NCBI RefSeq assembly: GCF_018977255.1
Contig: NW_024704742.1
Location: 72,976,001-73,040,000 of the forward strand
Length of the DNA stretch: 64,000 bases
Reading direction: 5' to 3'
From: Callorhinchus milii
Taxonomy: Eukaryota
In this document: positions 1 to 64,000 of the stretch, piece by piece
Layout of the letters: each line of letters opens with the position of its first letter
How positions within the stretch are numbered: position 1 is the first letter of the stretch
Made by a program: the position numbers and the translations under genes
Notes under the pieces: model-generated
Told to the model about the DNA's origin: nothing
Database searches by the model: none
What the model saw: only the letters and a program-made list of their open reading frames with translations

Positions 1-59
1 AATCCAAGTTGTTGTGTGCAATTAATTTATTAAAGATTGTTAAATCATACATTCATGTT

Positions 60-705
60 CATTAGTACAGTAATCAAAAAGGCGAATGGACTGTTGGCAT
101 TTATTTCAAGCGGCCTGGAATGCAAAGTGGAAGAAATGATGCTTAAGTGGTGCCCAAAACTGAACACAGTCTCCATTTGGAGACTGTGTTCAGTTTTGGG
201 CACCACACCTCAGGAAAGATATGTTGACCCTGGAGGAGGTGCAGCACAGGTTCACCAGAATGTTACCAGGCCTAAAAGGCTTAAGTTACGAGGAAAGGCT
301 GCATAAACTTGGATTGTATTCCTTTGAGTTTAGAAGGTTGAGGGATGATTTGATCGAGGTATTTAAGATGATAAAGGCATTTGATAGGGTAGATACAGAG
401 AAACTATTTCCTCTGCTGGGGGAATCCAAAACAAAGTGCATAGTCTTCAGATTAGAACCAGGCCATTTAAGAGTGAAATCAGGAAATATCTTTTCACTCA
501 AAAGGTGACAGAAATCTGGAATTCTCTCCCCCAAAAGGTTGTGGATGGACAGATTTTTGGTAGGTCAGGGTGTTAAGGGATATGGGGAGAAAGCGGGAAA
601 TTGGAATTGAAAGGATTGGTTGAGGTACAAATCAGCCATGATCTATTTAACTGGTGGAACAGGCTTGAAGGGCTGAATGGCCACCTCCTGTTCCTATGTT
701 CATAT
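60..705 (+). mobile_element. CR1 LINE 3' fragment
   Basis: Translations KKANGLLAFI, LSYEERLHKLGLYS and RRLRDDLIEVFK; CR1 3' end gggctgaatggcc...cctgttcctatgttc. Confidence 0.9.
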
Positions 706-872
706 TACATGATTTTATCATCTGTACATCAATATTCATGAATGTTGCACAATACAGCACACAGACTGCAGATTGACAGTACATTGAGGGGCTGGGATTA
801 TACCATGAAGTTTGAGCCTGGTTTATCACACTGATTTGACCTCTGAGATAGTCTCTTAGATTGAAACCATAG

Positions 873-2775
873 AACAACAACAACAACAAGATTCCATTTA
901 TAGAGCGCCTTTCACGTCGGGAGGACGTCCCAAGGCGCTGGACAGTTGGGTCAGGACCCAAGCAGGGGGGAAATGGTCAGGGGGAGGGAAGGGAGGGAGC
1001 GAGGAGGGGGTAGAGAGTCGAGAGGGGAGCTGAAGGCACGGTTGAAGAGAAAGGTCTTGAGACCGACCTTGAAGGAGGAAAGGGAGGAGGCGGCGAAGGC
1101 ACTGGGGGATGGAGTTCCAGAGCCTCGGGGCTGAGAGGCTGAAGGCCCGGCCACTGATGGTAGGGCGGTTGGGGCGGGGGATGTGGAGCAGACTGGAGCC
1201 AGAGGAACGGAGGGTACGGGCAGGTAAGTAGGGGGATAGTAGGTCGGAGAGGTAGGAGGGAGCGAGGCCGTGAATGGCCTTGTAGGTGAGGATGAGGATC
1301 TTGAATTCGATCCTCTGGGGGATGGGGAGCCAGTGGAGGCGAGCGAGGGTGGGAGTGATGTGGTCGCGGTGCCTGGTGCGGGACAGTACACGAGCTGCAG
1401 AGTTCTGAATGACCTGCAGCTTGTGGAGGGAGGTGCCGGGAAGGCCGGTGAGGAGAGAGTTCCCATAGTCCAGCCTTGAGGTGATAAAGGTGTGGACCAG
1501 AGTTTCAGCCGCGTGAGGGGTGAGGTAGTGCCGTAGTCTGGCGATATTCCAGAGGTGATGGAAGGCGGTGCCAGTTGTGGCGCGGATATGAGGGAGAAAG
1601 GACAGCTCACGGTCGAACAGAACACCGAGGTTCCTGACTGGCTTTGAGAGGTGTGGAGTCCTGTAGCTCAGTGGTTAGAGCACTCGCTTTGCAAGCAAGA
1701 GACCTGAGTTCAATTCCAGGCAGAGGGTGAAACCTTGGGCAAGTTTCCTTACTCCACAAAGAGCCTAATAATAATAATCCCTCCAAAACCCAAAAACAAT
1801 AATAAATTGGTCATTTTCAATCTACGACTCTTTGTGGGACATTGATGTGCGCAATTGGCTGCCGCGTTCGCCCACAAATATACAGTCAATTCACTTTACA
1901 GTGTGTTCTGTGAAGCACTTTGAGACGTGAAAAGTGCTACATCAAATGCAAGGATTATTATTATTATTATTATAGTGCAGCCTTGGATGCTGATGCTGTC
2001 AGCGCCTAAGGAGTGGAGGCGCTGACGCGAGCCAATCAGGAGGGCCTCAGTTTTACGCACGTTGAGCTGAAGAAAGTTGTCTCTCGTCCAGGACTCGATG
2101 TTGGACAGGCAGTCTGTCAGGACATCGGTGGTTGTGGAGTTGAGTGTAGAGGAGGAAAGGTAGAGTTGGGTGTCATCTGCATACATCCGAAGTTAACCCC
2201 ATGTCTGCGGATGATGTCACCACAGGGGGAGCATATAGAGGGTGAAGAGGAGGGGACCGAGGAAAGAGCCCTGAGGGACACCGCACGAGACAGTGCGGGG
2301 GCTGAAGGAAAAGCCATTCGTGGAAACAAAGTGAAGATGGTGGGAGAGGTACGACCTAAACCACTCAAGGACAGGGCCTTGAAGGTTGAGGTGGGAGGAC
2401 AAGCGGTGGAGGAGGATAGCGTGGTCGACCGTATCGAATGCTGCCGATAGGTCGAGGAGGACAAGGAGGCAGAAGGAGCCCTGGTCACAGATGGTCAGGA
2501 TGTCATTGGTGACCTTGACCAGGGCAGTTTCTGTGCTATGGGCAGCACGGAAACCCGACTGAAGGGGTTCGAATAATGAATGGGTGGAGAGGAAAGAGTG
2601 CAGCTGGGAGGCGACAACTCGTTCCAGAACCTTGGACAGGAAGGGGAGGTTGGAGATGGGCCGGTAGCTTGATAGCTGCGACGCATCGAGGGAGGGTTTT
2701 TTCAAGGTGGGAGTGATGGTGGCAGTTTTTAAGGGAATGGGAACAGAGCCAGAGGAGAGGGACAGGTTGACGAAA
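873..2775 (-). mobile_element. L2 LINE, 5'-truncated, young, interrupted by a SINE
   Basis: RT motifs [39 protein letters not shown] and YADD; 3' tail ...gacgtgaaaggcgctctataaatggaatc(ttg)n. Confidence 0.95.
1655..1972 (+). mobile_element. tRNA-Ala-derived SINE (short form) inserted in L2
   Basis: A box tagctcagtgg, B box gagttcaattcc, Deu-like body, (tta)n tail; L2 sequence resumes on both sides. Confidence 0.9.
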
Positions 2776-3934
2776 TGTTCTATATTAGGAGGTCATTCAA
2801 CCCATTGTATTGTCAGTTCCTTGTAACACTCCGTGGACTGTGTGTGTTCGCATACAAAATACTCAGTGACTATACTTTACAGTAAATCCTATGAAATACT
2901 TTGAGATGTCCTCTTGACGTGAAAGCACTGAAACATATGCAAGAATTATTATTATGCAAACAATTCACAATTTCATAGTTTTCTATTTCAGTGATTTCCC
3001 TCTGGTAGAATGTCCTATTAGACAACAACAACAACAACAACAACAACAATAACAGTAGACAGCAATCGATAGCAGGTTCTATCATCAAATTTCATGATCA
3101 AAAAAAATCTCATGATGTGGCAAGCAGTGATAGCTCCATCACACAATGCACAGTTCAAAATCAGTTTTCCATAAATTCAATCTTTAATCTGCACACGTTC
3201 AAAGCACTTCAGATATTACCAGCTGAGTCATTGTGATTTGCAAGGAAGATGAAGGGGAAAAAGGATGATGTCGGATGGGGGAAGGGGAGACCATTATTAG
3301 TACCGCACACTGTGATCCAACAAAACCAAAAGAGATACAATCTGCTGGATGTATCACAGAGATCTCCACAGAAACACTACAGACAAATACAATTAACGTT
3401 ATCTGCAACTCAGAAAATTATAATACTTCTTACAATAATAATGTTTGATATACCTCATCAGAATATATCAAAGCACTTCTCACAAAGTTTTTTTTAGTAT
3501 GAAGTGTAATTTTTGTTGTTTAGTCATTTAATAACACCGTTAATAAAGTACAAACAAGTGCTAAATGTTGCTTGGTAATCAGAGATGAGAGTAAGTCCTA
3601 TCACTAACATTAACATTTCTGAAGCCCATTGCTCGCTCACATATAACTTGTATTGTTCAACTAAACCACAATTCTTATACTTTATATTGCCTCCATATTC
3701 AGTACAATGGTGGTTTATTACCAGCTTTAATGTAATAACCTAGACAAGAGTATCAAAACTGTGCCAGTGGTGAGGAGCTGGTAGACAGTAAAGGAAGTGA
3801 AAGGATCAGCATAAGCTGCCTTGTTGCTACATCAATTCAGTCAGGACACAGAAGGACCTTGTGCAATTGTTTCTGTTCTTAAATTATATTCTTAAATGTG
3901 TTAACCACAGAGGAAGAGAAACAACAAATTCTCA

Positions 3935-4825
3935 ACGGTAGGGTAGGGTGGTAAACAGTGAGAAGGATAGGAGCCAACTGCAGGAAGACATAGACAGAAT
4001 GGTAAAATGGGCAGACACATGGTAGATGAGTTTCAATGTAGAGAAATGCTAAGTAATGCATTTTGGTAGAAAGAATGAGGGGAGGCAATATAGGCTGGTA
4101 ATACAATCTTAGGGGGGGAAAAGAACAGAGAGACCTTAGGGTGCAGGTAAAAGAATCCTTGAAGGTGGCAGGACAGGTAGATAAGGCTGTAAAAAGGGCA
4201 AATGGGATTCTAGGCTTTATAAATAGAGGCATAGAGTACAAGAGTCAGGAGGTTATGATTAACCTATATAAAACACTGGTTAGGCCTCAGTTAGAATACT
4301 GCGCCCAGTTCTGGGCACCACACTGTAGGAGGGATGTTAAGGCATTGGAAAGGGTGTAGAGGAGATTTATGAGGATGGTACCAGGAATGAGGGACCTTGA
4401 TTATGGGGAAAGGCACGAGAGGCTGGGATTATTCTCATTGGAGCAGAGAAGATTACGAGGAGACCTAATAGAGGTCTTCAAAATCATGAGGGGATTTGAA
4501 AGGTTAGAAAGGGAAAAACTGTTTCCACTGATGGGTGTGTCAGTGATTCAGGTCACAGATTCAAAATAGTATCTAAAAGAAGCAGAGGGGAGGTGAGAAG
4601 AAATTTTTTCATGCAGCGAGTTGTTCGAATCTGGAACGCATTACCTGAAAGGGTGGTGGAGGCCGATTCGATAACTACTTTTAAAAACGCGGTGGATGGG
4701 TTTTTGAGGAGGACGGGTTTGCAGGGTTATGGGGAAAGGGCTGGGGAGTGGGATTGACATTAATTGCTCTATTCTAAGAGCCGGCACAACTCGATGGGTT
4801 GAATGGCCTCTTTTTATGATTCTAA
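3935..4825 (+). mobile_element. CR1 LINE 3' fragment
   Basis: LYKTLVRPQLEYCAQFWAP and RRLRGDLIEVFKIM; CR1 3' UTR. Confidence 0.92.
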
Positions 4826-5038
4826 CCCTCCAGTAGCACATGTAAAAAAAAAATGATTTTTTACAGCCCTTTGCTGTTTCAAAATATCTCAGAATGTTTC
4901 ATGGTTCTTCATTCTCAGGTTAGGTGTAGCTTTTCTTGGCAAGTGTGGCAGCTGTTTGACACAGCAAACAAACATGTCAACATATCAATCAGGGAAAATT
5001 CTCTTCCTTTTGAATAGTGTGATGAGATCTTATGATAC

Positions 5039-5208
5039 ATGGGATCTAATATATATTCATTTCTAATGGTTTCACTAAGGAATTAATGAATCAAAGTGGA
5101 GATGTGTTATTGTCATATCACAATCTAATTATGAAATGACAAAATACTGTATCCCTACTTGGTTTCCTTGGTGAAACCCATTAGAAATGACTAACTATTG
5201 GATCCCAT
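5039..5208. repeat. Imperfect ~170-nt palindrome (MITE-like)
   Basis: atgggatctaatatatattcatttctaatggtttcactaaggaa pairs with ttccttggtgaaacccattagaaatgactaactattggatcccat; the inner arms also pair. Confidence 0.85.
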
Positions 5209-5846
5209 TAAAGAGCTCAGGAATCAGGGTTCAATGTTGAATCAATGTAAGTATAAATCCAGAGCTGCTGGTTCTGGATAACTAAGGCACTACCATTTCA
5301 AGTTGCAAAGACATAGTCTTCTGGAGAGATGCAGTTATAGGAGGAGGATTTGAGGATTTCTATTAATCTGAAGATACACATAATAATGATAATAATCTTT
5401 GCAATTGACACATTATATCTATTAGCATCTATTTTATCCAAATGTGTTAATGGGCTTCACAAAGGTATCTGTAAAATGCTATAGTTATCCTAATAATAAT
5501 AATAATCCTTGCATTCGGTATAGCAGCTTTCGTGACAAAGTGCTTCACAAGATGTTTCTGTAGACTGTGTTTTGTAGATGAACACACAGAATTATTCTGT
5601 CTCAACTTTGTTTTAAATTGTCATATATGGCTGAGTGCCCAGGAAGCAGTGGTTGAGTCTGATAAGCACAGCATTTTACGGAAATATTACCAATGCCATT
5701 ATACCAAATGCTGGGATCATCATTATCTATTTAACATGATATTATATAACACCTTGACCTACAGAACAAGGGAGCAGATAATTAGTGACATGATTTACAC
5801 ATTAACATGATTAAAACTTAAAGTGTCATTTTAGGTTATTACTTGC

Positions 5847-5996
5847 CTAGCCTAATTTGATATCACCAGCAAACCAAGTTATCAAGAGTATAAGACTGAA
5901 TCCAGTAAACAGACCAACATTTTGGATAACAAATATTATTATTTCTGATTTTCTTCCAGTTTCTAGTTCTTTACCGAGTTGGTTCATCTCTGGAAA
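5847..5996 (-). CDS. slc39a8: slc39a8 last coding exon: [49 protein letters not shown] (TM8)
   Basis: Acceptor ttttgtttag|TTT CCA GAG ATG; 150 nt to TAG at 5849-5847. Not in the ORF track. Confidence 0.96.
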   Translation of the reverse strand, partial: FPEMNQLGKELETGRKSEIIIFVIQNVGLFTGFSLILLITWFAGDIKLG

Positions 5997-8900
5997 CTAA
6001 ACAAAATAAATATGGCGTTATATTTTCAGAAGAAACCAAAACCATACAGTGCTCTTTTTTTATGGTACCAAAACTTTCTTTATGTTAATAGTATTAAATC
6101 TCTGGTGACAAACATCATAGCACAAATAAATGTGGGCCTGTTCTGTTTAGCGCTGCACTCCACAGAAGATCTGTGCTTTACCAGAAATGCATTACACTCA
6201 GATTCTGGCACTGACTACTTGACTGCCCATGTAAAAAATTGCAGAATTATGGGCTTGTCAGGTCACTAATAAGATCATTTTCTGTGCATTCTGTGCAAAG
6301 GAAACAATATCAGAGGTGCTTTCTGTCCAAATCGTGCATGCAACAACAAGCAGGAAGTGATGTCAGCAGAGACCTGACAACCCAGAAATTGGCCATTTTT
6401 AGTGCTTTCCTTACAACGTGGCCAGTGGACCCAGATGATCCCAATTTAACAAGGATCCCCTATAGTAGGCGAAATCTTGAAGTTCGTATAAAGGGTTTTG
6501 ACAATGGTTCAAGAGGATAAGACTGAATCAAGTAAACAGACCACACAGAATTGTACTGAATGCACAAAATTCATCGCACAGAATAGAAACACATAGATCA
6601 GGAAGGTCTCAGATTCTGTCCCAGATATGTTCACATTCTGAGAAAGGAAAACAGTGGGGATACTGCAATTATGTGGACTGAAGGTACATGAAAGGTTTCC
6701 TGTTCCTGATCACTATCACAGAACCCCGTTGGAAAGTGACTGCTAGCCAGGTAAGATAGCAATGATTAGACAAGCTGGAGCTCTTCAGTCTTAAGAGAAG
6801 ACAATTCAGAGGTGTAAACAATTTAAATGGGATAGAATTAGTAACCCAGAACAATTCTTCAGGATGCACCGAAACACTAGATTAAGAGGTCATAGGTGTT
6901 AGGTTGTAAAGGGCAATTTCAGACCAGATAACAGGAAGTGTTTTTTTACCCAAAGGATAATTAATGCATAGAACAGATTGGCGGGAAGGGTGGTTAAAGT
7001 CTGGAGGTTGGTCTCATTTATTAAATAGCTTGATGCTGCGATGGAAGGACAGGAGAGTGGGTGTTTTGGAGGGATGAGATCAGAATGACCGAAGGGCCTT
7101 CTTCATCCAAACCAATCTTGCAATCTTGTAACAGGATCAGTATTAACTATGGTGCCTCCTGCAATAGTCAATCAATATCTGTGCTATTAACACAAGGGAT
7201 GTGGAATGAAACGGCGCAAACCTTTCCCCAGTGTTCTTTAAACTCTTTTTTAAGCAACTTTTTATAATAAAACAAATGTTTTTGTTCTGTTCAATCAAAT
7301 AATTGTATCTTCTGCCTTCATTGTGTGACTCATTTCAAACAATACATTTTATTATAATTGTTAACAATATTGGAAGTAGCTGGAAATATAAAATTAAAAT
7401 ATACTCAACATTCTACAATATTTCAAGGGGAATAATCTAAGGGGATTCCTCTCATTGATATAATATACTAAAAATGTTACTTTCATGATTCAATCTCCAG
7501 AACCTCAGAACAAAGACTGGAGGCAAGGAGCAGAGAATGATATGACAATGGGGAGAAAATTAAGAGAATAATTGTACACACTTTTTTAAAAAAAGAAACG
7601 AATTGGATGTGAGGGAAGAAACTTTGGAGAACTTTTGCAGTAACATCTGTGTCTTGTCGGTGCTGTATCTGATTTGGAGTGCTACATGCTAACAATTCAT
7701 TTTGCACTTTTGAGAATTAAAACATGTTTATTTAATTTGAAGACATATTTTATACTTCTGAACGATTGCCAGCTAACTAATCAGCACAATTTCTCCTGTT
7801 AGTATCTTACCATATCAGCCAGAGAGATGTACAGGAACATTCCTCCAGCCAGCCCGAAGATGTAGTTTGGAGCAAAGTTGTTTCCTACTACTATGCCTAA
7901 CGTCAAACCGAGGTAACAGGAACACGCTGTCAGAAAGTTGAACGTTAGAGCCTGGGGAATAGTCATACCTGAGTTCAAAAGGATCATAAAATCTCCTAAA
8001 ATAATTAAGGAAAAACATGTTAAACAGTGAACATTTAGGTTAAACAAGACTAACATTTCATTGCAAGCTACTTTCAGTGTGTGCCTTATTACTGATGATA
8101 TGCTTCAGTATGTGTCATCTGTAATCATTCCTCACCTGGGGTCCTCTAATCAACCTTAATATTAATAGTTTTAATTTCTACACTTATTCATATTAAACTC
8201 CGCTTTATCAGGGTTCAACTTGTCTGGTTTGTGTTAATATTTCTAGCTTCTTCTCCACAAAATGTAACATTTCTCTAAACATCCTCCAAAAACAAGGCTC
8301 CCAGTCCCCACCTCTACACCTTTAACGAGTGATAAAGGACCTGGTACAGATCATCGTGGTACTTCAATAGCCTGTTATTCAGCATTGCATAATTAACATA
8401 GGTCTATCTAGCTCAACTTTTCAATTTTTCCTTCAAAACATCTAACACACCCACAAAATATACAATCAATTTATTTTACAGTATATTCTGTGAAGCACTT
8501 TGAAATGTCTCGAAGACACGATAAAGCGCTATATCAAATGCAAGGATTATTATTATTATTATATTTCATTGCCAAATAAAGTGTATCACACTTACCTAAA
8601 AATTCTTTCATACTTTAGTACCTCCCTATCTGGGATCATTTCCTACCCCACTCTTCCGCTCACCCTCTCCATTCATGCCTGCTGCACATCCTTTTCTGTC
8701 TCCGTATCACCATTAATGATCAACTACCAGCTATCAATTACTATGTCCCTAACCTCTGGAACTAACCTCTCTCTGCTTCTCCATCTCTCCCCCCTCTCTA
8801 GTTTAACTCACGTCAAAAAAACAAAATCTTCGATCCCTTCCTCCTGTTGCTGTAATATAATAATGATCTTAATATTTGATACATCAACTTTCATATCAGA

Positions 8901-11900
8901 AGGACATTTCAAAGCACTTCACAGGATATCCTGCAAAGTTTTTTGACTGTGTAATTTGTAGGTGAACACAGCAGCCAATTTGCACACAGCAATGTCTTAC
9001 AAATGGCCATGAAGTGAATGATCAATTTTATTTGGGGGATTGTTGGCCAGGACACCAGGATAAACTCCCTTCTGTTTTAGAGTAGTGCCATGGGATCTTT
9101 AATGTCCATCTGAACAGGCAGCAGGTCCTTGGTTTAACGTCAAATCTGAAGAATGGCACCTTTGACAGTACAGCACACTCCAGCACCTCATTGCAATGTC
9201 AGTCTAGACTGTAAGCTCAAAGTCCCAATGTAGGGTTTGAGCCCACAACTCCTGTTCCTACCATGAGCTACATTTCTAACTTTCATCACCTACAATGCAC
9301 CACGAGTTTTTATACAAATTAGCTCAAAGTTACGACCTAAAATTCTTATTACTTATTTAATATCTTGGAAATTTGTCATGATCAGTGTGCTCTTAACACA
9401 GTCCACAATCTCATTCCCCACCAACTTAATTCTGCTCATCCCGCCCATCTCAAGTTTCCTTACTCCACACGCCTAATAATAATCCCTCCAAAACAAAAAA
9501 CAATAATAAATTGGTCATTTTCAATCCATGACTGTTTGTGGGACATTGCTGTGCGCAATTGGCTGCCGCGTTCGCCCACAAAAATACAGTCAATTCACTT
9601 TACAGTATATTCTGTGAAGCGCTTTGGGACGTCTAGAAGACGTGAAAAGCGCTATATCAAATGCAAGGATTATTATTATTATTATTATCTCTCAGTTCCT
9701 CCATTCTCAGCCTGACCAACACAAGAGCTCTAGAGCTATGACAAGGCTAGCATTTGGTACTGTGCTCTCTTTCCTTTGATTATTCTCGAGCAGCCAAAGG
9801 CAGGGAAATGCCATTGGACTGCAGAGATTCCCCCAACACCCTGGGGACGAGTTGTCAATTCCTGTTTCAAAATGCTTGGTCTCCATACTACCTACAGTAC
9901 CACAATTGAAATCAGGAGCTGACTGTTATTGTTTGGCTCACAAGTGAGTCTTACTTCATCTGTAAGATTGTTTCATGTTACCCACCATCTCCGCGATACC
10001 ATTGGTGAGTGGATGTTCTGGCACTTTGCTCCGCTCTCTGGTACCTTCTTCTGAATCTGTTTGGCTTGCTCTACCCACCCTCATCTCTCTCTCTCTGCTT
10101 TCAAAAGCCATGTAAAATTCTACCTCTTTGACTGAAACTTCAGCCGCCTCTCTCCTCCCCCCATGTCTTCCCTCCAGTCCAGGCATCTGGAAACACTTTA
10201 AGACATCCTCCTATATAAAATGTGCTATATAAGTGCAATGTGTTGTTTATTGTTATAATGATAATAATAATAATCCTTGCATTTGATATAGCGCTTTTCA
10301 CATCTTCTAGACGTCTCAAAGCGCTTCACAGAATATGCTGTAAAGTGAATTGACTGTATATTTGTTCTGGGTTCACCTTGAGGAAGTAAAATGGATTAAA
10401 ACATCTTTTTGAATTCTCTTACCCAGCTCATGAAGAAATTCCTCACACAGTATTGCAATAGACGTGCTGAACCCCTGCGCTATGGATACTGTGAATGAAA
10501 CACCAATGGCAAGGCCGTCAATGAAGTTATGGGTACCGTCACTCAATGTTAACATCCAGGCTAAAGCAGAGATTTCAGATAATTTAGTTCTCCTAAACCA
10601 TGGACTGGATTGCTGTGACTGTGCTTCCTGTAATACAGTAACAGAATGAAGTAAATGATTCACGTTAAACCAGCAGTAAACTTTCTATTCATTTCATCTT
10701 CTTAGCAAAGTTTTGGTAAAAGTTGCTTACAGGCTCACACAGTGATGGAAAACATTAAATGTGTTTTCTATACATCTATGATCACACTGCTATTTCTGAA
10801 AGATGAGAAGCAGTATGAATGAATATACACTCTGGCCACAGCAAACAAACAGTACATAAAACAATTAAGTGTCAACCTGCTCAGCTGATAATAGCACTCT
10901 CGCCTTTGAGTTAGAAGGTTGTTGGTTCAAATCCCACATTGGGGCTTTGAAATCATAGTTTTGAGTTTGAAATGCAAGGATTTTTTTTTATTATTTAATG
11001 CAGTGCTGGGGTGTGTTGCATTGTTGGAGGTGCTGTCCTACGCACGAGGCATTAAACCAAGGGTTCCATCTGCCTGTCCAGGTGGACGTTAAAGATCCCA
11101 TGGCACTATTCGAAAAGAGAAAGGAACTTCTCTTGGTGTCCTGGCCAACAATCCCCCAAATAAAGTTAATTATTCACTTTCATGGCTGTCTGTGGGACAT
11201 TGCTGTGCACAAATCGGTTGCTGTGTTCACCCAAAAAATTGATTTGCCTCCTGTAAAGTGCTCTGAGACTTTGCAATGATGTGACTAGGTGCTTTATCAA
11301 ACCCAAGGATGATAATGATAAATAAAGATCCATATGCAATCTCAGGACTTGCACTTGTGCTTATTGTTATCTGCTCATGCTATAATTACTGTAGAAGTTA
11401 ATGCAGTGCAGTTATTCAGCATACTGTATTTCTTGCAATTTAACAATTATGAGAGCAAGAAACATATCATTGAGATATTGGTCCTGAAATTCCAAAAAGT
11501 CTTAACCTGAAAGACTATTTTGTCTTAAAATTGAAGATTGTATAAATCTGGTACAAAATTCTTCAAGTCAGTCCAATTTGCAGCTGATTCTCTTTTAAAA
11601 AAACAGTGGAAAAGTGGCTCCCAAATTAAGACTAAATTGAAGAATTGTCCACACTTGCATCTTAACGTTCAAAATAATTTTTGGGGGGTCAGCCGGGAGG
11701 GGACAACTGAGTGTGCGTTGGTGTACTGCTGGAGTCTAACCAGCTAAAACCGCATAGCTTGCCACTGTTCAGGACAAAATGGTCTGAACAAGTCAAAACT
11801 GGATGGAATTTGGGACTCATTGTTTACAGATTTCTAATATTCAAATATTATATATTTATCTAGTATATAGATAAAAATCCCCTGCCTAAAAAACATCTGA

Positions 11901-14900
11901 ATGTCACGGTGTGACGTCACAAGGGTATATTTCACTATCCTTCTGCTACCTTGTCCTCCCTTCCCTCCTGGACTTTGGCACCTGAGCCATGGCCACCATC
12001 TCCTCTCTGCCCCCACTGAACTGTCTCCCATAGCCCAGGGGCTGATGCTGTCCTGCTAATCGCTTGCTCCCAGTCTCTGCGTGTGCGTTTTCCCTGCCAA
12101 CCCGACCCGAGCCGCGGCCCCTGTAAATGTTCCTGCTCCTACCCCTCACACTCGGCTACTCCCACTCTGTCCTTTTCTCCCACCATCCTCCTCATCTTCT
12201 CTCTCTTTTGGACTTCACCATTACCTCCCTCTGCTCCAGCCTGGGCATGCTCCACCAGGCCCAGTGTTGGTTGTCCCCAGAGCAGCCACATCAACTGTCC
12301 CATCACTCACTCTCTCCGCAGCAACCGCCTCCAAAAAGCAAACACCCCTTCCCCTCCCTCATCCATATCCTCCCCAACTCTCCCTGCTTCTCAAACTCCA
12401 CGCTCACTTCTCCCCCACAACCCCAAATCCTCTCTATACCATTCTCTCCTCCATCCTCCCACCAGCCCCTCTGGCTGCTTCTCCTCCTTTGAGCACCTCA
12501 TCCCTACTCTCCCTCACTCCCTCAAAATTCTCCTAGTTTACCCATCCCCCCCAAAACCTCCTGGCTCCTTCCTCACTGATATATCCTCTCTCCTCTCATC
12601 CCTGTCCCTCTGCACTGAACACCTGCTCATAATGGGTGATTTCAACCACCAGCTAAATTCTGCTTGCACCACCTCCTCAGATTTCACTGTCCTCCTCTCC
12701 TCCCTAAACCCCACAACCATGGCCACTCCCTCAACCTCATCATCATACATGGCCTTGACATTTCTGATCTGTCCTTGACAGACAAGGCCATCTCGGACCA
12801 CTTCCTCATTTCCCTCTCATCCCACATCCCCCTCCCCTCTTCCAAGCCCTCCACCATTATTTTCCACCCCTGGAAAAAGTTTCCTCCTGAGTTCTTCACA
12901 AATGCCCTCTGTGCCTTAGACCCCCTCTCCCTCCAGCCCTCCACCAGCAGTGATCCTGATGTAGCATCAAGCTGCTGAATGACTATTTCTCCACAACCTT
13001 CAATTTCCTGGCTCCCCTGAAATCCAGGGTTGTTTCCAAACCCACCGCTCCCCCTGGTACAACACTCATATGCGCTCACTCAAAATACAAATCTGGATGC
13101 TCGAGCACAGATGGCAGAAATCTGGTCTCACGATTCACCGCCAGCTGTGGCTCGAGCACCTCCTCACCTACCGCCTCTCCCTTTCGCAGGCCACAACTGA
13201 CTTTTACTCCAAAGTCATCTTGGAGGCAAACAATAACCCAAAGATGCTGTTTTCCACCGTCCATCACCTCCCCTGTGCACCCCCTCAAGCCCCTCTATCC
13301 TCACATCAAACGCCAAGTGCGAAGAGTTCCTAGACTTCTTTGCCTCAAATATTGAGAACATCCACTTGGCACATATTCCTTGGCTCCCGTCAATGTCTTC
13401 ACTCCTGCAGATCTAAACTCCTCAACCTCCCTGGGCTCTCCCTCACACTCATCGAACCAGTGCGCAATCTAAGCTTTCACTTCAACCCCCAGCTGTCCTT
13501 CCTCCCCCACATCTGGTCCCTGACCAGGACCACCATTCTCCACCTCCACCACATTGCCCGCCTCCAACCTTACCTTACCCAAAATGCAGGCAAAATCCTT
13601 GTGCATGCATTTGTCACCTCCCGCCTGGTTTGCTCAAAATGTCCCTTCCCTCTCAAACAAAGCCCTTACCATCCATGACCTCATCCTGGACGAGCACCTT
13701 GACATTCTGGGGCTCACCGAAACCTGGTTCTCCTCCAATGACCCCCTAGTTGAAGGCTACCCTCCAGGCTAAACCTTCCACTACACCCACCCGTCCAAAT
13801 CAACATGGCGGCGGGGTGGCCTTCATTTCCAAAGCCTCCCTTGGTCTTATCCCCTACCCCTCTGGCTGCTTCCCCTTCTTCGAGCACCTCACCCTCTTCC
13901 ACCCCTCTCTCCCATTGAAAATCCTCCTTGTCTACCACCCCCCTAAGCCCCCCAGCTCCTTCCACACAGACATCTCTACTCTCCTCTCTTCCCTATCCCT
14001 CTGCTCCGAACGCCTGCTCATAATGGGCGATTTCAACCTCCACCTAAACTCCTCTTGCACCACTTCTGACGTTTTCACTGCCCTCCTCTCCTCCCTAAAC
14101 CTCACCCTTCATATAAATTCATCTACCCACAACCGTGGTCATGCCCTTGACCTCGTTATCACCCATGGCCTTGACATTTCTGACCTCAGCATAGTGGACA
14201 AGGCCATCTTGGACCACTTCCTCATTTCCTTCTCCTCCCACATCCCTCTCTCCTCCACCAAGCCCTCAACCATCCTCTACCGCCCTTAGAAAAGGCTACC
14301 CCCCAAGACCCTCACAAAGGCCCTCTCATCATCAAACATCCTATTCCTCTGGCCTTCCACCCGTGGAGATCCTGAAGCAGCCGTCCAACTGCTCCATGAT
14401 CACCTCTCCTCCACCTTCAACTCCCTCATCCTCCTGAAATCCAGGACCATCTCCAATCCCACCCGATCCCCCTGGTACAACAACCATCTCCGCCGCCTGA
14501 AAACCCAAACCCAGCTGCTCGAACGCAGATGACGGAAAACTGGCCTGATAGTTCACCGCCAACTGTGGCTCGAGCATTTCCATAGCTACCGCCGTTTTTT
14601 GACACGCGCAAAAACGACCTTCTACTCCAACATCATCTTGGAGGCTAAACACAACCCTAAAATCCTTTTTTCCACCACCCACTACCTCCTCCGTGCTGCC
14701 CCACAGGCCTCTTCAATCTTCATATCCAATGCCAAGTGCGAGTAAGTCATGGAATTTTTTTTATCTAAAATACACAACATCCACCAGGCAGCCTCATCCA
14801 CCTGTCCCTTGTCACCAACCACCACCCCCTCTCTGTCCCCTTATCCTCCCCATCATCTGCTCCTACCACCATACCCATCCTACATTCCTTCCTCCCCATT

Positions 14901-17900
14901 TCTCCCTCCTCCCTCTCACCCACCATCACCTCCATGAAACCCAGCACCTGCTGCCTCAACTCCCTCCACACCAACTTGCTGGTCACTCAGCTCCCCCTCC
15001 TCTGCCCACTATTGGCTGATGTCATCAACCAGTCCCTCTCCTCCGGATCAGTCCCTGCCCTCTCAAAACTGCTGTCATCACCCCCCTCCTCAAAAAACCT
15101 TCCCTAGATCCCTCAAACCCCAGCCACTATCGCCCTATTTCTAACCTTTTGAAGCCCTTGTTGGCAATCATCTTCGCGCACACCTCTCCTCCCACTTCCT
15201 CATCGAACCCCTCCAGTCCGGTTTCCGCCCTGCCCACAGTACAGAGACTGCGCTTGTGAAAGTCACAAACGACATCCTCTCTATCTGTGATCAGGGCTCC
15301 CTCTGCCTCCTTGTCCTCCTGGACCTCTCCACCGTGTTCGACACAGTCGATCACGCCATCCTCCTCCACTGCCTTTCCTCCATCATCCACCTCAGTGGGA
15401 CCACACTCGCCTGGTTCGAGTCCTACCTCACAAACCGGCAGCAGTACATCTGCACAAACGGCTTCTCCTCCCACTCTCACCCGGTTACCTGCGGGGATCC
15501 ATCCTTGTCCCCCTCCTCTTTCTGATCTACATGCTCCCTCTTGGGGATGTCATCCGCAGACATGAGGTACATTTCCACATGTATGCGTACGACACCCAAC
15601 TCTATTTTTCCACCTCTCTTTGCGACCCCCAGTCCATTGATGTTCTGTCAGCCTGCCTGTCCGATCTCAGGGCACAAATTTCCTTCAGCTGACAGTTGAC
15701 AAGACGGAAGCCATACTCTTTGGCTCTCGTCAACATCTAAAATCTCACGGTTCCCACCTCCTCTGCCTATCCAACCTCCCCCTAGAACTCTCCGAACCCG
15801 TACGCAACATAGGCATCAGATTCGACCCACAATTATCCTTCCTTTCCCACATCCGGATCCTCATCAGCACTGCTTTCTTCCACCTCCGACACAACACCCG
15901 TCTTAGCCAATACCTCTCTCTGAAACCTTGGTCCATGCCTGTGTCACCTCTCGGCTGGAGTATTCAAACACCCTCCTCACCGGCCTCCTCTCCACTACCA
16001 TTCATAAAATCAAGATTATTCAAAACTCTGCTGCCCGCATTCTCACCCGCACCAAACTCTGCTCCCGGTTACCCCAGTCCTTGCCAGACTGCACTGGCTG
16101 CCTGTCCCAGAGAGGATTGACTTCAAGATCCTCACCCTTGTATTCAAGTCCCTGCACTCCTCCACACCCCCCTACCTCTCTGACCTCCTCTCTCCTCAAG
16201 ACAGTGCCCATTGCCTTCGTTCTTCTGGGTCTGGCCTCCTCCTCATCCCCCGAGTCCTCCGCTCCACCCTCGGCGGCCGTGCGTTCAGCCACTGTGCCCC
16301 GAGGCTCTGGAACTTCCTTCCTCACTCCTTTCACCTCGTCCCCTCTCTTCCTATTTTCAGGTCTCTGCTGAAGACCTTTCTTTTCGACCGCGCCTTTGGT
16401 CACCTTCCTCCCCCTCCCCCTGACTCGGGCCTGGGATCCGTTACTGTGAAGCGCTCTGAGACACCGTCCGGCGTGGAAGGCGCTATATAAATCCAAGTTG
16501 TTGTTGTTGTTGTTGTTGTACTCAAATGCACTCCTCGCTGGTCTCCCCAGCTCCACTATTCAAAAGATCCAATTCATTCAAAACTCTGGCGCCCACGTAT
16601 TGATCTGGACCAAACGCCGTACCCACATCTCACCAGTTCTGGCCAGACTCCACTGATGCCCCATCACCAAATGGATCGACTTCAAGATCCTTACACTCAT
16701 GTTCATATCCCATCACTCCCTGACACCTCCCTACCTCTCCGACCAACCTCCTCAGTCCCCAATCCAACACTCAGCGCCTCCGTGCAACTGGCACCAGCCT
16801 CCTGCTCGTCCCTCGCACCCTCTGCCCCACCATCGGAGGTCACACATTCAGCCACTATACTCTGAAGCTCTGGAACACTCTTACTCAATCCTTCTGCCTT
16901 GCCCCCTCTTCCCCTTTTTTCAAGTCCGCTTGAAAACCTTCCACTTCGATCGTGCTTACGACCACCTCCCACCCTCCCCACCCCCGGCTCGGAGTCAGGA
17001 TCCGCCATTGTTAAGGTTCTGAGTCGCTACCGTTGCATGGAGGGCGCTATATAAGTGGAAGTTGTTGTTGTTATATCACTTGACTATAAACAAAACAAAT
17101 CATCACAATTGATGGCATACAGTTCAGTTGAGGAAACAAGTAAATCAAACAAAACATGTAAAAACTTGTTCAGTGGGCTGTATGGACTGGATAGTCATAT
17201 TTTATTCTAGGTTACATTTTGTTCTTAAATTCATAACAATGTTTCATAACAATGTTTGGGTATTGTTACCTGAGTAGCAATATTGTTTTCATTCCACGAG
17301 TGATTCACTGGACTCTCTAATACTATGGTGTCATTGCCAGGATTAGAAATTATATTTGTCTGGATCACCATCGAAATACCACCATTCTTCTCATGAGAAG
17401 CTTGTTGATCAGGAAGCCTAAAATGACTGTGGTGCTACATGAACAAAGATACAATGAGTAAGAACAGGAGACATGGCAAATAACACTTAATTGGTAAATG
17501 AAGTTTAATATAGGAAAATGCAACAAAATTCACATCCGCAAGAAAATTAAAGAAACCGTTGGAATCTAATAGGAATAGAGGAGCAAAGAGATCTGGGGAT
17601 TCAGATCCACAACTCTCTAAAAGTAGCTACACAGGTAGATAAGGCTATAAAAAGGCCAATGGGATATTGGGCTTTATATCCAATTCTGGTCTCCACACTA
17701 TAAGAAGAATATAGAAGCGATGGAAAGAGTACAGTGTAAGTTTAACAACAACAACAACAACAAGATTCCATTTATAAAGCGCCTTTCACGTCAGGAGGAC
17801 GTCCCAAGGCGCTGCACAGTTGGGTCATGACCCGAGCAGGGGGAAATGGTCAGGGTGAGGGGAGGGGGAGGGAGGGAGCGAGGAGGGGGGAAATGGTCAG

Positions 17901-20900
17901 GGTGAGGGGAGGGAAGGGAGGGGCGAGGAGGGGGAAGAGAGTCGAGAGGGGAGCTGAAGGCTCGGTCAAAGAGAAAGGTTTTGAGACCGGCCTTGAAGGA
18001 GAAAGGGAGGAGGCGGCGAAGGCACTGGGGGATGGAGTTCCAGAGCCTCGGGGCTGAGAGGCTGAAGGCCCGACCACCGATGGTAGGGCGGTTGGGGCGG
18101 GGGACGTGGAGCAGACCGGAGCCAGAGGAACGGAGAGTACGGGCAGGTAGGTAGGGGATGATACCAGGGCTGACAGTTTACTGCTGTCAGAATAGACTGG
18201 GCCTTTTTTCGTTGGAGAAGAGATATGTGAAGGGTGCGAACAGAAATGTTTAAAATTATAAAAGGGTTAACATAAATAGGCTGTTTCGACTGGTTGGGGA
18301 GTCTGCAACAAGAGACACAAATTTAAGATTGCGACCAGAGAATTAAGAGCAATTACTTCACACAGAGAGCGGTGAGACTGTGGAACTCACTGCCTAAAGT
18401 GGTGGTTGAATCAGCTAGTGTATATGCATTCAAGAGGAAGCTAGACCTTCACATGACCGAGAGGGGAATAAAAGAGTATGGGAGGGAGTAACAAATAAAT
18501 GAAGACTTAAGTGGTGTATGTGCACGGACTGGTTGGGCCAAGTGGCCTGTTTCCGTGCTGTATATTCTTTGTAACTTTCTTTACAAGTGTGTGTGGATTT
18601 GGCTACATATACTAGTAAACAAAATCAACTTTGATGTTTGCTTAATGTACGCAGCTAATTAAGAATGTGGGGAAAATGTAATTGTAACAAACCTTTTTTC
18701 TCTATTTCAATCTCATTTTTCTTCAGATTCTGAAACAATTCTATAAGGTACATGTTTCTACTTGTGAGTGAGCCAAAAATGAGAAGGCATATATATAAGT
18801 TTGCTGGTAGTAGATCTAATAATAATAATCCTTGCATTTGATATCGCGCTTTTCACGTCTTCGAGACGTCTCAAAGCACTTCACAGAATATACTGTAAAT
18901 TGAATTCACTGTATGGGCAAAACATGGTAGCCAATTGCGCACAACAGTGTCCCACAAATAGTCGTGGTTTGAAGTGACCAATTTAGGTTTTTTTACCTTG
19001 AGAGATTATTATCAGGCTTGTGGAGTAAGGAAACTTGCCCAACATTTCGCCCTGCTGGGAATCGAACCTACGTCTCTCGCTTGCGAGGCGAGTGCTCTAA
19101 CCACTGAGCTACAGGACTCCATCTAATAGGTAGTTCAGGAGGAATTTCAACACACAGAGGGTGGTCAGAATGTGTTGAACTCACTGCTGGAAGCTGTGGT
19201 TGAAGTAAACAAGCATTAATGTATTTAAGAGAAAACTGGATGCTCACATTGAGGAAGAAGGGCATATAGAGATATTGGAGAAGGGAATAGGAAGGGTGGG
19301 AGCTTATGTGGTATAGAAACATGAGCATGGATTGTTTGGGCTGAATGGCCTGTTTCCGTGCTATATCATTCTATGCATTGTGAAGTGAATGGGTTACTGT
19401 GAGCTATTTTTCTATTTAGTACCTCTCAGTGGTAGTTATCCTCATACCTCTCATGTAATTTTGATATGCATGCATACATAAAAACATTAAATGAAACCTT
19501 TAAATTTCATTAAAGGTACTTATAAGTACACTGCAGCAAATTGGCAACCTATGCCAGTGACACAACATAGTACCTAAGGCAAGAATATCACTACATGGAA
19601 TGGACAGAACAGAGTGAGTGTTGAACGTTCAGTTGAGGGTAACAGTCCCAACCAAGAGATTCTGTCATGAATGCTAGAACTCGCAGTGATGGGTCACAGG
19701 TCTGTGTACCTGTCATTCCTCTCTATTTTCTAAGTGTCATCACCTCATTATAGCAATGCCCAACCTTCTGTTGCGAAAGAGTAAGAAAACAATACAATAC
19801 AAAATTACATTTGTATAGCTCCTTTCAAGTTAAGAGAATGTCCCAAGGCACTGGACAGTCAGGGATTTGGACCCGAGCTGGGGGGCGGTGGGAAAGGAAG
19901 GGTGGAGGGCAGAGAAGATAGGAAGGTGGCCGAAGGCGTGATCAAAGAGGAGGGTCTTGAGACATGCCTTGAAGGAGTCAAGGGAGAGAGCGAGGCAAAG
20001 GGAATGTGGGATGGAATTCCAAAGGGTGGGGGTTCAGAGGTTGAAGGCCTGACCGCCGATGTTGGGGCAGGCCAGGCTGGGCACATGGAGCAAGCCGGAG
20101 CCTGCTGAGCAGAAAAAGCGGACAGGTTAATATGGGAGGCATCAGCATGGAATTAGTGAACATCCAAAGCCAAGGAACACGTGAGAGAAGCAGTCCATTT
20201 TCCAAAGGCCAGAGATGATTGTGAGGAGAGCCATGTATGGTTCTGCATCATACAACACCTCTGCTTTATTTTATAACACTTGGCAATGACCGGCACAGCA
20301 AAGGTTGACATTCTTTTTGTCTTACTTGCTCATCAGGCTGAAGTAATATTTTAAGTATCTTCTCTATGAAGAAAAGGAGATAGAATCCACCAAGCACAAC
20401 CACTGATTTCAAAATATAATCATTGTCTTGGGGCATAAGTCCAAATGCCTAAAAAAAACACAGAGATATTTAGTAGAAGCAGAAGGGAAATGGGCAGACA
20501 TTTGCAAATTATTTAAGTTTGTCCTTATTAGCCATTTTCTTATGGTCTATATTACATATAAAATAGGTCTCATTGTCAAAAGATATGAGAAGTATGCAGT
20601 CATTTGGGAATATATTTAAATATCTCATTATAATTCCACAATAATTAAAAGCAAAAGGATCAACATTTTAAGGCAAAATGGACTAAAGGACAATTTTCGT
20701 GCCTAAACTCCTAAATGAGACTTTTGTGTTAACTTACACTTAAATTCTACCTTTCTCATAGGATGAACATCATGAAGTAATCCACAAAGATGAGGAGCAT
20801 GATGATAATAATAATAATAATAACAACAACAATAATAATAATAATAATAACAATAATAATAGTAGTAGTAGTAGTTTCATTTGATATACTGCCTTTCATG

Positions 20901-21804
20901 TCAGGAAGATATCCCAAAGATCTTCACAGGATTCACTGTAAAGTGTGTATTTTGTGGTGATGACCAGAAAGGAAATTAGGGAAAATTGGAAGGTATTGAC
21001 CAAAGGCATGACAAAAAGATGCATTTTAAGTGGATTTTCATGCTAGAGAGAGAAGTTACAAGACAAAAAGTTTTGGAAGAGACTTTTAGAAAGGAGGCAG
21101 GAACAGGAGTCTCTATATCCTCCTGTAGCTCAGTGGTTAGAGCATTCGCCTCAGCAAGCGAGAGACCTGGGTTCAATTCCCGACCGGGCGAAACATTGGG
21201 CAAGTTTCCTTACTCCACACGCCTCTGTTTACCTAGCAGTAAGTAGGAACCCGGTTGTAAAGCGTTCCTACTTAAAGCGCTCTGAGATGCCGTCCGGCGT
21301 GGAAGGTGCTATATAAATCCAAGTTGTTGTTGTTGTTGTTAGTCGATTGGTGGATCGTTTTTCTGGAGGGAATAATTCCGTAAAAAAAATAATAATAAAT
21401 TGGTCATTCAATCCATGACTGTTTGTGGGATATTGCTGTACTCAATTGGTTGTCGCGTTTCACCCACAAAACATACAGTTAATTCACTTTACAGTATATT
21501 CTGTGAAGCGCTTTGAGACATCTCAAAGATGTGATAAGGTGCTATATCAAATGCAAGGATTATGATTATTATCCCCATTACCCCTATCCAGGCAAATAAT
21601 CGCTAAAAAAGGAGAAAAAGCCAACTTTAACTTTATTTAGTCAGTTTCCTGTTGTCTGGTGTTGAAACCCTATTTTTAAATCCCAAAGCAGTTTTACTTT
21701 GGGATTGTCTTTGACTCTACCATTGTGTTGAGGTCATGGGAGTGGGGGTGAGAGGGGTTTGGGGTAAACATGCGGCCATCGACATCATCATCATCATCAT
21801 CATC

Positions 21805-21857
<53 letters not shown>

Positions 21858-24800
21858 CCTTGCATTTGATATAGTGCTTTTCATGTCGGGAGGACGTCCC
21901 AAAGCACTTCACAGAACACACTGTAAAGTGAATTGACTGTATATTTGTGGGTGAACGCGGCAGCCAGTTGCGCACAGCAATGTCCCACAAACAGTCGTAG
22001 ATTGAAAATGACCAATTTATTATTGTTATGGTTTTTTTTTGGAGGGATTATTATTAGGCGTGTGGAGTAAGGAAACTTGCCCAAGGTTTCACACTGCCTG
22101 GAATTGAACTCAGGTCTCTCGCTTGCAAAGCGAGTGCTCTAATCACTGAGCTACAGGACATGTACTGATTGCTGGGTGAGTTTATGCTGGCAATGGATTA
22201 AGATATGAAATTTGTTTGTTAATGTGTTCCTTGTGGTAATTATCACTAGGGTGTCGAACATCGTAAATTGTAAACATTAGAATTGTGCATGAATATTTAT
22301 TTCTTTGTTTAATAATTTAATATTGGAACCAGCAAAGTGCAACAAACAATCTTTGCCGGCACATTCCCGGATTCCAGAATCCTCAGAGTTCAAATTTATA
22401 AAATGAAACGCATTAAACTAACTCCATAAAGTGCACAACATTTGTGCCCTTGGATAACGGATGCCAAGTAGTTATTTTAATTATAATTATAGAGCACTAA
22501 CAGGGATATTCATAATGCCTACATATAGGAGGAAGGAAATGAGTATTCCCTCAGATTCATTCCTTATGATAATTCTCACTGAATGTTGACCAAATTACGC
22601 TCAGAAGCAGTCAATAGTTATCACTGGGTTCAGAGGTAAATCTCCCCCCTGAAACCAGTGATAATACCGAATGTATTTGACTGTCCAATCATTGCGAGTG
22701 ATGTTATAACATGCTGCATTTTCCACCTCACTATTTTTCCACCACTGAGAGATTAAAGCAGATAAACTGAATGTGGTTCACCAGGAAGAAGCACTAAACA
22801 GTGTCCTTGGGATCTTGTAACGGAAACAATCCTTCCTCTAGATATCAGCCTGGTGCAACTGATAGCACTCTCAGCTCTGAGTCAGAAGGTTGTGAAGTTG
22901 AGCTCTCTTTTGGTACTTTGAGCTAAAAACTGTCTAAATTCCATGGAATTCTCTATCAAGAAAAATGTTGACACTACTGGAATTGGAGTGGGGGGAAACG
23001 TAAGACATGTTTTGTTAAAATACAAATTCTGCAGATCTTTTTTTCTGTTGCAAACATTGCCACATTACTAGAGTAAGATCCTTTACCGTTACTCATTAAA
23101 GGGTAGGATTCATTACAGCATTATTTTCCTATTCAAAGTCCATCTTTTCCAAGGTTTTTATTACTAATATTAATATAGTGCTAATGTACTGTGCCAGGAA
23201 CCATGGTGATGGATTGGGCAGCAAATGATTGGGACCCTGATTAACCATAGAACATAGAATTATACAGCACAGAAGGAGGCCATTCGGCCCATCGTGTCTG
23301 TGCCGGCTCTTTGAAAAGAGCTATCCAAATCAATCCCACTCCTCCGCTCTCTCCCCATAGCCCTGCAAACTTGTCCTCCCCAAATAATTATCTACTTCTC
23401 TCTTAAAAGTTGTTATCAAATCAGCTTCCACCATCCTTTCAGGCAATGCATTCCACATCCGAACAACTCACTGTATGAAAAAATTTCTCCTCCCTTCCCC
23501 TCTGTTTCTTTTAACAACTATGTTTAAGGCACTCATTCTTTCATTTAAGCACCTTGGGACGTCCTCATGACGTGAAAGGCGTTATACAAATGTAATTTTG
23601 ATATTTCAACTATTGCTGCTTTTTGACCTAAATATCTTTAGAGTGGATCTCTCCTCCTCCTTGCATTGTTGCTAGGTTACTGGAGCTGGTTAATCTCACA
23701 AGCTAAGGAATAATAATAATAATAATAATCCTTGCATTTGATATAGCGCTTTTCACGTCGGGAGGACGTCCCAAAGCGCTTCACAGAACACACTGTAAAG
23801 TGAATTGATTGTATATTTGTGGGCGAACGCGGCAGCCAATTGCGCACAGCAATGTCCCACAAACAGTCGTAGATTGAAAATGACCAATTTTATTATTGTT
23901 TATTTTTTGGGGGGGGATTATTATTAGGCGTGTGGAGTAAGGAAACTTGCCCAAGGTTTCGCCCTGCCTGGAATTGAACTCAGGTCTCTCGCTTGTAAAG
24001 TGAGTGCTCTAACCACTGAGCTACAGGACTCCGCAGGTCTCCTGCACATCCCAGCCCGTGATTGTCTCGGTCACTTCCCATTTGCTGGAAGGTTTTAGGG
24101 AAGGTGTATGGGACATTCTTGAAACTGGCAAATTCATATCATAACAGTTATTCTTTCAGAGTGAGGTTTAATATTGATAATTATAAAGTACTAAGTATAG
24201 CATCCAAGAATAGGAAACACAAGTGCTCCATGGATGGGATAGTATATTAAGTTTAATATTCAAGTTACGTTTGACTCAATATTGACACTTGGCTGACCAC
24301 AAAGCAAACATGATGATTATTTGTGAAAAGCGCTAAATTTACCACAAGAACTCAGGGTGACAGACTCTTAATTGAAGAATGTTCTTCATAATGGACGGCA
24401 GCACCGACTGACACAGAAAGCTCCTTACCTCTGGAATAAGTTGTAAAATAGCATTGGAGAAAACTGACCCAATGGCTAGGCCCATAAAGCAGATCATAAC
24501 CTTTGGAAAATATGTTTTTTTGGTGAGAGGAATAAGTGCAACACCAAACAGGGAGGTAAGGTTGATGATAGTGACAGTCAGGAACCCGAAACCCCACACT
24601 GTGAACAGAACAGAATTAAAAAATAATAATTATCCTTGCATTTGACATGGCACTTTATCACATCTTTGAGACATCTCAAAACGCTTCACAGAATATACTG
24701 TAAAGTGAATTGACTATATTTTGTGGGCGAAACGCAGTAGCCAATTGTGCACAGCAGTGTCCCACAAACAGTCGTGGGTTGAGTGCCCAATTTTTTTTAA

Positions 24801-27800
24801 GAGCTTACTACCCCCGGAAAAGCGATCTGCCAATCAAGTAACAACCGGGTTCCTACTTATAATAATAATAATCTTTGCACTTGACATAGCGCTTTTCACG
24901 TCTTCTAGACATTGCAAAGTACTTCACAGATTATACTGTAAAGCGAACTGATTGCATATTTTGTGGGCAAAAAGGGGCAGCCAATTGTGCAGAGCAGTGT
25001 CCCACAAACAGTCGTGCATTGAGTGACCAAATTATTATTGCTTTTTTTTAGGGATTATTATCCCCTGAAAAGCAATCCACCAATCGACTAACAACTAGGT
25101 TCCCACTTACTGCTAAGTAAGCAGAGGTGTGTGGAGTAAGGAAACTTGCCCAATGTTTCGCCCTGCCAGGAGTTGAACCCAGGTCCTCTCGCTTGTGAGG
25201 TGAGTGCTCTAACCACTAAACTACATGACTCTACGAATCAGGACTTTGACAATCCTTTGTCAAATACTAACTGTATTTGGCAAAGGATAACAATAGAAAT
25301 GCAATTTTAAAAGAGACTTTGTAACACGCCTATTTCGGCCCGAGCTGAGATTAGCTAATTTAGTGCAAAACCTTCAATTTTCATTCTGAAATGCAACCTA
25401 ATCTTAGACTCTAAGACTATTTTGTCTTTAAATTTCAGATCATACAGAATGGTGGAAGTTGTTTTAATACAATCTTACTTTGGATACCGTATTCGTGCAG
25501 TTCTTATAAAGAATTGTCTCCCAAATCAAGACTAAAATTAAGGATTTCTGACAAGTCAGCACAATCTAAACGCAACTGATCTAGCAATACAGGCCAGAAT
25601 CCTGTTTATCTTGTTTATTGCTTCCTCACACTGTTTTGACATAGTGAGCAACAAGTTAACTAACGCTCCTAGATCTCTTTCAGCATCCCCAATGGCAAGT
25701 TCTGTCCATTCATGAGCACTTGTGTTTCCTATATGCAGTGCTTTACATTTATTAATATTAAACTTCATTTGTCAGTTATTAGCCCATGGGCAGACCCCTG
25801 AGGCACCCCATTTAGAACTCTTCATATTTTGACCTCGCTCCCCTTCTTCCTTTCCTTCAGCCAATTTTGAATCCACATCCATATATTGCCCTTAATACCT
25901 AGTGACCATTCTGTCAGGAGTAATATCCCAACAATTCACACTAGTATAGATATTTGCCTAGAAAATAGTCATTGCACTCTACAGTAAATAATGTTAGTGC
26001 TTTGAAATGTTTTGAAGATGTGATAATAACCCTCAAGAAAAAAAACAATAATAAATTGGTCACTTCAATCCACGACTGTTTGTGGGACATTGCTGTGCGC
26101 AATTGGCTGCCGCGTTTTGCCCACAAATATACAGTTAATTCACTTTACAGTATATTCTGTGAAGCGCTTTGAGACGTCTAGAAGACGTGATAAGGCGCTA
26201 TATCAAATGCAAGAATTATTATTATTATTATTATAAGGCCCTATAAGCGCCTTGGGACGTCCTCCCGACATGAAAGGCGCTTTATAAATGGAATCTTGTT
26301 GTTGTATATCAAATGTAAGAATTATTATTATTAATTATTACGATAGTTGAGTATTACTGCGATTGGCACGAGAAGCTCGGACCATTTAGACTCATGTGGA
26401 CTAGTTGGGCCAAATGGTCTGTTTCTATGCTGTTGAGATCTATGTGTGGAGAATTACATTACTACTGGTGGTCAGGCCACTTTCTGATGCTAACATCTTG
26501 CTTTTGATCTTTACAGTAATACTGCATTTTCAGCTCACTTGTGGGCCAATTTGCTACTCACACAATACTGCACCTCAGTATCTACCTGGTCATTTTGGCT
26601 GAAGTCCATTTTGATTGTTATCAGCGAGCTTTTACTTCACATCAGAATCAAAACAATCAAGTTTACTCACTTACGCTCTTAAAAGAAATGGTTGCAGTAC
26701 TAAGATGAAGCGTGCAGGGGCATGTTTTACCTTCGGTGGCAGATGGCTTTTTCTTTACTGTCTCACTTGAGATGCGTGAAGACTCAACCACTGTTTTCTG
26801 TAGAATAGTATTGTAGATATTTCTCCAATCTTTGGGCAACACTTGATTTGAGGCATTCTGCTCCCTCAGGTGTAATGTTTTTGCAGAGGACAAGCACTGC
26901 AACACAAAAGGAAAAACTGCAATAACTTACACAGCAAATACAGAACTTGAGTGGTACAGATACTGCAGACTGAGGAAAGAATAAAGCCCCATAAATAATA
27001 CAGTATTTTGTTCCTCTGTATTACTGTCCAGTTCACATTGATCAAACTTGTGCCCAGGTTATCCTCAATCTATGCAGTAAGTAACACTTTGTGTAATATA
27101 TCTAGGATATAGAATACTCAGGGCTTCACAGTATCATTAGTTCTTACATCAGTAATCTGCTCTAATTAGAAGTAGTTTACAATTTTTTTTTTACAAAGTT
27201 TAGCCCTGCCAGCCTTTCCTCATGATATAGAATCCTAAAGTTTGGAGTCATCTTTGTCACCTTCCTTTGGACACTTGCCAGCAGTACTGAGGAAGTGCTG
27301 CATTGTCGGTAGTGCGGTCCTTCGTTCACCTATAGATTTACAGTCACTACTCTTTCCAGAAATGCTACAAAGTACTTTGAGACGTTCTCAATTAAATAGG
27401 TACAATATCAAGTGCAATGATCATTATCCTTCATTCTGGAAAAACACTAGGAAAAACTAATATATTGTATCACTAAAATAAGTGAAATATTGGATTCTTC
27501 TTTGCCTAGCATATACCCTTTCCAATTAACTGTACCAACCTTACAGTGCCATGAATTGTTACCTGTTTCTGGATATTTGCTTTAGTATTGACTAACCTTT
27601 GCATTTCCTTACCTTTATCCGTGATTTTATGATGTCCTCCAATGCGTCTGCATCTGTTTTTTGCACATTGACAATTCCCAATTTATCCAGTAGTTTGTGG
27701 TGTTGCTTTGCAGTGAGTGTTTCATCGTTACCATATTGGTTAAGGATGTCCTCAACGAATGCCTTTGGAGCAACATTTTGACTGAGCACAGAGTTAATGA

Positions 27801-27831
27801 ATAATATACTGTAAGCAGCTAAGGCAAACAT
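5847..27831 (-). CDS. slc39a8: Metal cation symporter ZIP8 (SLC39A8), complete spliced CDS: join of complement(27613..27831, 26731..26896, 24429..24598, 20326..20448, 17270..17434, 10423..10627, 7811..7995, 5847..5996), 460 aa
   Basis: Eight exons of 219/166/170/123/165/205/185/150 nt sum to 1383 nt with consistent phases, GT-AG boundaries and no internal stop. LIV-1 ZIP motifs HNFIDG, CEEFx[20 protein letters not shown] and IQNxG are present. GNNFAPN and the C-terminus are ZIP8-like rather than ZIP14-like. The gene is divergently adjacent to nfkb1, as in human 4q24. Confidence 0.95.
6690..7130 (+). mobile_element. Old CR1 3' fragment
   Basis: Degenerate CR1 C-terminal coding region and 3' UTR (agaggtcatag, gaagggccttcttcatc). 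Confidence 0.6.
7811..7995 (-). CDS. slc39a8: slc39a8 coding exon 7: [11 protein letters not shown]...[11 protein letters not shown] (TM6-TM7)
   Basis: Acceptor ttttag|GA and donor ATG|GTAAGA; 185 nt. Confidence 0.97.
8855..9270 (-). mobile_element. Deu-domain (SacSINE1-like) SINE
   Basis: Reverse complement of ttaaagatcccatggcacta...ggtgtcctggccaaca...gctgtgtgcaaattggctgc. Confidence 0.75.
9450..9688 (+). mobile_element. tRNA-Ala SINE, 5'-truncated
   Basis: caagtttccttactccacacgcc followed by the Deu-like body and (tta)n tail. Confidence 0.88.
10423..10627 (-). CDS. slc39a8: slc39a8 coding exon 6: EAQSQQ...[10 protein letters not shown]...CEEFLHELG (TM4-TM5 metal site)
   Basis: Acceptor tattacag|GAA and donor CTGG|GTAAGA; 205 nt. 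Confidence 0.97.
10870..11320 (+). mobile_element. Deu-domain (SacSINE1-like) SINE, near full length
   Basis: tRNA-like head (gcactctcgcc..gag..agaaggttg..ggttcaa) and Deu core caggtggacgttaaagatcccatggcacta. Confidence 0.8.
11479..11819. mobile_element. Old non-autonomous DNA element with short TIRs; internal motif shared with 25400-25545 and 58187-58317
   Basis: tggtcctgaaattcca / tggaatttgggactca ends; shared motif aagactattttgtcttaaaat. Confidence 0.5.
11940..17072 (+). mobile_element. Nested L2 LINEs: outer, internally deleted L2 (11940-13635 plus 16519-17072) containing an inner L2 spanning most of ORF2 (13636-16519)
   Basis: APE motifs (LTETW, GGGVA, IMGDFN, LDLVIT), RT motifs and two separate (ttg)n tails. 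The outer element reads ...SRL before the insert and resumes [10 protein letters not shown] after it. Confidence 0.9.
17270..17434 (-). CDS. slc39a8: slc39a8 coding exon 5: [11 protein letters not shown]...NIATQ (cytosolic His-containing loop)
   Basis: Acceptor ttcatgtag|CAC and donor CAG|GTAACA; 165 nt, open, phase 0/0; begins with an HxHF motif. Not in the ORF track. Confidence 0.9.
17470..18575 (+). mobile_element. CR1 3' fragment split by an L2 insertion
   Basis: CR1 coding similarity 17470-17743 and 18158-18575, ending ggccaagtggcctgtttccgtgctgta. Confidence 0.8.
17744..18157 (-). mobile_element. Young L2 3' end, same subfamily as 873-2775
   Basis: Near-identical to 873-1230, with a (caa)n tail and an internal tandem duplication. 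Confidence 0.92.
18818..19120 (-). mobile_element. tRNA-Ala SINE, full length, short form
   Basis: Head ...ctgagctacaggactcc, body and (taa)n tail. Confidence 0.9.
19125..19375 (+). mobile_element. CR1 3' UTR fragment
   Basis: cacacagagggtggtcagaa...gggctgaatggcctgtttccgtgcta. Confidence 0.75.
19790..20130 (-). mobile_element. L2 3' fragment
   Basis: Tail aaaattacatttgtatag..ctttca..tcccaaggc.ctggacag and L2 C-terminal coding remnant. Confidence 0.85.
20326..20448 (-). CDS. slc39a8: slc39a8 coding exon 4: [41 protein letters not shown] (TM3)
   Basis: Acceptor tttttttag|GCA and donor CAA|GTAAGA; 123 nt; [10 protein letters not shown] motif. Not in the supplied ORF track. Confidence 0.95.
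20802..20874. repeat. Compound (TAA)/(CAA)/(TAG) microsatellite derived from a SINE tail
   Basis: Visible repeat followed by a minus-strand SINE tail remnant to about 20960. Confidence 0.9.
21118..21570 (+). mobile_element. tRNA SINE, long form, with an L2 tail inserted at about 21259-21337
   Basis: Head, central ctctgtttacctagcagtaagtaggaacccgg segment, Deu-like body and tail. Confidence 0.9.
21783..22159 (-). mobile_element. Young tRNA-Ala SINE (short form) with an expanded (ATC)n(ATA)n tail
   Basis: Near-identical to 23709-24032 and 30427-30745. Confidence 0.92.
23246..23530 (-). mobile_element. CR1 3' end
   Basis: catagaacatagaa...cagcacagaaggaggccattcggcccatcg. Confidence 0.85.
23709..24032 (-). 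mobile_element. Young tRNA-Ala SINE (short form), full length
   Basis: Complete head, body and tail. Confidence 0.93.
24429..24598 (-). CDS. slc39a8: slc39a8 coding exon 3: [19 protein letters not shown]...NAILQLIPE (TM1-TM2)
   Basis: Acceptor ttcacag|TG and donor GAG|GTAAGG; 170 nt; strong ZIP8/14 TM1-2 similarity. Confidence 0.96.
24622..25233 (-). mobile_element. Two tandem long-form tRNA SINEs (24622-24858 truncated; 24859-25233 complete)
   Basis: Body and tail occur twice, with one head at 25130-25233. Confidence 0.88.
25560..25910 (-). mobile_element. Old CR1 RT fragment
   Basis: [30 protein letters not shown]. Confidence 0.75.
26020..26305 (+). mobile_element. SINE body and tail (26020-26235) followed by an L2 tail (26245-26305)
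   Basis: Deu-like body, (tta)n, then gcgccttgggacgtcctcccgac..(ttg)n. Confidence 0.85.
26731..26896 (-). CDS. slc39a8: slc39a8 coding exon 2: [10 protein letters not shown]...KKKPSATE (ectodomain)
   Basis: Acceptor ttttgtgttgcag|TGC and donor GAAG|GTAAAA; 166 nt, phase 0 to 1. It begins CL and ends PSxxE like the ZIP8/14 ectodomain exon. Confidence 0.85.
27613..27831 (-). CDS. slc39a8: slc39a8 coding exon 1: [34 protein letters not shown]...KSRIK (signal peptide plus ectodomain)
   Basis: ATG at 27831 is followed by a hydrophobic leader, and the donor is AAG|GTAAGG. The coding part is 219 nt, the size recalled for human. A likely acceptor (tgtgtttag|) lies 14 nt upstream of the ATG (exon start about 27845), implying an unlocated non-coding first exon. 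Confidence 0.88.
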
Positions 27832-28554
27832 TGCACAAACGACTTCTAAACACAGCAGTGAAGAGACCAACAAAATTTCATTCACACAGAAACTCACTCA
27901 AACACAACAGTGTAATCCAATTGAGCATAACCTGAAGCACTGCCAAGTCAATAGAAAAACAGTTCCTTTTAACTACAGGACGAACAAAATTCTATTCTCC
28001 AGCTTCACTCTTCTTCATTCTTTTAGAAGTAAAAACTATCTTATGCAACTTCAGTTAAATACTTCTCTCAGTTTTATTGGTTTCCTCCTCTCAGATTTGA
28101 TGAAAACTGACCATGACAGATTTACACCTGTAATAAAATGGAGCAAAGGACAAGTTGGTAAAAAAATTAAGCTGCTTTGTAATCCTTTACCTGTGTTGAA
28201 CATTGAGATTGGAATGGATAGTGGAAAGAATTATCAGTGGAAAAACTAGCAAGCATCAGCATAAGCATAGGCTAGGTGGACTCAATAGCCTCCTGTGTTA
28301 TAATTTTCGATTGCATTCTGTGATTGTGGGATGACATTGAATGAAGTCCAACATCTCCTCTGTCGAAATGCAGTAATCGACGATGCAGAGCAAAGTAATC
28401 CCAAGAGCTCAGCCTTCCCCCTGCCTCTCCAATGCTTTTTGTGTCAGGGTCTGCACTTGCATCCTATACTTTACAATAAATCCAGTGAAGCGTTTTGAGA
28501 CACTTCAATGAGATAATAAGATGTAATATCAAATACAAAGGTTATTATTACTAT

Positions 28555-29060
28555 TTACATTGCATCTACAGTACTGAAATAGGCCGTTCAGCCCAAATAA
28601 TCTGGACCAGTGTTTATACTCCACATAATAATAATAATAATAATAATAATCCTTGAATTTGATATAGCGCTTTTCACGCGTTCTAGACGTCTCAAAGCTC
28701 TTCACAGAATATGCTGTAAAGTGAATTGACTGTATATTTGTGGGCGAAATGCGGCAGCCAATTGCGCACACCAGTGTCGGGACATGGGGATAAGGCGGGT
28801 AGGTGGACTTATAGATCAGCCATGATCTTATTGAATGACGGGGCAAGCTAGAGGGGCCGAATGGCCTATTCCTGCTCTAATTCTTATGTTCTTATGTCCT
28901 TATGTCCCACAAACAGTCGTGGATTGAAAATGACCAATTTATTATTTTTTTTGGAGGGATCATTATTAGGCATGTGGAGTAAGGAAACTTGCTCCACATG
29001 AACCTCCACTCCTGCTAATCACCCATGCCTATATCCCGCTGTTCCTTTCTCTCTCATGTA
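28555..29060 (-). mobile_element. Three-layer nest: CR1 tail > SINE (28625-28992) > plus-strand CR1 tail (28779-28905)
   Basis: The SINE is flanked by the direct repeat ctccacat. The inner CR1 ends ttcttatgttcttatgtc. Confidence 0.82.
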
Positions 29061-30291
29061 GTGTATTTGTCTTCATTGGATTCAATTTGCAACAGCAATC
29101 TGAGTGAAGAGGGTCTTTGAATCAGTGGAGATCATCAGTTATCCACAATCACTATCAAAAACATCAACTCCTCTATGAGACAGAAACAAATCCTTTTTAT
29201 TTCTAGTCTCACTTGTGACCTGTTAATTTTAGACTAATGTCTAAATCAGTCAAATCAGTCAAATAGACTTATTCTCTAAGTCAAATACTCTGTGTATCTC
29301 TACTTTATCTAAAGTTCTCAGCATTTTAAAGATCTGAACCATGCCTCCCTTATTCTTCTTTTATCCAATGTAAAAAAAAGGTTCAGCTCTGCCAGCCTTT
29401 CTTCATCATATAGAATCCTAAAGCTCGGAGCCATTCTTGTCACCTTCTGTTGAACACTTTCCAAATTATCATTGTTCAATGTTCAGCTGAAGGTATTACT
29501 CTGCCAAAATGTGCTGCATGGTAATTTACCGCATTACTAAATGTAGCGCTAAACTAGATTAAATTATGTTAGTTTATCATTTTAAGAAGAGAAAATAAGG
29601 GTACTTGATCTGAACTTGACCTAGCTGTCACTGAATGAAATGCCACAGAAAATTACTCTTCAAAAACAAGAATAGTTTCCCAGAATCTGGATTAGAAAAA
29701 TTCTATTTTTACTAGTAGAAGGTGAAGGTAAGTAAGCCACAGGCTACAACAGAATAGTAACATCAAAAGGCGACATACACAGTCATGAAGAAACACAGGG
29801 AGAACAATAGCTCCAAACAAGAGACTGCCAACAACTACCTCACAGAAGGTGCAAGTCTTCTGGGGAGAAGGAATACTGGCCTAACTATTGACTTAATTAT
29901 TGAAATAGGATGGCATTTTATGCATCTATTCATCTGGGCCTAAAATAATGTAATGACTGGGAAGGTGTTGTCTACAAACGTGGCCCCTATGTGGGCATAG
30001 TGGGTGTTTTTGTGGGCATTTTGCTCCCAAAATATACAGTCAAACCACTTTACAGCATATCCTGTGAAGTACTTTGAGGCATCTTACCTCAGTCGTTTTA
30101 TCAAATGCAAGGATTATCATTATTTGTGACCTATGTCCTTGGGACAATTTTTGAAGTTCTTTATAAGATAATGACGTAAGTCATCACCTGTAAAGCAGCA
30201 CCTGTTCCCAGCATGGAAAACAGCAGCCCCACTGAGCAGCAATTCAAGATGATGGCTTGCAACATTCCTAGGCAGATTTGGACACTCTCAT

Positions 30292-30745
30292 TCCTACTTA
30301 CCGCAAGGTAAACAGAGGTGCATGGAGTAAGGAAACTTGCCTAAGGTTTTGCCCTTCTCGGGAATCAAACCTGGGTTCTCTCACTTGCAAGATGAGTGCT
30401 CTCACCACGAAGCTACAGGACTCTACATAATAATAATAATAATCCTTGCATTTGATATAGCGCTTTTCATGTCGGGAGGACGTCCCAAAGCGCTTCACAG
30501 AACACACTATAAAGTGAATTGACTGTATATTTGTGGGAGAACGTGGCAGCCAATTGCGCACAACAATGTCCCACAAACAGTCGTAGATTGAAAATGGCCA
30601 ATTTATTATTGTTTTTGTTTTTTGGAAGGATTATTATTAGGCGTGTGGAGTAAGGAAACTTGCCCAAGGTTTCGCCCTGCCTGGAATTGAACTCAGGTCT
30701 CTCGCTTGCAAAGCGAGTGCTCTAACCACTGAGCTACAGGACTCC
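30292..30745 (-). mobile_element. Long-form SINE head fragment (30292-30425) plus a young short-form SINE (30427-30745)
   Basis: Two tRNA-like heads and one complete body and tail. Confidence 0.9.
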
Positions 30746-31589
30746 AAATAAGGAAAGATGGAAGATTAGCTAAGTTTTAGTTGGTGGATAATACCTAAGT
30801 GGATGTTGATGCATGAAATATTGAGATTCACTTTGTACAGAACAGTGGATATATGATTTATGTGGTATGCTTTTTTGTAGCTTGTAGTGCATAAAATTCC
30901 AAAAACCTTTCTGCTATTGGTGTTCCTTTGATATGTCTATACACCCTTACACCTGCTGGTAATGTACATTTGATAATGTAAAAAGCTCCCCTTCACCTTA
31001 TTCTGCCTTAAACCGTTAAATAAGCACCATTTTAGCAGGCTCCTGTTCCCTTACACTTGCTATGACTCTAAACCTTCAGCTGCACAGATCAGATTCCTGG
31101 ATATGCTCTTTGTGAATGTGGAAAAGTAATCTTTGCTCTATTGGAAGACTGATAATCTGCATACTCCCTCTGCTTCCTTACTTGTGCTATTGCCCCCAAT
31201 CTACTGCAGTTTACCTTTTTCTTCACAACGTTCTTTGGTGGTCAGCCTCTCATTTTCCTCATCTGAACTGAAATGCTGTACACTGTCCAGCGCCTTGGGA
31301 CGTCCTCCGGATGTGAAAGGTGCTATACAAATGTAATCTTGTTGTTGCTGTTGTTGTAAACTTTGTACTTAGCTGGCTCAGAATCGAACCAGGCAATTTT
31401 CTTATCAATAGTCTCTGCTTGGTTATCATGGTTTACGTGAGACATGTTCCAGGCATTAAGCCAATGAACACACGGACGTGCTATATGTGCCCTGATCTAT
31501 TTTTGCTAAGTCTTTTTCCATCAATCCCAGAACATTTAATCAAACAATAAAAATGTTTCTGTTTTATTTCCTTTCTATTTCTCTTTCAT

Positions 31590-32140
31590 GTTTTTCAGAA
31601 CAAATCTACGCAAACACTGTTTCAATGAGCAAATAGTAAACCTGTGGAACAGGCTCCCTAGGGAGACAGTTGAAGCAGGAAATGTTGATTCCTTCAAACA
31701 CAGATGAGATAGTTTTCTTTTAGGAAATAACATTATAGAATATAGTACATAGATAGTTTGGGACATATGTACCTGCAACCACCAGATGGGTGGAAGATGA
31801 GCAAGATTGACCTTGGTCTTTTTTTCGTCTAGCATTTCTTATGTTCCATTATTCCCTCTTCATTATCTTCTGAAGAAAGTTACAGAGATTTACTAGGATG
31901 ATAAAAGGGATAAGAAATTTGTATTATTTTCATTAGACCAGAGGTTGAAAGTAGCACTGATAGAGGTTTTCAGAATTATGATGGGTTATGATAAGGTAAA
32001 CAGGGAGAAATTATTTCTATAAGTCAAAAATTTTAAGATCATCAACAAACAAGGGAAAGGTTATTTTTATTACACAGAGGGTTGTTAAGATATGAAATGC
32101 CCTACCATAAACAGTGGTTCAGGAAGAATCCATAAAAGCT
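31590..32140 (+). mobile_element. Old CR1 fragments
   Basis: cctgtggaacaggctccc and ttcttatgttc tail; a second degenerate CR1 piece. Confidence 0.6.
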
Positions 32141-32169
32141 ATATTATAAGCAATGCCCTTCATGTAGAC

Positions 32170-33170
32170 ACGTAGACAGCACTCATCAAGGTCACATATG
32201 ACATCTTCTGTCTCTGCGACCAGGGTTCCCTCTGCCCCCTTATTTTCCAGAACCTCTTCTCTGCTTTTGACTGTGCCTGCTCCTTGACCATCTGTCCTCC
32301 TTTATCCACCTCAATGGTACTGTCCTTTCTTGGTTCAAGTCATACTTGACACAGCGCCACCATTTTGTCTCCTCTTGCCCCCACATGGCCACCTGTAGTG
32401 TAGCCACTCCTTTTTCTCATTTACATGCTCCCTCTCAGCAATGTCATCATCTCATGGGATCAACTTCCATATCTTTATAGATGACACACAAATCTATTTT
32501 TCCTCCTCTAGTCATGAGCCCAGTCCTACCGATGCTCTGACTGCATGCTTTTCTGACACTAAGGCATGGATAAGCTCCTACTTTCTGCAGTTGAACACAG
32601 ACAAGACAGAAGCCATCCTCCTTGGTTCCCTTCGACATGTTCTCACCTGCGGTTCTGAACTCCTTAACCTTCCCCGCTTATCCCTCACACTCACCCAACC
32701 TGTGCACACCTTTGACAACAAGTTTTTATCCGCCACTGACCTTCCCATCCCACATCCAGTCCCTAACCAGGATAGGGGTCAGCGCCTTGGGATGTCCTCC
32801 CAATGTGAACGGCGCAATACAAATGTAATTTTGTTGTCGTTGATAGGCAAGCAGAGTTTGGTGCGGGCAAGGATGCATACAGTAGGTTTGAATGAGGTAC
32901 ATCTTGTGCATGATGGAATAGGGGAGACTGGTGAGAGGTGAGTTAGAGAAGTTATCAGGAGGTAACAAAGGAGTGAATGAGAGCTTCAGTGGTGTTTTTT
33001 TGTGAGATGGGGCGGAGGCGGGCAATGTGGCAAAGGTAAAGAAAATTAGTCTTTGTCAGGTACCAAATGTGAGGAAGGAAGTAGAGCTGAGAATCAAACT
33101 GAACGACAAGGTTGCACACTGATATGGTGAGTTTGAGAGAGAGGCCAAGGAGGTCGAGCAGGTCAGAAGG
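32170..33170 (+). mobile_element. L2 RT fragments (plus strand 32170-32842, minus strand 32850-33170)
   Basis: HGINFH..DDTQIY and FLQLNTDKTEAILLG. Confidence 0.8.
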
Positions 33171-34124
33171 ACAAATTCATAAAATCAAACTGAACAAAAG
33201 TTTGAATAATGTGAAAGGATATAAGAAAAGGTAGTGGAGTAGGATTAAATGGATCGTTCTTTCAGACAGCTGACACAATGGCCTGAATGTAAGTCTGTGA
33301 ATCTCTGATTTGGTATTGTTTTAAAGTTAAGTGTTACCTCTATCTATTTTTTATAACATTGTATTTAATATTATGGTACAGTGCAATGTTAACTAGAAAG
33401 AATAAGTTGAAAAATAGGTTTGGCCTTTCCTTGCCTTACTGTTGGTCTGAGCATAATGAGATGCTTTATTGCTTGTTGTTCACATCATGAACCATGAATT
33501 GTTGAAGTCATAGCAAGATTCATACCAGCTGTGTCTTACAATCAAAAGGAAAATGTGATCAATCTACTTCAGTTATCATAAGTGGAGAAATGAAGTGAAA
33601 CTGGAATGAATATTTAAATAGATAGCTGGAAACCGTGCAGAAAAAACAGGAAATGCTTTATCTACATTTGGAGTTATCAAAAACAATTCAGAACTACTGT
33701 GGTTAAGGTGAATGAAAAACTACTTTCAAATGGCAATGAAAAATAGGGGCTTTCTGGGAAAAGGTGAGATTGGGTATTTTATGTACGCCTCAACCAGTGG
33801 AATTTACATTGACTAATACTGAGTAACAGTGTTTGGATATTGACTAAGATAATCTCTTTACAATCTCCTTTTGAAAAATAACTTATCTTACTTCTACAAT
33901 GGTGATCTGAAGATTCACTGCAGATTATGGTCAGGTTTGAAGTATAAATATAAGTCCCCTCGCTTCCTCCTCTTTTTTTTTTCCTGCTCTTTTTGAAGGC
34001 ACAGCCAAAAACGTACCTCTCTGACCGTGCTTTTGGTCATCTTTCTCCTCCCAATCAGCTCCCATCCCCAGCTCCAGTGGAATATGTTTTGGGATGTCCT
34101 CCCAATGTCAAAGACACTATATGC

Positions 34125-35616
34125 AGAGTCCTGTAGATCAGTGGTTAAAGCACTTGTCTCGCAAGCGAGAGACCTGGGTTCTATTCCCAGCAGGGCGAAA
34201 TGTTGGGCAAGTTTCCTTGTCTCTGTTTACCTAGCAGTAAGTAGGGAGGCGGTTGTTAGTCGATTGGCGGATCCTTTTCCGGGGATAATAATCCCTCAAG
34301 AAAAAAATATAGAATTTGGTCACTCAATCCAAACTGTTTGTGGGAAGCTGCTGTGTGAAATTAGCTGCTGCTTTTTGCCCACGAGTATATAGTCAATTCA
34401 CTTTACAGTATATTCTGTAAAGCGCTTTGTGACGTATAGAAAACGTGAAAATTATATCAAATGCAAGGATTATTATTTTTATTTTTATTATTACCTCACT
34501 AAGACAGTCAGGAACCTGGATGTCTTGCTTGACCCTGAACTGTCCTTTCTTCCCCACATCCATGCCATGACCAGCACTGCCTACCACCACCTCCGCAACA
34601 TTGCCAGACTCCGCCACTGCCTCACCCCTTAGGCTGCCGAAACCCTCACCCATGCATTCGTCACATCAAGGCTCGATAATGGAAACTCCCTCCTCATCGG
34701 CCTTCCCAACTCTTCCCTTCACAAGCTGCAGATCATCCAAAACACTCACCCACCAGGTTCCATGACCCCATCGCTCCCACCTTCACCCGACTCCACTGGC
34801 TCCCCATCCCTCAGAGGATCGAATTCAAGATGCTCATCCTCACTTTCAAGGCCATCCATGGCCTTGCCCCCTCCTACATCTCTGACCTGCTGATTCCCTA
34901 CCAACCTGCCCGCTCCCTACGTTCATTGGGCTCTGGTCTGCTCCATGTCTCCCGCCCGACCCGCCCTACCATCGGTGGCCAAGCTTTCAGCCTCTCTGCC
35001 CCTACACTCTGGAACTCCATCCCATGGTCCCTTCACCTCGCTTCCTTCCTTGCATCCTTCAAGGCCGGTCTCAAGATCCCCCTCTTCGATCGTGCATTCA
35101 GCCACCCTCCCACCTCTCTGCCTTCCCTCAGCCCGACCCCACCCCTCCCCCATGCTCGGGTCCTGACCCCTGACTGTCCAGCGTCTTGGGACATCCTCCT
35201 GACATGAAAGGCGCTCTATAAATGTAATTTTGTTGTTTATATAAATGTTGTGGAGTCCTGTAGCTTAGTGGTTAGGGCACTCGCCTCGCAAGCGTGAAGA
35301 GCTGGGTTCGATTCCCAGCAGGGTGAAACACTGGGCAAGTTTCCTTGCTCCACACACTTCTGTTCACCTAGCAGTAAGTAGGAACACGGTTATTAGTCAA
35401 TTGGAAGATCGCTTTTCCGGGGCAATAATCCCTTCAAAAAAATCCAAACAATATTAATTTGATCACTCAATCCACAACTGTTTGTGAATACTGCTGTGTG
35501 CAATTGGCTCCCACAAAATATATAGTCAATTCACTTTACAGTCTATTCTGTGAAGTGCTTTGAGATGTCTCAAAGATGGGAGAAGGCGCTATATCAAATG
35601 CAAGGCTTATTATCAT
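34125..35616 (+). mobile_element. SINE (34125-34492), L2 3' part (34493-35238) and SINE (35250-35616) in tandem
   Basis: Two long-form SINEs flank an L2 with HGLAPSYISDLL and a (ttg) tail. Confidence 0.9.
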
Positions 35617-35889
35617 TAAATTGTAAATGTATGTTACGTATGCAACACACACACAGCCCTTCAATCAATTCTATTGTCTTTTATCAAGAGTGATTAACTG
35701 TGCATGAATCTTGGATTATAAGTATATTGATAAGTGAGCAAAATCTTCTACAATTAACAGAAAATATTGATTTACACTAAACATAATTAATGACTCAGAT
35801 GGATGTCTCAGATGAGATTTTAGAGAATTCTTTTATATAAAATGCTAAATGAGATTAAGAATTAAACCCAGAACAATGCCTTCAGATAC

Positions 35890-37010
35890 ATCAGTGCAGC
35901 AGGACAAGTGTACACAGGTTCAGAACAATTTCAGGACTAACACCAGGAAGTAATACTTCACACATAGAGGGCCATTAATTACTGGAATAGGTTACCAGAT
36001 TGAGATCAAGGTGTTGGATTTATTCAGAACCAGTTGGATGCTATTAAGAAAAATGTTAAGATGTTTATCTTGGAAGGATGATATCAAATGATTTAATGGC
36101 TTTATTCATCTAAACCCTCTCTTGCGATCTTGTGAAAGGAACTAAATATCCAACAACAGAATTTTCAGGACAGATTGAGAGGAAAAAAGGGAAGTGGAGT
36201 AAGTGTTACTATTAAAAGCACAATGGCAGTATTAGTAAGGATACTATAGAAAGTGCCGTTCATACAGAATCAGTCTACCTCATTGTAGACAAATAAATAG
36301 CAGGAAAAAATTCAGGATGAGATTTGAGGGAGACTTTAATTGTCCCAAAGGTGATTTAAGGCAAATATTTAGGTCAAAATGGTGAAGAATTCTTGAAATG
36401 TCCTTGATCAATGTATCAAACATCCACCAGAAAAAGAAGTGAAAGATCAGGTTCTGACAACAAAACAGAGCAACTAATTCAGATAAAATGAGAATTTAGG
36501 AAATACTCAAGTGACAATAACTTACTTAAGTTCACAGTGAAATTAGAGAAAGAAGTCGAGCATAAAAGATTTAGAGCTGGAAGAAAGCAAATTTCAGTGG
36601 GATGAAGGGAGACCTAATGCTTATAAAAGAGTTGGAAAAATAGGCAAATTAAACTGTATAGCAGCAGTGGGAATTATTTGAATATGAGATGCATAAGGAA
36701 TAGGTTAAATGCACTCTAATGAGAAGTAAATAAGATGCATCAAAGGTTTCTAGTAGGTTAGAACAAAAAATAACACATGATTAACATTGAACCCATAATA
36801 CTGAACAAATTATGAGAAGTTATTAAAAATTTAGAGGGAAGGAAAGATTAAGAAAGATACATGAAATATGAAAAAGACTGGTAGTGAACATAAAGACTTA
36901 TGGCAAAGCACCTAAGAAATAAGAGTCAAAGAATAATATGACTGCTCAGAGTTAAAAAGGGCAACCTTTGTGGTTGAGAATGGAGGAATGCCAGAGATGA
37001 TTATTATCTG
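35890..37010 (+). mobile_element. Highly decayed CR1 fragments (3' end and endonuclease-linker region)
   Basis: Purine-rich sequence with remnants such as gggagactttaat and gaaagcaaatttcagtgggatgaagggagaccta. Confidence 0.5.
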
Positions 37011-37019
37011 AATCTCTGT

Positions 37020-38245
37020 GTGTTAGCCTGGCTCAGTTGGTAGCAATCTTGCCTCTGAGTCAGAAGGCTGTGGGTTCAAGTTCCATTGAAATGGTAGGCC
37101 AACATGGCAGCCCAATAACGTCCCAAAAATGCCAGGAGGTGAATGCATAATTTATCTGCAAGAATATTGGCCAGGACACCAGGAGAAACACCTTAATATC
37201 TTGGAATCTTTAATATCCCCAGAACCAATAGATGGGACCTTCATTTAGTATCTCATCCAAAGGATGTCACCTCTGACAATGCAGCCCTCCCTTAAAGCTG
37301 CAACATGTATCAGTCTACTCTAGATGGTGAGCTGTGAGGTTTCAGCTTGTACTCTTCTGACTCCGAGGAAATAGTATTGCCATCTGAGTCAAACTGACTA
37401 ATTTCAGTTCATAATCAAAGCTGACATTCCATGGAAATACTGAGATCTTGTTGAAGGACACTACAGTGTAGTCCTAAGAGATTATCCTTCAGATAAAATG
37501 TCAAATATCAAAGCTATCCATTCCAATACAAAATGCAAGGTTTATTAAACTGCCTGCATTGTGGTACAATTTTGAAGAAGAGCTGGGAGATCTTTTGGCA
37601 TCCTCACCAATTAGCTAATTTTACCTCAAAACAAATTGGTCCTTCAATTCATTGCTGCTTGTCCAATGTTATTGTCCAACTATTTCATTTCCCGATGTGA
37701 AAGGCGCTATACAAATGTAATTTCCTATTGTATTTATCACTTTATCGACCTTTGATTGGTATGGTTAGAATAAGATTTTCTCATTATGAGCTCACACTGG
37801 CAAAGTTGGTAAATTTAACAACAATTGGACAATCACTCCTTTTATGTCTTTTTAATGCAGCTTTGCCTTTGCAGCTACAACGAGTGCAAATCCAACGTTT
37901 AAGGCATTAATAATAATCCTTACATTTGATATAGCAGCTTTATCACCTCTCAAAGTTTCTGTGAAGTACATACAGATATTTTGTAGGCAAACTTTTTTTA
38001 CACCCAACAATGCTTCACAAACAGCCATCAATTTTAACTGAATGATTGTTGGTCAGGAAACTGGGAGTAACTCCTGAATAGTGCCTTGGGATCTTTAACA
38101 GGCAGTCGGGACATTGGTTTAACATCTTATCTGAAAGAGGGTACCCCTGATAATGCAGAATCAAAATGTCTATATATATATAAATTCAAATCTACAACCT
38201 TCTGACTCAGAAGCGAGAGCTGTACCAACTGATTCAGGCTGACAT
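37020..38245. mobile_element. Cluster of Deu/SacSINE1-like SINE fragments in both orientations
   Basis: Heads ggctcagttggtagc..ctctgagtcagaagg and reversed Deu cores at 37160-37400 and 37908-38245. Confidence 0.7.
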
Positions 38246-39096
38246 CTACTGAAGACTGACATTTCTATTTGTTTTTAAAATTGAAATTACACATAATTGT
38301 GGAAAATTATTAAATTCAGCATGTGAAATTCCAAAAATATTTGGATCGTTCTCTGGACCTCTTTCGTCTAATGCTATATAGCTGCTAAGACATAAACACT
38401 TTTTCACCACTGAATATTGCTAAAGAATATTCAAGTCAGTTTTTACCCACCTGGATATTTTTAGGTTGAGTATGTGGGGAGGGGGGAGGTGGGATTATTT
38501 TTAATGCCAAAACATCAGAAGACATTCAGGGGGGGAATTTGACACCATAAAAATCAGGCAATTTCAGTAGAAATCTGTATTTATTTTCAAATCAGTGTGA
38601 CTGCTGCATTAATATACAAACATGATCCTGAAAATACTTTTTGCAGTAAGACCTTTAGGCTGCAGGTGGCATTACAGACTCAGCTGCCAATAGCATGTGA
38701 ACGTTAGTTCCATTTCCTTTGCATATAATGCAATTAACATCCATTGAAACTCATATGCAGGGTAACACAATTTAGCAGCCGAGCAATACACTTCCATTTT
38801 TATTAGGGATCTAAGCAGTTTCTTGGCAAAATAAGAAGATTGGACTCTGAGCAGTATTGAAGCACAGTTTGTGTTCTCACATAGAGTATGTTATGAGTGA
38901 AGTAATAATTACAGTACTGAACAGTCAACGAGACATCCCTGACAGTTACATAGCATTTCAACATTAGAGAAGTTTGCACAGATTACATTACTTATCATCA
39001 TCAATGGAATAATTCTGATCACAAATCTCTGGAGGATTGTAATGCTGCCAAAGTAGACAGCAACGGCTGCTGTACATGATTATGGACACTAGGCTA

Positions 39097-39712
39097 CAGG
39101 GCCGGATTAACCAATAAACCAGACAAGAAATTGATTAGGACCCCAGGGTTTGAGGGGGCCCCTGGATACTGTTGACGGCTTTACCTCCCGGCTGCACCTC
39201 TCTTCCCGTCACGCTCCTCATACAACACAGTGCAGAGAGTGATGAAAAAATTGGTGGAGCGGGAGGTATGACGTATCTGCCACTCCGTCGCCTTTACGGC
39301 ACTCTTCGCGAGTTATCCGGGAAATAGAAGCATCAACAAAATCCGTAACCCCCTCAGACCTCGTCTCCATGCCTCATACAATCTGGTGAGGAGCAGCACG
39401 GAGAACAACCTGAAGAGTGACACAACCAGCAAGTAAAGACTTGGGTTTAGTTTACTTTGGCTGGGTTGGATTGTTCTGTCCTGCTCTCGGCTGCGTTTGG
39501 TTCAGTTTGGTTGATTGCTGATCTGGGTTAGATATTGTAAAATGGGTGTGCCCCCCGACCCACCCCCCCCGCCCCACCACCCACTCCCACACACACACAC
39601 ACACGATTACCAATACCACATTCCACCACCCTCCACCCCGCTAGCCTGCAATCGTCAGCCTATTTACCAATTTGCTAAAACCTTGGCACTGAAACACAGT
39701 TAATCACCCGCA
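39097..39712 (+). mobile_element. Putative non-autonomous hAT-like DNA transposon relic
   Basis: Left end cagggccggattaac..gggggccc is typical of hAT-type elements. The right end is only degenerate (gttaatcacccg). The interior is CpG-rich. Confidence 0.5.
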
Positions 39713-39989
39713 TTTGCAACAAAAACACACTTCTTTCAAATTATTTCACAGTTACTCTTTGGAGTTTAATTGTCAGCATTATTGTTATTATTACACAGCC
39801 ACGTTCTGCAGGTATTTGGCAGGTGTAGGAGGCTAGAGTGCCCCGAGCATTTGTACTGCACTGCACAGTGTGTAATTCACTTTGCAGTGAATGACACATA
39901 ATTTGTCTGATCCGCTGCCAGTGGCATGGGAAGCCACACCCAGTGCAATTATCTGCGTTGGGCTCACATTTCCAAATGTGGCAGTTGCT

Positions 39990-40472
39990 CTTCATATGTT
40001 TTTGACACTGAGGTCTCATCTGCTTGTTCAAATGGATGCTAAAGATCCCATAGCACTATTCGAAAAGACAAGGAAATGTCTCCCTGTGTCCTGGCCAACA
40101 ATCCAGCAAATAAAATTGGTCATTCACTTCATGGCTGTTTGTGGGACATTGCTGTGTGTATATTGGCTACTGGATCACCCCAAAAATATACACAGTCACA
40201 CAACTTTACAACGTAACCCGTGAAGCTCTTTGAGACATCTCGATGATGTAATAAGGCAAAAAACTCTGGAGAACTCATCATTCCAAAGGAATTGACTGTA
40301 TATTTGTGGGCAAACGCGGCAGCCAATTGCACACAGCAGTGTCCCACAAACAGTCGTAGATTGAAAATGACCAATTTATTATTGTTTTTGGGGGTTTTGG
40401 AGGGATTATTATTAGGGGTGTGGAGTAAGGAAACTTGCCCAAGGTTTCGCCCTGCCTGGAATTGAACTCAGG
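39990..40472. mobile_element. Deu SINE (+, 39990-40260) and tRNA SINE fragment (-, 40288-40472)
   Basis: Deu core aaagatcccatagcactattcgaa; reversed short-form SINE body. Confidence 0.8.
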
Positions 40473-41517
40473 TATTAAGCAAAGAGCAAGTCAAACGAAG
40501 TCCGTGATCTTGCTTAAGGTCACATCCTCTCTCCCTCTCCCCTTCGCTCCGCACAGTGAATCACTCCAGGATGCTATCTGTGTGAAGGGTGCTATATTAA
40601 TGGAAGTTGTTGTTGAAGTTGTTGTTAACATTTTGCATGGAAATGCAGCCAGGATATTGGCAGCATAGCTACTTAAGTGGTAGTGACAAGTTAAGCAGGG
40701 TCAAGTTATCAGAAGTTGACTGTATATCAAATGAAAGGATTATTATAAATAATCACCAGAGTGTTGTGCTCTCAGGCAAACTTCTGAGTACAATTCATTA
40801 AACTAAACATTTGACATTAAAGATGTAAAATCTAATTTCAGATAATTTCAACAAACTTCTCTGAGGAACTGGCAAGAATGGCTTTGTCAATTTTTGGGTT
40901 GTTTAAGATAATCATTTATGAAGAAACAATGGCCACAGTTGGATTACTTAGTGGATATTCAGATGTAGAAGATCCACTATAACAGGAAGAAGATGTTAAA
41001 GCTGAGCTTGTCACCAACCCAAACCTCTAAAATATGTTGATTTGAAACAAGCTGTACATTTCTTTTTTGGTCTCTACCATTATTGAAAATTTTCAATGAA
41101 ATGAAAACATTTTTTTCTTGATCTGAAACCATCATAAAATTGGTAACAGATGTCAATCAAAGCTCAGAATGCTAAGTGAAGATCCAGCTGCAGTATTGGC
41201 AGTTAATTCAATATTGTTTCCAAATGTGAGGTACTATTGTTTGGTAACCAGGAGTTCGACACACATGGAATTCTTATACTCCAGTGTGGTATAAGATAAT
41301 TAACTTAGTATAAGTATAAGATAATATATAAGATAATATCTTATATATACGTAGGTGGGGTAGGGAATAGGTACAGGTTGGCGGAAGTCAACGTTTAGAG
41401 ACAAATTCAGCAAAAAACACACATTGGTTTACTGTAGAGTTGAACCATCCCACACTGCAGCTTATCAGTATAAGGAATCATTATACAATAGGCTAAGGCA
41501 ACTGAGGTAAAAAACAC

Positions 41518-42245
41518 TAACAATAACAACCACAAAATTACATATGTATAGCGCCTTTCACGTCAGGAGAACATCCCAAGGCGCTGGACAGACAGAGTTA
41601 CGAACCTGAGCTGGGGCTCGGGGTGGGGGAGGGTGGAGGGTGAGTGGGGGGTGAAGCAGGTAGATCGAAAGCACGGTCGAAGAGGAAGGTTTTGAGGTGG
41701 GTCCTGAAGGTGGCAAGGGAGGGGGCAAGACAGAGGGACTGTGGGATGGAGTTTCAGAGGGTGGGGGCAGAGTGGTGGAAGGCCCACCCGCCAATAGTGG
41801 GGCGAGCAAGGCAGGAGACGAGAAGCAGGCCGGAGGCCGCTGAGCAGAGAGAGCAAACAGGATGGTAGAGGGTTAGGAGGTCGGAGAGGTAGGGGGGAGC
41901 AAGTCCGTGGAGGGCTTTGATGGTGAGAACCAGGATCTTGAAATGTATCCTCTGTGTGATGGGAAGCCAGTGGAGTCGGGCAAGGATGGGGGTGATAGGG
42001 TGACGGAGCCGGTGTAGGAGAGGACATAGGCTGCAGAGTTCTGGATGATCTGCAGCCTATGGAGGGAGGAGTTGGGGAGGCCGACAAGCAGGGAGTTTGC
42101 ATAGTCGAGTCTCAAGGTAATGAAGGCATGTATGAGGGTTTTGGTGGCCTGTGGTATGAGACAATGTCGGAACCAGGCGACTTTGCAGAGGTCAGGGAAG
42201 GCAGAGCAGGTCATGGCGCAGATGTGGGGTAGAAAGGATAGTTGA
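41518..42245 (-). mobile_element. L2 3' fragment
   Basis: TLIHAFITLRLDYANSLLVGLP..LQIIQNSAA and an L2 tail. Confidence 0.9.
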
Positions 42246-42589
42246 GGAACTGCTGCTGCAGTTACAACTGTTGTTTTCTACCCATGACATAACTACCACG
42301 CCTTACTAAATATAGTAACAACCACTCACTTTGATTGCAAAATATGACCTATTTTGGTGAGTGAAACCCTCACAGGGAAATAGTACTGTACAGTTTATTT
42401 AGATTCAATGTGATCTGACTTCAGAGTAACACAAACATCACCAATATCAGCTGAGATAGAGTCTTGAATCACTTTGATGTAGCAAATACTGTGATAAAAC
42501 TGCACTCTGATTTCAAACTGAGTTAGGTGAGTGGAGTGGGGTGCGGTTAGGGGTGGAGCAGAGGCATAAGGTGGGACAAGAATTAGGGA

Positions 42590-45500
42590 ACGCAAACATT
42601 TTCTCTTCCCACCCGTGCCCAATCATCTGCAGGGCGCTCGTATGGTTCGAGTCCTACTTAACCAACTGCCTCCACTTCTATCTCGGCAAATGTTTTTCCT
42701 TCCCACCCCAACCACTCACCTGCAGAGTACCTTGAGGTTCCATCCTTGGCCCCCTTCTTTTCCTCATCTACATGCTCCCTCTCGCTCATGTGATCCGCAG
42801 ACATGGGGTCAACTTCCACATGTATGGGGATGACACCCAAATCTACTTCTCCTCCTCCAGCTGTGACTCCCAATCCACTGATGTTGTGTCAGTTTGTTTG
42901 ACAGATATCAAGGCCTTGATAAGCAGAAATTTCCGCAACTGAATGTTGGCAAGACCAAAGCCATACTCTTTGGCTCCCATCAACATCTTCTCTCCTGTGG
43001 GCCTGAACTCCTCAACCTCCCCGGGCTCTCCCTCAGACTCTCCAAACCCGTGTGCAACTTAGGCATCAGATTTGATCCCCAGCTTTCCTTTCTACCCCAC
43101 ATCCATTCCATGACCAAGAACGCTTTTTACCACCTCTGTCATATTGTCCGCCTCCGTCCATACCTCACAACAAATGCATCCGAAACCCTCATCCACACCT
43201 TTAAGAACATAAGAACATAAGAATTAGGAGCAAGAGTTGGCCATTCGGCCCTTCGTGCCTGCTCCGCCATTCAATAAGATCATGGCTGATCTTCTCACCT
43301 AACTCTGATTACCTGCCCTATCCCCATATCCCCTAATCCCTCTATTTTTCAAGGATCTATCACTCTCAGTCATGAAAATGTTCAAGGACTGAGCATCTAC
43401 AGCCTTCTGGGGTAGTGAATTCCATAAGTTCACTACCCTCTGAGTGAAGAAATGTTTCCTCAACTCTGTTCTAAGAGGCTGACCCTTAATTTTAAGACTG
43501 TGACCCCTGGTTATAGATTCTCCTACCAGGGGAAACAGTCCCTCTGTGTCTACTTTATCAGCCCTTTAAGAATCTTATAAGTTTCAATAAGATCCCCCTA
43601 ATTCTTCTGTACTCTAGAGAATACAGCCCTAGTTTATTCAGCCTATCCTCATAGGTCAGTCCCCTCATCCCAGGAACTAACCGAGTGAATCTACGCTGCA
43701 CCCCCTCTAGGGCAAGTATGTCCTTTTTTAAATAAGGAGACCAAAACTGCACACAATACTCTAGGTGCGGTCTCACCAAAGCCCTATACAGTTGCAGCAA
43801 GACTTCCCTACTCTTATATTCTAAACCTTTTGAAATGAACGCTAACATGCCGTTCGCCTTCTTAGTTGCTTGCTGCACCTGCAAACTAACTTTTTGGGAC
43901 TGGTGTACAAGGACACCCAAATCCCTTTGAATACTAACACTATCTAACTTCTCCCCTTCCAGAAAATAATCTGTTCTTTTATTCTTGCTACCAAGGTGAA
44001 TAATTTCACACTTGCTAACATTGAATTCCATCTGCCACCTACTTGCCCACTCCCCAGGCCTATCTATATCTTGTTGCAATCTTTTTGCATCATCCTGAGA
44101 GCTCACTCTGTACCTAGTTTAGCATCATCCGCGAATTTAGACACATTACATTCAATGTCCTCGTCCAGATCATTGATGTAAATGGTAAATAGCTGAGGCC
44201 CAAGCACTGATCCTTGTGGCACTCCACTAGTTACATCCTGCCAATTCGAGAATGATCCGTTTATCACTACTCTCTGCTTTCTACCCGATAGCCACTCTTC
44301 TATCCATGTTAATATTTTCCCATTAATCCCGTGGGCCTTGATCTTGAGTAACAGCCTTTTGTGTGGCACCTTGTCAAATGCCTTCCTAAAATCCAAATAT
44401 ACCACATCTACTGGTTCCCCCTTATCCAACCTGCTGGATACATCCTCAAAAAATTCTAAAAGGTTAGTCAAGCATGACTTCCCTTTTGTAAAGCCATGTT
44501 GACTCTGCCTAATCTTTTTATGGTCTTCCAGGTATCCCATAACTACGTCTTTTATTAAGGACTCAAGAATTTTCCCTACAACTGACGTCAAACTAACTGG
44601 TCTATAGTTTTCCCTATTTTCTCTCCCACCCTTCTTAAATAGTGGAGTTACGTTTGCAATCTTCCAATCAATGGGAACTTTTCCAGTATCCACAGACTTT
44701 TGGAAGATTATAGACATGCCATCCACTATCTCAGTAGCCACCTCCTTTAAAACTCTCGGATGCAGGCCATCCGGTCCAGGGGATTTATCGGTTTTAAGAC
44801 CCGACAATTTACCTAGAACCATCTCTTTACTAATGTTAATCTCCCTAAGTTGCTCGCTAACATTGTCTTCTTGGTCCTCTATTTTTGGTATGTTTCCAGT
44901 GTCTTCTACGGTGAAGACTGTAGAAAAATACTTGTTTAATGACTCTGCCATGTCTTTGTCCCCTATTATAATTCCTCCGGTCTCTGCCTGTAATGGACCC
45001 ACATTCACCCTCGCTAGCCTTTTCCTCTTTATATATTTGTAAAAACTCTTGGAGTCTGTTTTTATGTTCTTTGCTAGTTTGCCCTCGTAATCTATTTTCT
45101 CCCTCTTGATCAATTTTTTGGTCCTCCTCTGTTGTTCCCTAAAGTTCTCCCAATCCTCGGGTTTACTACTCATCTTCGCTGTTTTATAGGCTTTTTCTTT
45201 TGATTTGATACTTTCCCTAACTGCTCTAGTTAGCCATGGCTGCACCACCTTTCCCATGGCATTCTTATTCCTCAAAGGAATATGTGCTCGTTGGGAATTT
45301 TGCACTATCTCCTTGAATGTCTGCCATTGCTGGTCTACTGTAAAATCTTTAAGTTTAGTCTCCCAGTTTATTCTGGCTAAATCCTGTCTCATACCAGCAA
45401 AGTTGGCTCGATTTAAATTGAAGACTTTTGCTTCAGACTTAACTTCCCAGCTTGTCACTTCCCGGCTGGACTTTTCCAATGCCCTCCTTGCTGGTCCCCA

Positions 45501-45700
45501 AGTTCCACCATACACAAAATTCAACTAATTCAGAACTCTGTTGCCCGGATTCTCACCCGCACAAAACTCCATACCCCCATCACACCAGTCCTTGTCAGGC
45601 TCCACTGGATCCCAATTACCAACCAGATCAATTTCAAAATCCTTTCAATCATTTTAAAATCCCTTCATGCGTTCGCACCTTCAACTTGTTGTTGTTGTAG
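42590..45700 (+). mobile_element. L2 fragment (42590-43201 and 45451-45700) split by a CR1 insertion
   Basis: [21 protein letters not shown] is continuous across the insertion. Confidence 0.88.
43202..45450 (-). mobile_element. Young CR1 LINE, 5'-truncated, about 2.25 kb, with a nearly intact RT domain
   Basis: About 450 open codons with [43 protein letters not shown] and FADD; two apparent 1-nt frameshifts; (ttcttatg)n tail. Confidence 0.96.
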
Positions 45701-45807
45701 ACTCCTATTTAACCCTGCAAGCCAGGGCACTCAAGGATAGGATGCCCGAGCTGGATAGGGAGCAGAAATCTTCCCAGGCAATGTTCTCAATTGTGATTTG
45801 AGTTGGT

Positions 45808-46370
45808 TGTGTGTCAATCTGGCTCAGTTGATGGCACTCTCGCCTGAGTCAGAAGGTGTGGGTTCCAACCCCACATTGGGACTTGAACTCACATAGTCTA
45901 AGCTGACACTCCAATGTGGTGCTAGGGGCTTGTTGCATTGTGGGAGGTGCTGTACTTGGAAAAGAAAAAGGAGTTTCTCCCGGTGTCCTGGCCAACAATC
46001 AGTGGTGGCTGGTGATCTTTTTGACAGATGAGGCCGTCTGAGTTTGCCTAACCAAGCTACCTTGTTATCATGGCAAAGCGCCCTTCACGCATACTCTCTT
46101 GGTCCTGATCTCTCTCCCACGGCATTGCTGTCTTGCTCCCTTAGCTCCCAAATTGGTACTGTCTTGCTCCTTGCTCCCGTGCTCCTGAAGTTCTAAATGA
46201 GGCAGTGCCTCACTTGATGAGCTGCCACTGCCAACAATCCAAATAAAATTGGTCATGGTTCACTGGTGGGACATTGTTGTGTGCAATTGAGCTACTACAT
46301 TCGCCTACAAATACACAGTTACTACCTCAGAGTAAATCCTATGAAGCGCTTTAGTATTATTATTAATAAA
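45808..46370 (+). mobile_element. Deu/SacSINE1-like SINE with an internal insertion
   Basis: tRNA-like head, ggtgtcctggccaacaatc (ccaacaatc repeats at about 46231) and a Deu 3' body. Confidence 0.7.
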
Positions 46371-46565
46371 TCCCAGCACTACCCCCAATGCTTACTCTGA
46401 GGTCTCCAAGCCTTCACTCTTGCCAATTTGTGCCTAATATTCTCTGGATTTGTGCCAAATACGCTCAGAGATTCCACCCTGCATGCAAGTGCAAGTTGTT
46501 GTTGGAATTAAATAAGTAGGATGAATCCCTCCAAGAGAGAATACACACATTCCATTCCAGAAATG

Positions 46566-46576
46566 GGGAAATTTCC
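46566..46576 (+). promoter_or_regulatory. kappaB-like site GGGAAATTTCC (palindromic core GGAAATTTCC) in the intergenic region
   Basis: Motif match in non-repeat sequence about 1.5 kb upstream of the promoter kappaB site; function unproven. Confidence 0.35.
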
Positions 46577-46769
46577 ATGTGTAGGTGGAATACATGGAAC
46601 TCGTGGTGATGGGTTTTGCATGTGTCAGACACTCAGCTGACCAAAAAAATTACACTCAACCCAATGAGGAACCAACAGTTGAGGAGAAATTCTATTTTTG
46701 TGCCACTTTAGAGTTTCCAGAATTTGGCAATTGATTAATTCAGCCTTAACTTCCACTCTTAACTCATCA

Positions 46770-47265
46770 CCCATATGAAGTCCACCAACCTGCTTCCTCA
46801 ACCAGATCCCCATCCAGCTGCTGGTCACTAAACTCCCCTTTGCTCTGCGCCCTGCTGGCCGACACAGTCAACCAGTTGCTCTCCTATGGTTTTGTTCCCA
46901 CTGCCCCTCAAATAGCTGTCATTAGTCCCCTCCTTAAAAAAAAACACCCTCGATTCCCGTAATCTAGCAAACTACAGGCCATTTCTAACTTGCCTTTCCT
47001 GGCCAAAGTTCTGTACCACATTGTTGCAAAACGACTTTGCTTACGCCTCTCCCTCCACTCCCTACACCAGCCCTCCCAGTCCAGTTTCTGCCCTGTCCAC
47101 AGCACAGGGACAGGACTCGTCAAAGTCACAATTTTTGTTCTCTCCCTCTGTGACCAGGACTCCCTCTGCCTCATTTCCTCCTGGATCTCTCCACTGCATT
47201 CAACACAGTTGATCATACTATCCTCCTCCAACACCTCTCCTCCCTCATCCACGTCACTGGGACCC
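46770..47265 (+). mobile_element. L2 RT fragment
   Basis: [14 protein letters not shown] remnant and CDQDSLCL. Confidence 0.8.
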
Positions 47266-47479
47266 GCAGAACAAGAGGACACACAGGTGTATGATTGCAT
47301 GGGGTAATTCGAGAACAGGCACCAGGAATCTTCTTTTTAATACCCGGATCTTGATGGGAGGACTCATTTATTTTTAAAAAAAGCAGCTTGATGTTGAGGT
47401 GGGCAGAGGGCAGGATGGGCATTCTGGAGGGATGAGATCCAATGAGCAGAAGGGTCCTCTTTCACCCGAAGGTTATAAT

Positions 47480-47860
47480 AAGAATAAATAATCTTTGCAT
47501 TTGGCGTAGCGCCTTTCACGTCGTCGAGACATCTCGGAGCGCTTTACAAATATATCGTAAAGTGAATTAACTGTAGGCAAAACGCGGCCACCAATTGCGT
47601 ATAGCAGTGCCGCTCGAACAGCCCTGGATTGGGTGACCAAATTATTATTCTTTTATTATTTTTTTGAAGGGGTTATTACCTCCGGTAAAAGCAATCGGCT
47701 TAAGGGCCAGGTTCCTGCCTCCTGCTCGGCAAACAGAGGAGCGTGGAGTAAGGAAACTTGGCTGAGGATTCGCCCCGGGCCCGGGAACCGAACCGAACCG
47801 AACCGAACCCGGGTCCTCTCGCTTGCGAGGCGAGCGTCTTAACCAATACCTTGCGGGGTG
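47480..47860 (-). mobile_element. Long-form tRNA SINE at the CpG-island edge with a (GGTTC)n B-box expansion
   Basis: gaaccgaaccgaaccgaaccgaaccc within the head; CpG-rich. Confidence 0.85.
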
Positions 47861-48068
47861 CACAGCGAAGTGTAGTGACTGTGTATTGTGCCGGCGAAAC
47901 GTTCCGGCACTTCAGCGAAGGAGGGGTTAACATTGTGGGCGCAAGTGGAGTTAACACGGGGGGGGGGGAGGGGTGTGTGTGGGGGGAGGGGGAAGGGGGG
48001 AGGGGGGGAGGCGTGTGCTATGTGGCTAAGTGGCCGCTTGGGGCGCTCTGGGAGCGGGGTAGGCGGTG

Positions 48069-48078
48069 GGGAAATTCC
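48069..48078 (+). promoter_or_regulatory. NF-kappaB binding site GGGAAATTCC
   Basis: Exact match to GGGRNNYYCC inside the CpG island; NFKB1 autoregulation is established in mammals. Confidence 0.65.
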
Positions 48079-48349
48079 AGCTCGGGGACGGCTGGCGGGG
48101 CAGCCGCGGAGCAGCAGTGGCAGCAGCGGCGGGCAGGGCAGGGCAGGGCTGGGCAGGGCAGGGCAGCGTCACATGGCAGGAGCCTCCTGAGCAGGCAGTG
48201 ACAGGGACAGGCACCGCACGGCACCGCACCGCACGGCCCTCACTCTCCTCACAGCCGAGGCTGACCCGCCCGCGGCAGCGCTTCCCCGTCTCTGTGAGTA
48301 ACTTCAGTGACTGAAGCCGACAACACCCCCTGTACACTCTGTGCTGCTT

Positions 48350-48890
48350 GTCCTCTCCCCTCTCCCCCTCTCTCCTCTCCCTCCTCTCCCTCCTCTCTCC
48401 CTCTCCCTCCTCTCTCCCCCCTCTCTCTTGCCCTCTCCCTCCCTCTCCCTCCCTCTCTCCCTCCTCTCCCTCTCCCCCCTCTCTCTTACCCTCTCCCTCC
48501 TCTCTCCCCCCTCTCTCTTGCCCTCTTCCCTCTCTCTCTCTGTGTGTCCCCCTCCACACTCTCCCCCCCCTCTGCCTCCCCCCTCTTTGCCCCTCTCCCT
48601 CTCTCTCTCTCCCTCTCCCCCCTCTCTCTTTCCCTCTCCCCCCCTCTCTCTCTGTCCCCCTCCACACTCTTCCCCCCTCTCTACACCCCTCTCTGTGTCC
48701 CCCCCCTCTGCCCCCTCTCTCTGCCCCCCCTCCCTCTGCCCCCCCTCCCTCTGCCCCCCCCTCCCTCTGCCCCCCCCACTCTCTGCCCCCCCCCTCTCTG
48801 CCCCCCCTCTCTCTGCCCCCCCCCCCACTCTCTGCCCCCCCCTCCCCCTCTCTGCCCCCCCCCCCCTCCCCCACTCTCTGCCCCTCTTCT
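48350..48890. repeat. Polypyrimidine/polypurine low-complexity tract (CT-rich grading into CTCTGCCCCCC-like units)
   Basis: About 540 nt that is almost purely C/T on the plus strand. Confidence 0.95.
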
Positions 48891-49409
48891 AACCTCCGTT
48901 AAATTGTAATTTTGCTACTAAAAAAAATCCGGTCACAATATTAATGATGGACTTCACTTCCGCATCCCCGAGGCTCAGCGTGAGAGAGAGAGAGTGAGAG
49001 AGAGTGAGAGCTGCTCTGCAGCTTCTATAGGCCGCGAGTGGCGTCTGTGCCGAGCAGCCCGGGCTCCTCACCCGATCCCCTGAGTATGTGCCAACAGGGC
49101 TACAGATTGCCTGTCCCCGGCTACTCTGCCTATATCAAAGCGCTATATCAAATGCAAGGATTATTACTGCCTCTCTCTGCTCCTGTTTCTCTGCTGTTGG
49201 CTGTAGAGTAGCAGCTCTCCCCCCCCGCACACACCCCTCGCTCTCACTGTCACACTCGGGGGGGGGGAGGTTTCCGCTGCTTTTTAACTCTTTTACATTT
49301 TATTTATGTGCTTTAATTCATTGCCATCATCTCACCTGGTGCCCAGCAATGTACAGCCCGCGTTTCTGTTGTGTGGCTCTGGATTGTGGAGAAATCTGTG
49401 AGTGAGTGA

Positions 49410-49920
49410 GGAGCTCAGTGTTTAAGGGCATTAGCCTCAGCAAGTCCGAGACCTGGGTTGGATTCCCAGCCAGGGCAAATGTTGGGCAAGTTTCCTTACT
49501 CCACATGCCACTGTTGACCTGTAACTGGGAACTCGGTTGTTAGTCGATTAGCAGATTGCTTTCCGGGTGTAATAATCCCTTCAAAAATATCCATGTATTA
49601 GTAATAAATTGGTCATTTCAATCCATGACTGTTTGTGGGACGCTGCTGTGCGCAATTGGCTGCCACGCTTCGCCCACAAATATACAGTCAATTCACTTTA
49701 CTGTATATTCTGTAAATGTACGTCTACTTTGAGACATCTAGAAGATGTAATACGGCACTAAATCAAATGCAAGGATTATTATGAAGGATTATTATAGTGT
49801 CACCCACAAAATAATACAATCAGTCCACTTTACAGTATATTCTGTGAAGCGCTTTGAGAATGAGATATCTCAACAAAATTATAAGGCGCTATATCAAATA
49901 CAAGGATTATTATTATTATA
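49410..49920 (+). mobile_element. Long-form tRNA SINE plus a second SINE tail
   Basis: Head, central segment, Deu-like body and two tails. Confidence 0.85.
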
Positions 49921-49994
49921 ATATGGTGTATATGGGTGGGTACAAGTGGGGGACCAGACCAGGTTGGGAAATGGTCAGTCGCACCGGGATTTCT

Positions 49995-50690
49995 ATCCAA
50001 TACAAAATTAACTCATGCAGGGAGGAAGTCCCAAGGCGCTGGACAGTCAGGGATTTGGACCCGAGCGGGGGGGGTGGTTGGGATCAGGGAGGGTGGAGGA
50101 TAGGAGGGTGGCTGAAGGCACGGTCGAAGAGGGGGTTCTTGAGACGTGCCTTGAAGGAGGCAAGGGAAGGAGTGAGGTGAAGGGAATGTGGGATCGAGTT
50201 CCAAAGGGTGGGGGAAGAGAGGCTGAAAGCCCAACCTCTGATGGTGTGGCAGGCCAGGGGGCATGGGAGACATGGCAAAGGCCATAGCTTGCTGAGCGGA
50301 GGGAGCGGACAGGTTGATATGGGGTTAGTAGATAGAGGTAGGAAGGAGCAAGGCCATTGTTGGTGAGGATGAGGATTTTGAACTCTATCCTCTGTGGAAT
50401 GGGAAGCCAATGAAGCCTGGTGAGGGTGGTGGTGATAGGGTCACGGAAACTGGTGCCGGAGAGGATACAAGCTGCAGAGTTCTGGATGATCTGCAGCTTG
50501 TGGAGGGAAGAGTTGGACCAACAAGCAGGGAGTTGAAGTGAGAGGATTAACGGTGGATGAGGAAAGAGTGGTCAATGGTATTAAAGGCAACAGAGAGGTC
50601 AAGGAGGACGAGGAGACAGAGGGAGCCCTGGTCACAGATGGACAGAATGTTATTTGTCACCTTGACCAGGCCTGTTTCTATGCTGTTTCT
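49995..50690 (-). mobile_element. L2 fragments
   Basis: RAFSH/LWNSIP C-terminal remnant and an RT fragment. Confidence 0.85.
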
Positions 50691-51169
50691 ACAGCAGCTA
50701 TAAAACTATAAAGCTGTAGCTTGACCATGGTGCTTGCCTTGAAATTGAGGTTTGGCTGTCATGCTGACAGTTGTAGATCCTCTAATGGCTGAGGAAGCCC
50801 TCTACAAGCATAACAGCTGATGGCCAAAAGACTTGGCAGCCTTCAGCTATAAACCTGGACATATTGCCACTGAAAGCATCTATGAAAAACATTTATTTTG
50901 TTCTTGTTACTTTTGTGGTGAAAGAACAATGTAACAAGGGGGAGGCCTGCAACGTATATTTTATCATCAATGGTTGGATTATCTCCAACAATGTTGAGTA
51001 GTTGTGTTTAGATGTGAATAACTTGGAACAGCCCATTTTTATTAGTGGCAGTATTCAAATTAAATCATTACTAGATTTTTTTATTGTAATAACAAATAAT
51101 CCTGCAATTACTTATGGTTCCTTTACATCAATATTTCGAAGCATTTTTCATGTACATTAACTATGTGCT

Positions 51170-52342
51170 GATTGTGTGTTCAAGCCCCACATCAGTACAT
51201 TGAGCTCATTGTCTCGGCTGGCACAGTAACGCAATGATAGAGGATCGCTGCAGGTTATTAATGCTGTCCTTCCAATGAGATGTTTAAATGAGGTCCCACC
51301 TGTCTGTTCAGGTAGGTGTTAAAATCCCACCACACTGTTAGAAAAGAGAAGGGAGTTGACCTAACCGACAATCCTCCAGGTAGAATTGGTCATTTACTTC
51401 ATGGCTGTTTGTGGGGCGTCACTGTGTACAAATTGACTGCCATGTTCACCAACAAATACACCCACAACACTTTACAGTAAAATTATTGTGATGTGCTATG
51501 AAATGTTTTGACGACATGAAGAAGCACTTCATTGAATGCAAGAAATATTCTTAGTATAAGTTGTACACTGTGTATTTCTTACTTAAAAGATAGAAAATCG
51601 GTGATATTTAACTCCCACGTATTAGTCTACAGCTTTTATATTTGGTACATTTATAAATAACCACCTCATATTGAAACAATGTGTATATATGTGAGAGCCG
51701 GTACAATTGTGCAACTGTGTAAAATTTACCTAAAAAGAAGCAGTTTCCTACAGTCAAAGATGAATCATGATTTCTACTGTTTTGCGTAGGTGAAATTTGT
51801 TGGGAATGTTAATGGAAGCATGACTCATTTCTTTATTTTTGAATTGAGCCTAATTATTCTTTACAGGTGTCTGGCAACAAATATTTGGATTTATGAGAAG
51901 ATAAGGCCCATTCAAAGTGGGTCTAGTATAAATGCTGTGAATATTTGTTTGTATAAACCTTTAAAGCTGAATCCCATACCCATTAGAGAAGGAATCCAGC
52001 AAGAGTTTTTTTTCATTCTTAAATTTTTACAGTATAAGAAAATTAACTTCCCTTGTTGGAAGGCTGGGGGATATTGCTTCTATTCCACTCACGACCAAAC
52101 TGTGAAATGGCCTTTGGCCGCCAGCCTCCCTACAGAAGGAAATTTCTCCCGGGGTCCTGGCCAACAATTCCCCAAATAAAATTTGTCATTCACTTGATGG
52201 CTTTAAGTGGAACATTACTGTGTACAAATTAGCTGCCCCGTTTACCAACAGTCACTCCACTTTACCGTATATCCTGTGAAGCACTTGAGACATGCTCCTA
52301 ACATGAAAAGTGCTATACCAAATATAAGGATTTTTATTATTA
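51170..52342 (+). mobile_element. Two old Deu-type SINE remnants (51170-51545 and 52140-52342)
   Basis: ctgttcaggtaggtgttaaaatccca and gtcctggccaacaat cores. Confidence 0.65.
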
Positions 52343-53027
52343 CAGTAAAATGTTCATTACACTTCTGACCTGGGAAACTTATTCCTGATTTTCCTGAGGG
52401 GAGGGTGAATGGAACCCACAGGAATTGTTTATTTCCCTTGTGAAATAAAAGGCAATTAAGAATTTAAAGAGAATGCAGGGAACTACAAGAGTAATTGTAG
52501 AATTTAACGGAGAGAGTGCTGGAGAAAAAATAACAAGGAATGATTTTCAAGGAACCAGCCTATTGTGCCAGGCATATTGAAAATTATGCAGGATTTAGAA
52601 AGTTAAGATGCTAATATGTTTTTCTATCATGTACTAAAGATATTAAGGGGCAATGAAGGTGTTTGCCTTTTGGAGACCCCATGCAAAGGTTAAGTTTTGA
52701 GGCCCCCAAAGGCAAACACCAGGAAACTGAATTACTGGATCCACTCGGAGCTCCTGACTGGCTTGGGAAATAGTGAAAGGGTAGGGCATTGGGATTTAAA
52801 GGACTGACAAGGTCTAATAAACTGGTAAGACAGTCTTGATGGGCTGAATTGCCTCCTCCTGTTCCTGTTTTTCCATGTTGCGGGATTTCTCAGCATCAAA
52901 ATCTTGGGAATTAAATAATCGAATAGCTGATGTAACATTTTAATTATTACAATGAATAGTAATTTTAAGGAGCACAGGAGTTGTTTCAATAATCAGTGAT
53001 ACTGCTGTATTAGTATCCTACAAGCGT

Positions 53028-53209
53028 AAAAATACTAAGTAATTTTAAAAATGAAATGGTTCTTTAGATACAATAGTACAAGTTGTTACAAATGTTTCTA
53101 AATGGTGCAAAACTATACAACTTACCTAATGTATAGTATTGTACTATTTAGAAACATTTCTATCTCGTATCTAAATAACCAATTCATTTCCAAAATTGCT
53201 TAGTATTTT
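53028..53209. repeat. AT-rich ~180-nt palindrome (MITE-like) in nfkb1 intron 1
   Basis: aaaatactaagtaattttaaaaatgaaatggttctttagatac pairs with gtatctaaataaccaattcatttccaaaattgcttagtatttt; inner aaatgtttctaaatggtgcaaaactataca pairs with tgtatagtattgtactatttagaaacattt. Confidence 0.88.
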
Positions 53210-53649
53210 CATAAACCTGTTGGCATAATTCACATTTTTGTTAAAAACAGTAGTTTTTCTTTATTAATAAAGTAACTTTTTAAAAAAATATCTTTAAACA
53301 AGTTTTCTGAAGACCATGTACATGTTACTGTAAAATGCAGTGACCGTGTATTTGTGAGTGAACACTGCACAAAATGCACAACATACCACAACATAGCCAT
53401 TAAATGGTTGTTTTCTGTATGAAAACTAGTTATTTTTGAGACATCACTTTGTTTAGGAATTTAGGTCCCAATGCCTTATGATTCAGGTGGATGTTAAAGG
53501 TTTCCAACCTCTGCCACTATTTCAACCAAACCCGGAGTCTTAATCTTCCCTTGAATTCCACCACTTATTGAAATTTATTTATTGGACATCTCATTTACGT
53601 AACAATGTTCACTTGATTTCTAATTAATCTCATTCTATAAATATATATA

Positions 53650-53842
53650 TAACAACAACTTGGATTTATATAGCGCCCTTCACGCCGGACGGCGTCTCAG
53701 AGCGCTTCACAGTAATGAATCCCGGGGCCGAGCCATGGGGAGGGGGAAGAGGGTGACCAAAGGCGCAGTCAAAAAGAAAGGTCTTCAGAAGGGACCTGAA
53801 AGTAGGAAGAGAGGGAGAGAGGTGAAGGGAATGAGGAAGGAA
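53650..53842 (-). mobile_element. L2 3' end (second L2 family, same as the 16320-16519 tail)
   Basis: gagacgccgtccggcgtgaagggcgctatataaatccaag(ttg)n on the minus strand. Confidence 0.9.
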
Positions 53843-54929
53843 ATATATATAAATAATATATATATATATTCTATAAAGCATTGAGGGTTTTCTTTTATAT
53901 TATAGTTGTGGGGGCCCATTTATAGATACCATGGACTGATAGATTGTATATCAGAAGTGCAGTACACTCTGGTTTCTAGCAATGACTAGCAGTCCTGATG
54001 TCTAGTGGTGTCTCAGAAATAACTGGAAACACTCATAGGATTGATGGTGACAATGGCCTGACACATGGAAGTACTGACCAGAGGCTATTTTTATAACCTT
54101 ACTCATTTTAATAAAGGGCCTGTTTTTTTTAACGGATACACACCACTGCATTATAACAGGATCTGACTGTAGATAAACCTATGTTTTTATTGTTTGCAAA
54201 GTGAAACAGTCACTTCTTGAAACAGTTATTTCAAAACAAAAAATACGCTCACACTGAAAACACGTGAAACTATATTGTTAGGGATTCCCTCTTCATATTC
54301 TGTTACATTTATGTCCCAGCTTTTAATTGGGTTTTGCTTTCTAAACGTCCTCTACTTTTTAACCAGTTTTGTTCAAGTTTCATAGGGTAAGTCAGAGACT
54401 AACCAGTCACATTCCTCAATAACTTCTTCTTTTTGTTACCCGTTGGATTCATCTGCCGTCACTTGTTTTAAAAACTATCCTATGATAAATATGGTGGGGA
54501 TTGAGATCATGCCACCGGAGTGCTTGATACTTGAGGAGGAAACAAGGTTGTAACATAAGTTTCAAATGGACAGCTAAAAAACACTAATACAGGCTTTCCA
54601 TGCTGGGTAAATAGGGCAAGTTCTACAGAACCCGAGGCTCTGTGTAAAGGTCAGAGTGCTACCAACTGAGCCATACCAACACACACTATACAAGGATAAA
54701 TGTAGGCTTAGATGATCCAATACACTATTAAGTACAGTGGATCGATCCTCTGCTCCTGAGTCCATTGAAATCTAATCAGCAGATGGAACTGATCTGGGTT
54801 CAATGAAGGCTGAGGTGTTGGATCTGCAGGTAGTTTTCGTAAATTACCTTTTGATCAGGGAGAAGTTTTAAGGAGTTGTGTCTGTGCACTTTATCTGTGG
54901 CTAATCATCTCACTAAAGCGATTCAACAA

Positions 54930-55335
54930 GTGTATCAGGCTGATTCAGATGCTTGAACTCTTGCCTCAGAGTCAGAAGGTTGTGGATTCAAGCTATACCT
55001 CGGGACATTGAACTCACAGTTTATGCTGACACTCCAATCCAGTGCTGGGGATGTGCTGCATTGCTTGAGGTGCCATCTTTCAGATGATACATTAAACCAA
55101 GGTCCTGTTCAGGTGGATGTGTAAGATCTCATGGTACTGTTTGAAACGAGAAAGGAGTTTCTCCCAATTTCCTGGCACCGATTCCCCAAATAAAACTGGT
55201 CATTCGCTTCATGGTTATTTGTCGGGCATTGCTGTGTACAAATTGGCTGTTGCTTCACCTGCAAAGCACACGTTTGCCTAGAAAAATAGTCACTGCACTC
55301 TTCAGTACTGTATATACTGTGAAGAACTTTGGGAT
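54930..55335 (+). mobile_element. Deu/SacSINE1-like SINE
   Basis: Head plus ctgttcaggtggatgt..agatctcatgg core. Confidence 0.75.
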
Positions 55336-56231
55336 GACTTCCTTATTAAAGTCATTGTCATAGTAAAGGTTGTACAAGGTATGCTTAAGAATAGCATGCA
55401 GATGAGATGAATAGCCCTTTTTGTTTCAATGTTCTTGTGCTTCAATTTTCTTGTCCTTTGTTATAACAACAACAAAATTACATTTATAGAGCGCCTTTCA
55501 CATCGGGAGAACGTCCCAAGGTGCTGGACACTCAGGGGTCAGGATAAGACATGATAAGACGCTATGTCAAATGCAAGGATTATTATTATTATGGGGCTTG
55601 AACTCACAATCGTCTCACTCAGAGGTGAGAGTGCTACCAACTGAGCAAGACTGGCAACTGATGACCAGCACTTTTTTTTCTGTAAAATGTGTCTTGTTAT
55701 CTTACCACAAATTTAACCCTATTTAAAGTTACTTCTTTACACAAATTAAGTTCATGTTGGTAATTACCTTTACCAAAAGATCAACACAGATTCGACAACA
55801 AACTTTAACCACCAGTGTGTGGTTAGTGAATTTTTACACAGATATCCTGTGATTTTTACATTGTGTCGATTTATCGCCTATTACCCCTGGCCACTGAGAA
55901 GATTGATTCATTTTGGAAAATAAATCTCAAAACAAGTTAAACAATTCATAGTTTCGTTTGGTGGGCTGAATCATCCCAGAACAATGTTCTTATTCTCTCT
56001 GAACAAACTGACCAATTATTTGTTTCCATTAAAGCCTCTTTAGTCTACAATTACACTTAAAACTATAACTGTGTCTCTGAGTACCATTGGTCTGCCTCCA
56101 TATAGATAGTCATACCTTTCTGTTCATTTCATGAATCCAGTTCATCTGAGTTTCCTGATCCATTTTCCCCTTTCTCCACTCTCCCCAACTGCCCTGAGAT
56201 CTGTGACATATATTGGCACGACACAGTACCA

Positions 56232-56905
56232 GTGCCAGTCATCAGTTTCCAGCCTTGCTCAGTTGGTAGCACTCTCACCTATGAGTCAGACGATTGTGGG
56301 TTCAAGCCCCATAATAATAATAATAAGGGTGAAACCTTGGGCAAGTTTCCTTATTCTACACGCCTGATAATAATCCCTCAAGAAAAAAAACAATAACAAT
56401 TTGGTCACTCAATCCACGACTGTTTGTGGGACACTGCTGTGCGCAATTGACTGCCGTGTTTCGCCCACAAATATACAGTCAATTCACTTTACAGTAATTA
56501 TAATAATCCTTGCATTTGATATAGCATCTTGTCATGTCGTTGAGACGTCTCAAAGCACTTCACAGAATATACTGTAAAGTGAATTAGTTGAATATTTTAT
56601 GGGCTAAATGCGGCAGCCGTGGATTGTGTGACCAAATTTTTTTTTTCGGAAGGTTTATTTCTCAGAAAGTGGATCACCAATCGGGTTATTGCTTGCTGCT
56701 AGATAAACAGAGGCTTGTGGAGTAAGAAAACTTGCCTAAGGTTTCGCCCTACTCAGGAATTAAACCTGGGTCCTCACACTTGCGAGGCAAGAGCGCTAAC
56801 CAATACGCTACGGGACTCCATGTTGGGAATTTGAACCCATAGTCCAGCCTGACACATGAGTGCAGTCTGAGGGTTTGCTGCAATTTGTCAGAGGTGTCAT
56901 CCTTG
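56232..56905. mobile_element. SINE nest: Deu-SINE (+) > long-form tRNA SINE (-, 56311-56820) > short-form SINE (+, 56326-56495)
   Basis: The Deu-SINE head ends ttcaagcccca and resumes at about 56821. The inner copies interrupt the (taa)n tail. Confidence 0.8.
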
Positions 56906-57791
56906 TCTAAAGTCATTGTAACTGAGTTGCAATTAGCACATTTTTTGTTTGGGACCTCAAAGATGCTGAGCTATATCATGCCTTAAGACAACACAATGAA
57001 ACTAGAACGACAACAACAAAATTACATTTATAGAGCACTTTTCACGTCGTGAGAATGTCCCAACACGTATTCCTCATCTCTGTTTATACCTATACATTTA
57101 CATTAATGCTTTTGTTACTGGAAGCACTTCCTGGTAGTTTCTTTTTACAAGGAATATAATATCCTCTTCACAATTTCCACTCTGATCCTTTTCGATGCTT
57201 ATGAAAGGAATTATCACACCCTTTATTCTTTCTGTCAATAATATGTTTAGGTATGCAGTGGACAAAAGTAATGTTGTTTTTCATTTTTTAACATTGAATC
57301 TATTTGAGGAATGAGGAAGATGGCAATGAAGAGGCTGAGCGACTTCTATGAGCCAAATTGTAGTGGATAATTGTGTTTAATTTTACAGAAGAGGAGTACC
57401 TTTAGCACAATTTGACAACCTGACAACCACAGATGATTGGCTTTCAGTTGAGCGCCTTTCTTGGCGGGAAACAGCGGAGCTCAGAAGCTTCTCTATAAGA
57501 CCCTTTTTCGCCAGGCAGCCAAATTGGATGTTCTGTAGAATTCATATTTGCCTGGATGTGTGATAATTCAGGATATCCATTACTTAAAATTCTCGTCCAG
57601 TTTTTTCCAAAGATGTCATAAGTGGTAAATGATTCCAACCGTCCTTTGGATTAATTACCAAAGGCAAAGAGTTGTCAGTAAGTTGTATATGAAGAATAGT
57701 CACAATGCAATGTCTGTACTACAGCATTTTATGTAAAGAACATTGATTTTTAAACTAAATATTCTTTTCATTCCTTTCTTAGGTTAATAAA

Positions 57792-57821
57792 ATGGCTGAA
57801 GATGATACATACCAGCTTCGA
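57792..57821 (+). CDS. nfkb1: nfkb1 first coding exon (exon starts at 57783): MAEDDTYQLR
   Basis: Polypyrimidine tract ttttcattcctttcttag|g, ATGG, donor CGA|GTAAGT. Confidence 0.92.
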
Positions 57822-60800
57822 GTAAGTATTGGAGGTTTGGGGTGTGATTTAATTAAGGGCGATCTGATGGGATCAGATCACAGAAAAAATTCAGTAGCAG
57901 CAAGTGCATGGGCATCCATTAGTGGTGAAGCTTCGTTCCATTATACTGCTGAGCAGCTGTTATCTGTGTTGTTGCTGAGGGCAAACCAAGCAGAGCTCAG
58001 AAGCTTCTCCACAGGGATAAAAATGAAAATAATCAACTGCAGCATCATTCTTGAGATACAAACATAAGTGAATTGATCAATATTGTGTTCAAATCAGAAA
58101 TAAATTATAAAGATGTAAAAGCACTGAATGGAGATCTAGATAAAGGACTAACTGATGCATTAAAAATCCTCCATGGGAGGACCGTCTAACCTGCAGGACC
58201 ATTTTGTCTTAAAATGTAAGTTTTTTTAAAAAAAACTGCAGAAATTAAGATTAAATTGAGTATTTGCCACAAGTCTGAACCATCTTAGATTTTAAAATAA
58301 AATTGTCTTGCAGGCTAAGTTAGGTGGAATTTTGTGCTTCTATTGTCTCACTCACAGCTTTAAGCAGCAATTGAACTAGTTTGGTTACAGCTCATTTTGC
58401 TTGAACAGATTAAATTATTCCTGTTGAAATATTGGGAAAAATTAAGGGGTTGAAAATGTGTTTGTGATCTTATTGGTCAATTCAAGTAATCATTATAGCG
58501 GGCAGAATTAGGGATGGTAAGGTTGGAAAATTTGCTTAGCCAAGGTAAAAGAGGCAGCAATCCAGCAGAGTTTAACCGTTTGTCTGTAACTTGATAAATA
58601 TGTATATGAAAACAATGGTCACATTATTAGGCCATCAAACCAAATCTCGAAAAGAGATTAAGATAGCTTAATAAATCCTATTGCTGGTTAAGATGCACAT
58701 GCACTACAGAATACACCCATACACAATGAAGGATTCTTCCCACCCAGTCACAGTGCTGATACTCACAGCATCTCGGCTGCACTGGGATAGAAAAGACCCA
58801 TAATTATACCACAGATGGGGCACTCGCTTGTTCTAGAACATTGAACTTCAATGGATTTGATTAAACTTTCTCATCATATTGAAAATGCTTTTTTTTGCTA
58901 CTTTTCCTCCCTTTTCATTTGAAAAGCCTTCTGGCCAAATATGCCTAATTGGGCAAGAATCTTATGTAAAAATAAGAAAAAAAACTTAAGTAAGCATATT
59001 GTTAGATAGCGTATGCAAATCTAAAGATTATCTCAAATGCCTTATCTACGTACAAAATAGTGAATTTATTTCTGGTTTTGAAAGGATAACTTTGACAGCT
59101 GAAACAAGCTATAACTATAATTTCCTGCGCAATTGGATGTGGCTTCCACTTGCTGACTGTTTTCTGTCCTTCCTGTAGATGTTTAACATGGACAACTATT
59201 CTGCCGGCATGTTCAATAGTCCAATTGGCCCAACAGACCCTCCACTGCAGACGCGTAAGTATTCCCATTAAGAGATGTGTCAGTTAAAACAGTGTTCCAA
59301 GACACTATCTTGCACCAACGGTTTGATATAAATCCAGTAAAATGATACATAAATACATATAAATCATGTAAAGTGCTATATAAGTATAGTTGTTTGTGGT
59401 CCCCTTTTGTAACGCATTACAAAACTGAGAATTTGGAGTAACTTATATTTGGAGTGAGGAGGGTGTCAGGGTGTGAAGAATTCTAATTTACTTTATAAAT
59501 GTATATGGGGCAAAATCATTTGCATTCTATTCCAGTCTGAAGTTAGTCAGACAAGATCTACTCTTCCTAAAGTATGACTTTTAATTTGTTAGGTTATTTT
59601 CATAACCATTATCCAAATCGGTCTTTACCGTCAGACTGGGGCTTCTTGAAGACCAGGTGAAATCTCACCTCCTCTCAGGAAGGAAGCGTTCTTCATTGTT
59701 TCCCATACACATGCCACAATTTACAAAGGAAGCATAAAAGGGCATTGCTATCTGTGGTAATGTCCCTCTTTTGAAATTACTCTTTTCCTGAATTGCTCTT
59801 ACTGCTGAGGGAAGAGCAGGTTCTAGGCATTTGCCTCCAAATGCTCAGTTACCACACTTTGCATTATATTCTGTGAATTACTTTGCGATATCCTCCTGAT
59901 CTGAAATGCAATATATCAAATGCAAAGGTTCTTACTATTTCTTGGAAGTGGAGGAGAGTCAAAAGGGCATGAGGGTTTAAAAATGGGAAATGTACCTCAA
60001 AGTGTTCCTCGTATGTGTATAGACTTGGTTTTGTAGACTCAATGCAACAACAACAACAAACTTATATTTGTATAGCGTCTTTCAAGTTGGGAGGACGTCC
60101 CAAGGCGCTCGATAGACACAGTTTCGGACCCGAGCTGGATTGAAAGCACAGTTGAAGTGGAAGGTCTTGAGATGGGTCTTGAAGAAGGCAAAGGAGGGGA
60201 GAGGCAGAGGGACTGTGGGATGGAGTTCCAGAAGGCCCACCCGCCAATAGTGGGGCGAGTGAGGCGGGGGACGTAAAGCAGACCGGAGCCTGCCCAATAC
60301 ACTTAGGTGCTGTCTCTGAACTTACTGAAAAATAAGACTTCTACCCCCGCCTTATAAAATCATTTTCTCAAACCAGAAACCAGACAATAATTATCACCTA
60401 AAATTTTGGTTCCTTTTTACAAAGGGTTCAATATTCCATTAGATCTGTTACCAAATGTCATCCTTTTCATCTCACAGTTGTTTGCAATAGTAGTGTTTGT
60501 GACTGGGATATAGGAAGCATGTGACATTTCTGACATTTAGTTTATATTTTGAGAATTGCATTTTCTTTTGTGGTTTTCCTGCTTGCAGTTATTAACAGTA
60601 CAATGGTTGTAGATTTGTGCAACTATCTTTACTGTGAGAGAGGATTGAAATGTAATAAACAGATTTACGGCCAGCTCTGCTTGAAATTGTGAACAGAAAT
60701 TGTGTAAAGATTTCCACTGTGGGAGAAAAAAACAAATTGAGGGAGAGAGATTGGTGACTCAGTTTAGCTGCCCTTATTTTCTGTACTACGAAAGGAACTG

Positions 60801-62777
60801 TTTGATGGTATGAGAATATGAGAATGAGAAGTCTCTTGACTTTGATCACACTCTCACGTTAGTGCCTGCTATAAGTTTGTTACCCTGTCTGGCTTTAGAT
60901 AATAGCCCATGATTTATCTGATTGAGATTTCCTTTGAAAGTAGTAGAAACATTTAAAAATGTCATTTTATGTCTACAGCTTCTATTTCCCCGTATCTGAA
61001 TTTCTATCCCCCGCACCCCCATTTTCTCTTCTCCAGAAGACCGTAGACTAATTTTTCTAATTTGACTTTGACTAAGACTTTGACTAATTTTCCTTCTATT
61101 GGGGTATGGTTTCATGGGTCCTGAGCATGCAATAATACCTTGCCATGCGGCCAACATTTGATAGTGAGTCTTGACGTTGAGTCTTCATGTTGAGTGTTGT
61201 CAGACTGTCAGACTATGGGAAGATCACAGCTAAGCTCAGCATCCACATACACACACTTTCCAGCTGGGAGCTCCAGAGCAGTGACAACTCTGGCAGATGT
61301 CCCCCTCTCTTAACTAAAAGGAATTTGCTGCCCGGACTGAGATCAGCTTTCCAGTATGTACGATCAAGTGCTGCATTGTGAGGTGCCTTTTACCCATGAG
61401 CACATCGGATGACATTTATAAAAGTTTTGTAAATAAATCTGGTTGTTGTGAGGTGGCCTGTACACAGTTCACTGCAGTATTTTATCAATACTTGCAATTG
61501 CTAGGATTAGCTTTCACTACCATCATTCCTAGCATTGCTGTTTGAAGACAAAGAATATCAATATTTGATTACAAAGCAATATAAAAACACTGTTATCTTC
61601 TGCTCTTTCCTCTCCTGCTTTCTAGAACTCCATCCTAGAGTCCCTTAACTCACTCGCTCCCTCCCCTCTTTAAGGTCCGTCTCAAATGTACCTCTTTGAT
61701 CATCTTTTGCTCCTCACTCCCCTCAGCTCCCATCATTAGCTCGGGTGTCCATCCAGTGCTGTGAATTCATCTTGGGACATCCTCTCTACGTGAAAGGCGC
61801 TGTATATATGTAAATTGTATTGTATTGACAATAAATTGTGTGATTTTAATGGGAAAAATCTAATATACAACAAGATTACATTTGTATAGAGCCTTTCACG
61901 TCGGGAGGACATCCCAAGGCGTTGATATAAATTTATTCACAAGTGGAAATCACAGCAAAGCTGGTTTAATCCTCGCCCAAAGTCCACATGTACTTTCCAA
62001 CGTGTTGCAGGATAAGGATCAGGAGCGAGAATCTGGGATAATTTTCTTCTCTCTATTCTGGAGCACTGAGGATAAGTTTAGCACCCTTACTGCCACTCTA
62101 ACTGAGATCAACTATCTCCTTACAGTCTTATGTATTAAACCTAGGGTTCCCAGTCCAAGTGTGTTAGTTGCTCACTTGATCAATGTCCATCCTTTCGTGA
62201 AAATGTTGTCTGTACATGTAAATCATGTATTTCTTTGGTTTATCTGGGTATTTGGCAATGGATATTGCTGTATGCAAATTAGTTGCCAGTTTCACCTTCA
62301 AAATACACAGTCACTACACTTTCTACACATTATAGTATGTCCCGTGAAGCTCTTTGAAACATCCTTCTGACATGAAAGACACAATATCAATTGTAAGGAT
62401 TATTATCACTTCTGGTCTTTTATTCAACTTAAGAACTACTGTTAACTACTGCGACGTCCTCCCAATGTGAAAGGCACTATACAAATGTAATTTTGTTGTT
62501 GTTGTTCACTATCTTCTGATCAGCAAATTGAATTTGACCAAGTCCAAAACGTTTTTTTGGTCTTAAAGCCTGCGAGGCTAGTAGTGTTTTCAATGGTGGG
62601 GAGAATGTAGTTGGTAATCTTCAGCTAAATTTCCAGTATTTACTCAATATTTTAATTATTGACAGTATTGACAATTGGTTTTTTAATATGCATTTTGTTG
62701 TATAAAGGTGTAATCATTTCTGTATCTTTCTTCCAGCTGATGGACCTTATCTTCAGATCGTAGAACAGCCCAAACAG
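57792..62777 (+). CDS. nfkb1: Nuclear factor NF-kappa-B p105 subunit, 5' partial CDS: join(57792..57821, 59179..59254, 62737..62777) = MAEDDTYQLR MFNMDNYSAGMFNSPIGPTDPPLQT PDGPYLQIVEQPKQ; continues beyond the window
   Basis: MAEDD start and DGPYLQIxEQPKQ (start of the Rel homology domain) are diagnostic. Phases are consistent (0, 1, 0), introns are GT-AG, and synteny with slc39a8 agrees. Confidence 0.93.
58187..58317. repeat. Inverted repeat with ~34-nt arms (MITE-like)
   Basis: taacctgcaggaccattttgtcttaaaatgtaag pairs with cttagattttaaaataaaattgtcttgcaggcta. Confidence 0.75.
59179..59254 (+). CDS. nfkb1: nfkb1 second coding exon: MFNMDNYSAGMFNSPIGPTDPPLQT
   Basis: Acceptor tccttcctgtag|ATG and donor ACGC|GTAAGT; 76 nt, phase 0 to 1. 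It resembles the human MFHLD...IFNP exon as recalled. Confidence 0.88.
60045..60295 (-). mobile_element. L2 3' fragment
   Basis: (caa)n tail, gggaggacgtcccaaggcgct, and RPTIGGWAF remnant. Confidence 0.85.
61660..61922. mobile_element. Two L2 3' tails, tail to tail
   Basis: Plus-strand tail ending at about 61825 and minus-strand tail at 61868-61922. Confidence 0.7.
62737..62777 (+). CDS. nfkb1: nfkb1 third coding exon: (P)DGPYLQIVEQPKQ
   Basis: Acceptor ctttcttccag|CT and donor CAG|GTAAGC; 41 nt; start of the Rel homology domain. Confidence 0.95.
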
Positions 62778-63121
62778 GTAAGCAAGTGATCTTAGAAGAA
62801 GATACAAAGTGTCACATTTGTTCTGCATTATTACTCTCCTCCTGTACTTCCCTAATGGTGGGTTGTAAATTGCAATGTGTGAATTCATGCAAAATGATGC
62901 CAATTAACACATGCATTGTATTTGGTGCGACCTTAACATGATTAACACACTGACTGGCTCCCAGATTTGCTGGAGACAGGATCCCACTGCCACTCCTTCG
63001 GCTCACTTTTTAATAGTTGGCTGAGAAGCTGGCTGCACTGCACATTGGACTTCTGCACTATACTGCTAGTTAATGCGATATTGACTTAACTAAACAAAAA
63101 AGATAAAGCGAATAACCGAAC

Positions 63122-63467
63122 AGCAAGCGAGAGACCTGGGTTTGATTCCCGGGCAAGGTGAAACATTAGGCAAGTTTCCTTATTCCACACCCCTCTGTTC
63201 ACTTAGCAGTAAGTAGAAACCCGGTTGTTAGTTGATTAGCAGGTCGCTTTTCTGGGGGGAAATAATCACTTCAAAATAAATAAATCAATAAAAATATTTG
63301 GTCATTCAATCCACGACTGGTTTTGGGACACTGCTGTGTGCAATTTGTTGCTACGTTTCACCCACAAAATATGCAGTCAATTCACTTTATGGTATATTCT
63401 GTGAAGCGCTTTGAGACGTCCCGAAGACATGATAAGGTGCTTTATCAAATGCAAGGATTATTATTAT
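63122..63467 (+). mobile_element. Long-form tRNA SINE, 5' half of head missing
   Basis: gcaagcgagagacctgggtt.. central segment, body and (tta)n tail. Confidence 0.88.
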
Positions 63468-64000
63468 CTGCAATCCCTTCACAATTTACAAATTATGTTA
63501 AATATTCCCATGTTTAGCATAAAGTTTACACAACATGCATAACAGCATCCAGTTAAGGTTGAATATTATTAAAAAGGCAGTCAAATATTGGAACATAATT
63601 CAAGCATGCTTAACTACCAAGCTAGATTTTTTACTTCTATTGTGTAGACAATTTGAGTGAATCCCATGTATGTAATGTTTTGATTTGTTGAAAATGGAAT
63701 TATCCTGGATCCGAGAGCATTCAGTTATGAAGAGATGTAGTCAACCAGAAGATTGCAAAAGAGGGTTATTCAGATATTTAAACTCCTTGGTGGCATGAAT
63801 AACATAAATGTAAGCATCATATTTAATTTGGACTGTGAATGTAGAGCTGGAGAATACTTTTGCAAAATGAATGAACTTCCGGCAAGACCAGAGGTTCCGA
63901 GGACTTTTTCCTGTGCCTGAGCCCCCTTTGCAGACCAGTCAATATATGAAATAGATTTCAGGTTGTGAAAAGTAAAGGTAACAATGAACACTTTCTGTTC

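Follow-up and report, generated by a model that had tools for sequence, protein, structure and literature searches.

The genome of Callorhinchus milii contains a ZIP8 gene (slc39a8) in which a leucine (P346L) occupies the TM5 position held by proline in all other ZIP8 and ZIP14 proteins aligned here. The gene lies within the window, the 64,000-nucleotide stretch of DNA that we analyzed. The replacement is the most striking part of a real, probably fixed, lineage-specific erosion of ZIP8. Judging from sequence comparisons, we give about an even chance to the reading that C. milii ZIP8 is an intact gene encoding a working but weakened importer on which selection is relaxed and whose usual Mn, Zn, Fe and Cd range is likely kept.

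The gene consists of eight exons on the minus strand (27831-5847 of the window) separated by GT-AG introns. These exons, found by a script and bounded by AG/GT ends, form an open reading frame of 1,383 nt and translate exactly to the 460-aa protein XP_007890061.1. The gene identity and residue numbering proposed in an earlier note on this DNA were borne out. Exon 1 (27613..27831; splice-checked translation) carries the ATG, the signal peptide and the start of the extracellular domain, and exon 2 (26731..26896; alignment and translation) encodes the second half of that domain, from which the CPAL-type motif has been lost. According to the alignment, exon 3 (24429..24598; TM1-TM2) contains L163M, T173S and L174V and keeps Q181, the counterpart of human Q180. 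From their translations, exon 4 (20326..20448; TM3) shows F189L and F204L, and exon 5 (17270..17434) encodes a cytoplasmic loop with His. Exon 6 (10423..10627; alignment), which covers TM4 and the first half of TM5, includes T302A, T313, A324V and P346L along with the ligands D311, H314, N315, D318, E343, E344, H347 and E348. The remainder of TM5 as well as TM6 and TM7 are encoded by exon 7 (7811..7995; alignment), where D351 and N357 are kept and V353M and S372T are found, while exon 8 (5847..5996; translation) provides TM8, L441F and the stop codon. Hence, all nine metal ligands are present in an open frame, as the earlier note had stated. On the minus strand, 10447-10424 reads CEEFLHEL, with the Leu346 codon CTT at 10433..10435 and a GT donor at 10422. 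The EEFLHE motif reported previously at 10424..10447 was thereby confirmed by the window sequence, by the 100% match of its exon to C. milii ZIP8 and by XP_007890061.1 itself. Intron 6 contains a very high-copy short repeat at 10281-10370, common to two related organisms (B and C, see below). LINE-type reverse-transcriptase/endonuclease fragments were also observed in the window at 44103-45524 and 2217-2792 (minus strand) and at 32399-32941 and 13750-14289 (plus strand).

Leu346 is real, and an assembly error or a rare SNP is very unlikely. Six of the 24 listed sequencing runs were examined, leaving out the richest run as the possible source of the assembly. In samples X2 and X4 (same organism, one study; depth 9.2 and 7.1), contigs spanning 10339/10341-10750 had no letters other than those of the assembly, with one contig each over codon 346 and no second contig there. 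A second protein record, V9KLR1, which we take to derive from mRNA, has Leu346 and all other changes, and differs from XP_007890061.1 at residue 59. The SNP or base-call error raised in the earlier note, for which it had proposed inspecting reads at 10434, has the appeal that CCT to CTT is a single transition and that rare variants are dropped from contigs. However, the occurrence of Leu in X2, X4 and V9KLR1 practically eliminates this explanation, and CCT was not found in the contigs of these two samples. No RNA run was listed among those containing the Leu346 exon, and X16 and X17, presumed to be RNA runs, yielded no contigs over it and were uninformative on expression.

To place this change, we aligned 172 ZIP8/ZIP14 proteins of at least 300 aa with the motif, two of which were from C. 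milii. The proline was present in all 170 others (113/113 ZIP8 and 57/57 ZIP14), which upholds its presumed near-invariance, and Leu was not found to be common among ZIP8/14 orthologs. A motif tally of 221 proteins gave EEFPHE in 212, EELPHE in three and EEFLHE in two, both from C. milii, with the motif absent in four. Among the best 150 of 6,229 cluster representatives, 147 aligned over the motif, comprising 144 with Pro, C. milii ZIP8, one aberrant row and one gapped row. Proline is likewise found at the aligned TM5 position of BbZIP and in the other LIV-1 exons seen in the C. milii genome. A ZIP1/3-like gene of the same genome (L005, C21:7.337-7.339 Mb) has a TM5 without Pro, indicating that a ZIP fold is possible without this residue. 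The TM5 of this gene reads HEVLA; in ZIP1/3-like TM5, the His is usually followed by Lys.

A 2023 review called the TM5 proline completely conserved in LIV-1 proteins, with an unproven role (PMC9861476). P180 and P210 put kinks into TM4 and TM5 of BbZIP, apparently enabling the ligands to close around the metal (PMC5573306). In humans, the ZIP14 change P379L is recorded as a patient allele, in the homozygous state, in manganese overload (HMNDYT2; PMC9886663, PMC6517356), and P379 corresponds to the TM5 motif proline since ZIP14 numbering includes E376, E377 and H380 (bioRxiv 2025.08.09.669477). According to another review, no functional study of P379L was available as of 2023 (PMC10452680). 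Our searches found no paper on alanine or leucine mutants of the TM5 proline, none with both slc39a8 and Callorhinchus, and no description of C. milii P346L in the literature searched. The main texts of PMC12753238, PMC13671036 and PMC12439942 do not mention P346, and their supplements may list P346 variants.

In a tree of 26 chosen proteins, C. milii ZIP8 was sister to a sawshark ZIP8-like protein (support 97/93) within the ZIP8 side (100/100). Its terminal branch was 1.03 compared with 0.18 for its own ZIP14, and that of lungfish ZIP8 was 1.32. On contig C1, the gene is flanked by a DBB-domain exon at 72.81 Mb and by RHD exons at 73.05-73.07 Mb, which from these domains would be BANK1 and NFKB1. 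This neighbourhood fits the human gene order, presumably BANK1-SLC39A8-NFKB1. Tree and neighbourhood thus indicate a ZIP8 orthologue by descent, yet one that departs from two LIV-1 signatures: it reads EEFLHELGD where the family has (H/E)ExPHExGD, and it lacks the CPAL motif and the downstream extracellular Cys (C101Y, P102N, C113S). Other family characters are in place, as the Pfam Zip domain (PF02535) scored 198 bits against a cut-off of 35.1, the nine ligands of the LIV-1 TM4/TM5 binuclear site are kept, and the ZIP8/ZIP14 subgroup marks (E343 in place of His, filter residue Q181) are present. The AlphaFold model predicts the eight membrane helices of the ZIP fold, with pLDDT mostly 86-95, and its top ten Foldseek matches were BbZIP (E 6e-5, prob 1.00). 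A search of solved structures with the Leu346 exon alone gave no match. The only other ZIP8/14-class locus found was a separate ZIP14 on C28 with EEFPHE; no second ZIP8 copy was found in the genome, the locus counts being lower bounds. One LIV-1 ZIP gene was seen twice with near-identical exons (C2:3.21 Mb and C70:21-26 kb; L015-L017, L025, L026), either as a recent duplicate or as an unmerged haplotype.

P346L had been treated as an isolated change, but it is one of 13 distributed across the gene. Near-invariant sites were defined as the 123 columns in which 95% or more of the 170 non-C. milii ZIP8/ZIP14 proteins agree. C. milii ZIP8 differs at 13 of them, across six of the eight exons (own numbering: C101Y, P102N, C113S, L163M, T173S, L174V, F189L, F204L, T302A, A324V, P346L, S372T, L441F). 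The singly sampled controls were C. milii ZIP14 (0/123), sawshark ZIP8-like protein (3/98), coelacanth ZIP8 (2/121), lungfish ZIP8 (4/123) and hagfish ZIP14 (6/123). A further six rows showed 8-12 differences in the membrane part; these mostly fell together within a single stretch, a pattern typical of mispredicted exons, and no row outside C. milii reached a spread of six exons. The overall rate against the sawshark protein was significant with one of nine outgroups (p 0.03-1.0), the 13 changes did not differ from neutral in mean severity (p 0.20), and A324V introduces the residue found in BbZIP. The C. milii genome was reported as the slowest-evolving among vertebrates (PMC3964593). The cartilaginous-fish comparison for ZIP8 consists of one other, partial protein (sawshark), so some of the 13 changes may be old and harmless. 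T313, also singled out earlier, was confirmed and is unique, but its site varies more than had been thought: of 113 ZIP8, 99 have L, nine V, four M and one I. The lungfish ZIP8 and a similar protein (P0142/P0139) have EELPHE, D410S and the longest ZIP8 branch, and may represent a second relaxed-ZIP8 lineage.

The extracellular domain has lost two cysteines. C101Y and P102N (26810..26815, minus strand; alignment) remove the CPAL motif, which is located at the dimer interface (PMC4915132, PMC13671036), and C113S (26777..26779, minus strand; alignment) is the change known as a loss-of-function disease allele of human ZIP8 (PMC5816659, PMC13671036). A compensated frameshift hiding CPAL in exon 2 was rejected, as no other frame of this exon encodes the motif. 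Human C113S was described as ER-retained with Mn uptake abrogated (PMC5816659). In another report, human ZIP8 retained 23% activity with C113S, 72% with P102A and ~30% after deletion of the whole extracellular domain (PMC13671036), so that a weakened rather than a dead transporter would be the expected outcome. With the same 56-row alignment, residues 71-110 had a pLDDT of 44-66 in C. milii and 68-81 in sheep ZIP8, a weak signal from models that cannot show a kink change. A search of the ESM Atlas with the extracellular domain returned uninformative scores, all below 0.9. Outside this domain, before TM4, C289 (Cys in 100/113 ZIP8 and in organism C) is another lost cysteine, being Ser in C. milii (residues 288-289 at 10609-10604, minus strand).

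Organisms B and C are likely other chimaeras, as suggested by their alignable intron. Their exon 6 contigs, covering 10407-10605/10640, keep T302, V313 and A324, and therefore T302A, T313 and A324V arose on the C. milii line. This dating relates to sites 302, 313 and 324, codon 346 being unreadable in these contigs, where 10434 is only 28 bases from the contig end: near the ends, a difference at 31 bases was listed and one at 25 was left out, and two X9 differences within 10407-10437 went unlisted. Some conserved sites have changed in B and C themselves (T308L in B and C, I317V in C), and the relaxation of ZIP8 may thus predate the C. milii line. For exon 6, dN/dS was 0.28-0.29 against two relatives (44-62 codons). 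We also simulated neutral decay by adding random mutations to the coding sequence up to the point where conserved codons had changed in the same proportion (3,000 runs, ~74 substitutions). No stop appeared in 12% of the runs, and 3% had no stop and kept all nine ligands, before frameshifts; with indels assumed at 5-10% of substitutions, 8% to 0.7% of runs were free of frameshifts. Both the dN/dS values and this simulation suggest that selection on C. milii ZIP8 continues. No chimaera or shark ZIP8 exon proteins were found among 35 short matches in a lossy search. Similarly lossy searches recovered one elasmobranch ZIP8-like protein, from a sawshark (P0002, UniRef UPI00398EDC96). This record is flagged as low quality, is missing its 180 N-terminal residues and contains an unusual loop, and the ZIP14 proteins of skate, smooth-hound and catshark were found whole. 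The erosion of ZIP8 may extend to sharks and rays, which we offer as a lead only, without claiming a loss.

If C. milii ZIP8 is a weakened importer, the loss of C101, P102 and C113 would reduce folding and delivery to the cell surface, as seen for human ZIP8, and the loss of the TM5 proline would stiffen the kink that lets the TM4 and TM5 ligands close on the metal. A stiffer TM5 would slow the elevator cycle, an effect that L173V (human numbering; own L174V) may offset in part, and ZIP14 would carry much of the metal load. The 13 of 123 changes over six of eight exons, compared with none of 123 in its own ZIP14, and the branch lengths of 1.03 and 0.18 argue for this reading. Against it stand the rate test, significant with a single outgroup, and the longer branch of lungfish ZIP8. 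A dead or nearly dead gene, in which the loss of transport is so recent that stops have yet to accumulate, would fit a protein carrying counterparts of two human disease alleles (ZIP14 P379L and ZIP8 C113S), the latter abolishing Mn uptake in one human study (PMC5816659), and would agree with the low-quality flag of the sawshark record. However, the frame is open, the splice sites are canonical, and a neutral origin of the 13 changes spares frame and ligands in 3% of simulated runs, of which 0.7-8% would escape frameshifts at the assumed indel rates. Full neutral decay is unlikely, and we regard a dead gene as distinctly improbable, although ZIP8 may have been lost recently after earlier relaxed change.

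The pairing of L173V with P346L hints at compensation rather than decay. M99 (TM2) and P210 (TM5) of BbZIP co-vary despite being 11-15 A apart, too distant to touch, in inward-facing structures (PMC9873690). Published equivalences (BbZIP M99 = ZIP4 L372; BbZIP S106 = ZIP4 H379 = ZIP8 Q180) would map M99 to human L173 and C. milii Val174 (24462..24464, minus strand), seven residues back from Q180, which makes Val174 a candidate partner of Leu346. The L173 site is Leu in 169/169 ZIP8/14 and in 137/140 diverse representatives, and never Val; a smaller Val facing a larger Leu would fit a volume swap. A fully active transporter, in which changes at the TM2/TM5 sliding interface (L173V, T172S, V353M) offset the proline loss and the extracellular domain is loosely needed, is therefore a possibility that we hold as doubtful. 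The domain was reported as dispensable for transport (PMC13671036). On the other hand, the pair was picked post hoc and a partner change by chance has p about 0.10 (12 other changes, 122 columns), M99 was mapped by residue count from two papers as our alignments with BbZIP do not span TM2, and changes across six exons are left unexplained. The more specific proposal, that a LIV-1 transporter could be fully active without the TM5 proline or the disulfide-linked dimer motif because L173V (scaffold helix) makes up for P346L (transport helix), appears rather unlikely. Adaptive retuning toward another metal preference or another cell compartment could account for changes flanking the binuclear site (T313, L346, T372) and for a dimer-motif loss resembling the short domain with degenerate motif of ZIP7/ZIP13 (PMC4915132). 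ZIP8 selectivity was reported to rest on Q180 and E343 and to be modified by C310 and N357 (bioRxiv 2023.06.19.545588). In C. milii, Q180 (own Q181), E343 and N357 are unchanged, position 310 is Ser as in most ZIP8 shown, and the changes are scattered with no cluster at the pore entrance. Retuning is thus quite improbable; of the two effects suggested earlier, altered kinetics are plausible and altered selectivity finds little support since Q180, E343 and N357 are unchanged.

A wild vertebrate with both the TM5 Pro to Leu change and ZIP8 C113S offers a ready residue set for studying elevator mechanics and interpreting patient variants, and C. milii ZIP8 is a natural test of the role of the TM5 proline. 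If the compensation were true, it would supply the first proof from nature of the TM2-TM5 contact predicted for the outward-facing state, and L173V would act as a second-site suppressor of the defect that P379L causes in human ZIP14. Should the gene instead be fading, a jawed-vertebrate lineage would be reducing its reliance on a transporter that guards people against manganese deficiency. These implications concern one gene of a known family that is already in databases, and the proline could be tested by plain mutagenesis without C. milii ZIP8.

Among known systems, human ZIP8 p.Cys113Ser (PMC5816659, PMC13671036) is the identical residue change at the aligned position, whereas C. milii ZIP8 also lacks C101 and P102 and its surrounding domain has diverged. 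Vertebrate ZIP8 proteins (sheep P0122, coelacanth P0066, sawshark ZIP8-like P0002) are 51-66% identical to C. milii ZIP8 and have its ligands and filter residues in common, while C. milii differs by P346L, the CPAL loss, C113S, L173V and nine further changes at near-invariant sites. BbZIP of Bordetella bronchiseptica (PDB 5TSA, 8CZJ) shares the fold and its TM5 motif aligns, but it keeps P210, has 14-17% identity and is devoid of a LIV-1 extracellular domain. The patient allele human ZIP14 p.Pro379Leu is the identical Pro to Leu swap in the identical motif; in C. milii, the swap sits in ZIP8 as an ordinary allele of a wild species. In compensated pathogenic deviations, a residue that causes disease in humans is normal in another species. 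C. milii ZIP8 resembles these cases in that the disease residue is normal, although relaxed selection is at least as good an explanation as compensation.

Follow-up and report, generated by a model that had tools for sequence, protein, structure and literature searches.

The chimaera Callorhinchus milii carries a slc39a8 gene whose product, ZIP8, an importer of manganese and zinc, has lost the clasp of its ectodomain (C101, P102, and C113) together with the proline of the TM5 metal motif, a regression that is real, focal, and fixed-looking. It is a variant of a single gene in one species, known from sequence alone. The window, i.e., the whole 64-kb stretch of DNA analyzed, contains the gene as eight coding exons on the minus strand, from 27831 to 5847, with an open frame (Table 1). 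All introns are GT-AG, and the joined exons give the exact translation of XP_007890061.1 (P0001, 460 aa) plus a stop; the exon 3 translation is 100% identical to this C. milii protein, which is named ZIP8. A second C. milii ZIP8 record, UniRef V9KLR1, has the same full chain with the sole difference T59R, which corresponds to a SNP at 27656 present in DNA runs X2 and X4. V9KLR1 belongs to an accession series that we take to be derived from assembled transcripts, and the use of the slc39a8 exons in RNA is likely. The C. milii genome paper reports deposited transcripts in a passage that makes no tie to V9KLR1 (PMC3964593). Four presumed RNA runs mapped to 7900-27850 gave repeat matches and, among the rows listed, no exon junction, which is neutral as to exon use. 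In the four DNA runs three coding SNPs were seen in exons 1 and 2, two of the three being amino-acid-changing. The reference allele lacks the first ectodomain sequon, which a SNP at 27726 in run X2 restores by changing D36 to N.

Table 1. Features of slc39a8 and its neighbor in the 64-kb window.
Feature	Position	Strand	Remarks
slc39a8 coding exon 1	27613..27831	-	aa 1-73: signal-peptide-like start and first ectodomain helix pair
D36	27724..27726	-	Column of the Asn in a conserved N-x-S/T sequon (N in 77/91 homologues)
slc39a8 coding exon 2	26731..26896	-	aa 74-128: cysteine-flanked core/PAL-motif helix; regressed module
C74	26894..26896	-	Last remaining ectodomain Cys; partner of C113 in predicted human ZIP8 (bioRxiv 2025.08.09.669477)
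Y101-N102 replacing C101-P102	26810..26815	-	Intermolecular disulfide Cys and PAL proline
S113 replacing C113	26777..26779	-	Same residue as in human disease variant C113S
slc39a8 coding exon 3	24429..24598	-	TM1-TM2; Q181 = human selectivity residue Q180, kept
slc39a8 coding exon 4	20326..20448	-	TM3
slc39a8 coding exon 5	17270..17434	-	Cytoplasmic His-containing loop; lineage-specific words in common with the sawshark model
slc39a8 coding exon 6	10423..10627	-	TM4-TM5; D311, H314, N315, D318, E343, E344, H347, E348 kept
L346 (CTT) replacing the EEXPHEXGD proline	10433..10435	-	Matches human ZIP14 P379L in both column and residue
slc39a8 coding exon 7	7811..7995	-	TM6-TM7
slc39a8 coding exon 8	5847..5996	-	TM8, stop
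NF-kB p105/p50-like 41-bp exon	62737..62777	+	AG/GT-bounded; head to head with slc39a8, pointing away

The losses in the ectodomain are located in exon 2. An earlier note on this DNA had read the minus-strand segment 26896..26774 as encoding C74-LSSAK...WRNI-Y101 ... R114, and the codons agree (C74 TGC, Y101 TAC, N102 AAT, S113 TCA, R114 CGC); the exon extends past 26774 to 26731, with AG and GT ends. The note had also seen a single Cys in the segment and the loss of both the CPA motif and the downstream Cys. C74 is indeed the sole Cys before residue 165, and C101, P102, and C113 are kept in 141 of the 142 non-gap rows of a ZIP8/ZIP14 alignment (144 rows, 2 partial), the lone exception, P0025, being a model with an unrelated N-terminus. 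Human residue numbers are taken from papers and are the same as those of C. milii over 74-114 and 311-352. No Cys lies at 113 or 114, as had been stated, but the CGC codon at 114 is not the counterpart of C113, whose column is occupied by S113, with a TCA codon that needs at least two changes to become TGY. Half of the motif is kept, as T103-I104-L105-Q106 are the commonest ZIP14 residues at these positions.

In a wider count the C-P...C pattern is present in 167 of 173 vertebrate records, among which are close relatives, so that the rows are not independent. The six records without it are both C. milii entries, two partial models, a model whose N-terminus is unrelated, and a catfish isoform in which the segment is missing. 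That most fish ZIP8 proteins might lack the motif can be set aside, since 28 of 30 keep it, the exceptions being the catfish isoform and an arowana duplicate in which only the Pro is lost. The view that a sequencing error is not involved was also upheld: the contigs of all four DNA runs, which come from one study, carry the same codons, no other letter being listed for them, with one silent difference, at 26744, as the exon-2 variation among them. An alternative CPA-containing exon was found nowhere in the 64-kb window, in which the six frames contain no C-P-[ATSG]-hydrophobic-hydrophobic string and a search with an exon-2 profile returned no second copy of the exon (best E 0.27).

The changes in the ectodomain go beyond the clasp itself. 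H44, T80, Q86, T108, and S113 stand at positions where at least 90% of homologues have a hydrophobic residue, R84 replaces H/Y/F/L, and the large aromatics W97 and Y101 occur at these positions in 0 of 91 homologues. The mean hydropathy of the dimer helix is -0.77 vs. +0.39 to +0.79 in four comparators, and a weak Pfam EF-hand_Zip match, present in five of five full-length comparators, is absent. The residues kept are F25, G34, L39, L48, C74, I100, I104, L105, and Q106; among them, I104 represents the critical V104 position, which is thus kept as Ile. Of 24 representatives with a CP-like motif, 4, Ciona-type homologues among them, lack the C113 cysteine, which indicates that the bond it forms can be dispensable. 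Cysteines are found in C. milii ZIP8 only at positions 74, 165, 342, 374, and 376, and the near-invariant Cys of the cytoplasmic loop of homologues (C289) is gone.

The naming of the gene as ZIP8 in the earlier note was confirmed by phylogeny. In a tree of 31 rows with tunicate-type outgroups, the C. milii protein falls within ZIP8 with a support of 100/99, with a sawshark model as its sister (99/97); the ZIP8 grouping was obtained again in a 19-row tree (100/98). These trees supersede a preliminary one without outgroups, which had a branch of 1.5. Identity as ZIP14 was considered and dropped, the clade with ZIP14 being rejected in the 19-row tree (p-AU 0.00275). The Pfam Zip domain PF02535 scores 198 bits against a cut-off of 35.1, and the best structural match of the predicted model is BbZIP 7z6m (Z 10.4, rmsd 4.2, 179 aligned). 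The LIV-1 subgroup II features missing from the C. milii protein are the Pro of the TM5 EEXPHEXGD motif, the Cys before the PAL-like motif, and the C74-C113 pair.

The exon at 62737-62777 best matches 1svc p50 (E 0.0028), and p52 chains match it too. In human, NFKB1 presumably adjoins SLC39A8, and the NF-kB-like exon fits such a neighborhood; the synteny is consistent with this arrangement but not decisive. A CpG island spans 47500-48300 (obs/exp up to 1.04); within it, GGGAAATTCC at 48069 matches the kappa-B consensus, and the plus strand has a candidate splice donor near 48295. Situated 20 kb upstream of the point where slc39a8 translation starts, the segment 47500-48300 probably holds the NF-kB gene's promoter and first exon. 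Decayed LINE-like reverse-transcriptase fragments, together with short repeats of very high copy number that end in (ATT)n, are present at 12000-17000, at 43900-45500, and in many introns; they swamp read mapping.

The second lesion lies in TM5, where the metal motif of C. milii reads CEEF-L-HE, with the acidic and His ligands kept and the Pro lost. Pro occupies column 346 in 143 of 143 aligned homologues and the corresponding place in all 134 representatives with the TM5 motif (147 examined, 13 without the motif). The human ZIP14 motif contains E376, E377, and H380 (bioRxiv 2025.08.09.669477), which puts ZIP14 P379 in the column of C. milii L346. The P379L allele was homozygous in one child with hypermanganesemia (PMC9886663, PMC6517356, PMC7246657); a literature search for functional data on the TM5 proline returned none. 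The metal ligands D311, H314, N315, D318, E343, E344, H347, E348, and D351 are all kept. From the selectivity residues Q180, E343, C310, and N357 (PMC10372143), three are kept in C. milii (Q181, E343, and N357), and position 310 is Ser, as in most homologues. C. milii ZIP8 differs in 14 of 134 near-invariant alignment columns, and its changes outside exon 2 cluster in TM4-5 (A302, L307, T313, V324, and L346).

The distribution of divergence along the protein was assessed with segment profiles built from 50 tetrapod rows, 41 fish and frog rows being held out for comparison. For exon 2 the score is 6.5 bits vs. a held-out minimum of 24.9 (n = 41), and TM4-5 scores 113.6 vs. a minimum of 114.9 (n = 41), with the tunicate outgroup at 122.0. 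Exon 1, TM1-2, TM3, and TM6-8 remain in range, scores as low being obtained for 15, 2, 1, and 17 of the 41 held-out rows, respectively. A generally runaway gene had been considered and was dropped after the tree and the segment profiles, as exon 2 is hit and the membrane domain largely stays within the held-out range; the equally long-branched ZIP8 proteins of lungfish, barb, and frog keep C-P-C and Pro346. Conserved columns are changed more often in the ectodomain (10/20) than in the membrane domain (28/183; Fisher p 8e-4). Within the membrane domain, changes affect 11 of 118 near-invariant vs. 41 of 72 variable columns (p 1e-12), a sparing which implies that purifying selection has acted. 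The overall divergence is not extreme, because the tetrapod-invariant columns that differ, 14 of 140 in the membrane domain (held-out median 9, maximum 17) and 5 of 12 in the ectodomain (median 3, maximum 5), are within the held-out range. In a relative-rate test vs. sawshark, the chimaera has about twice as many unique membrane changes, with p < 0.05 for only 1 of 8 outgroups. The proteins and genome of C. milii have been reported as the slowest-evolving among vertebrates (PMC3964593).

Structure prediction from a 92-row alignment, which replaced an earlier model from 12 rows (mean pLDDT 59.5), gave a mean pLDDT of 65 and a pTM of 0.47, with one continuous helix at 94-115. The ectodomain helices of the model (22-33, 41-50, 77-85, and 94-115) have block pLDDT values of 52-83, the fold being driven by an alignment of canonical homologues. 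A homodimer prediction for aa 18-128, made without an alignment, gave no verdict (score 0.01), the fold being uncertain. Foldseek returned no match at E <= 0.001, a sequence search found no solved eukaryotic ZIP, and ZIP4-ECD was not among the matches listed in a wide structure search, which barely tested the ectodomain. In the ESM Atlas the best score for the ectodomain was 0.84 (FAM180), with ZIP4 at rank 12, which is at chance level; the sawshark model returned only Zip clusters.

The picture in other cartilaginous fishes depends on a single protein. The ZIP8-like model of the sawshark Pristiophorus japonicus (UniRef100_UPI00398EDC96, P0152; 321 aa, labeled 'LOW QUALITY PROTEIN') is the only other chondrichthyan ZIP8 found among the matches listed, of which 22 of 150 representatives, this model included, were followed to names or source records. 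It starts at exon 4, lacking exons 1-3, is 66% identical to C. milii ZIP8, and keeps Pro346; the missing part may reflect faulty annotation. The best 120 of 1189 matches at E 0.001 include no elasmobranch ZIP8 and no second C. milii ZIP8. The sawshark model shares 45 five-letter words with C. milii ZIP8 (median of the listed matches 40) and, over aa 186-460, reaches 353 bits vs. at most 329 for 119 listed matches, so that a full-length shark ZIP8 of like divergence would be expected among the matches listed, and none is there. When the sawshark loop region was used as the query, 16 proteins and no further chondrichthyan were retrieved; since this word-index search also missed C. milii P0001 itself, the absences are weak and the missing shark ZIP8 is a lead. 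Several ZIP14 models, including that of the great white shark (P0029 and others), have both alternative TM1-2 exons strung together, which suggests that the mutually exclusive pair is as old as sharks and means that the search scores of these models are inflated.

Published work helps to gauge what the lost residues do. The ZIP14 ectodomain has an interchain disulfide made by the Cys preceding PAL, its Cys-to-Ser mutant still elutes as a dimer, and its dimer helix is bent by the PAL Pro (PMC4915132); removal of the ectodomain leaves ZIP4 dimeric (PMC9727157). Loss of dimerization in C. milii is thus not implied. The natively disulfide-free ectodomain proposed in the earlier note likewise does not follow, as C74 is kept. 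The C74-C113 and C101-C101 bonds of ZIP8 are AlphaFold predictions (bioRxiv 2025.08.09.669477; PMC12439942), and the dimer role of the ZIP8 ectodomain has been described as needing validation (PMC13671036). C113S is a human SLC39A8 disease allele (SLC39A8-CDG). The activity of human ZIP8 is 23% for C113S, 72% for P102A, none for V104G, about 10% for H84L, and about 30% upon deletion of the ectodomain, the losses arising mostly via expression and trafficking (PMC13671036). These values indicate that transport can proceed without the clasp, though at a cost, in keeping with a C. milii protein that is weakened but still works. Mice lacking Zip8 in the whole body die as embryos (PMC7246657). A literature search, from which subscription journals were largely missing, found nothing on a lost clasp in chondrichthyan ZIP8.

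The best explanation, to which we give an even chance, is that the intact C. milii slc39a8 encodes a protein which, having lost the clasp and the TM5 Pro, would act as a weaker metal importer without a covalent dimer link, selection on ZIP8 having probably relaxed in cartilaginous fishes. As the human and bat studies suggest, the absence of C101 would abolish the interchain disulfide and that of C113 the C74-C113 bond. Without P102 the kink of the dimer helix would be lost, in line with the straight helix 94-115 in the model of modest confidence, and the polar H44, T80, R84, Q86, and T108 in place of hydrophobic residues may turn the ectodomain into a loosely packed helical spacer. A dimer, if formed, would be held by the retained I104-L105 face and by the membrane domain. 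TM5 would become stiffer at the metal sites through Pro346Leu, with transport lowered or retuned, and ZIP14 might cover the function and thereby allow decay, which is the weakest step. The earlier note had listed relaxed selection, neofunctionalization, and a compensated deviation; the losses on which it built are real and specific, but it made no choice among the three. Two observations overlooked there, the TM5 Pro-to-Leu change and the truncation of the shark orthologue, favor relaxed selection. Against this explanation count the frame, intact over eight exons, which would fit full function equally, the unexceptional overall divergence, the Pro346 kept in the sawshark, and the fact that ZIP14 P379L comes from one patient.

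A fully compensated transporter, with Pro346Leu offset and the ectodomain repacked, either with Y101 and W97 in the dimer core or with C74 pairing across the dimer, seems unlikely. The intact frame and splice sites, the retention of the metal ligands, of Q181, E343, and N357, and of I104-L105-Q106 and C74, the two aromatics found in no homologue, and the dimeric state of the ZIP14 Cys-to-Ser ectodomain (PMC4915132) would all suit it, yet it has to accommodate five formerly hydrophobic positions that are now polar, R84, a hydrophilic dimer helix, and damage to two separate conserved modules. Quite unlikely is a changed function under selection, such as another metal preference, an intracellular compartment, or a role as a non-transporting partner or sensor. 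The clustering of substitutions in exon 2 and TM4-5 with the other segments ordinary, a TM4-5 score below that of the tunicate outgroup, and the slow evolution reported for the genome (PMC3964593) point that way, whereas the TM4-5 margin to the held-out rows is about 1 bit, no new motif has been gained, and partial loss of constraint would produce the same clustering.

There is only a slim chance that the gene is non-functional, all constraint having been lost recently with a stop or frameshift still to come. Its two matches to human disease alleles, the polymorphic sequon loss at D36, the two non-silent SNPs among three, and the truncated shark model would agree with a dead gene; N102 (AAT) and S113 (TCA), however, are each at least two base changes away, which suggests old losses, and still all eight exons are open and canonical, the conservation bias of the membrane domain is strong, and the full chain recurs in a second database record, V9KLR1. 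Least probable by far is an artefact or a wrong gene, be it an assembly error, a wrong exon, a divergent ZIP14, or an extra paralogue beside a canonical ZIP8. TILQ and KPSATE do resemble ZIP14, but the agreement of four of four DNA runs, the lack of an alternative exon in the window, the ZIP8 clade with ZIP14 placement rejected, the adjacent NF-kB p50-like exon, and the lack of a second C. milii ZIP8 among the best 120 of 1189 matches all speak against such an error.

Whether weakened, as preferred here, or compensated, a wild orthologue without both ectodomain disulfides (predicted as C74-C113 and C101-C101) and both signature prolines offers a natural test of the clasp and the TM5 kink in trafficking and transport. 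If chimaera ZIP8 works, exchanging parts between it and human ZIP8 would reveal where suppressors of C113S (SLC39A8-CDG) and P379L (SLC39A14 hypermanganesemia) lie; if it fails and the gene is missing from sharks, cartilaginous fishes handle manganese differently from the mammalian model. A more sweeping reading, which we regard as doubtful, is that ZIP8 is being dismantled across cartilaginous fishes, sharks and rays having lost it or kept a truncated form and the chimaera having a clasp-less one, with the equivalents of two human manganese-disease alleles. Were it true, a whole vertebrate class would handle manganese without a working form of a transporter that mouse embryos cannot survive without, and chimaera ZIP8 would be a natural map of compensation for C113S and TM5 Pro-to-Leu.

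Compared with known systems, C. milii ZIP8 is an orthologue of the other vertebrate ZIP8 proteins (SLC39A8, LIV-1 subgroup II), 48-56% identical to them, with the same Pfam Zip domain, Glu-type TM5 motif, and ligands, but lacks C101, P102, C113, the H/Y84 aromatic, the first sequon (in the reference allele), and Pro346. S113 and L346 match human ZIP8 C113S and ZIP14 P379L in both column and new residue, although the chimaera changes occur in a wild vertebrate and in a background about 50% diverged. In the arowana Scleropages formosus, the ZIP8-like duplicate XP_018585390.1 (P0153), which has HNFADG in TM4, has likewise lost the PAL proline; unlike the C. milii protein, it retains the TM5 proline as well as all three cysteines, and a second ZIP8 (P0083) with C-P-x-x intact is present. 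ZIP7 and ZIP13 (LIV-1 subgroup IV), described as having a degenerate PAL (PMC4915132), are also LIV-1 transporters without a canonical PAL-centered ectodomain, but they are separate ancient paralogues, whereas the loss in C. milii is secondary and within the ZIP8 orthogroup. In the regression of CPALL described for prion proteins (PMC5874730), an intron-flanked module with a cysteine-flanked core has also had its Cys and PAL replaced; prion proteins keep the intrachain disulfide and have lost the transporter, while C. milii keeps the transporter and has lost the intrachain bond as well. Motif loss is thus already known from prion proteins and from ZIP7 and ZIP13.
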